From: Nageia nagi
Lineage: Eukaryota > Plantae > Pinophyta
DNA: 64,000 bases
Reading direction: 5' to 3'
Assembly (NCBI GenBank): GCA_050084985.1
Contig: JBITNC010000001.1
Location: 158,224,001-158,288,000, forward strand
The notes beneath the pieces are model-generated. The model was not told the DNA's origin. It ran no database searches and worked only from the letters and a program-made list of their open reading frames with translations. Numbering within the stretch: position 1 is the first letter of the stretch; every line of letters starts with the position of its first letter. Shown one piece after another: positions 1 to 64,000 of the stretch. A program made the position numbers and the translations under genes.

Positions 1-3000
1 TCCTACAAATGAGAAGGCACTAGAGGCTTACAACATAAAGAATAAGTTGGCAACCTCCATGATTTACTATGCAATTTTAAATGATGTGCTCCTGATGATT
101 TTCTCTTCAACCTCAACAAAAGAAGCATGGGATAAGCTTATGCAAATCTACCTTGGTTCAAACTTTTCAAGAAGATTTACTATTCTCCAAAAGTTACTTT
201 AATCTTGTCAAGGGAAAAATAAAAATGTGGCTATCTACTTAAATAAAATCATTAACCTAAAGACCTAACTTATTGCTTGTGTGTGCAATTGGATCAATGA
301 TGAGTTCATGGTTTTCATCATTCTTCAAAGCCTCTCTTCAAAGTTTGAAAACTTTATAACAGTTATGGAAATAAGACTTAATGATTAAAAAAAGTCTTCT
401 CCCTTGAGAACCTTTTAAGGCACTTATTAAAGAATGAGAAAACCCTTAACAATAAAGGGTTGATTTCTTCTCCTAAGGATAATAACGTTGCTCTTGGAGC
501 AAATAAAACTCATTTCAAAAAGAAGTTCAACTATCAAAATAAATCTTATCCTTCTTCCTCCAAAAGATTTGAGAAAAGAGGTAATGGCTACAATAGTAAT
601 AGAAATAACAAAAATAACAACAATAGTAGCAGAAACAATGATAACAACAATTAGGTAAAGTAAACACTCCTTATCCTAAGGAAAAATTTGATAGTAATTA
701 TAACTATTGTGGCACTCAAGGTCATAAATAAATTGATTGCTACAAAAAAAAGAGATTAAAAGAATAAAGGCAAAGGAAATGTAAAAAACTACAAAGAAAA
801 GAAAAATATTCATGTTGGTTTTACTACGATGCTCTACTCCTTGTCTTGCTCTTTTTCATTTGAATGGATTGTTGACTTTAGTTGCACTAATCACCTATGC
901 TTTGAAAAATAAAAGTTTGAGAGCTTTCACAAGTATAAAAAAGATGCAGTTGTGATAGGTGATAACTCTACCCTTGAAGTCCAAGGAATTGGGAGTGTGT
1001 TAATTTATGAAAAAGTACTTGAAAATATTCTCTATATTCCTAAGTTAAGGATGAACCTTCTTTTCATGATCCAAGTTACTAAAAAAGGGTACTCTTTTGA
1101 GTTCAACTCTCAATCTTGGTGCATTAAGAAAGGACTTGCCATTTTAGTTAAAGGATCTATGAAAGATAACCTCTACATTATGGATCAAGTTCCATCAAAG
1201 ATGTGTCTTACTTCTAGTGTGTGTTCTAAAGGTAATCTTCAGCATCATCATTTAGGGCACCTTAACCTTAAGAGTATTCAATTCATGAAAGACCAAGAAC
1301 TTATAGAAGTTTTACCTTCAATTTCTCCTTCAATTTGTCTATGTGAGAAGTGCATTCTTAGCAAGATGCATAGATAAAAATTTTAAAAAGATAAAGCAAC
1401 AAGAGCATCTCAACCTCTTCAACTTGTGCATTTAGATTTGATGGATCCATTTCAGACTAAGTCACTTAGAGGAGCATATTACATCTTGACCTTCATTGAT
1501 GACTTTAGTAGGATGACCTTTGGGTATCTACTTAAGCACAAGGATCAAGCCTTTGAGAGTTTTAAGGTTTTTAAGGCCTTTGTTGAGAATCATACTAACC
1601 TTAAAATCAAGATGTTGAGATCAGATAATGGGGGAGAATATAACAATAATGAGTTCAATAACTATTATGCTAAGTATAGAATCAAAAGGTAATTTACAAT
1701 TCTATACACTCCTCAGTAGAGTGGTGTTGCTAAATGAACAAATAGAACAATAATGGAGATGGCTAGATGCATGGTAGGTAATCTTCCTAAATTCTTATGG
1801 GGTGAAGATATGAGCATTGTTATTTACACCTTAAATAGGTGTCCCATAAAAGTCATTCAAAGTAAAACTCTATTTGAGGCATGGTCAAGAAGAAAACCTA
1901 ACATTTCTCACCTTACGGTGTTTAGTTGCATAGCATTTTCCTACATTATTTTTGATAAAAGAAAGAAATTGGAAAAAAGAGCTGAAAATTGCATCTTTGT
2001 GGGTTATGACAATCAACATAGAGGCTACAGGCTCTATTCTTTAACCTATAAAATAGTGTTTATTTCAAAGAATGTAAAGTTTAATGATGAATCTGCTTTT
2101 AATAAAGATGTTGATGATCTAGAGGATTGTTTAGTTGCTCCTACCTGATTGAATATTGATATAGATAAGTCATATCAAGAACAAAATTCTCTAACACAAA
2201 GGGTAACAAGGAGCATAACCTTGAACAAATCCTTAATTACCAAGATTGACAACATGCATGAACCCTCAAGCTTCAAAGAAGCTTCTAAGCATGAGTGCTG
2301 GATGGAACCCATGAAAGTGGAATATGAGACGCTTATGAAAAATAAGACTTGAGACTTAGTTCCTTATCCCAATGAAAAGAATGTGATTGGCAATAACTGG
2401 ATCTACAAGGTCAAGTTCAATTCACTAGGAGATATTGAGAAATACAAGGCAAGTTTAGTAGCTAAAGGTTTTGCTACAAAAATATGATGTAGATTATGAG
2501 AAAAACTTTACTCCCATGGCAAAGATGCCTACTATGAGAGTAATCCTTACTCTTACTATAGCTCAAGGATGAAAAGTTTTTCAACTTGACGTCAAGAGTG
2601 CATTTTTCAATAGTGACTTAGATGTGGAAATTTTCATGAATCAACTAATAAAGTTTATTATGGAAGGTAAAGAGTCCTTTGTGTGTAAGCTAAAGAAGTC
2701 ATTGTATGGACTTAAGCAAGCATCTCGAGCCTAGTACAAAAAGATTTTAGGGTACTTTGTAGACATTGATTTCTCCAAGTGTTTTTTTGACTTCGATGTA
2801 TATGTGCTTAATCAAGGAAAAGATGTGGTCTTGATACTCCTTTATGTGAATGATCTTTTGATTATTAGGAATAATGATGAAATTATTCAAGAGTGCATAT
2901 CAAAACTTAAGACAACATTTGAAATGACTAATCTTAGTCTCTTGCACTACTATCTTGGAATGCAAATATATCAATACAAGGATTATACTTATCTCAGTCA

Positions 3001-3783
3001 ATCTAAGTATATATCAAACATCTTGCAGAAAATTGGAATGGAGGAGTGTAGATATGCTACAATCTCTTCTGGAATCACTATTTTCCTAAGCTTCAACTCT
3101 CAATTAGCTAATGCTATAGCTTACAGGCAATTAATTAGTAGTCTTTTGTATTTGACTATATCCAAGCTAGATATTACCTTTGCAATGAATTTGATGGCAT
3201 GATTCATGCTGAAACTTTATGTTGAGCACCTCAATGTTGTTAAGCAAATCTTGAGGTATGTTTCAAGATCAAGGCTCTTGCTCTCAAGTATTCCAAGTTG
3301 CCCTTATTTATTCTCTTTGGATTCTTAAATTTTGATTATGGGGGAGAAAGACATGATAAGAAGTTAACCTCTGTGTATGTATTTAGCATTGGTTCAGGTG
3401 CTATCTCTTGGGCTTCCAAAAAGTAGCCTACTATTTATCTATCCACCACAAAAGTCAAATATCATGCCATGTCTATTACAACTTAAGAAGCCATTTGGCT
3501 AAGGCATATTCTAATAGAAATTGGATATGAGTAAGGTGGCTCATCTTTGATCTCTTTAGATAATCAATCAGCTATTTCTTTAGCTAAGAATCTAATGTTC
3601 CATTAGAGAGAAAAACATGTAGAAATCCATGCCCATTTTATCAAAAAAAAGTTTCTTGATGGCATCATACACCTAGAGTATTGTCCATCCACCTTGAACT
3701 TTGTTGATTTGTTTACCAAGCCCATCCTAAAAGCTTAATTTTGTAAGCTTAGGGATGCTATTGGGTTGGTGAAGTTGCCCTAA
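1..3783 (+). pseudogene. Disrupted copia gag-pol polyprotein
   Basis: ORF-track fragments 952-1377, 1426-1692, 1753-2148, 2149-2352 and 2804-3202 are consecutive pieces of copia PR/INT/RT broken by premature stops. Confidence 0.93.
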
Positions 3784-3899
3784 AGGGGGAGTGAAGTTTG
3801 AATTCTTATGTTTAATTCATGTTTATGATGACAACTTCACCTTTAAAAGGATTTTGTGCTATATAGTGTTTATTTTATTATATTTTTTCTTGGTAAGTT

Positions 3900-4140
3900 T
3901 GCTCTATGTGAGGAACTTGTTATACAAATTGGTTAATCTAGCACTGTTCAGTTATCCATATGTGAGGAACTCTTATGTGTCTTTTAGCACTATTCAGTTA
4001 TCCATATGTGAGAAACTCGTATGTATATACTCTATTTTTGGTCAATCTAGTACTGTTCAATTATCTGTGTGTGAGGAACTCTTATGTGTCTTTTGGTATT
4101 ATTCAGTTATCCATATGTGAAGAACTCATATGTGCCTGCT
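3900..4140 (+). repeat. ~44-bp degenerate tandem repeat (4-5 units) in copia A 3'UTR
   Basis: Units like TAGCACTRTTCAGTTATCCATATGTGAGGAACTC(T/G/A)TATGTG at ~3938, 3982, 4047 and 4091; a related array is in the minus-strand copy at ~63120-63260. Confidence 0.85.
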
Positions 4141-4598
4141 CTACTTTGTAATGATAATCAACACATGTTTTATATATAGTAGGTGACTATGAGTTTTTAG
4201 CATGGCATCTTCATGATGACTTATAATGCACCATTGATTAGTTCATGATGGCATTTGTGTGATTCATCTATCCTTGTTATTGTGAATATGATGCATCTAA
4301 TTGATCTTGTTATTTGAGCTACTTATGACTTGTAGGTTCCTTTGAGATTACAAGTTACTTACCTCATGTATGCAGGCTCTTGGAGACTCTTCATGACTTC
4401 CAGTTGGTTGACTACTTCATGTATATTAAAACTTGTTGTGGTTAATGATTGTATTTGGCAAAGTAGTAAGTCTCAAACTAAATCTTTCTTACTTCACAAA
4501 TATGTAAAAATTTCTCATCTTTATTGTATCTATTTGGAAGAGAACTCTCTTACTTTCTCTTCTTCTTCTCTCTTACTCGCTCTATCCCAATATTGCAT

Positions 4599-4608
4599 TA
4601 AGGGGGAG
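4599..4608 (+). other. Polypurine tract of copia A
   Basis: TAAGGGGGAG immediately before the TG that starts the LTR. Confidence 0.9.
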
Positions 4609-5100
4609 TGTTGGAATGTATAATGCATTATTGTAAAGGTTTGTATTAAATATTCTATGTAAATTCACTAATACTTAAGGGTATCATTTGATACCTTAAG
4701 TATTTAAGTGAATATGATAATGTAACTTATCCTACACTCCATGTCATGAGCATGCCCCTTGGGTAAAAGGATGTGCATGTCATGCTTTTGTACATTGGAT
4801 AAAAGGGTGATCCAAAGAGGGATTTTGGCCTATAAATAGAAGGATACCTCTTTGTGATTACACACCAATTGTGAAGTAAAGTTATGCTATATTAAAGAAG
4901 TGTAGGAGTTGAGATTAGGAGAATTGTAAGAAAGTTGTATTTATGATTGAAGAAAAGATCTAGTTAGTGGATGTACTCCTAGTTGGAGGAACCACTTACA
5001 TCTTATGTTGTGAGATTGCTTATGAGTTTGTTAGAACTTATTATGAGATTCATGTGATCTTGGTTGATTAGGAATTATCTTGTTAGTGTTAGTTCCTTCA
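4609..5100 (+). repeat. 3' LTR of copia A (492 bp, TG...CA)
   Basis: Starts TGTTGGAATGTATAATGCATT, ends AGTTCCTTCA; homologous to 52389-52887, 61637-62128 and 62477-62980 (all minus); TATA-like CCTATAAATAG at ~4829. Confidence 0.9.
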
Positions 5101-5369
5101 GGTCATGATGATGAAAGTGATGATATTGATGGTTGATTTTCTCGAGATGAGGATTGAGGATGTAGAGAAAAATGACTCTTGATTCACATTTAATGATATA
5201 TAAAGTTTTATTATTTGATGCATTTATTTAGTGTTTGATGCACTTATGATAAATGGTTGTTGATACACTTATATAGTATTTGATGAACTTATGTTTATTA
5301 TATTTATTATGTTGAATGTATTTGAGTGTTCAAAATTTAGTGTTATGAAATAATTCTTATGCCTTATTT

Positions 5370-7125
5370 ATGCTTCCTCATTTTGCATACATGTATATTA
5401 GGGCATTCATAACAACATCATTCTATGGAAAACCATTTTCAATTACTCTTTGATGGATTTCCATATATTCTTCTAAATCTCCCATGGTGGCACATATCAT
5501 AAGAATGATGGTAGAGGTTATAGAGTTGGGTTTTACACCTAACAATTACATCTACCTAAAAGTCTTTAGGGTCTTTTTAGAAAATCCATGTTGTGCATAT
5601 CCTACATTATTTTGAATCACCAATAATCTCCATAAGAATATTTTCCATATTTGAAATGACAAAATCTGTTTGCATCCCTCATAACCATGCCCCTTGCAAC
5701 AATATTGGAGATAAACTTGGTTGTAATATCATAGTCATTTCTTACTCAAAGGTTCTTCAAAAATCTATGCTGGCATAGAATAAATTCTTTATCACTAACC
5801 TTCATATCATGTGTTAGCACATGTATTATATTTGGAATATACCTCATTATCTTCATCTCACTCAATGATTCATCCTATGAATTATGCAATGAGACTCACT
5901 TATGTTATTAAATTATTTTCAACCCTCATCCACTAGACATGCATGGTTGCATGTATGTAAAACACATAAAAGGTTATGTTTCTAGGGGTGGTTCAAAGAG
6001 TTTAAAGGAATCCCTACTATAACCATGAATTACATATCCTATGATCATTGTTTTCCATGAAAATATGTCTGCAACATGCATCTTGCCAAAGAAGTATCGG
6101 GCCTTATGTATTCTTCTACATTTTGCATACATGTCTATCAAGGCACTCAAAACCACTATTGTATTTATTTCATACTCAAAGGTTATTCAAAACTCTAATA
6201 ATAGTTTCAAGAGGAATCTTCAACAACTTGAACATAGTTGCCAACTTTTCACTATTTTGGCAAAGAAGCAATTCTTTATCATCAACCTCCACATCATGCA
6301 ATGCAAGTATTGTATTTGGAATATATCCTATTATATTTATCTCACTCGATAAGTTCTCTAATTTTCCATAGATATCTAGTGTTTTTGGGTGTAATCTATC
6401 TCCTATAAGAAAAGCATGTACTCTTTTATCAACTTCAATCCAACCACATCCAAGTATCTTCTTGATTTCTCTATCTTTCATCAATGTCCTTACTCTTTGG
6501 GCATCATCCTAACTGCCCAATTCAGCATTCCTTATAGCAATATCCCTTGCAACAATCTTGAAGATAAACTTGGTTGAAGTAATATACTTGAAGGTTTTTC
6601 ACAATTTTAATAATAATTCCAAGGGGGTTGTTTAACAAACCAAATACAATTACCAACTTTTCACTATGTTGGTAGAGAAGAAATTATTTATCATAAACCT
6701 CCACATCATGCAATGCAGGTATTGTATTTGGAATATACCCCGTTGCCTTCATCTCACTCAATAATTTCTCCAAATTTTTATAGATCTCTCATATTTATGG
6801 GTGTGATTTGTCTCCTACAAGAAAATCATGTACACTTTTATCAACTTCAACTCAACTATATCTTGGTATCTTCTTGATTCCTCCATCTTTCATCAATGAA
6901 TTTCATAGCTCCTTCAAGATAGCCTCCATGACCAAGAAGGTCAATAATGCATGTATAATGATTCATCTCAAGAACAATGCAATAAGATTCAATCTTGTTG
7001 TTAAAGTATTTACAACCCTCATCCATAAGACTTGCATGGTTGCATGTAAGTAAATGCTTACAACGATCATGTTGTTAGGTTTGGTTCCTAAGTGCTCCAT
7101 GAAATCAAAGAGTTTAAGGGCATAA
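5370..7125 (-). pseudogene. Scrambled PLS-class PPR / E+/DYW pseudogene fragments
   Basis: PPR motifs (VLSALIDMYAKC..IHKAR.FF.KM...DIFSWKTMIIGYVIHG), PG-box (IKKILGCGWIEV..RVHAF.IGDR.HP), and a DYW terminus VARGMVMRDANRFCHFKYGKYSYGDYW* with stop at 5617-5619. Many stops and deletions. Confidence 0.9.
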
Positions 7126-7441
7126 TGTTATGAACCAAATTCCCAAAATAGCATAAAATCACAAGAGAAAGAGCTCAACGCCTTGAATAAGAGATAAAAT
7201 TAGTAATAAGCCACTTCGAGGGGACAACCTCCTTTACATCACATCAAATACACAACAATAGACAATCCAAATGATAATACCTCCTTAGTATATATAGGAG
7301 TCCAAGGGGTGCCACTATAATGAAAGGACACTAGCCGGCATAACAATAATAATGTAATGGAATAACAATAACCATAGTGGGCTTCTATGGGACACATAAT
7401 AACAATATATGGGCTACATGAGTAGTATAGGGGACCTAACA
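7126..7441 (-). repeat. 3' LTR of chromovirus
   Basis: TGTTA...TAACA termini; 13 mismatches in 316 bp versus the 5' LTR by manual count; PPT (GAAAGAGAGGGGCA on minus strand) at 7442-7455. Confidence 0.97.
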
Positions 7442-7470
7442 TGCCCCTCTCTTTCAAAAAAATGTTGTCC

Positions 7471-10400
7471 TCAACATTTGAGTAGTTTTGGATGCTTCTG
7501 TAGAAAATTCTCATCTTCCCATGTGGAATCTTCAGTAGGTAGGTTCTTCCACTTAATGAGATACTCTAAAATTGATTGATTTCTTAGCTTACAGATTCTT
7601 GATTCAGTGATTACTTCTAGCTCCAATATAATTTTCCCTTCCTTGTCGAGTTCTGGAAGTGTAGTTTGAACTGGGATCTTGTCACCTATAACCTTCTTTA
7701 AGCATGAAACATGAAAAATTAGGTGTACTTGCAAAGAAGCCGGAAGCTCCAATTTGTATGCCATACTACCAATGTTTTGCAATACCTTATAAGGCCCATA
7801 GTACTTGGGAGATAGTTTGTTATCCTTCTTAGATTGCTTGAGGGACATCTATTTGTATGGTTGTAGCCATAAAAACACCCAATCACCCACTTCAAAACTT
7901 CTTTCACTATGATGTTGATCTACTTGTTGTTTCATTCGATTCTGTGCAAAGGTCAGGTTATCCTTTAAGAGTTGGAGAACTTGTTGTTGATGCTCGATGT
8001 GATCCTCCACTGCTTGAACCTTTGATTTGTCTCTTATATATGATGTGATGGATGGTGGATGATATCCATAAAGTGCCATAAATGGGGTCATTTTTACTAC
8101 GATATGGAAGGAAGTGTTATACCACCATTCTACCAAAGATAACCACTTGACCCATTGTGTTTGTTTATCAGATACAAAGTAATGAAGATATCCTTCCAAA
8201 CATTTGTTCACTATCTCAGTTTGCCCATCAGATTGAGGATGATAAGATGAGCTATGAGCCAATTGAGTACCGAGATAAGAAAATAATTCTATCCAAAAAT
8301 TCCCAGTGAAAATGGGATCTCTATCACTTACAATAATCTTTGGGTTTCCATGTAATTTTTGAACTATCTCCATGAATGCAGTAGCGACTATACTAGCTTT
8401 GAAGGGATGGGATACTGCACAAAAGTGTGCATACTTGGTAAGTCTATCAACAACCACCATGATGACACTCTTTTCTTCATACTTGGGTAGACTTGTGATA
8501 AAATCCATTGAGACTTCCTCCCAACGTTGACTTGGAATGGGTAATGGTTGTAAAAGACTTGGGGTCTTGATTGTCTCAACTTTATTTTATTGGAAAACCA
8601 AACATTCTGCCATACACTTTTGGATATCAGATTTAAGGCCATCCCAAAAAAATTCCTTCTTAACTTTGTGGTAAGTTTTTAAAACTCTTGAGTGCCCTCC
8701 TAAAGGAGAGGTGTGTAATTCCAAAAGAACCTTTTATTTGAGTTGGGATTCTTACATAAATATAAGCGATCCTTGTACCACAAAGAATCATTTTTCCAAT
8801 TGAATGTATCAAACACACAAAGATCTTGTTGCATCTTTTGAATGAGTGTCCACATCTCCTCATCATTCCTCCATTCATCCCTTGCTTCAGTTATCCACTC
8901 AGGTTGGAGAATTGAAATTACGCATATCAATGCCTCAACATCCTCATCCTTTCTTGAGAGTGCATCGACCATAACATTTTGCTTCCCTTTTTTATAAATG
9001 ATTTCAAAGTCATAACCCAACATCTTTGTGACCCATTTTTGTTGCTCTTCTGAAGATAGTCTTTATTCTAAGAAGTATTTAAGACTATCATGATCTGTTT
9101 TGACCTTGAAGTGTCTTCCCATTAGATAGGGATGCCATTTCTTCAAGGCATGTAGTATTGCCATCATTTCCTTCTCATAAATAGGTTTGTTTAAATTCTT
9201 TCCCTTTATTGGATGAATCTCAAAGGCAATGGGTCTTCCATTTTGCATTAAAACAACACCAATGCCATTTCCTGAGGCATCACATTCCATAATAAAAGTT
9301 TTTGTGAAGTCTGGTGTAGCTAATACAAGAGCTTTGCACATTTCTTCTTTAAGATTTTCAAAGGCCTTAGTTGCTTCTAGAGTCCAAGAAAATGCATCTT
9401 TCTTTAGTAATGTTGTTAGAGGTGCAATGATTCACCCATAATTCTTAACAAACTTGCGATAATACCCTGTCAACCCCAAAAATCCTCTAAAGTGCCTTAA
9501 GGTTGTGGGAAGTCTCCATTCCTTGATGGCTTTAATTTTGTTAGGGTCTGGCTTAACACCCTCATGAGACATGATATGACCCAAATATTCCACCTCATGT
9601 ACCCTAAAGAAACATTTGGATGGTTTTGCATACAATTGTTGTGCCTCCAATAGTTTGAGCACCCTGTCAACATGTTGAATATGATCTTCCCAAGACTTGC
9701 TGTAGATTAGTATATCATTAAAGAATACTAACATAAATTTTCTAAGGAAGGGTTTGAAAATAGAATTCATCAAACTTTGAAAAGTGAAAGGTGCATTAGT
9801 AAGGCCAAAGGGCATGACCAAGAATTCATAATGACCTTCATGAGTTTTGAATGCTATTTTCAGAATGTCTTTTATCTTCATTCTAATTTGATGATATCCC
9901 GAGCGAAGATCTAGCTTGGTGAAGTATTTTGCTCCATGTAATTCATCCAACAATTCAACAATGATAGGAATGGGAAATTTATCTTTAATAGTGAGCTTGT
10001 TTATCTCTCTATAATCTAGACACATGCGCCATGCTCCCTCCTTCTTAAGCACCATTACTACTGGGGAAGAGAAAGAACTTTGGCTTGGTCGAATTATACC
10101 TGTTTCTAGCATTTCTACAATCATACGTTCAATTTCACTCTTCTAGGCATATGGATATCTGTAAGGTCTGATGTTGGGAGGAACACTTCCTGGAATTAAG
10201 TTAATACCATGATCATGATCTCGATTAGGGGGGAGACCTTTGGGAGTATCAAATACCTTGGGATACTTATCAATGACTTTCTAAAGATCTAGAGAATTGC
10301 CTAGCTTAGATGGTTGGACATCTAGTGAGCATAATTGTATAATTACACCTCTTCTTTGCTTCCTCAAAAGTTTTGTCATACCATTGGAGCTAATTATCTT

Positions 10401-11900
10401 ACAATCTTTCGCTTCGTTACCCCTTAATTCAAACTCTTTTCCTTCCCAAGAAAATTTCATGAAAAGTTCTTTAAAATTAAAAGCCACTGTTCCCAATGAT
10501 TGTAACCATTGGACCCCTAAGATAATATCAGCAGCACCCATTAGAATGGCAATCATTGGACTTTTTAGTAAATATTCCCCCATGGTTAGATTGATATTAT
10601 GAGACTTCTCTGAGCAATTTATAGTTCCTCCATCTGCAACCATCACTTGAAACTCTGGCGCTGGATATATGAAGCAATTCAAATCTTTGGCTATCTTGGA
10701 ATGAATAAAATTATGTGTACTACCAGAGTCAATCAACACTATTACCTTTTTCTTCTTGATATATCCTTCTATCTTAAGAGTTTGAGGAGCAGTAATTCTA
10801 GCCAATGCATTACAAGATATGGTGGGAGTCATTTTTTCAGTAGTAATCTCTTCTAATTCTTCGGGTGTGGATGATTTTTCTTCTTCTTCTTCTTCCTCTT
10901 CACATTCTATGTAGAATAATTTCTTCTCCCCACACTTATGTCCTTTAATGTACTTGTTATCACAATTGAAGCATAGACCCTTTGCTTATCTTTCATCCAT
11001 TTGTTGAGGTGTCAACCTTGTAGGTTTAGGTAAGTGAGAAGAAGGAACATTATTTTCTTTATAGGTGTTAGAGGGAAAACTTTTAGTAGCCATTGCCATA
11101 TTTTTACTTTCAACCTTCCTTTCCATCCTAAAAGCCATCTCTAAGGATGTTGGTTCAAACAGATGCACCTCATGTTGAATGTTATCCTTTAAGGTTCCCA
11201 TAAAGAGATCCAACAATCTATCACTTGGTATGTCATTCACTCTAAGAATCAACTTTTGAAATTGTTGAATGTGCTCCATCACTGAACCTTTTTGCCTTAG
11301 ATTTGTCAATTGAGTAAAGAAGGAATTATTCATTACATCCTCATGGTAGGCTATCAATTCCTCTGTAAAAATGGACCAAGATATAATAGAATCCTTTTTA
11401 TGTTCACAAAGCCATTAGTACCATACAACCTACTCATGCTCTAGATACAAGGATGCAATAGTTACTTTTTATGATGTTGGTACTTGGTGTAGATCAAAAA
11501 AATGCTCCATTTGAAATATCCAAGTGATGGGGTCCTTTCCATAAAACTTCCTCATGTCTATCTTGGGGAGTTGGATTCCCCTTGAGAACCATGTTTGATT
11601 ACTTCCATTAGTAGAAGCATATCCTCCTGAATTAGGCTTATTAATGAAGGGTTTATCTCCTTGAACAATATCATTATTTTCCTGATAACCCTGGGCCATA
11701 TCAACATCTTTAGGAATCTTTCCCTCTAGGTTTTGTATGAGTTGAAAAATCTTTTCCATATTTTGATCCATATTAGTCACCAATTCTTCCCTCAAACTGA
11801 TTAAATCAATTGATCTTACCATCCCTTTTGTCAAATCCCTTTTTAACTCCTCCAAATAACCTTTTTTTACATACCATTTAACCAATTCTTCCAATTGGGA
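7471..11900 (-). pseudogene. Chromovirus gag-pol (disrupted)
   Basis: ORF-track pieces 11469-11894 and 10986-11357 (gag), 10281-10832 (protease), 9432-10124 (RT), 9063-9341 (RNase H), 7849-8508 (integrase), 7471-7848 (chromodomain). Confidence 0.95.
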
Positions 11901-13264
11901 TATTCAGAAGGATATGTCTTCACTTTATGCTATAGTCATGGATGAACCCTCTGTAGGTCTAGGTGGTGTAGCAAGTTTTTTCAGTGGCATTTTGACTGAG
12001 TATTACTGTGGAGTAGGAATTTTCCAAATGGTTTAGTCAAAGGTCCTCACAAGAGTATCTAGTTCTCATAAACCACGATATACCGTAGGGTCCAACAATA
12101 GTACTCGACCCAATATTTTAGAGCTCCAACCAAAGAGGATAGACCGTACCCTTGGTCGTACTACCTGACTACCTTTTGGTACATGTGGGCAGTCTCCCCG
12201 AGTGATGTTCTCAATGTATTGCAAAAAAAGGATGGTCAAAAGGTTAACTTGGTTGGTTTTGGGATTCTAGGGGGTCTCCCTATACACGTAAGGTACGTGG
12301 GAGCTCAAATCTATGATAATGCTATCTAATGCACAACCATTTGAAAAGGGCCCTTGCTAATATACTCACAGTACGTGAGGAAATCCTAAAGGACCTCTCT
12401 ATATACCATGTACATGCATGAGCATGATGGCCTCTCTATATACTGAAAGGTATACGTGAGAGAATCCAACAGTGGCCTAAGCGATATACTGCGAGTACGT
12501 TGTAGGAGACCACAATTCCCTGGGATGCAATGCTGGCAAAGTAATGATAGCTCCTATGTTTAAAGATGCTATAACATATATATACCTATAAGACTCCCAT
12601 TTTTATCCTCTTTCCAATAGCTTTTGAATCACCCCAAATAGACCTTCCAATCAAAATATATGCAAATTTAAAAAATTGTACCTTTTTAAATTGTGATTTG
12701 GAGACTATTCTATTGTCTGAGCTTCTGACTGATGTAAATCTAAAATTTCTAACCTTTAAAGTTTGAAATTTCTACCTATGGTAGCCTCATATGTCTTCTT
12801 TTCAATGCCATAGATTTCATCAAATTCTGATATTCCAAGAGGAAATGGCTGCAACTATCCCAAAATGTGCTAATTTTTGGATTTTTCATAAGAGCGAACT
12901 TGTATGAAGTGCAATGTGTCACCTATTATTCCTAGACCTTAAAAATTATACTAGATAAACTTTAGTTTGTACCCTAACCAATATAATAGGTTTCACATAG
13001 TTTGGAGCTGTAAAACTTTAGATATACACTTTTTAGCTAGAACACCTATTTTAGACCTGCTTTTGAGACTAGTCATAAACCCTAACTTCCCTTGAGTGTA
13101 AATTGCAAAATATAGTGAATTAGGAGCTGAAATTTTAACTAAAACTTCTTTGGTATGTTTTCTAAAAACCCAATAAATTTTAGAATCTAAAACCTTGTGA
13201 AATAAAATTGGTAATGAAAATGCCACGATGACTAGTTTTGAGTAGTGAAACCGTAGAATCATCT

Positions 13265-13276
13265 GCTCTGATACCA
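13265..13276 (-). other. Primer binding site (tRNA-iMet)
   Basis: Minus strand reads TGGTATCAGAGC, 2 nt from the LTR end. Confidence 0.95.
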
Positions 13277-13278
13277 AA

Positions 13279-13594
13279 TGTTATGAACCAAATTCCCAAA
13301 ATAGCATAAAATCATAAGAGAAAGAGCTCAATTCCTTGAATAAGAGATAAAATCAGCAATAAGCCACTTCAAGGGGGCAACCTCCTTTACATCATATCAA
13401 ATACACAACAATAGATAATCCAAATGATAATACCTCCTTAGTATATATAGGAGTCCAAGGGGTGCCACTACAATGAAAGGACACTAGCTGACATAACAAT
13501 AATAATGTAATGGAATAAAAATAACCATAGTGGGCTTCTATGGGACACATAATAACAATATATGGGCTACATGAGTAGTATAGGGGACCTAACA
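13279..13594 (-). repeat. 5' LTR of chromovirus
   Basis: Direct repeat of 7126-7441; adjacent PBS. Confidence 0.97.
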
Positions 13595-14020
13595 CATAAT
13601 TGTTGTAGCCATGAAGTGCATGTCCTTCAATCATTCCAATACATGTAACTGTATTTGCATCATGCATCTTATCAAATAATTCTTAAGCATTGTGTATTCT
13701 TTCATATTTTGCATACATGCATATCAAGGTAATAATAACCACAACATTAGATGCAAAACCATTTTCAGCTACTTTTAGTGGATGCCCATACCTTCCTCTA
13801 TAACTCTAATGGTGGTACATACTAGAAGAATGTAGGCAAAGGTTATAGAGTTTGGTTTTACACCTGATAATTACATTTGTTTAAAAGACTCTAAGGCTTT
13901 TTTAGAAAACCCATTTTGTGCATACCATGTGATCATTGTAGTCACAACGATAACATTTTTGCATACATGTGTTTCAAGGCACTCATGACCACAACATTCA
14001 GTGCAAAACTATTTTCAATT
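13595..14020 (-). pseudogene. Upstream part of the PPR pseudogene interrupted by the gypsy insertion
   Basis: MHDANTVTCIGMIEGHALHGYNNY continues in register across the CATAA TSD into ALKLFDFMEHLGTKPN left of 7121. Confidence 0.88.
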
Positions 14021-14124
14021 AATAATAAATTAATTAATAATTTAACAATAACATCATTACATAATTTAATAATTACAATAATATAATAATCATTTATATA
14101 ATAATTAATAATTAATAGTATTAT

Positions 14125-14540
14125 GAATTGATGGATAGGGGAGTTGGAGAGGTAGGTAGTTCAAAGTTATCGGATATGGGAGGACTAGGTTAAAAACTCT
14201 CTACCCCTAAAAGTTGAAATGTACCTAAAATCCTATTGAGTTGATGGTAGGTGTGGATAAGGTCGGGATCATGTCCTAGGTGGATTTTGATGATGTGGAT
14301 GCCCCTCAATCGTGACTCTAAGCTTAAGAGTTCATGGTGCCCTGTATTAAGGGATAAAAACTCCAACTGTGGGTTGAGTTGGTTACATGCAGACCTTGTT
14401 GTGTCCTAAGTCTTGTATTCAATTCTCACCAGCCATGACATACATTATACTTCCCATACAATTGTCCCATTGACCGCTCTTGGTCTCCCGTGGACATTAA
14501 TAAACTTTCTTTCTTCTTTCTTTCTTTCCAACAAAAAAAA
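14125..14540 (+). mobile_element. tRNA-derived SINE family 1 (contains nested SINE-2), 12-bp TSD TAATAGTATTAT
   Basis: Degenerate A/B-box-like motifs (TTGGAGAGGTAGGT; AGGTTAAAAACTC); body homologous to 45321-45538; A8 tail at 14533-14540; TSD at 14113-14124 and 14541-14552. Confidence 0.75.
14368..14526 (+). mobile_element. tRNA-headed SINE family 2 with RTE-X-LINE-type 3' end, putative TSD TCCAAC
   Basis: A-box-like TGGGTTGAGTTGGTTA and B-box-like GTATTCAATTCTCACC, then CCCATTGACCGCTCTTGGTC..GGAC and a (TTTC)n tail that closely match the LINE 3' end at 29190-29250 (minus). TCCAAC at 14362-14367 and 14527-14532. Confidence 0.75.
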
Positions 14541-14699
14541 TAATAGTATTATAATATAATAATCATTAATTAATAAATTATTAAATAAATATATAATAAA
14601 TAATTCATTTATTTTTTTAAATAAATTTTTTTCGACATTATTAGCGACTCTAATTCCAATGCCTATCACGTATGTGAAGCACCATGAAAGATCTCAAAA

Positions 14700-15310
14700 C
14701 GATGCAATGTTCAACTCTATTCCTAATGCCAAAGGACTCTAAGTAGGATGTTATACCCAACATAATATTTGATTCCAAACACCTCTAAGTTTGAAGATAT
14801 ACATAATGCAAAATGATGCAGTATTCAACGTAATATATGATGCCAAACACCTCTATTTGTGATGCTATATCTAACGTAAGATGATGTAACATTCAACATA
14901 ATTTATGATACCAAAACACCTATATTTGCGATGTTATATCTAATGCAAAATGATGCAATATGAAATACAATATATGATGTCAAATACCTCTATTTGCAAC
15001 TCTATCTTCAACGCAATATACGATGCCAAACACCTTTATTTGCAATGTTATATCCAACATAAAATGATACAACATTCAATGCAATTTATGATGACAAAGC
15101 ATCTCTATTCATGATGCTACATATAACATAAAATGATGCAATATGAAATGTAATATACGATGTAAAGCACCTCCATCTGCAACTCTATATTCAACATAAT
15201 ATACGAAGCTAAGCACCTCTATCTACGATGCTATATCCAACTCAATATACAATACCAAGCATCTCAATGTGTGATTTTATATTCAATGAAAAATGATGTT
15301 ATGCCAAACA
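14700..15310. repeat. Composite minisatellite (~46-bp and ~22-bp monomers; 183-bp higher-order period)
   Basis: Monomer A ~AACRYAATATAYGATGCCAAACACCTCTATTTGYRATGYTATATYY and monomer B ~AAYRYAAAATGATGCAAYATKM; equivalent block starts at 14827, 15010 and 15193. Confidence 0.85.
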
Positions 15311-15454
15311 ATGCTAATGGTGAATTAAAAAGCAATGCATGTACCTAAGCCTACCCTGATGCTATCTCACTTTATTATAGTAGTGCATATATTATCTACC
15401 TCCCATTCACAAAACCATCTTGTTAAAGGGAGATGGTAATTGATAAAATATATT

Positions 15455-16250
15455 TCCTTCTTCCTGCTAGTATTTTAGTGAGGATTTTATATATCATATT
15501 GTAGAGGCTTATTGGTTTGAAATGTTTGAAATCTAAGGCCCCTTCCACTTTATCAATAAGGGCTATAAAGATTACATTCCATAATATTCATAATGTATAC
15601 TTCTCTTAAAATTCCATAATTATAACTAAGGATATATCTTTACTTACTATTTTCCAAAAGGATTTAAAATAAGTAGCTAGAAAGCTATTTAGCCCATGTG
15701 CCTATCATTAGTCATTACAAATACTACTCCTTTTATCTCCCCCTAAAGAAGGATCTTATGATTTTTAATGAGATTATTGAAGGGATATTGGTCAATAATT
15801 TTTCCATAGCATTAATACCTCATTCTAATAAGATGATAATAGTGTTATGAAGAAGGATATATCATCATTCTTGACATTCTCTATTTATGTTATTATTAAA
15901 CCATATTACTTTTTGATATCATTGATTTTATTATGACTCCTTTTCATGGTTTTTAGCATAAACAAATTTGTATTTTTTTCTCTTTCCTTCAACTAAGTAG
16001 CTTATACTTTTGTCTTCAATGGATTTATTCTTGGGTTATAATATTATGATAAATAATTAGAGTATTCCTTCCTTTGTCCGTCAATTTTTAGATCTTTTTT
16101 GGGATTACAATTTTTCGTCTATAAAATTAAGGTCTTCCTTCAATTGATTTTTTATAATATTAACATTTTGGAAAACCTTCTTATTCCAATTCTTCAACTT
16201 ACTTTTGACAAATTATAAAAAATTTATCTACATGAATATATTGGTATATT
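15455..16250 (-). mobile_element. L1-clade LINE ORF2 debris
   Basis: Minus strand encodes LIDKVEGALDFKHFKPISLYNMIYKILTKILAGR (L1 RT start, ~15460-15560) and VKSKLKNWNKKVFQNV (EN-RT linker, ~16160-16210). Confidence 0.75.
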
Positions 16251-16649
16251 TTATTTCTATATTTTACCCTTGTTGCAATTTTATCATAATTTTAAGGTGG
16301 AAAAGCCACATATATTCAAATATGAATGAACTATTCTTATTTTTATATGAATTTAATTACAATGGGGTGGGGAGAGTGATATGAAATAATATTAGGAAGA
16401 TCTTTGAGGAAATAATAAAAAACTAGTCAATCCATTCTTTGGATCAAACTAATACACTTCCCAATCTACACTAAATAAGGTTACTACCAATTCTTTTATT
16501 TGATCATGTCGATTCGTAGACTCAGAGTTCTAGATCAAGCAAGCCTGTTTGAGAGATAAGGTTGCCCAGGGCTTCCATACTTGTAAAGTAATATTCCTTG
16601 TGTCCATATTTTTTAAAGGTCAACAGAGGGGTGTTAAAATACATTGGAA

Positions 16650-17330
16650 CCAACCAAGGAATATCTTTGAATACTTTTCCATCCCTAATCAAACCATTGC
16701 ATTTTTTTCTTGAATGATGTGTTTGAAAAAAATCAACAAAATGCCTTGGTGATATAGGTCCTTCTTTTTCTTGAAATCCTTTGTGGCCTTAGCGAGTTCC
16801 CCATATAGGAATGTTTAGATATTCATATTAGCTCCTCAGAGATGGTTGAGGAAACCAAAATGGAAACTTCTCACCCAAATAGTTGAAGAGTCAAGAGTGA
16901 AATAACACATGATGATAAGAGCCACCTTCGAACATGGGTGAGACAGAGCCTTCCTAGTAACCCCATATTTTTCTTTGGTTAATTTTAGCTTTCCCTTGCA
17001 AAATTTGAGTAGTTCCAACTTTAGATTATGGTTATTCCTTCGAATGTTCTCCTCTAAGTCTTTAAAACAAATAACTTTGGTTGGGAAAGCCTATTTTACC
17101 TCTATTTTAACCCCAAAGACTTCAACTTTTCCCCCTTTCCATGTTGATATAAATTGCTTGGCTATGGCTTCTTCAAATCCCTCAATTTTGAAGAGAAATT
17201 GGAGGAAACCTCCATTTTCCATTACAACCCATATCTCTTCACTACATTCAAGCTTTGTGGGATTGAGATGAGCTTCCTCCAAATCTTCTAAATGATGTTT
17301 CATAATCATTATTAGAGCTAATTTCATGTA
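16650..17330 (-). pseudogene. Degenerate unknown TE-associated ORF (ORF-X copy 1)
   Basis: EEIWVVMENGGFLQFL..IEGFEEAIAKQFISTWKGGKVEVFGVK...ELLKFCK..YGVTRKALSHPCSKVALIIMCYFTLD..FHFGFLNHL; homologous to ~25900-26330. Confidence 0.6.
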
Positions 17331-19447
17331 AAATAGAAACCTACAAAAAAGAGCACCTTGTTAGTATATAAAACTTTCTCAATCATCCCCTTGGTTCTCC
17401 ACCACCTGTGAGGTGTGTGGAAAATCCATGTAATGCCATGATGATGCTTGTTTAGGAGCATGTGAAATCTTGGAAGAGTCCACCACCCTACTTCATCCTC
17501 CCTTGTACCGCCACCTTGATTTGCCATGTCTAAGAGCTAACAAGCTGAAGTCACCCACAACCATCTACTGAACCAATCGAAAGGTAGATGATGCCCCATA
17601 GGATCCACAAATCTTGGTTTTCATAAAAGACATGTGATTTCAATAAACTCAAAGTCAAATCCAAAAGAACTTGATATCCTTTAGTAATATGCCTAAGATT
17701 TATCAACCTCAAATTAAGTTGCCTAAACCCATAAAAGACTAGCGATACCACTTGCCCCAAAGATCCTCATATAGTTAACTGAGTATGTTTCTCAATTATT
17801 TTCTTGAAAATATCTATCTTTGATTATTCTTGCTTTTCTTCTTCATCTTATTAGATTGTCCTTCTTCTTCATCCTCTATTTCAAGAACATTGAATGGGTT
17901 TTTTGATCTCTCATTGTTTAATCCTTTATCTTGGGAAATTCCATTTGTATTTACGATTTTATTTTGCCAAATTTATTTCATGTTATTATTCCAATTTCAT
18001 GGAGGCATTTATGGTTTATTTTTTAGGTATGCTCTTAAAATACGACCCATTGTTTTACAACATTACATCTTGCACAGAGAATTCCATATTCTAATAGTTG
18101 TTCCCAAGTGTAATCTTTTGAATCTGACATGATCTTGTTGGGGAGTTTTTTTTTATCGATTAGGATTAACATAAAATTTGAATTTTATGACCATCAACAT
18201 TAAAGTTTACATCTAATGATAACATTAATAATTACCAAGGAGCCTACTATGATATTTATATTCTAAAATTCCCTTGATAGGTTAGATAAGAAGATCTAGA
18301 ATGAGGCTAGATGGATGTTCTTTATCTATGGAAAAAACTACTTATACTAATGCTTTAAGAACAACATGAAATTATTTAGGAGCATCACTATATCTAATTA
18401 CCCCAAATTCTTTATTTCTCTTAGGGTCACTTCCTTATAAGATTAATGCTTGACCTTATTTTGATGAACTTGCTAATAAGTGAATTTCTTTTGGCTATAA
18501 CTTGATGGTCTACAATGATTTTAGGGATATATATATGAGTGACATTATTCTACACATGCAAATTTAGAAGCACTTCAATTTTTTCCTTGATTGAATCCTT
18601 CTTTAGCAAATTAACCCAAAATATGCTGAAGATTTTCCCCAAGTCCTACTGAGTAGGTCTTACACTCCTTAGCATGCATAATGCATAATTTACTGTTACT
18701 AAAATTCATAATACACACATTATGAACCTAATAATTTCACAAGTCATTCAAGGTTAACAACTAATACATAAAAATATATAAAATAAAAGTAATAGATATG
18801 ACTTTAATAACTACACCTAATAAACCAAATATTTTTTTATTTATTTACTCATATTTAATAAGGATATTTTTATATTGTATTCTAATAACTCACCTTTGTA
18901 TTTAGTTGTAATTATGTTTGCTATAATAAAAAAATATAAACATTTAAAATTTGAAAATTTATCAAATTTAATGCCTTTATTAATTATATTTGTGCATATT
19001 ATTTTAAGAGAGAATGTTTGCACTAATTTTCAACATATAGACCCACATCTTACCATTATCACAATCTAACTAACCCATAGGTGCACCTCATAAGACCTTC
19101 CCATATGGCACATATAATTAATATCCATTGTAAGGGGTGTTATATTGTCAAATTTACCTTTAAGATGTCTTGTCCCACTTTTATCCCTTTCACATCCTTA
19201 AAATATATTTTATCTGGATATTTTGTATAACTCATTATTTTTTTCAATTTACTGAAATTTACTATCAAAAACTACATATTTCAATTATCTTATCCTTCGA
19301 TTCTTCAATTTTTTTTTTAAAGTCAAATCAAAAAAGTAAGAGATATCAAAAATAATTCTAAAAAGACATAGTTTTTTTATGGAATAATCTCTAAAATATT
19401 GAATGCAATATTTTGCATTTAAATCTAAACTTTCATAAAATATCTAT

Positions 19448-19655
19448 AAATCACATACCTTTCTTTCATTTGATAAGCACAAAAATTACAAATTTCCATA
19501 TATTTTGAAATCAATTTACAATATTTAAAAATACAATACATTACACACTCCAATCACATACCTTTGTTTCATTTGACATGCACAAAAATTACAAATTTCC
19601 ATATATTTTGAAATCATTTTACAATATTTTAAAATACAATACATTACACACTCCA
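19448..19655. repeat. Tandem duplication, ~103-bp unit x2
   Basis: AATCACATACCTTT..CACAAAAATTACAAATTTCCATATATTTTGAAATC..CAATACATTACACACTCC occurs twice back to back. Confidence 0.9.
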
Positions 19656-20879
19656 TTCTCATGTTATAGATTTCATTCATAATCAAATATTTTATACAAA
19701 TTTTTATATAAGATTTATTAAAATACAATTAAAACATAACTTTTAAATTAACAATACATACATACAAATCTTTTAAATACTTTCACCAATTTAAAAATCT
19801 ATTATTATTAATTTAAAAAAAAGATAATATTAAATTCATGTTAAGAGAATTGGAAGTAAATAGGTGTTGAAATCTCTTTCATGTGAGAGATCCAAATTCA
19901 AATTTCTCGATCCCTTGAATATGAAAGAACACAAAAACAAATATGTTGCATCATAGCAAATACAATCGAAGTAAACATCAACTTTTTAATTGAAGCAACT
20001 CTCACAAAAACAAATTAAAAAAAAGAAAAAACATTAACTTCAAGTAGAAGAATTGAAAGTAATTGTGTGAAAATCTTTAGAATATACAAAATCCAAATTC
20101 AAATTTCTCAAAGATTAAAAAACTAGAAAAATAAACTTTTTACATTATAAGAAATATAATTGAAACACAAATCAATTTTATAATTAATGATTTTGGTTTG
20201 AATTAAGATATTTTGATTTTACATGGTGCTTTCAAGTTGTGACATTTTCCACCCATTTTTCTTTTGTATGACTTTGTTTTATTAATACAAAGGTAAATCA
20301 TTTGGAAAAAAAAAATTGAAAGCAACTCTTATAATAGACTATAAAATGAAAAAAATCAAGGAGTTATTTATCCAAATAAGTAGAAAAAGGAATAACCTGC
20401 TCAAAACTTAAAATTTGAAGATCCTATAAACCATGCTTGAATCTTGTGAATGTAAATAAATTTTTTTATTTCATTTCACAAAAAACATCTTTTAAATTTT
20501 AAAAAATAAAATAATAAAAAATTATCGCATATAATGAAACACATCAAAATTTTCAGTAACATATATAAAAAAAACATTTTTTAAAAGGTTCTATGACATA
20601 ACTATTTGAAAACAGCAGTAAAAGAAGAAATAACCTACTCAAAACTTCAAGTTGAGGGTCATGTTTGAGTGTCGTAGACGTAACTAAAATCTTTCATTTC
20701 ATTTTGTTTATCTCATCTGTACCGTACCAAAAAAAATTAATTACAAAAATTAAGGTGTTGAATGCAACACAAATTCTACGTGTGGCCCCCACCACCATAG
20801 TCGAAAGCGACGCAAATAACGTTAACTCTTTAAAATATTCGGAAGCAGTTAAATGGGCAGTCGCACCCAAATAAAGAGA

Positions 20880-21375
20880 TCCACGTGGCATGGCCAACGT
20901 CCCTATAGCAGATACCTATCTTTGACATGTTTACAATGAATGAAAGAATTGTTTTAATTAAATATATCTCGTAAAATAGACAATTTCTAAACTTTAAATT
21001 TTTTTGGGAATAAAAAACATTTAATTAAAGCAAATATATATATATTATTTAGAGTGATAACCTATCCCAACCAGAACAAAATATATAATCTTATTATAAC
21101 CATAATTTATTCATACCACTCAAATCTATCACATGGTGACGCCTTATCTGGTTCCGATTGGTTCCACAGATATGGGAGTACGGATGGAACGTTGATGTAG
21201 AAGGCTTGGCGAGTCCCGTGGTTCGTATTTATTCTCCAATCAGATTTTGTAGGTGGAGTTACAGGAAACGTGATGCTCATCGTCTTGCCACGTGGCAATT
21301 GAGAACAGAAGACGCCAACAGAGTAGAATACATGGTCGTGGTAATAAATCTGAACTTTACCGTCACACGTGGCGG
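20880..21375 (+). promoter_or_regulatory. Cluster of three G-box/ABRE elements (CACGTGGC) upstream of the bromodomain gene
   Basis: CACGTGGC at 20882, 21289 (within the perfect 14-bp palindrome TTGCCACGTGGCAA, 21285-21298) and 21366; CpG-retaining island; purine-rich leader 21380-21600. Confidence 0.6.
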
Positions 21376-21604
21376 TATGGAGAGAAACAGAGCCAGGCTC
21401 AGAGGCTCGGAAGGAGGGAGGCAAAACGGTCAAACTTCCCGAGCCTAGGGAGGAGGGGGTGGGGAGAGCCTAAGGAGGAGGGAGGTTCGGCCCGAGGCGG
21501 AGGCTTGGGACGGTAGAGAGAGAAGGGAGGAGAGAGAAGAGGGGAGGAAAAGAAAAGGGGATCTTTGGGAAAGGGGTAGGGTTTGTAGAATTTTGCGGAA
21601 GAAA

Positions 21605-22231
21605 ATGGGTAAAGATGAGCGGACGAGGAAGAGGAGAAGAAGAGGCGGAGGAGGACATCAGGCGGGGAATAATGAGGGGGAGGAGGAGGAGGAAGAAGAA
21701 GAAGAAAAGGAGGATGAGAAAGATAGAGATTTGGTGGAGGAGGAGGAGGAGGAATGGCTCCGCCACCGCCGTCACTCCAACCACAAGCACAAACTAAAGC
21801 TGGTTCTCAAACTACCACGGTCATATGCTGCCACGAATAATACCACCGCTACGACGACGACCACAGCTACAAATTCATCGTCTTCGTCTATACCGACCAC
21901 ATCTTTAGCCCCCCGTGGGGGAGCCGGAGGTGGAGGGGGCTTACTGTCTGATACTTTATCGTCGCCCAATCCCAGGCGCAGGGAGCATAGGCTGGAGGAG
22001 AGGGAGGTTCATGTGACCGTGGGCCATTCCACAACTCCGCCTCCTCCTCCCCCTCGTGTCTTTAATGACGAAGATGATGATGACGAAGAAGATGGAGAAA
22101 GTCCCCCTAAGAAAAAGAAGCGCAATATCAATGCTGTGGTGTCCACAGCCAGTGCCAACGGATCTAGGGCACATCGCCAGGAGGATGGATATGCTGGATC
22201 CCCTCCTGTTAGGAGACTTTCTTCTTTCAAG
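21605..22231 (+). CDS. Bromodomain gene exon 1
   Basis: ATG at 21605 (MGKDERTRKRRRR...), acidic/low-complexity tracts, KLKLVLKLP, donor AAG|GTATGG. Confidence 0.88.
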
Positions 22232-25200
22232 GTATGGTTTTTAAGATTTTTTTTTATTAAAGGGATGTTTTCGTTCTATCAAATCTGAGTTTCAGAATTT
22301 TGAAGCACATATGATGTGCCAGCAGGATTGATCACACCTACCCAGAAGGATGATTTTAGTGTAGACAGCCAATGTGATTTTATAAGTTGTCACAACCCAT
22401 TAGAGTTATTTTATTGCAGGTCTGGTTATGAGAGTGTTTGAGTCTTTATATGTTGACTGTAAAAGACCGCCTGAACAGTGACTTGCTTGGGGAACAGACG
22501 ATATAGATACTAGGCATACCCAACTCACCCAAATTCGTTTTATGTAGTGGGCAGATCCAACTCATCCAATTTCACAGTAAATAGCGGGCTGATTCAGCCG
22601 TCAATATTTGCTTATGATGAATCGTGTTTAGTGTGATTGTGGCATTTTGTATGTGAGGGGTAAATAGATTTGATCAAGTCGTTGGTCTGCTTAAGAAACG
22701 AGTAGTCATGTTGAGTTTCAGGGCACACAACTCTAAGCATGAGCTGAAAACTTTTCAATTATGTTTTACCCAGATGTGAGGTGCTTTTGTGCTTTCGTTT
22801 AGAGTTGCAGAATGGTGAGCAAAGTGCAGGGATCAGATGTGGAGTGGTTCTCAGTCAGAAGATAGAGATTGGCAGGAGGCAGGGAAAATCAGTAATGCCT
22901 TGTTTTGACTTGACTTCAGTTGGTGTTAAAGGGAGGTTTAACTGAATTGCTTATAGAACAGGCAGAGCCAAGAATTTGCAGATTTGTATTTTAGCGGAGG
23001 GCGAGTTGTTGTTTTAGTGTAGGCCAAAGTGAGCTTTATCTGGTGCCAAGTTGTTACTCGTTGTTTTGAGAAGTCAACTCTCATTCTTAATCTTTAGGCT
23101 TGGATGTATGAGGCCATGGTCCCATGGAGAGAACCAAATTTTAACTGTGCAGAAAGTCTCAAGCAAACTAAAAATCACAGCCACTAGAGTAAACATAACC
23201 TTCTCCTTAAAGGTCAAGGGTTATGTGAATATCATGTGTATACAATATCCAAGTCTTCAAAATGTTTAATAGCTTAATATACTGCTGCTTTTCTCCTGTG
23301 TGCTTCTTTTGAAAAAGCCAAATAATTCATGGGATTAATTCATCTATAAGATGGTCCAGAAATCTTTCAGACAACCTGTTCAGGGATTCGCCGTAGACCC
23401 TGAAAAAAAAAACAGTCCCATGAAATTTGCACTTTCTGCTGAGAGAATTTTCTTTTCTGCAGATTTAATTTTTAAATCAACAGGTACCAATTAAATAAAA
23501 AATCAGAAGCAATTGAAATCTTTCATATGGCAATAATTTTGTTCTGAAGGAGCAGATAATTTTCTGCCCTTTCAAATTTTACTCTTACCACTGCTTGCCC
23601 TGGACAACATTCTGTTCATTGCTGTAGTGAGTGTATGATATTATTTCATGGGACAACCAGAAGCATGGGAAATGCAGCAGTTTCTGTAGCCCCTATCATG
23701 GTACTATGCCCTAGTATTTCACATATAGAAGTTATGGAACTATTTGTTTCATTGAAGGAAGCCTTTAATTTTTGTTTTGCAGGAGCACAATTAAATCAAG
23801 AAGCACAATTATGTGTATCAATTCTGTGCAGGGGAAATATATAAAACTGTTTCCCACAATATTTCATTTGCCCATTTTCTCAACTTCTATGAAATCTTGG
23901 GAACATCTTAGACCATTTTCTTAGAATGAATTTAAGCTATTTTAATACTGTGTAAATTTGGTCTCTGATATTGCTGATGTAGATTGTTCCCAGTTGCTTT
24001 GATGGACCCTGCAACTTCCTCCTAGGCTGTGGCACCTTGGCCTCAGTATCCTTATTTTGACTAAATTTCCTGTATCTGCTGATTATGCTGGTGTTTCCAC
24101 AAGTGCTGGTCCTCCATGTTGATATCATTCCTCCCATGACACCTTTCTATAATGTTTTTCCTCTTTAGTTATCAACATATCATGTAGATCCATGAAAATT
24201 CTGTTTTAAAGTGTCAACACCTCTTGGCTCAAATATTCTTGTACAAAAAGTGAAGACCTTTTTAGTGGGCCCTTTGAGCTTATCTATATACCCTTCATGT
24301 CCATTTTTTGGGCTTTTTTGAGTTTCAGGCCTACATTTGGTCTATGTTTAAAATTAACATAATATACATGTTATCCTGATCACCAAAAAAACACGTTTTA
24401 CTCTAAGAAAATTGTGGATGGAGAGGTAATAAAATATAATGTGTTTGATGTGACATAGCTTAAATTGTGGTTAAGATTTTCAGTTTTTTCAAAATCGTCC
24501 TAATTTTTGACAAGGATTATAAGGTGTGTTTCACACATATCATAAGTTTCAAGTGATTTAACTACTTCTGGATGGATTACTTAGAATAGTACCCCGGAAC
24601 TGCCTGAAGTATAGTGCTAAATACTTAATAGAAGGGTCAAATACATACTTCTCTCAAATTTGATTTGTTGACTTCGATAGAAATGGCCAAGTAGACTCTG
24701 GAATATTAAATTCTCCTTGTTTAACCCCAGAGTGGAAAATGACCTTGGCAAATGTAACACGAAACCCTTTCATTCTAGCCTCTTAGGTATGACTGAAAAT
24801 AACTATAACATTTTAAATAAACATGGTCAAAGAGACTTACTCCTAGAACTAGGAAATACATTCTTTTTTCTTATTCATATTAGAAATGAGGATTTTGAGG
24901 ATCCTTAACCTTTAGAATCATTGGAAGTATTAACTTGATTCAAACCAAAACAAGACTGTCATACTATGTGCATAAGGGACTTAAGGGACTAGGCCATCAT
25001 TGGCTATTCTAAAACAAGATTGGGATATAATCCCCAACACAATAGTTTCAAGATACCTTAAGCAGTTTCGAGCATCCTTTTTCTAGAGGTTCCTCGAGCA
25101 ACAACCCATTTTGTTGATAAACTTTTTCAGTTCCTTGAACATAAAAAGTAGTTTCCTTGAGGAATCCAAGGCGAGTGTGATGAGGTGTGAGTTAGCCTTG

Positions 25201-28200
25201 ATGGCTTCCTCCATGCTTTCCAGCTAGGTTTGCATTGTTTTCCTAGTAAGAGCAGACTCCTTCCTTTTCAGCTTCTTCCCTATTGGAGTCATAGCGGGCG
25301 ATCTAGATTTTTTTTCTTTGAGTTTGAGTCCTTAGAGCCATCTATGCTTCTGTTAGAGACCTCTTTTGGAGATTCCTTCTTTTGTTTTGACCTTCAATGA
25401 GAACCCTCTTCAACAAGTTTTTTCCCCTTGGAAGAGAATGCCTTAAGGACATGTTGTCCATATTTTTTACTCCTCATTGCCTCTCTTTTTAGAGAAGGAA
25501 GGGTCCTTGGTGTCCTTTGATGTTTCCTTCTCTTCGAGTGATTTCGTGTCTTCATTAAACTCTCCTGCAACGAGATTTCCCGAATCTAACTTGGTTGTCA
25601 AAGGTGAATCAAAGGGGGTCTACGAGCTTGGGTCTGACTCGTTGGAAGAAGAGTATGCAATTAGTTTGTTACGACTTGGTTTGGCTATAGTCGACTTAGC
25701 TTCCTCATGCCTAAATTAACAATGTGAGAAGAACAACATGCTTTGGAGCCATCAAAGGGGGTCTATGAGCTTGGGTCCAACTTGTTGGAAGAAGAATATG
25801 CAATTAGTTTGCTATGACTTGGTTTGGTTATCGCCGACTTAGCTTTCTCATGCCTAAATTAACAATGTGAGAAGAACAACATGCTTTGGAGCCATCAACT
25901 TCCCCATTTGCATTGCCATGGTGGATTTCTCCACTAATTTGAAAAAGAAAGAGCAGATGTTCATAAATTGATTCCCCTAAATGTGGTTCATGAAGCCCAC
26001 ATGAAATCTCCTCACAACGTCTTGGCTCTTGTCTAGAGTGAGGAATTTGCATGATGACTACAACAACTCTCCTCCATGGTTTTAGAAGCGAATCCCATTG
26101 GTAACCATATGAAAGGTAGACTAATGGCTTGCTTGACTCTCCATCTTGTTTGCAAAAGATATCAATTTCATTCTTTAACAAGTTTTTTTCCATCAGTAAG
26201 TTGATACTCTTTGCTTCCAACCTTGAAACCTACACCAACATCTTCTTTGAAATTCAGAATTTAACCCCATGCGCAAAAACTTTCCTGTCCTTCCAAGAGC
26301 AGGCTAAGGTGGTGGCCAATTTCATGTACAACCCCACCTCTCCATAATGGCCTTTTCTTCCCTTTTAGTTGCAAAGATGCAAGTTCCATCATCCTTGTAG
26401 CTAGGGAAACAAACACAAAGTGAACAAGTGACAAAAAATGAATGCATGAATCGTTTATCACCTAGAAGATTTAATGCAATCGCGTGGGGTGTTGGGATTG
26501 CTACTCCATGCAATGAAGAGACCATTGGATGCCACCTTCGCATGATCCCATCTATGCTCTCAATTGCTCCATGTCAGATCATGATGGATTTTGGGGTACA
26601 TAACTTCCATTTTACCTGATGAGTAATGCCACCCAATTTTTCATTTGTATCAATGTCCAATGAAGTGTTGTCAAGCCGACATTGTCTACCAACTTGCCCA
26701 ATCATACAAATATTGCCACCTTGGGAAAAATCAACTTGCCAATCCATGAACTTTGAAGTCTCCAATGGTCCCTTTAAGAGATGCATACTAACTAAATATA
26801 GGGAACTTGTTGGCCAATAAGCCAAAGGCTTCTATTTGGGTGTCTTGAGATACCTCCCATCCATTTTGTCAAGTATTACTAGGAGGTTGTATTCCAAAGG
26901 CTTCTAAAGGGTTCTCTTTCCAAATAGAATCATCTTCCTGGGGAAGCTATTGATTTGCAGGTAGTCCGCTACCTTATTTCCTTCCCTGTAAGCATGTTTA
27001 ATTTGATATTCTGTCAATTCAAAAAACCAAGATCTAATCTCATCGAAGAGCCTTTTTGATTGCAACTCGGTTCTTGGGAGCGCTTGAGAGTGTTGATTAT
27101 GTTGAGTGAGTTCCCCTCAATGATGTTTCTTTGAAATATTTCTTCTTTCAAGAGTTTTACCCCCTGATGGAGTGCTTTAACTTCAAAAAAATGACTAGAT
27201 TTGGGGCTCTATGTTCTTGACAAAGGCTAGGAAGAGCTCTCCTTTGTCATTGCGGATAATTCCTCTTGCCCCCGAGTCTCTAGGATTTCCTTTGGAGGCT
27301 CCATCAAAGTTTAACTGCACCCATCCCACTGGCGGGGCATCCATTTGACCAGAGATCTGTCTTCCTTCACCTTCACAATATGGATCTCTTTGTGAGTCAT
27401 TTCCCACACTAGGACGTGCATTCTTTCTAGAAGATCATGGAAGCAATTCTTTTTTTGACATATCAATTGGTGACAGCTTTCTTTAGCTGCAGCTAAGCAA
27501 ATAGTTTTTAGGTCTGGACAAATTATGAAACCGTATTTTGGTTGATTGTTGTTTTACTAGACAATAATTAATGGTGTAATAAGTGATAAGTTATTAACAC
27601 ACGAGGAGGTGATTAATTAATGCTTTTGCTATTACAATACTCCTTGAATTGATTATGGAATATATGGCTGCATAGGAGCTTAGCATTAGTCAATAACAAG
27701 AGAGCATATTATGTCATGCATGGCTTGTAAATGACAAAACATGCTTTTTTGTATTGTTATATATGTGTTATGTCATTATTTTTAACTTGATTCTGGCTGC
27801 ATTACTATATTATTATTAGTTTTTGACTGATTAGGTTTGAATGAATGTTCTGCAGTGTGCATATTATCTGTTAGCTTATCTGCGATCAAATCTCTATGTA
27901 ATGGATATTAACTATGTATTGTGTTTCCTGATGTAGGTAGAAAAGCAAAACCAATGTCTTGAAGTAACTGACTCTCTTCCCGGTTTGTTTCTTTCTTCTT
28001 TTTTGGTTTTGTAAATATCTCATTCATGTATAATCCTTAGTTTTTAAAGCAATAATGTGTTAATGGCCTTACAAATTATTTGCTAATAATGCAATAGGTA
28101 CATCATCAGGTCCAGAGTCAAAGACACCCATGCCAGAGAAGAAATTGATTGAGTTCATCCTTGATAAGCTACAAAAGTAAGTAGAATCTTGTTACCTTAG

Positions 28201-31200
28201 CTAACTTAGATCACTCGTGGAATATTTCTTGGTTTCATTGCTACAGCTTCCAAGTAACATGTGATTGATTCATTAGCTGTTTTTCCAACAGGAAAGACAC
28301 ATATGGTGTGTTTTCTGAACCTGTGGACCCAGAAGAGGTATGCTAGTTGTTGAAACTGAAATTTCAGATTGAAAACTAATGTTAAGATGAATAATGAAAT
28401 ATGTAAACATTGTTGGGATGACACAAAAATTCTTCATGATGTCAGCTTCCAGACTATCATGAAGTTATACAAAATCCCATGGATTTTGGCACGATACGGA
28501 AAAAGCTTGGAAAGAGAGTCTATGCCTGCTTAGAAGAATTGGAGGTTAGTCAAATAGATGAAATTTAAAATTTGCATGGAAGAAGTTTTGTTAAAATTTG
28601 TCAATATATGTTCTTTCTTGTCTGCAAATAAGTGTATTTGTTACGTCCTAAGTTATCTTTGGGTTCAATTTTATGACAGTTAGTATCCTTCCTATTTACA
28701 AATAAAATTGTAGTAGTTACTGGTCTTTGACTCAAAACCATCACTTTCATGAGGAGACATTTTTTTAAATATGAATGTTAAGTTACTTTAAATGCTGACT
28801 AATTTAAATTTACCAAGGCTACATTGTCTGTAGACAGCTTCTTGTTTCTATTTGGGGGATTTGATGTTTCCGTGTTAGTATAATTATTTTGTAGGTCACA
28901 ATATGAACCTGTCTTATGTTGACCATTATGTTCAGAATTTACTATTTAGTCCATGTTTAAGATAAGTCCAGCAACACTTGAAGTTTTATAGTAAGCAATT
29001 CACAGATTATATTGGTGTATGATAATGTACCACAACTCTAAACAGATGAGAGTTGCTGCTGAAATTGAAGGGGATCTACTTGGGTCTGCTATAACTTATA
29101 AGTGATCAAGTTGAGAACTTAGGCAATCTTGATGAAATTTTATAGTGATTAAATCCATTCTGGAATTCAGAGATGCATTTTGCATTGTGTGGAGAAAGAA
29201 AGAAAGTGTTAAAGTCCTTGGGTGACCAAAAGCGGTCAATGGGATTGTTGAGTACAAGCATGATCAATATACCAATAAAGCCCCTATAGGGCTCACTCTA
29301 TGAAAGGCATACAAACAACTGAAATGGCATAAAGCAAATACAAACACATTCGTGAAAAGGATGGTCCAAACCTTGAAGAAAGGAGGGATGAAAGTCTAAT
29401 ATAGTCTAGGGAAGCTCATCCTAGGCCTCTTAGTCAAGGAGCCTACAGGAACTATCTGCCTCGAAGAGAGGTCTCATTGGTCTTTAAGGGTCATGCCTGT
29501 GGAACTACTGTTGGTGGGGAAGAAGGATGTGATTTCTCGAGTCCTCAATGGAGCATGAAAGTCCTGAAGGCATCTTTTGGTGCAGCACATGGGAAGAAGA
29601 GGGTCATCATGATGTCTCTTATGCTCCCCTTCAATAGGATTAATAGGAGAAGCTCAAAAGAAAGATGTAATGTTGTGGTCACCTGTTGGATGTTGAGTGC
29701 TAGCTAGAAGATGCTTCCGTAGAAGGAAGGTCTTATAGAGATAGAGAGCTAAGCAATGCTGATCATGTTGTTGGAGAAATGTAGACAAGAAGCCGTGTGA
29801 ATCTTAGAAGAGACAATGGTATCTACCTTTGATCTCATAATAGATTGAGCATTGAAAGATGAAGTGGTCTTAGGATTCATTCTCAAGAAAATGAAGTCAA
29901 CAAACTCGCAAGTCTCAATCTAGATTGTGGTTCATTTTGATCCTCGATGGGGCAAACCCAAAACTATCCAAGGAACATTCTCAAGCCAAGGGGAAGATGC
30001 AAGCTAGTGTAGCCAGGTGGGATGATCAATCCTCCATCGATTTGGAGATACTGCTTTGAATAATTTACTAGTGAGATCCAAGTGCATTGGATGAAGGCCT
30101 TGAATACTTTGCCGCAAATCTCAGTCAAGGAATCCACTAAGGTACTAGACAAATCCCTCATGGGTTTAGGTCATTTGTCTGGAGAAAAACCAAATCTTGA
30201 AAGTGTCTTGGTAACCTTGGCAAACCAACAATTGTAGTAAACTTGTGTGGCTAGGTTGATCGAGGAAGCTAGGGCTCTATTAGGTAGTCTAGTTGAATGT
30301 CTCCATGATCAGATAATATGTGCAAGTGATGGAGGAAGAGGACTAAGGAAGCAATGGCTTGCACTTAAAGAGGCTAGCAACCAAACTTTGCAAGCATGAT
30401 AGCGTGAGGTATCGCTATCTTGCTACGAATTGATCAAGAGAGTGTACTGACCAAGATCCCTTCTATTGGGTTGCTACTCTCAAATTGGGGTCCCAAACCT
30501 CAACTCCATATAATATCGTGGGAGTGACAAGAGTTTGAAAGAGTCGTAACTTGGATGGTATGTCCTTGAAGTGCATTTGAACGCATTGCTGTGACGTCCC
30601 CTTTGTGCTTCGGACAACTTTAGTGGATTCTTGAGAATCCTATTGTAATGTAGGTTTACTTTGTATTCTTCTTTCATGTTGTAACCCGAGATAGGAGACT
30701 TATCGAGTCATTGACCCCCATTATGAGCCCTAAGTGAGATGTCTCCCTCATGTGGATTAGCATAGGGGATTTATTAGTATAAATGGCTTATCATGCATGT
30801 GTCAGGCCAAGAGTGGCCCCATGTCCACCCAGGAGACCCAACAACACCTTGAGACCCACGTCAACCTTCTCGTGACTTCTATGCATGCGTGGCACCCTCA
30901 GGATATGCGCTATCTGTTTGAGCTTAAGGAGGACCCATGTGGCATGTTTGGACACTTGAACACCCACGTTGGGCATCATGGCCCCCCCTAGCTGGTCAAC
31001 GTTGGAAAAAAAGGGGGATTGGTGACTTCGAGGTAGGAACACAACATGAGATTATAAATAGACCTTGGAGGCTCATTTGAGGATAGCTATAGATGATTAT
31101 TACTTCTTATATTTGACTTCTGGACAACAAGTCTTAGCCAGGGCTGAACAATTCTACCTAGACATAGTGTCTAGAGGGTGATTGGGCTGAGGCATCCCAG

Positions 31201-34200
31201 TTATCTTGACTTGGTATAGCGTCAAGTCCATCCGGTAGTATCCGAGGATTCCATTCCTACCATTCAGTTGGATTTCCAATGTTCGAGGAGAGCCCCTTCG
31301 ATGGGCAGAAGTTGAGGGCTGAGGGAGTGAATCTGTCCCATTGTTTCGAGTTGTATTTGAGAGTGATTGTGTGTATCTAGTCGTCTTGAAGAGGCCACGA
31401 TTGACATTTGGCTGATGTAATTGTCTCTATTGAATAAATATATCATTGAGGATTCCTATCTCATTTATTGTGTTGTGGATGCCATTGCATGTATGCGTTG
31501 ATATTGAATGAATGCTCTATCTATATCATTCTTGTGTAAGGATTGGTAATTGATCAAGGGAGTCAGACGTTGCCATTCTGGTATCATTTGTGACTAGATC
31601 TGGAGATCAAGGTACTCTTGGCTTGCCGTCCTTTGTGGTTGATTGAGGGAAGGTGCATTTGGCACAAGTGTTCATTTGGAACATTACAATTGCCTCTCTA
31701 AGGTAGAAACCATCGCATAATCTTGATAGTCTAGGTGGGGTGGTCTCAATGATATCATCACAGAAGGTGATCTAGGTTTGGTCTAACTTGGCTCTCAAAA
31801 CATTGAAGGCGAGAATCTTAGTCTTACTAAGGTTCACCCTAAGCTCTTGTCTGGTATTGAAGGCATCTAATACATCCACCAAACTGTATAAACCCTCAAT
31901 TGAGTGGGAAAGTAGACCAATATCGTTTGCAAAGAGGAGGATGGGTACTCAACAGCCATGTAGGAGGCAGCCCACCTCACAGTCAATGGACTCAAGGATA
32001 AAAGACTCCAGCTCGTTTATATAGAGGCCAAATAGAGTTGAAGCCTAATATTGAGATTTCCAGTTATAATATTAAACCTTCACAATAAGAAGTGCTTGCC
32101 CCTTTTGTGTACATGTCTATTTTACTTATCATGAATTGCACTTCGATTTGAGAATTATCTTTTTGTTATATTTTGACTTGATAAGTTCTAGAAATCTGTG
32201 TAACCTTGGAAGGTCATGGAAATGTTTTTTGTTTTTGTTTTTTCTAATATTTTCTTATTGTGTTTGTAATGGACTCCTTTCTTTCTATCACATAAGGTTG
32301 CATTCAAGTGCTAAAAACATTAGGCTTGACATAGGACGCTTCCAAGTTGAATATTTCCAATTGTGACATGAAATATTTAATTATTGAACTTTACAAGGCA
32401 GCATTATGATCTTCAAAGTGTTTGGCAAACCTGTTTCATGAAATCTAATTAGATTAACATTTTGAATCACACTTCATGAACCTTCATTAAGACAGCGTCA
32501 AGAGGGACAGGGTTTGGATCATTGAATCAATTCTCCTAAGTAAAGAAAAAGACAGCAGTGAGGAGGAAAAAGACAGCCTTAGAGCCATAGTTTGATAGTT
32601 ATGATTTTGGCATTTTGCTACTATGATTTCAGTACTACTGTATATGTCATTTGAGTATTTCTGATTTGAGATTTCAGATCTATCATTATGTACTAGACTG
32701 ATTCAGATTTAATGACATTATGGCATTATGATCATTGATTATGGGCTGCTCATTTTAATATTATGATTCATGCTTAATTTCTAATTTAAGTTCCAAATGT
32801 TATATACATGATTGAATTGATAATAATAATGAATTTGAAACAATGAAATTTAAAAAATCTAAAAATTCTGAAATTTTTTACTAGTATTATACTAGCCGTT
32901 CCCCTTGTTGATTCTGAGGCATTCCCTAAAAATGAACTCTGTCGTTCCCTTTATGGGGAATGCATTCCAACGTTCCCTAAAAATGACCTCCGTTGTTCCC
33001 TTTATTGGGAATGCATTCCTGCCCCCTGCTCCCCTGTTCCTGAGGCCTTGTGGAACCTTGCGATTAATATATTTTCATTCCCTAAACATAATAAATTGTA
33101 CATATTTTAATATATTGTTCTTTATTTTGTGTTTACAAAGTGGTGTATCTGACTTTTTTTTTTCTTCCTGAATAGTTTTTTGCTAAAACCCTAGGTTTTT
33201 GGTTTGAAGCTCCATGTTTTTAATTCTTTCAAAACCCTAATTACTAAGACTCCTCTTTTTCCAAATTAGAGTACCAGCATTTTGTCAAACTCCATTTTTT
33301 TTCACCCATGTTTGCACTACATTTGGATCATTTGAACCAAAGGATCTGAAACTATCACCAAACCAAGAAGTGCATCTATAATTCAAATATTAGTGAATGA
33401 TGATGAGGACCTAAACAATGCTAGAATAACTATAGATGAGGACATTTTTGATTCAGATATGCATCTTTCAATTAGTTTAAACAGAAAGTATGATGATGAT
33501 GTAGAAGAAGATTAAAATCAGCATAATAGTCCATAGAATGATTGTCGAAAATGACAACAACAATGAAACAGAATATCAGGATGTTCAATCTTAAGAGAAT
33601 CCTAATCTCAGATAAAGTAGTGTAAAACCAATAATGAATGATGAAGTTGAGCATGAACTACTCTTCCAATCAAAGAAAGAATCAAACTCATGCAATATAT
33701 ATTCATCGATGAGGATTTCCTTCATAGCTTTGTAATATTACCTAGATCTCAAATGATAATTCTTGACCTATACAAGGCATGTGGTGTCTTTGATCTATCT
33801 CCTTCACACATGCGAAAGTGATTCAACCAATAGTTTAAAGGATATTTTATTTTGTGATGTTCTTAGTTCAACTTCAATTCTTGCAAAACATACAAAACAA
33901 TTATTTCATACTCTTCGTCCCAAAATGTACCTACCCTAGGGCTCATATCCCATACATGGGCATTTTGGATCCTCTATCCTAGACTGCCAATGTTTTGGTA
34001 CCTATGCACCAAATCATTCCTTACCCTATTTCATCAAATCCAACCTTTCTACCATCTCTGTCTATCCAATTAACAGTAGGAATTACCATATCATGGTTTG
34101 CCCCTAAAAACAATGGCAAAAGCCAATGCTTGAGACACCAAATAGTAATAGAGGCAAAAAAATAGGGTATTTTCAGAACTGTTAATTCCAAGACAGCAAC

Positions 34201-37200
34201 AACATAGGCAAAGATATGCAACTACATCTCATGAAAAGCCAAGATGATACACCAATTTTCAGTTTTGAGGGATTAACACCTAAGGAAAGAGCAATTTAGG
34301 CAGAAGGCATAATGAATTTGATATAATTGATAAACAAACAATCCACTTTTCAAAAGTTATCTCCCCAAGAACAACACATGAAATTGATTGAGTTAAAAAA
34401 AAAATTCTAGTGGTAACAAAAAGAAAAAAAGACATATTGACTTGTTCAAAAAGGTCAATCAAATACCAAAGGAATTAAAGACACTCAGAGATCAAGGTGC
34501 CAAAACACATATCATAGCTTTCTATTAAAGTATTAAGAATTCTTTATGCTCAAGAATAAGATCATTAACTTTGCTAGAAAAAGACCTCCAAGTTATACCA
34601 AATACAATGGTACAGAATGAGAAGACAGTGTCACACTGGACAACACATACTTGGATTTGAGAAGAAAGCAATTGAACTCAATAATGACTAAGATCTCATG
34701 AATAAGGGATTTGCAAAACTTTAAGAGGTGATGCCTTCCTGTGGTATTAGAAAATACATAATGACAATATGATTTTCATAGGATACGGAGAATGAAAGGT
34801 AATGAAATCATTATTCAACAAGGGGACCTAAAATATGTCTTACAATCTCTGCATCCTTCATTTAAAGGACACACATGTAATCTCATTGATGTTGTATGTT
34901 GAAAACTTGAAACATGGAAAGAGTAACACAAATGCAAATAGGAAAAAAATCAATACAACAATAATTGTACAGGAAAAAGTTAAAACTAACAACACAACAA
35001 TTGTGTCAAATTCAAATTAGGTTCAAACAAAAGTACACAAAAACCTCAGAGGAAATATACCCACTTGTAGGAAAGCCTCAGCTTAGTCTTAGACATGTTA
35101 ATGAAAATACAGATAATTGAGCTATCTTCAAGAAAAGAATGCTACTTCTCTAATATTGTGCTAAAAGGATTCAGATTTGATGAGCTCTGTAATTATCACT
35201 AAAACATAGGGCATACCACAGAAAAAAGAAAAAAATTAAGAGACTTCATGTAAGATTTGATTGCTCAAGATTATATCAAGTTTGATGATGCTCCTTAGCG
35301 TAAACAGCAAACTCAACCAGCAACACCAGTTCATCCACAAACTCGGAAATTGGGAATTTTCTATACTCCGTTATCACAAGAAGTTGTAAACCATGAAGGA
35401 AACCATCAAGCATATTGTTCAATTTGTTGAAACAATGTCAAGATGCAAAATAGGGTCATATTTCAGAGCTTCAGAGCTCATTAGAGTCAACTTTGAGCCA
35501 CAAAAAGCAGTCTTCTACAGAAACCTTATGTTATGCGACAAGCCAACCCAGAATACCCATGTTCTGGGACAGATAGCCCAGGACACTCATGCTTTGGGAT
35601 AGTCATTGAAATCAGGTTCAGATATTTTCAAAAGGTTGGATTCACAGTTCTCTTCAGCATGGTGACTTTCTCCATAGACAAATAGTTCCAAAATGACTTA
35701 GTTGGAAAATCCCATAGCTACCATCCTCTTTTTGAGTTACAAAGATCAGATCCTTATTTCCAATTGAATAGCCTCTTCAATCTCCCTCTTGTTTCATATT
35801 TCATGCTGTAACTTGTCTTATTTCCATGTCTTATCCATTTCATGATTATTTCTTATTATGTTTAAACTAATAGTATGAATGAATCTTCAATTTTTGCAAA
35901 CTCTTGCTTATATGTCTTAGATTATAATGTTTCTGGATTTTCAGTTCATATTTGACAACAAACAAGGTATGTTTCTCAAACTTTCCTTTGTCCTTGCATT
36001 ATCAATATGCATAACTTCTACTTGTATTTTCATTTTCAGAGTAGAGGCATAGTTGCATTTATCAAACCTATCTTAACTGCGTTGCTAGCTTTTTATCTCA
36101 TGCATATCTGGTTCAAACACTGAATAGTCTTTTGATTATCACAATGATCACTCAGTATCTTCCTTATTGTGTGCACATCTTTATCCTTGATTTTTTGCTT
36201 TTGATTCTGGTCTTTGCTTCCCTTTATGATAAGCTCATCAGCTTTGTTTTTGACTTGCATCATTTGGTTCTACTTATGGCTGGCCAAATTTTCTCATTGA
36301 CTTATTGATTTTCATCTTTCTGATTTATCTGTTTATTCATTTTGGTGAAACCAAGTTCATCTGATAATCAAGTTGACTATTTTCAGCATTAAATAAGAAA
36401 TTTTCAAATTAACTCTTAAGCATATCATTTGTTTGCATTATTATATGCTTGCATTATCAACATCTTATCTAACATGTTCTCTAGATTAATCATATAAGCA
36501 CAAGAAGTATCTTCAGGGTATATCACAAGCTAAGTTATTTCATGATATGCCACAATGAAGAAGGAGTTGAATCTGAATAGAATAATCATTTCTGGGTCAA
36601 CACCTTTGCATTAGCATTAAAATTTGCAAATATGGATGTCAATTTCAGAAACAGAATGCACTTCTGGCTTCTTCAGATCATTGCGAACATTCAGTGTGAC
36701 TTTCAAGGCTTTTTGGCATAGGTTCTACAATGCCAACGTTCTGGCACCTTAGGGTTCAGAACGACAACATTCTTGCACCTCAGGTACAGAACCCAAATGT
36801 TCTGGCACCTAGGTCCTAGAATGCCAATGATTTAGTCTCGTTCATTCAGATTTATTCTTGGAATTATCTGTATCGTCTTCTAGAGTATCAAATTCTGAAT
36901 TATCATTTGCTGTGTCTTCTAAATCACATCTCAAAAATATCTAAGTTTTCTCTATGTTGTATCCGTCTTATGTTGCTGAATTATCTTTGTCTTATCTTGC
37001 TAAATTATATATGACATAAACAATTGTATTTTGTTGTATTATTACCTACATGTTTTCTTAATACTAAGTTACTAACAAGCGGAGATGCCTAATGACTACT
37101 GTAGTATCAGACTTCATACTACCAAGGGGTGAATGTCGAGTTCTACTCAGAGGCAACATACATCGTTGATCTTGTCAATCTATGACAGACATTAAATATA

Positions 37201-40200
37201 ATTTGAAATGAGCTACATTTCTTGGGATTAATGTGAGTTGTTGATCAAGGAATCAATGGTGAACGTTCACTACACTGTGTTCAAACAAGGCAAACCCTTC
37301 AAGAAATATTTAATTATTGACCATCAGATTTCGCAAAAAAAGAGCGAGCCAAAGGAGACCTAATGTAAGCCTTGCTGATCATGTGATCAGGAAGGGAGAT
37401 CTACTAATCAAGTGGGTAACACTTTTGGAAGAAAACAACAGAGTGCCTTCAATGTTGCTACCCACCTCCTCCTCTCAACAGTGAAACACTTCCATGACAA
37501 AGCAGCACATTCATTACACATTGTGAGACTTTAATGCCATTACTTATCTTCTCCATTGATTCAAAGCGAGAGTTAATTATTTGTGTGATCCGATGGATAA
37601 ATAAGAGCTTCAAGCTCAGTTGTGAGGAGGAGAAATATTACAGGCTCATGCTTAGTGGCTAGCTTAGTCAATATATCTCTTTTCATTTCCTTGTCTATTT
37701 TCAAGAATTCAAACATTGTTTTATTGAGTTTCAGACTTGAAGCCTCCTCTGATTTCTACAAGAGTTATCTGTATTCAAAGTTTTAATATAAGAAGTTGTG
37801 TATTTAAAGTTTAAATACAAGAAGGTATCTGTATTCATGTTTCTGAATACTTTATATTTTCTGTAGTGTCAGAAGTGTGTTTATTCATCGTTTGAGGATT
37901 GATAATCCATGTGTTTATTTAATTTCTAGTGGATAGATAAAGAATCCTTGATCTTGGCACATCGCCTCCCTTAGAAAAGGATTTTGGTGCAAACTCTTGC
38001 CCTTTATCATCTTGCATGCAAAGTAGATTAGTGAGTTTGAGATGAAGCTCATACAAGGAGCAGTTCTTGAAAATCTCGAAGGTTACTTTGTAAGCTAGGT
38101 CCCATGTCTACTGAAATTCCCATTGTTGCATTTTGAGTGGGGTGTGGGTACAAGTTGTACATAGCTATTGCAATAGATGGTTCTTGTGCCGGAGTGACCA
38201 GCAACTATCAAGACTTATTATGTACTTTGTCAATCTAGGATAAGCAAATACATTACTTCATCTATCTTTCTTTTGTAGGTTTCAAACATTTTTCTTTGAA
38301 CTTCATGTTCAACACTGGTCATCACATGCAATCTAAAGAAAAAAGGGCAATCAACGCCATTCACTTTGCTTTAAAAGAATACCCATGCTCTTGCTTGACC
38401 TTTTCAACCATTGGGGCAATGATAGGTGTCTAGCCAAATCATGACAGGTTTGAGCATCTTGTGTTTTCTAGAATTTACCTTCTTCTGTACAACAATTGCT
38501 TGCAAGATCTTGGAAGGGTCAAATTGTGCAAGGTTCTATGAAGTTTTATATCCTTTTATTTTGGAAATGGGTCTTGAATTCTCTCCCTCAACTACATCCT
38601 CAAACAAGGCAAATTGTAGACACTTAAATTTGTATTTTAATTATCTAAAATAATTTTGCTGATTTATGCAAAAATACCATTTTGGGTTCACTTTGAGCTC
38701 TTTTGAATCAACCTATGTGCACGTTGGCTTAGATGGTTACACCTAGGTGAATTAAAATTTAGATTTCTTAAGTCTATATAAGACAAAGTTGAATACTTAG
38801 GTGTTGAAATAGAATCTTGGAAGACAAACTTTGGAAACATGCAAAATTCTACAAGATGCATCCACCAAAGGTTTCCATTCCCCACAATTCAACAAATCTC
38901 AAACTTTGGGCATCCTGGATCTCCTGTCTCTAAATGCGGTGTTCTGGGACGCTTGACCCAGAATGTTGGCAATTTCGTCTTTGAGTCAGAGTGACGCTGA
39001 ACCAGTTTTGGCAGTGGAACACAGCCTATTATCACTCAAATTTCTCATCTATTCATTACAGAATGTCAGGATTTGTCATCCAAGAGAACAAGTTGTACGT
39101 CAACCCACCTTTGATTTGCAATTCCCAGAAAAATCTTTTATGTGTCCTGTGAATTTGCATAATGTTAGTGTTTGTATCCTATACTACATAATGCTATTAA
39201 TATATTTTCTTTCCGTAGAGATAACAAATTATACATACTTTAATACATTGTTCTTTATTTTGTGTCTGCAGCGAGGTTGTAAAACAATTATTTGGTCCTT
39301 CTTGTTCTACCACTATGGAATCAATTATGTGTACATTATGATATAGTAAAGGAAGTTTCGAATGGGTTTATTAAAATCATTAATTTAGTTCACAACTCTA
39401 CAGTGCTGATGAGATTCACAAATGGGTGATAACTATGGAACCCTATGCAAGGAACATCATGTTAGTAAACTTTGGTATTGAGGAATGTTAATGGTAGAAG
39501 GAGTGGTTGCAAATTACAATCATGAGTGGAGTCCAGGATTTTAAGCTCAAATGACTCATAAGTTTTGTTGAGGCCTGTTGAGGCTTTCCAAGTTTGGTGA
39601 GTCTGATCTCTAGACTCGTGAGCATCTCAATTTAAAAGAGGAAAAACACATTAAAATGATAAAAATACATAATTTTATGAATTTTCAGCTAACATTGAAG
39701 TTGATTAACTTAATATTTAATTGATGTCAATTTGTTAAGGAATTTATACTTATTGCATGACCTTTTGAATTTTGCTAAGTGTGATGTTTTTAAAAATTTC
39801 TGCTGATTCCGGGTTTTAGTCAAAACTAGTTGTGCCAAGTCCAAGTCTGAACTTTATGGTTGTAACTAAAATCGAGGTTCTAGACCCCTTTTAGTTTTTC
39901 TGACCAGTAGTTGCTAATAAGAAATAGGAGCATATGCAGCAATATAAACAACCTGCAGCATCCTATTCTGTTATTGAAATTGCTTTTAGGAATTTCAAAA
40001 ACAATTTTTTTTCCAAATTAAGGAATGTATTGTTATTGCACGACCTTGTGAATTTTGCTGAGTGTATGATGTTTTTAAATTGTTTGGCTGATTCTGAGTT
40101 TGAATCAAAACTAGGCATGCCAAGTTTAAGCCTCAACTTTATGGTAAAAACTAAGATTGAGGTTCTATGAAGACCCATTCTAATTTTTCTGAGCAGTAGC

Positions 40201-43200
40201 CTCTGATAAGAAATAGGAGGATAATCAGCACTATAAGCAACGGACAGGCTCCTATGCAGTTTTATTTAAAATGCTTTTAGAAAATTTAAAAGCCATACTT
40301 TTTTCCAAATAAAGCTCTTGAGAGAATTTTTGACTTAATTTTTTGAACTACCACTAAAAATTGAATCAAGTGGGTAACTTGTTTCCTTCAGCCTCCATTT
40401 CCTACCAACAGTGTAAAACAATTCTTTCCCAATCTATAGAAGCTCCAGATATTGGGGAAGGTTTATTCTTTTAACTTTTAATATAATGAAAAAGTAATCA
40501 TGGGATCTTGTGTCCGCTTCTTGAAAATAAATGCAGTAACAGCCGTGGTTGGAACCTTGCTTTAGGATTGTGGCTGTAATTACGATGCCTTACAGTAATT
40601 ATTAGGAAGATTGATTGCAATATTTTAAAGTCTTGTTGCAAGTGTATACATACATTAGCTATTCATAAGGTGGATAAAGTGAACCCAGATATTTAAAATG
40701 CATATATCTCGTAAACGCCAAGAGATGTTAACTTTGAGATGTCCCATTCAAGATATGTAAGAAGCCTAATATTCTACTAAATCACCATATAATCTGATGT
40801 TATTTATGTTGGTAGTTTCATAGTTGCATAACTTTTATTGAAATAATATGCATTTTCATCCTAATGATATTGTTTTACTCGCAGCAAGCTATGTAATTTA
40901 ATGTTATTAATATTTTTTACCTTTTGAATATTGCAATATTATTATTAAACATTTTTTTTGTTTAATATAATATTTGTAGCTTTTTATTTTATTGTTGGTT
41001 CATGTTGACAGCTCATGGACATAGGCACACAAGTGCATACAGTCATAAGATGCAACGGATTTTTTAGGGCTATGTGACATTCTCGTACCTATTGAAAATT
41101 GATTCTTCGCCAGAGATGGTTGAATGGTTTTGCTACCTAAAACTCAATTCATCATCTTTGCAAACCTTCACTGCTATGGTCCTGATCATAGATGCTTATT
41201 TAATTATTCAAGGAGGATTTTTATTTGTTCTCTTCCCCATACATCTTTGGCCTTATTGTCATTTGTTGGCTTTACCATCATCAATATGTTTCACATCATC
41301 AAGATGTCCGGCATCATCTCCAGTTGGTGCTGCTGGGGTCTCAACCTCACCGTGGAGCAGAAGGTTCTGACTTGATCATTAAACTAATGCCCTATTGGTT
41401 AAACTGTTAATTTAAACATTAGGGCTTGGAGCCATAACATGCACAAATGAGTTTTGACCCATACCACAATGTTCAATATTTCAGATGTACAATTAATTAT
41501 CATGCATACTTGTTGCAACAACAAACATATGTTGTTACTAATGCTTCTCTATTCTGTGAACTGCTATATTCCTTTTATACAAAAGAAAGTCAATATGCGA
41601 TGCCATAAACTTTTGAGGCCTTACGATACTGATCTCATGGTTGTATATGTTTAATGTTTACCATATTGAGCTGTTTATTTGCCTGCTCTGATTTTATGAT
41701 TTTCATATGGTTGCAGAATGATGTATTCTTAATATGTACAAATGCAATGCACTACAATGCATCAGATACTATCTATCACAAACAGGTATGATGAAGCATC
41801 TGGCAAATGCTTTACAAGACTTTCTGATTGTACTTCTTTTATCTCCTTGATGAAGAGTACTTAATATCCGACCACAAGGTGATTTTTATTGAAGCATTAT
41901 GGTTTTTCTTCCAGGCACGTGCAATACAGGAATTAGCTAAGAAAAAATTCCAGATGATTGGGCTTAATCCAGAAGGGATTGAAGCTGAACTTAGAATTTC
42001 TTTAAAGACAAAACCAGGGTATTCTTCTAAGAAAACTAAAAAGCCAGGGCCTGGAAGACCTCAGTTTGAACCAACTGGTTCTGACTTTTCGTCTGGTGCA
42101 ACGCTTGCCACAGCTGGAGACTATACAAATTGGTCTAATGCATCTCTGCAAGATTCTTCAAGGACAAAGAGGGCTCCTACAGCTGAATGGCCTGGAAATA
42201 TATCTGGGCATTTGGATACTAGTGGAAAAAGTTTTCAAGCTTCTCGAAGTGGAGATGGTCTTGGTCCTTTGATGGAAAGTAAAGCTGAAAAATCAGAAGA
42301 ACTTTCAGGTTTGTGTCTCTAACCTGTTCGTTTCCGCTGCTTTTTGATGGTTTCAATCGTTGGTGTTCATTCCAAAGATGCTTTCTTTTCGAAGTGATTT
42401 TTTGTTACATATGCTGGCATTTATATTTAATAACCAACCATCTAATTACTATCGACTCTTATTTGTATCTCCATTTTTATTCACTTGTCTCCAGTTTGGT
42501 CTCCAGCTTGCACTTCCAATCTTGTCATTGCCTTTGGTTCTTATCTGATTTGGCAAAACATTTTCCGCAGCTTCTGTGCTTAAGGCACCGGCTTGGAGAA
42601 ATGGAAGAAGGTCCCTGCAATTGGACGAAAATCGGCGAGCCACTTACAAGCCATTTAATCTTCTGGAGAATGGATATGATGCGATATTTTCTATACTGGA
42701 TGGGGATTCCAAGCAGCTAGTTCCTGTATGTTCTGTTCTGCTTTCTTATGATGTTATATTCCAAACTTTTTGGAACAGCACACTGCGTATGCTCTCATGC
42801 TCATTATGTTTGTTCCTTTCATGTCAGATTGGAATTCGGTCAGAGTATGCCTATACAAGGAGCCTTGCTCGGTTTGCTGCGAATGCTGGACCACTGGCAT
42901 GGAAGATTGCAGCTCAGAAGATACAGAGAGCTCTTCCACCGAATGTCCCATTTGGCCCAGGATGGGTTGGTGATTCTGAGGCCCATGCTCGTTCTTTATT
43001 GCTAAAACAAGGGAAATCTACAGCAGTATCAACTTCATCTGCTACATTGCCAACTGTACTTGGTGAGAACAAGATTAAATCGAATACTTGCAATGATACC
43101 CCTATGATAAATGATGGAGGGCATTCAAAGAACTTAATTTCAGAATGCAGGTCTGTTTCATCAACTACACAAGAACCTTCTGTGAAACGACTGGTTTCAA

Positions 43201-44362
43201 ATTCCGCTGTATGTGAACCTATGAATAATCATCGTTCTGTTTGCAATGATCAATCTGATGAGAACAAGTATGGTGGATTGAATGCTTCTGGTAATATGAA
43301 GGTCAACTTACCTTCTCATGAAGTAAAGCAAGGGCCAGCAAAGCAAGCTTCACTGGTTGCTACATCCGATGACCTATCCCTCTCAAACACAAAATTTGGT
43401 TCAGAAGTTACCCAGTCCAGACTGCTTGAAATGGTCTCTAGAAATAACACACTTGTTCATGGAATTTCCATGAAACATGCTGAGGGTTCAAATACCAGTA
43501 CTAATATTCAGATGATGCATTCTGAAACAAAAAATGAAGGTGATACTCGTTTTACTAGAGAAACTAGTGATGCTTCAAAACGTCTATGTAGTCCTGATGA
43601 GTCGAACCCTGTGGCCACCAGGCCAAATACTTCCCTAAACAACCATCAATTTAGACCTGGAGCTTTTCAGGCATCTCAGGCCACTGTTGGTCATGGGCAT
43701 CCTATGCAGAAACCAAATAGCTTAGGTAGTTTACTGCCTGGCAAGATGCTAGGACTGCATCATAGAGGTTCCAATCTGTCGACAAATGCTCCAGTATTTG
43801 TGAATTCGTCACTGACATCTACAGGCCCATCAATAAAGCGAGATGACCCAACCATGCAAGCATGGATACAATCACAAAATGTACGTTTAGCTGATGCAGA
43901 CACTGCTGCTAGAAATGGGATGAGGGTCATACCTAGCCCACAGATTGAGCAGTCTGAGCCCCAAACAAGAGATTATTCTGCCATTGCACGATTAATGCCA
44001 AAAGAACTACAAGTAGATATGCAGAATCAGGCAATGTCACACTTTAGCCGGCTCCATTCTCAGAACAGCACAAAGTTGTCTAATAGCACATCGAATCCAG
44101 GTCCAGTGGTTGAATCCCTTGGTCCAAAATCAACGACCCCTTATGTGCAGATACCTTTGGGGCTTGAATCATCTAAGTCTCATATGCACTCCTGGCGGGG
44201 GTTACATTCACAATTTCTTCCGGAGAAAGAGAAAGCATTGAATTTGTCCCTTCCAAACCACCTGACTTGAATGTGGAACTTCAGAAACCGAATTCTCCAG
44301 GTCGGCAGTCTTCTGCAATGTTGGCAGAGTCCCAGCAACCTGATTTAGCTCTCCAGCTTTGA
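21605..44362 (+). CDS. BRD13-like: Bromodomain-containing protein, plant BRD1/BRD2/BRD13 family (SWI/SNF subunit); 9 exons; ~985 aa as written, ~1015 aa if the frameshift near 44255 is corrected
   Basis: Exons 21605-22231, 27937-27982, 28098-28176, 28292-28337, 28446-28544, 41717-41785, 41915-42308, 42571-42725 and 42828-44270/44362. All introns GT-AG with consistent phases. Motifs KLKLVLKLP, LIEFILDKLQKKDTYGVFSEPVDPEELPDYHEVIQNPMDFGT, DVFLICTNAMHYN, SDFSSGATLA, DENRRATY, YTRSLARFAA, QQPDLALQL. Confidence 0.95.
25000..26330 (-). pseudogene. ORF-X copy 2 in intron 1 (lower boundary approximate)
   Basis: WKDRKVFAHGVKF*ISKKMLV*VSRLEAKSIN..NEIDIFCKQ..YGYQWDSLLKPWRRVVVVIMQ aligns with copy 1. Confidence 0.6.
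25608..25893. repeat. Tandem duplication, 143-bp unit x2
   Basis: ATCAAAGGGGGTCTA(C/T)GAGCTTGGGTC...GAACAACATGCTTTGGAGCC repeated at 25608 and 25751, bounded by ATCAA microhomology. Confidence 0.92.
26950..27345 (-). mobile_element. Plant L1 LINE RNase H domain remnant
   Basis: WMPPPVGWVQLNFDGASKGNPRDSGARGIIRNDKG..EVKALHQG..IIEGNS..HAYREGNKVADYL. Confidence 0.85.
27937..27982 (+). CDS. Bromodomain gene exon 2
   Basis: TGTAG|GTAGAA acceptor; VEKQNQCLEVTDSLP(G); donor G|GTTTGT; phase fits exon 3. Confidence 0.8.
28098..28176 (+). CDS. Bromodomain gene exon 3
   Basis: TSSGPESKTPMPEKKLIEFILDKLQ(K); donor AA|GTAAGT. Confidence 0.92.
28292..28337 (+). CDS. Bromodomain gene exon 4
   Basis: KDTYGVFSEPVDPEE; CAG acceptor, GTATGC donor. 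Confidence 0.95.
28446..28544 (+). CDS. Bromodomain gene exon 5
   Basis: LPDYHEVIQNPMDFGTIRKKLGKRVYACLEELE. Confidence 0.95.
29190..32045 (-). mobile_element. 5'-truncated RTE-X-like LINE in intron 5 (split by a solo LTR)
   Basis: TLFGLYINELES..VPILLFANDIGLLSHSIEGL..LRVNLSKTKIL; KLRLFQTLVTPTILYGVEVW; C-terminal HFIFQCSIYYEIKGRYHCLF; 3' stem-loop plus (TTTC)n tail at 29190-29245. Confidence 0.85.
30590..31688. mobile_element. Solo LTR (1099 bp) with TSD ATTGC
   Basis: TGTGACGTCC...GGAACATTACA termini; ATTGC at 30585-30589 and 31689-31693; removing it restores the LINE frame TLERQ|CVQMHF. Confidence 0.9.
32895..33060. mobile_element. Probable end of a non-autonomous DNA transposon (subterminal GTTCCC repeats)
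   Basis: Multiple GTTCCC motifs, 51-bp internal duplication, terminal TGGAACCTTG also seen at ~40550. Confidence 0.4.
33150..38288 (+). mobile_element. Degenerate gag-only Tat/Ogre-like LTR element (3' LTR ~37134-38288; 5' LTR not seen)
   Basis: Gag knuckle ELCNYH*NIGHTTE..LRDFM*DLIAQDYIKFD at ~35180-35290; no pol motifs recognised; short tandem repeats at 36710-36830; PPT-like ACCAAGGGGTGAA then TG at 37134; candidate CA end at 38288. Confidence 0.6.
39736..40310. repeat. Old tandem duplication, ~285-bp unit x2
   Basis: TAAGGAAT..TATTGCAYGACCTT..CAAAACTAG..TAAGAAATAGGAG..TTTTTCCAAAT occurs at 39736 and 40019. Confidence 0.85.
41717..41785 (+). CDS. Bromodomain gene exon 6
   Basis: NDVFLICTNAMHYNASDTIYHKQ, including the acetyl-lysine-binding Asn; TGCAG acceptor, GTATGA donor. 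Confidence 0.95.
41915..42308 (+). CDS. Bromodomain gene exon 7
   Basis: ARAIQELAKKKF...SDFSSGATLA...SEELS. Confidence 0.93.
42571..42725 (+). CDS. Bromodomain gene exon 8
   Basis: SVLKAPAWRNGRRSLQLDENRRATY...KQLVP; donor CCT|GTATGT. Confidence 0.9.
42828..44362 (+). CDS. Bromodomain gene exon 9 (in-frame stop at 44270; conserved terminus in shifted frame ends 44362)
   Basis: IGIRSEYAYTRSLARFAA..PFGPGWVG..SWRGL in the main frame; PPDLNVELQKPNSPG..SQQPDLALQL* in an alternative frame at 44258-44362. Confidence 0.88.
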
Positions 44363-45320
44363 TTTGCATTAATGAATTATTGGATTTTACTTACTTTAAG
44401 CATGCCAAATTAGAAATCCAGGCTTCATTTGAATATCTGAAGTCGAAATTTATGGTGAACGTAAAATTATTGACACAGGAGACGGGTTTTCCTTGAAAAG
44501 GGCCCATACTGTTGTAATAGAGTTGTACAAATCTGTACCAATTTGTTAACATTAAGGGGGTTTCCATGTACTATTATTAATATTATTGATGAGCTAACAT
44601 AATTTTAGGCATTTTTTAATCTAAAATAATGTGCAAGTAGCTTTAAGATTTTTTTGACCATGCAAAAAAATATTGAACACAAATGTTTTTAAAGCTTCGT
44701 ATGAGAAAATAATGTGTCTTTTTGCATGGAAAGGCTAAAAAAAAACAAATAGGAATTGCAATATGGTGGTCACTGTCCAATTTTGCTGTATAACTTATTG
44801 CTGGATGAAATTTCATTATTCAAACAAAAACAAATATAACTCGTTTTATGCTTGGTGTATTAATTTTAGTGGGGTCTACTTGTCATTATCTTGTTCAAAT
44901 CAACGGTTGAAGTGATCTTATATGTCAAAAGACCCTAGGGATTTCCTATTAATTCAATGGATCAATTTTTTTTTTTGGCTAAGGCTAAAGTTTCATTTTA
45001 GTTTGTAGTCTGAAGAATTCTCTACTTTATTAAGTTAGCGTTACAGCTTATATTGCTATACTTTATAAGGCCCCTTGATCTTATATCATAGATAAGGTGA
45101 TCCTAGTGGAGGGTCGACCTCTTGACAAACCAACATGCAGAGGGCCTTTGTTGCCATGACATGAACGGTGTTCTTAAATGATTAACAATCTCAACTATTC
45201 AACTCAGGTTGACCAATTTAATCCAGTGAATTAATATAGGATGATCAGATCTTGTAGTTTGTTTTTATGACATAGGATGAAAATGCTTATCTCAGATCTA
45301 ATGGGAAAACATCAAAATTG

Positions 45321-45538
45321 ATGTAAAGGCAAGTGAAAACTCTCTCCTGGAGTGGGAGAAACCCAGGTTTCAATCTCACCTCTATTGAGTGGAAATATCT
45401 AAAATCTTATCAAATGATGGTAGGTGCAGTTGAGGTGGGGATTGTGCTTTCAGGAATTTGATGACATAGACGCCCCTTAGTTGTTAGCTCTACGCTTAAG
45501 GGTGTCTTGATATCAGCGGACAAAACTTGCCCAATAAA
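45321..45538 (+). mobile_element. tRNA-derived SINE family 1 copy with 15-bp TSD AAAACATCAAAATTG
   Basis: TSD at 45306-45320 and 45539-45553; B-box-like AGGTTTCAATCTC; body (..TAAAATCYTAT..TGATGGTAGGTG..GCCCCT..GCTTAAG) shared with 14200-14360; A-rich tail. Confidence 0.85.
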
Positions 45539-45831
45539 AAAACATCAAAATTGTATTAACAATAGTAAAGGGAATATTAAAAATATATTGATAATATTAA
45601 AAAACAATTCCATAAAATAGAATTTCAAATTTATTAATGCTTCAAATTACAAATTACAAATAAAGTAATTGACTTTTTTTGGAGTGATGACAATATCAAA
45701 ATTAAAAGACTAAAAAATGTGATTCAAAATTTGAACATCCATCTTATCCATACATCAATCTTGAAAAGAAATTTATGATCGTAAAATTAAGAACTAATTC
45801 ACGTGAATTGCATAGTGAAACAAATAGATAG

Positions 45832-48800
45832 TGTTGATACTAAAAATTAATTTAATTTCAGTTATAATAAATACAATACTAATTAAAGTATTGAAAATAG
45901 ATGATTGCCATATATTAAATCTAACTCTTCACCTAATTGAATTTGAATATAAATTATTACAAACTTATCGTTTACCTAAATTGTGTGGATCAAAATTGAG
46001 ATCTGGCCTTCACATGATATAAACAAGTCACTTTCCAAATTTGAACTTTCATATTGAGTGCAATGCATTAAGGTACGGTTGTCCACCTTTAGATGCTTTG
46101 AATTCGTATTTGTTGAGATTGCTTGCCAAGGTTACCAAATCTAGCTACAATATGACAATAGAAAGGAAGTAAATTACATTATATTCTACAATTGTAGCAA
46201 AATAAATAATTAAATTATTTTAATACTACGTCGATGTATGATTCACCACCTTTAGATCCTTTGAATTCATGTTCATTACTGAGGTCGTTTGCCAAGGTTA
46301 ACATACCCAACCACGATATAATGAATAAAGAATGCATTTATCACTTAGGACATAAATTTAGACTTGATAGGTGGCATCGAGAGACATCAAACATAGAATG
46401 TAGTCTAATCTATCAAGGTCCAAATATGATCAAGGCCACATCCTTCTTCCCTTAAATAGATGAGAGGTTCCACCACTAACCAAGACACCTTAGCTAGTGC
46501 TCCTTGGACTTGTCACCAAAAGGATATAGAAGTGAAATTGCACTTTATTCCATAATTATAGTAAAAGAAAGAATTAAATTACTTTAATACTTAAATACAT
46601 AAAACATGATTTTAATTAAATAAGAATCAAATTTACGTGTTAACAAATGCCCCCTTTTGAATATATTTTTGATTAAAAAATATAATACAAAGGAAAACAA
46701 GTGATACTTTCCTCTTAAATCTTCACAACGGCAAATTAGAGTCCTTCATTTTCCCCACATCTCATGCCCCCTCGTTGGCTTGGTCACTGCAATGAAGACC
46801 TCTCAAAATGAAGGCACCAAGGCAAAGAACAAAACCTACAAGAAATGTTACAATAAATCTACCAAATAAAAATTCAACGTATCTCTTACTTTTGATGCAT
46901 TGATGCATTATGGTGTGTTGATATACTACATTTGTTATGATTAGCTCAAGATAAAATCAACTCTACTATGTCTTCTTATGCCAAGCCATTTCCAATACTA
47001 ATCCTAGACTCTATCTATCACTACTGAACTCAGAACTACAAAATGAAATCAACATATTATGCCTTCTTATGCCAAAATATTTCCATCACAAAACATACAT
47101 TTCATCATGTAGTTATTGTTAGCTCAAGTCGAAATAAAAATAAGATTTTTTCCTGATTGAAGAGTTAGCCACATATATCTCATCCATCATAGCTAACAAA
47201 AAATCAAAGATAGGATATGAGACTTCTTACTAGGTGTTTCTTATATATCCTCAAAGCAACAAAACTCTCCTTCATACATCTCTATTCTTAAAGATGCTAG
47301 AATTGGGTACTAACTTGCCCAAGTACCAAAGAGGAAATCCATTCAGCCGCATTATCCAATTGCATGTTGTAATTGAGAAGGAATGTGGATTTGCCCACAC
47401 CACTCAATTTCATGCTATAACTAAATGCCACAAGGAGTAGTAGCCTAGTTGCATTACTTGATTGCATGCTATAATTGAGTACCACCAATAATTTGATCTT
47501 GGACACATCGCCCGATTGCATGCTATAACTAAGGATCAAACATATTTTGCTTATATATTCTCAAAGTAATGAAAATCTCCTCAAAGTAATGAAACTCTCC
47601 TAAAAACAACTAGACACATTCCCAGGATTGGGTACTTAATAACAAGTACCAAAGATCATTGCCTTAAGTTCTTTGGAGTCCCTAAGAACAAAGGACTTTT
47701 TGAATCTTGCCCCCACTTAAGAGGACTAATTTGAAACTATAATTTTCTAATTTGTGTCGTGTACAAACTTTTCCACAAAAAACTATCTAAAACATTTTCG
47801 CCTTACCTTAAGTAATTCTATTTTTTTTCTAAAAACTAATAATTATCACTGAAAATCTAATCTATATGATTAAATTTAAAATAAACCTAAATCATATTGT
47901 ACGTAATTGAATTGTTATATATGATTGAACTATATGAAACTAAATCTGAACCATAATTACTCAATTTAACTACTATATGTGATTAAACTGAATTTGAACC
48001 ATACTACACTCCATTGAACTGCTATATTTGAATGGACTATCTAAAATTGAAACTAAACCAACTATGATCAACCATAACCTAACAATAAAAATAAATTTTC
48101 CCCCCATTTCAAAGTGAGTTTTTTTTGTGTATTAAAATATCACTCATCTTCAAACTACAAATCTTACTTTCATTTTGAATCAGTCATATAGCTCAAAAGA
48201 ATGATCATTACTCATGCATCTCATCAACCATAACTTACACAAAATCATAACATTCTTTTTCATCAACATTTACAAATTGACAATTTTCTTCATTGACAAC
48301 TTTAGCAACAATCTTGCAATTTTAGCCAATTTTATGATATCTTTCAAAATAACTTTATTTATCTTAAAAACATGATAAAAATGACTAAAACATACTTATA
48401 TAGATGTAGCTCAACTTGAAATTTTCAACCCATAATTTCAACTTTTACAACTTCTTAGCAACTTTTTTGATAATTTCATGAAAACAATTCCAAAAGATGG
48501 TCCAATCATGATAAATAACTATCAAAACATATTGACATACCTGAAATATGTCATTCCTCAAAATTTCAACCTTTAATTTTATATTGGCAACATTTTCACC
48601 ATCTTGGTTTTTTGTTGGCCAATTCATGCAAAACCTATCATTCTCACTAAATTGTCAACTTGCAACAACAATTATAACTTTTACTACAAAATTTCAATTA
48701 GTTTGATTCTTTTTACTTTGAAATTACAAAATTACTAAAAAACAATTGACCTGATCAAGCTATAAGAAAAAACAACTAATCTAGTAGCTGAAACAAACCC

Positions 48801-51800
48801 ATTTGTGCACTTTTCAAAATTGAAATTTCAAACAACCATAACTTTTGATTTGAAAGGCATTTTTAGATGATTTTTTTTTTTTAATTTCCTTTTTTTTTCA
48901 TGAGATCTATTTATTCCACTTATAAGATTTTCAAAATCCATGGACTACGTGGTATGCCAACATACAACACTATGCCCCCCTCTAACACCAATTTTCTTCT
49001 ATAACTTTTTTTTATTTTCTAGAATTTGTTTTTGACCTTTATTTATAATAAAAAGTTGATTTTCTACTCTTTTTCACTTCTGCTCTCTTCTTCATAATTC
49101 TCAATTTTCGAAACAACTTTTTCACTTTTTTCCTTATATCATCAAATCCTTTTTCATCTTGAAACTTCTTGAAACTTACCACATTTCTAATTTTTTGATT
49201 TCTGAGCTCATTTCCACCATTTTCAACTTCTTTGGACTCATTCACAACATAACATAAAATGTAGAGAAAAAATATAAGTGTATATGTGCAACACAAACAT
49301 CATGAATACAAATGGATTACACACACAACATGAACACAATCATGATAATTTGAAATGCAACTTCAAGTATTAACTATGCAACTAACATGATCACAACAAA
49401 GGACTTGATTATTGTCTTGATTTCTTTAGAGTTTCCAATAACAAAAGATTGTTTATGATCTTGATTTCTTTTAAGCCCCCATGACCAAATAACTTTTTAC
49501 AAACACAATGTGATATGCAACAACTGCAACTAGAATGAAAATACACCTAAGAATGCAAATGAAACTAAATATGCAATCCTAATGTACATGAGATGTAATA
49601 AGAAACACATGAGCAACTTTAGGATTGTCCAACCATCCCCATCAACCCAAACACTTCCAATATGTACACCATCCCATTTTTTATCCTTCAACATATTCAA
49701 CCTTTTTATTTTAATATTTCAAAATAACTTGTTTTATCTTGTCTTACAAACTCTTAAAAATATTGGAAAAGGAATAAGGGTGTTACATTTTTATGTTCAA
49801 GAAGTGAACTAAAAATATCATTTGTAACATATTAATCGAACATCTATGATTTTATTGAATAATCTATACATTTCCATCTTTTTAATATTTTTCTTTTCAA
49901 GTACTTTCCAATCATGAACTTGAACACTAGTAGCAACGTCATTATCAACCCAAGAATTATTACTACTAGCGATTGTATCACTTTAATCATTTTTCTTTGC
50001 TTCTTTTAAACATGAAAATGGATCTAATTTTTCATAGCTACTTCTCTCAAGAATCTCTTCATAATTTTTAAGCATTCCACATTTTTCAAATTTTTATGCT
50101 TTCATAAAATCTTTACTATTTATAACTACATCCAATGTTTATTTCTTAATTTTAAACTCTTCTGCTAACCAATCTTTTTGTTTATTGACTTTATCAAATA
50201 CATTTGTCCAAGTTTCTCGAAAAACATGCAAATGGACTGCCTAAGTTTCTCAAAAGACTCTTCAAAAGAAGAAATCATCTCACATATCTTACTATCTGAT
50301 GCTTTCAAAAAATCATGTTTTTGCATATTATACAATGCTTCTCTTCTAATAAAAATTCCTCTATTACCCAATCCTTTTGCTTGTTTACTTGATCAAATAA
50401 ACCTACCCACATTTCTTGTGATTGTTCATGTTTCTTACAAGCATTACATTTTTCAACATTTGATTTTTCTTTTTGAGTTTTGTTTATCAATACCATTATT
50501 TTCTTTAATAACATCACGACTACTAACATTATTGATATGGGCATTATGAACAAAATTATCATGAGTATCAATATCATCTTTAGAAATAGTCACATCATCA
50601 CTAGGAATGCTATCATTGATGTCACTTCCATTATGTAGGTAAGAGCTTATTAAACTAATTTTATCAGTTGATTTTCTTTTATCATTTTTAGATTCATAAA
50701 CAAATGGTTCCTGAGAATACTTACTTTCTTGAACATTTGTGGTATATATTTCTTCATTTCTTTGTGCATCAACGAATGTTTGTGCACCATCACATAATTT
50801 CTTCCAATTTTAGGTGGCAAACATGATCAATTTTGCTATCTCTTTTATCCTCAACTATTGTTTGCACTTGTGTTAAATCATATGTCCCAAATGCAATACA
50901 AAAAATAATGCATAATACTATATTAGTAATGTAAAACAAAAACACACAAAGTGGTATTATTATGCATGTAAGATATACTATTATCAATATGACATAACAT
51001 TTTCCATAATTTATTAAAAGAGCATCGAGAGGTCATTGTATCAACATATGATCCTTCAACATCATAAATATTTCCTAATTATGATTATATAATATGGACA
51101 CAAATTTATGATGCTAGGATCTCACAAAACTAAAAAAAATGACCTTCAAAATCTAGGGCTTTCTTCAAAAACATTTTTCCATATAATGAAAATTACTTTA
51201 TTTCTTCTACTTCAAAATTAATAAAATGTAGTAAAAATTCCATAGAAAATTGCAATGCTCAACAAACCTAGGGTTTACAAAAATTCGCTAGGTTCACCAA
51301 TTTTGTTGATATTAAAAATTGATTTAATCCAATTAATTTAATATCAATTATAATAAATATAATACTAACTAAAGTATTGAAAATAGATGATTGCAATATA
51401 CTAGATCTATCTCTTGACCTAATCAAATATAAATATAAATGACTACAATCATGGCATTTACCTATGTTGTGTTGATCATAGTCAAGATATGGCCTCCACA
51501 AGATCTAAACAACTCACTCCTCGAATTTGAACTTTCCTTCCTACTGAGCGTTGGGCATTAGTATATCATAGTGCACTAGCACATGATTGTCCACTTTTAG
51601 ATCCTTCAATTTTTTTTTTTCATTATCGAAGTTGCCTACTAAGGTTACCAAATCTAACATGATATAGAGAATAAGGCATGTAGTATTCACATATGGCACA
51701 AATCTAGATTTGATAAGTGGCATCAAGAGAAGTTGAGAATATAATGTAGTACAATCTATCAAGATCCATTCAATGCCACATCCTTCTTCCCTTAAATAGA

Positions 51801-51991
51801 TGAAAAGTTCCATCATCGACCAAGACACCTTCTTGGCTAATGCTCCTTAGATCTATCACAAAAAGAATAGAAAGAAGTGAAATTCCACTTTATTCTATAA
51901 TTATACAAAAATGAAGAATCAAATTAATTTAATAATTAGATACCTAAAATACTTTTTTTAATTAAATAAAAATCAAATTTAGGTATTAATA
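45832..51991 (-). mobile_element. Old non-autonomous LTR retrotransposon (LARD-like), 6160 bp
   Basis: Diverged LTRs 45832-46645 and 51304-51991; TSD GATAG/GATAA; PPT CAAAAGGGGGC (minus) at 46649-46659; PBS-like TGGTGAACCTAGCG (minus) at 51286-51299; no gag/pol motifs recognised. Confidence 0.82.
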
Positions 51992-52139
51992 GATAAACCA
52001 TACCTAAAAATACTACATGAAAAAAATTGTAATTTTCATAATCTAGATACCATTAAAGATGAGACTTATTTTCTTCTTATTTGCCCATTTTATAAAGATA
52101 TTAGATAAGCATATAATAATATTTGTAATGACAATATGA

Positions 52140-53600
52140 TCCATGAATTAAAATTGAAATTTAATATTAATGTCCATAGATGACCAAAAATGGTCAATGG
52201 GATTGTAGAAAAAACATATATAACAAAGCCAAGGGAGCACCTAGTACAACTCTAATGTGTAAGATTGAGAAGTGAGAAAAATATGATACATTTAAGTGTG
52301 GCATAAAGCCTACTTATGAAGAGTTAAGAGGCTCCATCAACATTTGAGGTTGAGAAGAAGCTTCTGATGTGACAACTAAAGGAGGTAGGGAGAGAGTTGA
52401 ACTATAACATAAGCAACTCTAAACTCCCAAGATCACATGAAAGCTCACAAATCACATATAAATAACTCACAAAGAAATATCACAAAGATAACTCAAGATG
52501 TAAGTGGTTCCTTCAACTAGAAGTACATCCACTAACTAGATCTCACTTCATACACAAATATGAACTCTTACAATCCTTTTAAACTCATCTCCTAAACACT
52601 ATCCTATAGCATAACTTTACTTCACAAATTGGTGTTTGATCCAAAGAGGGATCCTTCTATTTATAAGCCAATATCCTTTTTGGGATCACCCTTTTACCCA
52701 ATGTACAAAAGCATGACATGCACATCCTTTTACCCAAGGGGCATGCTCATGACATGGAGTGTAAGACAAGTTACATTATCATATTCACTTAAATACTTAA
52801 GGTATCAAATGATACCCTTACGTATTAGTGAACTTACATAGAAGATTATTACAAAACCTTTACAATAATGCATTATACATTCCAACAGGTAGCCATAGTG
52901 GGTTTAACAATAATACACCAATTGATAGTTCTTCTAGAATTTTTTGGGTTCATGTGATGCTTCCAATTAGTAGCTTCCTATGATTGAAGGTAGGATGTGA
53001 TAAGTTTGGAACTTGTTGTATTATATAACTTATCGATGGTCATTTTTTCTTGAGGTAGGTGGCTTCTCTGATATATGTGCGACACATTTTTGGACTTCAT
53101 CATTCATCCATGATTTCAAGGTGTGGGAACCTCTAAATAAGCAATGGAATCACTCTAAAATTTTAAAGTAGATGCAACAAATAAATATAAAATGCTCTTC
53201 AATATCAAGTTTCATGTTGCATATTTTCCATAAGTGTTGGTATCAAGAGATATGGCAATCTATCTCGATATGGAGTTGGTGTGAGCAAAATCTCACTTGG
53301 CCAAGGGGGAAAGAGAGGCCATGAGATATGTGTAGTTTTATGTATTCAAGAATGGTAGTAGCATGGTTCTTTATTTTCATGTAAAACTAAAGATAGTGTG
53401 AGAGCTTTTGTGAGAACAATTTTTTTGGTTCAATCCATGTTGTCCTTAGGTAAGTCACATAGATTTCCTTCCTAATCATTTTGTTGATATCTTTAGTAGC
53501 AGGATTAGAGGTCCTATCCAAGAGTTGAGAGGGAAGTGGTCAATCAATATCTAGGCCTATGGATCATAGGAGATAGGTGGCTTTTGAATATCAACACCAA
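52140..53600 (-). mobile_element. 5'-truncated RTE-X-like LINE (split by a copia A solo LTR)
   Basis: LGQVRFCSHQLHIEID..KICNMKLDIEEHFIFICCIY..FHCLF; 3' stem-loop at 52171-52205 with an AATTTC-like tail. Confidence 0.8.
52389..52887 (-). mobile_element. Solo LTR of copia family A, TSD GGTAG
   Basis: Reverse-complement homolog of 4609-5100; GGTAG at 52384-52388 and 52888-52892; the empty site is visible in the paralogous LINE at ~56125-56165. Confidence 0.92.
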
Positions 53601-55049
53601 CAATCTTAAACTTTATTACAAACAATAATTTAAATACATAAATTAAAAAAAGATAACAAAAACAAGCTTATCAATTTTTTTATAGATATTAACTTAATTA
53701 AAAATAGTAATTTAATGTTATATATTCATCTTTACACAAATTTTAATATGAACTACAAACCATTGGGTTTAGAGGATGTTACAAGATATCATTAATTCAA
53801 AAGCATATTAAAGAGATGGGGTGAAGTTTATAAAATTTTATCATTGTGGAAAGATTGGAGATAAAGTAAAGAGTATCTAGCAGTGATGTTTGAAGAAATG
53901 AGTGTTGTGCGAAGAATGAAATCAAATATGGGGTGAAGTTGAGACATTAAGTATAATAGCGGCAAGAGCCAATGCGTAGAGCCAAGACACAAAGCAAATG
54001 ATTGATGAAATAGATGAAATCCATAATGTAATTATGGATATGTATGATGACCTCAAACTATGGTGGAAAGAAAGAGATTACTATCAACAAGAGGCAACTT
54101 GCCTCTAAGAAATGTTTGATAGGATTTCACATATGTATGTGGAAACTAACGGTTCTGTTGCTTAATGTACTAAGCCAATTTATTAATGATATAAACATAG
54201 TTATATTCACATCTAGATTACTGTCCAATATTTATAGATTTACAAATGATTTAGTAAATGCATGATTGATTATGTTGTAAATTATTTTTAATTTCATATG
54301 AGCAAGTAAGTTATGCTCCTTGTTTCATGGAAAGTTTTTTTTGGTCAAACACTAATGAAAAGCTATTGTTTGAAGGTTTTAACAAACATCATCATATTAT
54401 GCTTGATCTAGTTCTACAATATTTTTTTAATGATTTATTTTCATTGGATGGGTGTGAGTGATTGTGGTCAATTATCCTTAGGAGTATTTTGGTTTTTCTA
54501 AGAATATATTTGCATTGCTCAATATTTTTGTTTTTCTTGGAAACAATAATTCAAATACTTAATTGATATACATATACTTCTAGAAAAACTTTATGATTAT
54601 CATGTTTACATTAAATGAATTTTGTTGTTTAATTTCATTGATAGTCATGAATTCTATTATGTTTTTTGGTTTATAATAATAATTATGTTTCCATTAAAAG
54701 ATCACAATTTAATTTCATTGATCAATAATATATAAGTGATCAAACATAGGAAAATACTTATATGGGAAAGAGCATTGCTAAATCCAAGTGCTACTTCATT
54801 TCATTGATAAGTGATCTACATGTGATAAAAAATAGGAAAATAGTTTTATGGGAAGAAGCATTGGTGAATCGAAGTGGGTTGAAGTGATAATTCATTTAGA
54901 GATGCAAGTCAAGGTTGATGGCCACGAGTTTTTATTACTTACACTTCGCTATAACCAAATTGAATATCAATATCATGTTAGCCTTTTGTGTTATGGATTA
55001 GGAGGGAGTAAAATACAATGGCTATAAATTTTGTTCAAGCATGTAACCT

Positions 55050-56405
55050 ACATGAAGACATTTTCATGACTATCTCATAGGGATTGTGCAAGGAGGAAGA
55101 AAGCTCAAATAGAGTTGTCTAAGAAGATTAGTAACCTCATAATCAATAGATTTAAAAGATGCAAATGCAATACTTAGAATATTTTACACTAACCATGTAG
55201 ATGGAGAAACCATTATATTATTTCTTCATGTAACAATTATACTCTAGAGGATCCTCTCTCTTATCACTAATATTTTTGGATCTTAGCTTGTCAATGTGAA
55301 ACTCACATATCAGGTGGTATTTGAGGTTTTGGTAGAGTTTCTTACCTCATTCGAGATAAAATTTGATCCATTATATCCTTATTAGCTTCATATGTACACT
55401 CTAAACATATGTGGTTATAGATTAAAAGAGGAACTAATCTTTCATAGGTCTTAATAGTGTGTTAATTCCCCCATGATATTGCTTCTTTCAACATGCATAT
55501 CAACAACAATCCATTTCTTGATCTCTACCTATATATCTCCCATCTCTCCTCCATGGGTGAGGTTATCCTCTTAGGTGACTTCAATGCTCTCGATGGAGTC
55601 GAACAAGTATTTATCAAGGACCTTACAAAGATTGTGCCTTGCCTTCATGAGCACAACCTTAAGGATTTGGATTTGCTCAAAGTTGAAGTGGACATGGAAA
55701 ATTATACCACAACACATATGAGAAACAATCATTCAAATACTCAATTGATATATTTTCATTATTGGACAATTTTTGATAGGTTATACAAACCAAGGGTTTA
55801 AAAGGAAGTTAAAAAATTTATTTATTTATTTATTTATATAGGAAATTTATTATATGAATGATAGAGTCACATAATATTCACATAGTCAGCGAGTTCCATT
55901 GCTTAGTTAGAGGTGCCCAAACTTTGAAATCATGGATGAATTATGAAGACAAAAAATGAGTTGCACTCTATATCAAAGAAGCCATATGGATTAGAAAAAA
56001 GTGATTTTCGATAAATTCATCAACATAATGAGTTCCAAACTTGTCACATCTTATTTTCAACTTAGGAAACTAAAAATCAAAATCCACATTATCCTTGATG
56101 AATATGGAAGGAATAACCATTAGTGCATTACTACTAAACCCACTAAGCTTACTTCCTCTAGTTAGAACATCATGGGCTCCTTTTCGACATCAAATGATGG
56201 AGGAGCCCCTTGAATCTCTATATGTAGACATTCTACCTCACTTAAGCCTATTGTATTTGATACTCTTTTTTTCTACTTATCACACTTACACATTGAAGGA
56301 GCTCTAGGTGCTCCCTTTCTTTTCTTATATGTGTTTTCTATAGTCCCATTGACCATTTTTTTGGTCACCCATTGACATTAATATCAAATTTCAATTTCAA
56401 TTATA
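55050..56405 (+). mobile_element. Internally deleted RTE-X-like LINE
   Basis: AP-endonuclease NPFLDLY..ISHLSSMGEVILLGDFNA (~55500-55590); C-terminal region and 3'UTR (55880-56405) homologous to 52140-53200; same 3' stem-loop at 56343-56377. Confidence 0.75.
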
Positions 56406-56424
56406 ATATCATGAAAAAGTAAGT

Positions 56425-56750
56425 CATGGATCTTTGTTATATAGCCCAAACAATTTTAAGTTCAAAGGGTATGACTTTATAATAAAATATTTCCTATGAA
56501 GTAATGATAAAGGTATTATTTTGGTCTTCCATAATGATTTTGATTTGATTATATTTAAAAAATTATCCATCAAGGAAACCATTTTATGATTAGTTGTTAA
56601 GTCTACTATCATGTTAATTTTTGGAAGAGGATAATCATCCTTAGGAGATTCTTTACTGATATCTCTAAGATATATGCATATTTTGATGCTTCCTATTTTT
56701 TTGCTACAAGTACAATTTTGGATTTCCAATTCTCCATTTCCATTAGCTAG
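56425..56750 (-). mobile_element. Ty3/gypsy (Tat/Ogre-type) RT fragment
   Basis: KKIGSIKICIYLRDISKESPKDDYPLPKINMIVDLTTNHKMVSLMD. Confidence 0.8.
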
Positions 56751-56895
56751 TGTTTATTTTCTTTTTAAGTACCAATTTTTTGTTGTTGGCAAAATTTTTG
56801 TTGTGCATGAGTTGGCTAGAGGAGGATAGGGAACTTGGGTTGGTGTTGCAAGCTGCGATGGTGGTGTTGCAGCAAATGGAGGGAAATTGACTGGC

Positions 56896-58094
56896 TGAAA
56901 AGGAGAAAAGGTTTGCTTCATTCGTGAAAAATACAAAGGATGCTGAATAGTAACAAAAGCAAGAGGATTTGGGAGAATGTTTCTACTTAAAGTTGTAGCT
57001 TCCAACAATCAGGCTCTCAATGTTTGTATCATAGATGTGACCACTCTTTAGCACCAATGATTCAGACTCATGAATCCAAACTATTTGATCACTCTACAAA
57101 AGAAGGATATTGTATGTGGTATTCCATATCCTACTTCTCGCCTACTAATATTTTTTCTACTTGCATTACAATAAAAAAATACAACTTTCCATTTGATCCT
57201 ATCACATATCATGTTAAAGGTCCTCTTGATGTGATACACACCGATTTGTGTAGACCCATGAGTGCTAGTAACACTAAACAAAGATACTTCCTTATGTTCA
57301 TTGATGATTACTCCAAAAAAAATTGGGTATTCTTCTTGAAAACAAAGGATGAGACATTTCAGTATTTCAAAGAGTTCAAATCTTGTGTGGAGAATGCCAC
57401 TAGCCATCACATCCATGTTCTTTGCTTATATTAAGGGGGAGAATACTTATCAAATGAGTTTTATGGATTCCTAAAGCAACATGGAATTCAACGACATTTG
57501 GCCATACCCTACACACCATAGAAAAATGAGATTTATGAAATATGAAACATGAACATAGTTGAAATAGTGAGAAATATGTTGAAAGATGCAAAGTTGGAAT
57601 GAAAATTTTGGCTTGATGTAGTAAACACTACAATATATCTATTGAATAGAGAACCTTCTAAACCTATGGATGGGATGACACCTCAAGAAGGATGAAAAAA
57701 GAAAAACCATCTATCTCACATCTTTGAGTATTTGATTGCACTGCCTATATGCACATTCCTAAGAAGCAAAGAAAGAAATTGGATAGAAAAGTCCTTGTTC
57801 TTGGGTATAGTAGTGAATCTAAAGGATACAAACTCATGGATCCTACTAATCTAAAGATCTATATCAATAGAGATGTAATTTCTTGAGACTAGTGAATCAT
57901 CAACTAGTCCATCTATAGAGGTACTTGAACTTGAAAGTGGTTCAATTATCAATCATGATGATGAGAGAAGCTTCTATTGTGAATTTCCACCTGATAATGT
58001 TAGAATACTGAAATGGTACCAAAAGACTATGCAAGATTCAAACTTTAGTGCTCCATTAGACACGTCTACTTCTAGACCAAGGACATGAAGCATG
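56896..58094 (+). mobile_element. Copia family B integrase fragment (inverted relative to the adjacent copy)
   Basis: GPLDVIHTDLCRPM..RYFLMFIDDYSKKNWVFFLK; reverse-complement homolog of 58647-59845. Confidence 0.9.
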
Positions 58095-61000
58095 TTGTAG
58101 TAGGTGGTCATCATTTTTCTGTACTAGGATTTTGGATACTATTTCAAGCCATATAGAGACTTGATCAATCTACACACTTTTCTTTTACTTGATCAATCAT
58201 AAATCCTTTAGATTGTTGCATGTAGAATTTTTCCTTTAGGTCTCCATTCAAGAAGGCAATTTTCACATCCATATGATGGAATTTCTATCCAAATTATGCT
58301 ATCATTGCAAAAATAATTATGCTAGTCTTCATCTTGGTTGTGGGAGAAAAATTATCCTCATAGTGAATACCTTATTGTTGAGAAAATCCTTTGGCAACTA
58401 ATTGGGCCTTATGCTTATCGAGTGTCCCATAAGCTTTGTACTTGGTTTTGAATACCCATTTGCATCCAATGACCACCTTCCTTGGTGAAATTTCTACCAG
58501 CTTCCATGTGCCATTTCTCACCAATGCATCATCCTCATCCTACATGGCTAACTTCCAATGGGTATCTTGATGGCTTCATGAACTATTTAAGGTTCAAGTG
58601 TATTCACCAATATGCATATCAATTCCAAATTCACTTCCTCATGAACCATGCTTTGTGTTTTTTGATCTATAAGTATAAGTGTCTTGTGGAGCACTCAAGT
58701 TTGAGTCTTATAAAGTCTTTTGATACCATTTAGGTCTTCTAACATTATTAGGTAGAAAATTCACAATTGGAGCTTTCCTATCATCATACTCATCAGCATG
58801 ATTGATAATAGGACCACTATCAGGTTCAAGTACCTCTGTAGGTGGACTAGTTAAAGATTCACCAATCTCATAAAAAATGACATCTCCATTGATATAGATC
58901 TTTCGAGTAGTAGGATCCATGAATTTGTATCCTTTGAATTTGCTATTGTACCCAAGAAGAACACACCTTGAAGAATTTTCATCTAATTTCTTTCTTTGCT
59001 CTTTAGTAATGTGCATATAGGCAGTGCAACCAAATACTTGAAGATGTGAGATAGATGGTCTTTCTACAATCCATTCTTCTTGAGGTGTCATCCCATCAAG
59101 ATCTTTAGAAGGTCCTCTATTCAGCAGATATACAACATTGTTTACTACATCAGGATAAAATTTTCTTTCTAACTTTGTATTATTCAACATACTTCTCACC
59201 ATTTCAATTGTGGTTTTGTTTTGCCTTTCACAAACCCCATTTTTCTATGGTATGTTAGGTATGATCACCAAATTCCATGTTTCTTTGAAAATGCAAAAAA
59301 CTCACCTCCTCAATTTGAGTAGAGAACATGGATGTGTCAACTAGTGGCATTCTCGACACATGCTTTGAACTCTTTGTAGTATTGAAAGGTTTCATCCTTT
59401 TTCTTCAATAAGTATACCCATATTAGCTTGGTGTAATCATTAATGAACAAAAGAAAGTATCTTTGGCCAATTTGACTAGCACTCATGGGTTCACACATAT
59501 CGATGTGTATAACATCAAGAGGTCCTTCAACATGATGTGTGCAAGGCTCAAATATAAGTCTACATTGTTTCCCTATGATGCAAGTAGAAAGAAAATTAGT
59601 AGGAAAAGTAAGAGATGGGAGACCATGTCCCATATCCTTCTTTTGCAGAGTGATTAGATAGTTTGGATTCATGTGTTTGAATCTTCAATGCAAAAGAGTG
59701 GTCACATATATGAAATGAACATTTAGATCTTGATTTTTGGAAGCTACAACATCAAGTAAAAACATTCTCCCAACTCCTTTTGCTTTTTATACTATTCAAC
59801 ATCCTTTGGATTTGTCACAAATGAAGCAAACCTTTTCTTCTTTCACAATATAAAACTCCATCTTTAGTTTGTTGTCCAACATTTGACTAACCGATAAGAG
59901 GTTCTTTGTAATTGTGTGCCCTAACACATACAATACCTATTTAATCTGATAGTTGTTCTTTTCAATATGGACATGAACATTACCCTTGCCTTCAATATCA
60001 TAGGATGTGTCATCGCCCAATCACACTTGACCAAGATTTATATATTCTTCCAAAGAAGCAAACCAATTATTTCAACCATTCATGTGCTTGGAAGCACCAA
60101 AATTAACCTACCAAGTGGATGATACTAAAGGTTTCTCTTCATGAACAAGAGCACCATTGCCAACATCTTCAATCACTTCATTAATATCATTTACAAAATT
60201 GCCCTATTGTTATCTTTATTGTTGTATTTTGTGTTTCCACTCCCCTTGATTCTGATGGCTTTTCAATTTTTGCTTTTTATTTTTTATTCTTATTTCTTGA
60301 GGAACTTTGAGAAAAAGAATTATATGAACAATATTTTAATTCATTCCATTTATTGCCATAAATCATGCAACTTTTTTGTTGCTTGTCATTTGACTACAAT
60401 GGATATTTGCCTTTGCCTTTTTGCTAGAAGGCTTCTTGCCTCGTTGATTTGACATCATAGCCTATTCCTCTTCATGGGAATTATCATTGAAGGCTTATTC
60501 TTGTTGCAAAATATTCACCAACTTTTCAAAAGTAGTTTTTCATTCCAGAATGTTCAAGAAAGTCACCAAGGTGCAAAATTTCTCCAGGAGTGCTCTTAAG
60601 ACAATGGGTCTTGGGAGCTTATCTTCCACAGTCTCTCCTAATGATTTTAGGGAAGATTAGAGTTCCAAAGGAATGATTCCAATTTATCTCCACCTTTCAA
60701 CCTTAGTGTGTGTAAATATCCTTGAAGATGCAAAATATAGTTCATGTTCTTGGACTCATAGACTTGTTGCAACTTCTTCCATGCATCTTCAACTTTAGTG
60801 CATTCATAGACATGAGGCTGGACATCATCTAAGATTCCAAGTAATATGATCATAAGTATCTTGTTGTTGCATTGATCTTACTTAGTCTATTCTTAGCCAA
60901 CTGTAGTTGGATTTTTTTCAATTCAAGTAATAATCTCCCATAGTTCTTCAAATCGAAGGATTGCTTGAACCATCATTTTCCATGAAACATAAATATCTCC

Positions 61001-61620
61001 CTTCAACATTTGGGAGTCAAGAAGTAAAATTTTAGGGGCAATATGGGCCATGTTTATGTCTCTAAGAGTTTGATATTCAATCAATTATCGATATTCAAAC
61101 ACTAGTTTACAAAAAATATTGATCTCCCCCTTCAAATTTACCTTTAAAAATTATTTTTTGCCCCCAATTTTGTAAATTTTCATAAAAAAATTGGTCATAC
61201 AAGGTATTAAATTAATGATATGGATAAAAAAATATTAATACCTTCAATTTTAAAATCATATTCCAATAACATTTAAGAACATGTCAAAAAATTGATTTTA
61301 AGTTATGTGGGGGGTTTGGAACTTAAGACCTCTTGTTTACAACTTTGATGCTTCACCAATTTACCAAATCCATTCCCTTGATTGAGAAATGACTTGAATT
61401 ATGTTTATTTGTTTCCAAGCATATCTTTCTCCTCTAAAAAATTGAATTATTCTATCAAATAATTTGATCTCATTCAAATATGTATTTGTTGGGAAAATAA
61501 TTTAAAATGTCTTTTGAGGTGCGAATTTTTTGTTGTGCATAAGTTGGATAGAGAAGGAGAGGGCACTTAGATTGGTGTTCTAAGTTGCAATGGAGGCATT
61601 TCAATGAATGAAGGGAAATG
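58095..61620 (-). mobile_element. Copia family B element (leader-gag-PR-INT-RT, truncated in RT)
   Basis: gag AWKKLQQVYESKN..LHTLRL; protease W*VNFGASKHM; integrase 58700-59670; RT to KSLYGLK ending at 58095. Confidence 0.88.
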
Positions 61621-61636
61621 TTTTACAATGAAGGAG

Positions 61637-64000
61637 TGAAGGGAAAAAAAAGCCTAAATGACTAAATTCCTATTCTACTAAGATCACATGAAAGTTCTCT
61701 AAAAAATCATCACAATAGCATAAACATAATATAGCCAATCTCACAAAGTTGACACCATATGTAAAGTGGTTCCTCGCATGTAAGAGAGTACATGCACTAA
61801 TATAAGGTATTCTTAATCTCAAAGAACAATCTCTTACACAATCTCTTTCTCACTTCTCCTAACAATCCTAGAGCATAACTTTGTAACAAAATTGAGTGAA
61901 TAACCAAGAGGGGAGGCCCTATAATCATCTTTTGGATCATCCTTTTAACCAATGTACAATTTCATAACATGTTTCACCTTTTTACCCAAGGGGAATGCTC
62001 ATGAGATGGAGGGTAGTACAAGTTACATTAACTTATTCACAAATACTTAAAAGGTATTTAGAGATACTTTTTAAGTATTAATGAATTACATGAAAAGACC
62101 TTATAATAATACATCATATAATCCAATACTCCCCCTTAATGCAATGTTGGGGTAGAGAAAAGAGGAGAGAAGAAAGAGTTCTCCTCCATAGAGATACAAT
62201 CAAAGATGAGAACATTTATATCTTTTAGAAATAAGCAAGATCTTAGATTGAGGTTAACTACATTACCATTTGACAAATGGTTTACAATAAAATTATTAAC
62301 CATAATTGATTTCACAGTATAAAGTATTCATTCAATAACAAGTTGACATGATGAGACTCCATGAGCTTGCCCACTCAAAATAGGTAACCTTCACTCTAAA
62401 GAAGAAACTTGCAAGCTATAAGCAACTCATAAACAAGATAAGTCAAATGCATCATATAAACATTCATATCAACATATGAAGAAATTAAAAGCTTTCATAA
62501 CCAAAATGACCTAGAAGGATTCTATAAATATTCAACACAAAAAATACAATTTTGTACGCAATAAGACACACCATATATACTAGTTCCTCCATCATGGGAG
62601 TACATCCACTTGAATCATTTTTCTATTATTTCTCACAAGTGAACTCTCATACAAGTTCTCAAAAATTCTTCTATAAGAATTCTGCTATAAAATTCTTATA
62701 ACTCTATGAGATTAGCATTTTAATTCTTCTCTAAGTGTGTAATCTCAAGGAGAGAGCCCTCTATTTATAGTCCAAAATCCTCCCTTAGATCACCCTATTA
62801 ACCATTGTACAAACTCATGACATGCATCACCCTTTTACCCAAGGGGCATGCTCATGAGATGGAGTGTAGGACAAGTTAGACAATCATATTAATTAAAAAA
62901 ATAAGGTAACTAGGGATACCCTTAAGTATTAAGTGAATTACATTAAGAGACCTTACAATAATGCATTATAAATTCTAATAACATAAGATAAATGTATCAA
63001 GTAATGCCTTTTATAAACTGATCAATAGTGCACTATAAATCATTACGAAGATGCCAAGCTAATACTCATAGTCACCTAATGTATAAAAAATATATGTTGA
63101 TTAATATAAAAAATAAAACATAAGCACATATGAGTTCCTCATATATGGATATCTAAATAGCATGAAAAAGCACATATTGGTTCACATATGGATAATTGAA
63201 ACAATGCTAGTAGAATTCATCATATGCTTAAAATTGTATGACTAGTTCCTCACATAGAGAAAACTAACCATGAAGATGTACACAAAAAGATCAACACTAT
63301 ATAGCCAAAAAATCCTCCTAAGGATGAAGTTGTCATCACAGACATGCATTCAGCAAAATTCAATCTTCACTCCCTTTGAGGGAAACTTTACCAACCTAAT
63401 AGATTCCTTAAGCTTGTAGAACTAAACTTCAAAGAAGGGTCTTGGTGAACAAATCAATGGAGTTTAGGATTGATGGATAATACTACAATTGTAGGATACC
63501 ATATAGAACCTTATCTTTGATAAAATGTGCTTAGATTTTAACATATTTTATTCTTTGATGGAAAATAAGGTTCTTTTCCAAAGAAATAGTCAATTAATTA
63601 TTTGAAGAAATCTAAGATGGATGAGCTTGCTCATACCCAATTCATAAGATGCTTCAACCAAATAGATTCTTAAGTCGTGATTGACATGGCTCAATATTCT
63701 ACCTCTATGATGGAGAGAGCACTAGTAGGTTACTTATTGGAAGTCTAAGAGATAGCACCTAAACTAATGTTAAACACATAAGAAAAAGATTGATTTTTAT
63801 CATCTGTATCTACCCTATAGTTAGAATTTAAGTACTATGAGAGAAAAAATGAGGGCAACTTAAAATACTTGAGAGTAAGATCCTTAGTTTTCACAACCTC
63901 AATATTTTTTTAACTACATTGAGATGTTCAACATATGATTTTTGCATAAACTATACCATAAGATTTACTACAAAGGTGATATCTAACCTGGAGATAGTCA
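61637..64000 (-). mobile_element. Copia family A element (RT/RNase H, 3'UTR, PPT, 3' LTR); runs out of window
   Basis: 63375-64000 is homologous to ~3160-3790; PPT TAAGGGGGAG (minus) at 62129-62138; LTR 61637-62128 (492 bp). Confidence 0.92.
62477..62980 (-). mobile_element. Solo LTR of copia A nested in the 3'UTR of another copia A, TSD ACATA
   Basis: ACATA at 62472-62476 and 62981-62985; flanks join to give the UTR seen uninterrupted at ~4250-4330. Confidence 0.88.

What the first reader, a model, noticed from the sequence alone, without database searches (positions are those of the whole stretch)
14368..14526. Candidate new SINE/LINE partner system: tRNA-headed SINE carrying the 3' end of an RTE-X-like LINE
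Seen: a ~160-bp unit with pol III A/B-box-like motifs, then CCCATTGACCGCTCTTGGTC..GGAC and (TTTC)n, flanked by TCCAAC. The same stem-loop and (TTTC)n tail end the intronic LINE at 29190-29250. Known: many SINEs hijack a partner LINE through a shared 3' tail, and RTE/RTE-X elements end in microsatellite tails, whereas most described plant SINEs end in poly(A) or simple tails and are attributed to L1. Inference: an RTE-X-mobilised tRNA SINE family, possibly undescribed. It matches the (TTTC)-tail subfamily rather than the AATTTC-tail copies.
Basis: partly seen in the sequence, partly recalled or inferred. Interest (0 to 1): 0.8.

Follow-up and report, generated by a model that had tools for sequence, protein, structure and literature searches.

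The report
Conifer SINE with RTE-X-like LINE tail
This 160-base unit is one copy of a short jumping element found at several unrelated places in a conifer genome and a relative; it ends in the same hairpin and TTTC tail as a local group of long retrotransposons (likely of the RTE-X class) and likely borrows their enzyme to copy itself, a familiar trick with a partner class I did not find reported.

Summary
Unit 14368-14526 lies between two TCCAAC copies. Its last ~50 nt match the 3' ends of three LINE copies in the window (best 84% over 51 nt, E 7e-10). Head and tail are linked elsewhere too: six public-run contigs bridge them, at three or more loci with unlike flanks, in two of four organisms tried. 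The copy sits in the end of an older poly(A) retroposon whose paralogs lack it. Its promoter boxes are decayed, but other copies carry the two bases that complete a B box. The host is a conifer. The LINE group encodes endonuclease-RT-CCHC, with relatives in green algae, fern and yew; it is no closer to human L1 than to R2. RTE-X is the best label, by elimination only. The copy at 29191-32104 is dead and probably not the exact partner. Not shown: tRNA of origin, Pol III transcription, copy number, 3' flanks of other copies, absence from Repbase/Dfam/SINEBase. Verdict: a real, probably undescribed conifer SINE of the known tail-sharing kind; the partner class may be new.

The parts
14113..14124 (+). 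Left 12-bp target-site duplication of the older host retroposon
   Evidence: exact repeat at 14541-14552
14125..14540 (+). Host: short, probably 5'-truncated poly(A)-tailed retroposon (likely an L1 3' end; class inferred) with the SINE inserted just before its A tail
   Evidence: 12-bp TSD and A tail; paralog at 45388-45503, 73%; multi-copy in runs, and 4 X2 contigs run from 14358 through CTCCAAC into an A run without the SINE (table 7)
14362..14367 (+). Left copy of the SINE's 6-bp target-site duplication TCCAAC
   Evidence: present once in the empty paralogs
14368..14432 (+). SINE head, tRNA-like by box layout (3' limit approximate)
   Evidence: other copies start aligning at 14364-14374 behind unlike flanks; no ARAGORN or Rfam hit; fold z 0.01
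14371..14382 (+). A-box-like motif, only 3 nt from the 5' end
   Evidence: 1 mismatch to a recalled consensus
14417..14426 (+). B box, decayed at both end positions in this copy
   Evidence: 2 mismatches here; other copies read G14417 and C14426
14433..14464 (+). Short linker; its 3' half may also be LINE-derived; tandemly duplicated (43 nt) in some copies
   Evidence: joint 14465->14423 in X7, X5 and X4; 11/25 identity to LINE 29193 here
14465..14504 (+). LINE-derived 3' segment with hairpin: inner stem 14472-14475/14482-14485, outer stem 14464-14467/14492-14495
   Evidence: (-11.7 kcal/mol, z -2.72)
14505..14526 (+). (TTTC)n-type microsatellite tail, no run of four T
14527..14532 (+). Right copy of TCCAAC
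14541..14552 (+). Right 12-bp TSD of the host retroposon
29191..32104 (-). Dead, 5'-truncated LINE copy (RT second half, thumb, C-terminal CCHC-type region, 3' UTR, TTTC tail), antisense in an intron of the bromodomain gene, split by a ~1 kb insertion; limits rest on a possible 6-bp TSD
   Evidence: tblastn of intact relative P0103: 32035-31799, 30693-30475, 29902-29717; stops and frameshifts; ACACAA repeat
29196..29244 (-). LINE 3' end homologous to the SINE tail
   Evidence: 84% over 51 nt, E 7.5e-10
52150..53590 (-). Second LINE 3' fragment of the same group, AATTTC-type tail (limits approximate)
55300..56400 (+). Third copy: endonuclease piece followed by C-terminal piece and AATTTC-type tail (internally deleted; limits approximate)

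Best explanation
This is a decayed copy of a dispersed conifer SINE whose likely tRNA-derived head would be read by RNA polymerase III and whose 3' hairpin plus TTTC tail, shared with a local LINE group that is likely RTE-X, would be bound by that LINE's endonuclease-reverse transcriptase and copied into new sites. Shown: the head+tail unit at several unlike loci; the shared tail; the insertion into an older retroposon with a 6-bp duplication; the LINE group's endonuclease-RT-CCHC build. Inferred: (1) Pol III transcription from the A/B boxes; (2) the LINE hairpin loop's run of four or more T, a Pol III stop signal, was broken by a T-to-C change so the transcript reaches its tail; (3) stringent 3'-end recognition and target-primed reverse transcription by the LINE protein, with the microsatellite regrown by slippage; (4) the clade name; (5) the true donor is a sister subfamily, not copy 29193.
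For: Family: 3 of 32 listed pieces and 4 of 16 have 31 or more letters on both sides of 14445. They are 6 distinct contigs (two each in X2, X5, X4; one X2 contig appears in both calls). Depth is zero over the window's own left flank 14348-14359. At least five unlike 5' flanks appear among the listed loose ends. One flank is shared between X5 (organism A) and X4 (organism B), so that insertion predates their split. Insertion: empty paralogs of the host and TSD. B box completed in other copies. Tail; hairpin z -1.8 to -2.9 in all 6 tails folded; 87% of cells paired against 13-43% for slid controls. No T4 run in the SINE, T4-T7 in all 6 LINE loops; T at 14479 has only 7 of 699 depth in X4. Most other contigs read A at 14471 (38 in X2, 9 in X4) with no listed change at 14486, giving A-T where all 6 LINE tails have T-A. 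LINE: intact relative P0103 from Coleochaete has Exo_endo_phos + RVT_1 and no zf-RVT or RNase H family at E<=0.01. It scores 80-82 bits on human L1 ORF2p and 61-85 on R2 proteins. Relatives occur in Chlorella, Klebsormidium, Taxus and Adiantum. LINE/RTE-X is reported in Cryptomeria (8.6 Mb, PMC11539532) and Marchantia (10.1101/827881).
Against: No tRNA hit and no stable head fold. The A box lies only 3 nt from the 5' end, short for a Pol III start. Box pairs this good occur 4 times by chance in the window. No covariation in the 7-row alignment (0 two-sided changes), and the A-T versus T-A swap comes from summary tables, not phased reads; about a third of X2 depth keeps T at 14471. The 3' flanks and TSDs of other copies were not seen. 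Copy number is unmeasured. Organisms C and D gave 0 contigs (the tool warns this can be false). The 3 metagenome loci were all LINE ends without a head, though my pattern fixed T at 14471 and so missed the commoner SINE form. The RT tree had no labelled outgroup, and the window's RT sat on a long, weak branch.
Confidence: 0.68

Rival explanations
1. It is a real tail-sharing tRNA SINE, but the partner LINE belongs to another clade (RTE proper, Tx1-like L1, I, L2/Crack or an unnamed green-plant lineage), not RTE-X.
For: The clade was assigned by elimination only. The tree was uninformative. Cryptomeria also has LINE/L1-Tx1 and LINE/I classes. 2 of the 8 atlas rows shown, the lowest-ranked, carry zf-RVT in 18-30% of members. 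Chlamydomonas SINEX-2_CR has a (CTTT)n tail with a RandI partner (PMC3747384).
Against: P0103 is no closer to L1 ORF2p than to R2 and lacks zf-RVT and RNase H. Flowering-plant RTE ends in (TTG)n or (TTGATG)n and almost all flowering-plant L1 in poly(A) (PMC3747384). P0103 ends about 50 residues after the CCHC motif, leaving no room for the second, restriction-like nuclease of RandI/Dualen (feature recalled). The green-algal LINE clades listed in that paper are L1, RandI and RTEX.
Confidence: 0.15
2. The head is not a Pol III promoter but the 5' end of the LINE itself, so the unit is a short internally deleted (bipartite) LINE transcribed like its parent.
For: Internally deleted copies of this LINE group exist (55300-56400; L003). 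No tRNA hit. The A box is unusually near the 5' end. No full-length LINE was available to compare.
Against: Other copies restore a full B box 34 nt after an A-like box, the spacing of a standard tRNA. The unit has no T4 run while every LINE loop has one. The head matches nothing in the three window LINEs or in L001-L003. Kojima 2018 lists bipartite derivatives only for RTE, Ingi, Vingi and R2 (PMC5786205).
Confidence: 0.1
3. The copies are independent template-switch chimeras of a tRNA and a LINE 3' end, or a few segmental duplicates, not a self-propagating family.
For: Few copies were seen, and their TSDs were not. U6-LINE chimeras including U6-RTEX are named in an earlier scan note (e1-8821766; unchecked).
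Against: Copies share the non-tRNA linker and the same diagnostic bases and start within about 10 nt of each other, while their flanks differ. A duplicated-linker subform exists in 3 runs.
Confidence: 0.05
4. A 5'-truncated LINE end happens to lie beside an unrelated tRNA-like remnant at this locus only.
For: The boxes of this copy alone are not significant, and a 6-bp TSD is short.
Against: 6 contigs bridge head and tail elsewhere, and host paralogs lack the whole unit.
Confidence: 0.02

Closest known systems
Stringent plant SINE/LINE pairs: tobacco TS with RTE-1_STu; maize ZmSINE2/ZmSINE3 with LINE1-1_ZM (PMC3472496 passages; PMC3747384 passages and section 21 part 1 of 2)
   Same: tRNA-type head, LINE-derived 3' end with a stem-loop, non-poly(A) tail
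   Different: Partners are RTE and L1 clade in flowering plants. The LINE-derived part of TS is ~200 nt against ~40-60 nt here. Tail and the conserved loop/flank bases reported for the monocot pair differ.
Au / Au-like SINEs (PMC6007223 passages; PMC3747384 table)
   Same: Seed-plant tRNA SINEs, one report from a gymnosperm, moved by a non-L1 LINE through a shared 3' end
   Different: Partner is RTE clade with (GTT)n ends; Au ends in 2-5 T. Here the tail is (TTTC)n behind a GACC/GGTC hairpin. Sequences could not be compared directly.
SINEX-2_CR of Chlamydomonas (PMC3747384 tables)
   Same: (CTTT)n tail, LINE-derived 3' end, green lineage
   Different: Partner is RandI/Dualen and its promoter is listed as unknown. 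The LINE here has the shorter endonuclease-RT-CCHC build.
LINE/RTE-X of Marchantia and Cryptomeria (10.1101/827881 passages; PMC11539532 passages); RTEX of green algae (PMC3747384 Table 3)
   Same: A non-L1 LINE class present in non-flowering green plants, with microsatellite tails in algae
   Different: The passages read describe no SINE for it; algal RTEX tails listed are (CA)n, (CAA)n, (CCAT)n, (ACAATG)n, (CTTGTAA)n. Identity of this LINE with those classes is inferred, not tested by sequence.

Membership tests
SINE (SINEBase definition, PMC3531059 passages) | Short (<1 kb), non-coding, interspersed repeat | tested here: met
   159 nt; copies with unlike flanks
SINE (SINEBase definition) | [quoted passage not shown] | not testable with these tools
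   No genome held; 9-11 head-covering contigs in one 243-Mb run give no genome count
SINE (SINEBase definition) | Head derived from a Pol III RNA (tRNA, 5S, 7SL) with A and B boxes | tested here: inconclusive
   Box layout and restored B box; no ARAGORN or Rfam hit
SINE (SINEBase definition) | Transcribed by RNA polymerase III | not testable with these tools
   Only contigs, no raw or small-RNA reads; lack of a T4 run is indirect
SINE | Simple-repeat tail and target-site duplication | tested here: met
   Met for this copy: tail, 6-bp TSD, empty paralogs; TSDs of other copies not seen
Stringent SINE/LINE pair | 3' end homologous to the 3' end of a LINE in the same genome, with stem-loop | tested here: met
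Stringent SINE/LINE pair | The LINE protein mobilises the SINE through that tail | not testable with these tools
   Needs a retrotransposition assay
RTEX (RTE-X) clade, for the LINE | RT groups with RTEX references in a phylogeny | tested here: inconclusive
   Tree without labelled references, long weak branch
RTEX (RTE-X) clade, for the LINE | APE endonuclease + RT without RNase H, microsatellite 3' tail (features partly recalled) | tested here: met
   Shown on relative P0103 and on pieces in the window; not unique to RTEX
RTEX (RTE-X) clade, for the LINE | A separate ORF1 (recalled) | not tested
   No full-length copy available
L1 clade, for the LINE | Close RT similarity to L1 ORF2p, zf-RVT domain, poly(A) tail | tested here: not met
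   on relative P0103; tails; no plant L1 control was scored
Plant RTE clade, for the LINE | (TTG)n or (TTGATG)n tail | tested here: not met
   Tails are TTTC or AATTTC; definition from PMC3747384
Au SINE family | Sequence identity to the Au consensus; T2-5 end | tested here: inconclusive
   Tail differs; consensus not available to align

The most novel reading that the evidence does not exclude
This is the first SINE family shown to depend on an RTE-X LINE, and the first hairpin-type SINE/LINE pair native to conifers. Its tail records both steps of adaptation: a broken T run that lets Pol III read through the LINE hairpin, and a two-sided swap that keeps the stem. The LINE lineage runs from green algae through ferns to conifers, so stringent RTE-X recognition would be an old third route for SINE birth in land plants, beside L1 and RTE.
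Probability: 0.35. Interest if true: 0.6.

Novelty: new member of a known kind. Interest (0 to 1): 0.43.

Why it matters
The mechanism, a SINE borrowing a LINE's 3' handle, is textbook. What may be new is the partner. The 2013 table of SINE/LINE pairs names no RTEX partner and only three pairs in land plants, and nine paper searches found no conifer SINE with such a tail. If the label holds, RTE-X joins the clades that recognise their RNA by a 3' hairpin, and this 40-nt segment defines a minimal cis signal to test. The family also offers presence/absence markers in conifers, since one insertion is shared between two organisms while two others gave none.

Tried and rejected
No whole genome is held, so no genome-wide count was possible. 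ARAGORN and Rfam found no tRNA in the head. Run search: no holder is on record as RNA ('no RNA holder listed'), all are contigs. Read laying skipped 14499-14560 as repeat, so 3' junctions were mostly lost; one search showed two X2 3' loose ends with TTTC repeats then unlike letters. X8 and X9 laid 0 contigs, which is not proof of absence. Metagenome scan: 3 loci, L001 and L002 being the same place, all LINE ends. Viral contigs: 0 for a head motif; 4 for a tail motif, matching only the 20-21 nt motif and treated as chance. Prokaryote genomes: 0. Word-index search with the decayed RT piece: nothing. Alignments A1 and A2 were misaligned and not used. RT tree of 34 rows (33 of 121 RT regions plus the window piece): no clade call. 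Atlas look-up of P0103 gave unnamed RT/endonuclease clusters without useful taxa. Pair counts showed no covariation. Earlier scan findings: none for this genome or sequence. Rejected: that 14125-14540 is one composite element (host paralogs lack the SINE, and SINE copies lack the host flank); that LINE 29193 is the working donor (broken, truncated). The tRNA of origin is left open. PMC8312256, PMC13477047, PMC8620675, PMC11481361, PMC5753468 and PMC5585668 (passages) gave nothing on a conifer RTE-X SINE.

Full report
Observation. The unit is as described. It runs 14368-14526 between two TCCAAC copies (14362-14367, 14527-14532). A 6-bp repeat with that slack occurs at 2.3% of 20,000 random window sites. 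Its last ~50 nt match three places in the window: 29244-29196 (-) at 84% over 51 nt, E 7.5e-10, then 52202-52165 (-) and 56340-56383 (+). The core 20-mer has 3 matches against 0.01 expected. The head matches nothing else in the window. An A-box-like motif (14371-14382) and a B-box-like motif (14417-14426) lie 34 nt apart. Scored against recalled consensus motifs, pairs that good occur 4 times in the window. ARAGORN and Rfam at E<=10 give nothing, and the head folds no better than shuffles (z 0.01). So the window alone proves the tail, not the head.

Is it a family? No genome is held, so I used public runs. The run search listed 9 contig sets from four coded organisms; I laid 7 of them. On 14200-14560, X2/X1/X7/X5 laid 230/37/26/30 contigs (32 of 329 pieces listed). 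On 14348-14509, X2/X4/X8/X9 laid 134/16/0/0 (16 of 152 pieces listed). Pieces with 31 or more letters on both sides of 14445 number 3 of 32 and 4 of 16. They are six distinct contigs: X2 14370-14504 and 14372-14509, X5 14367-14481 and 14374-14498, X4 14367-14483 and 14374-14509. Nothing covers the window's own left flank 14348-14359. The listed 5' loose ends at 14367-14374 fall into at least five unlike types, and four X2 contigs at 14370 agree with each other only 0.63. The X5 and X4 pieces starting at 14374 share their 5' flank, so they are one locus held by organisms A and B. That leaves at least three independent head-to-tail loci besides this one. The zeros in organisms C and D may be false, as the tool warns. 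Some copies carry a 43-nt internal duplication (joint 14465->14423 in X7, X5, X4). Copy number and the TSDs of other copies were not obtained.

The insertion event. The SINE sits inside an older element, 14125-14540, which has an A tail and a 12-bp TSD (14113-14124, 14541-14552). A paralog near 45321-45538 has an A tail, a 15-bp TSD and no SINE. Four X2 contigs of the host run from 14358 through CTCCAAC straight into an A run. These are paralogous empty sites, and they fix the TSD. The host's class (L1 3' end) is inferred from the A tail and long TSDs.

The head. In other copies 14417 reads G (9 contigs in X2, 3 in X4; nearly all depth) and 14426 reads C (13 and 4 contigs). These are the two mismatches of this copy, so the family carries a full B box at standard tRNA distance from the A-like box. 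The differences are mostly T/C and A/G, as expected from methyl-cytosine decay (inference). Against: the A box starts only 3 nt from the 5' end, and no tRNA of origin could be assigned.

The tail. All six tails folded form the GACC/GGTC hairpin (z -1.8 to -2.9). In the 7-row alignment 87% of cells pair, against 13-43% for slid controls, but there is no two-sided change, and the structure was derived from these sequences. Two hints come from elsewhere. First, all six LINE loops hold T4-T7, a Pol III terminator by established knowledge, while the SINE has no T4 run; the first lies at 14612. T at 14479 has 7 of 699 depth in X4 and 265 of 828 in X2, which includes tail-only contigs. Second, most contigs read A at 14471 (38 in X2, 9 in X4) with no listed change at 14486, an A-T pair where the six LINE tails have T-A; this copy has T-T. 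The tables are unphased and about a third of X2 depth keeps T, so this is suggestive only. Over the hairpin region the SINE is 32/38 to LINE 29193, 31/38 and 32/40 to the AATTTC copies, and 35/38 to locus L002.

The LINE. Copy 29191-32104 (-) starts inside the RT, has stops and frameshifts and is split by ~1 kb between residues 777 and 803 of an intact relative. It cannot be the working donor. A metagenome scan gave 3 loci, two of them the same place, all ends of the same LINE group without a head; my pattern fixed T at 14471 and would miss the commoner SINE form. A profile of two C-terminal stretches found 447 proteins at E<=0.001, among them a whole 1128-aa protein from Coleochaete (P0103) and an Adiantum protein. 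P0103 has Exo_endo_phos and RVT_1 only and ends soon after a CCHC-type motif. It scores 80-82 bits on human L1 ORF2p and 61-85 on R2 proteins; I scored no plant L1 as control. Its RT relatives include Chlorella, Klebsormidium and Taxus proteins. An RT tree of 34 rows had no labelled outgroup and left the window piece on a long, weak branch. The host gene's best named relatives are Cryptomeria (60%) and a Gb_-numbered protein I take as Ginkgo (48%), with angiosperms at 28% over less of the query, so the genome is a conifer's. LINE/RTE-X is reported in Cryptomeria (PMC11539532, passages) and Marchantia (10.1101/827881, passages). Flowering-plant RTE ends in (TTG)n or (TTGATG)n and L1 mostly in poly(A); green algae have L1, RandI and RTEX (PMC3747384). 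RTE-X is thus the best label by elimination, at about 0.75-0.8.

Mechanism. Most likely a master copy is transcribed by Pol III from the internal boxes and reads through the C-interrupted loop into the tail. The LINE's endonuclease-RT binds the hairpin, nicks a target and primes reverse transcription at the TTTC repeat, leaving a short TSD. The anatomy, dispersal and shared tail are shown; transcription, binding and clade are inferred from known stringent pairs (PMC3472496).

Comparison and novelty. It works like TS/RTE-1_STu, ZmSINE2/LINE1-1_ZM and Au/RTE, but tail and partner differ from each. The 2013 pair table (PMC3747384 section 21, part 1 of 2) names no RTEX partner. Nine paper searches and passages of thirteen papers showed no conifer SINE with this tail and no RTE-X/SINE pair. 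The library lacks most subscription papers, no supplements were read, and Repbase, Dfam and SINEBase were not searchable, so 'undescribed' is perhaps 55-60%. Verdict: a real SINE family of a known kind, probably new, with a fair chance of being the first RTE-X-dependent one. Interest 0.43.

Noticed in passing
window 14113-14552 and 45306-45553: Two copies of a short poly(A)-tailed retroposon, with 12-bp and 15-bp TSDs; multi-copy in the runs. It could be an L1 3' end or a second short element.
   Followed up: partly
window ~30696-31740: About 1 kb insertion splitting the LINE's RT region; it ends near TGTTGTAACC on the + strand and may be a solo LTR.
   Followed up: no
window 51995-52171 (+): A further, more distant LINE C-terminal CCHC-type fragment on the + strand, tail to tail with the minus-strand copy ending near 52165.
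   Followed up: no
window 55300-56400 (+); L003 790-2330 (-): Internally deleted copies of this LINE group (endonuclease piece joined to C-terminal piece and tail); the group may spawn deletion derivatives.
   Followed up: partly
L002 2557-2604 and 3443-3494: Two LINE tails about 890 nt apart: a short 3'-end copy inserted in the same orientation inside a longer copy of the same group.
   Followed up: no
window 14418-14470 (contigs): Contigs that match only from 14418-14427 onward, and ones with a 43-nt tandem duplication of the linker; possibly subfamilies with a diverged head.
   Followed up: no
window 21449-44270 (+): Bromodomain-protein gene with long, element-filled introns; 60% identical to a Cryptomeria protein over its large exon.
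   Followed up: partly
window 7124-13594: Gypsy-type LTR element on the minus strand with 318-nt repeats 96% alike (7124-7441, 13277-13594) and premature stops; copia-type pieces at 913-3202 and 56899-59843.
   Followed up: no
window 26600-27400 (-): Decayed RNase H-like coding stretch in the same intron, probably a plant L1 3' part (read by eye).
   Followed up: no
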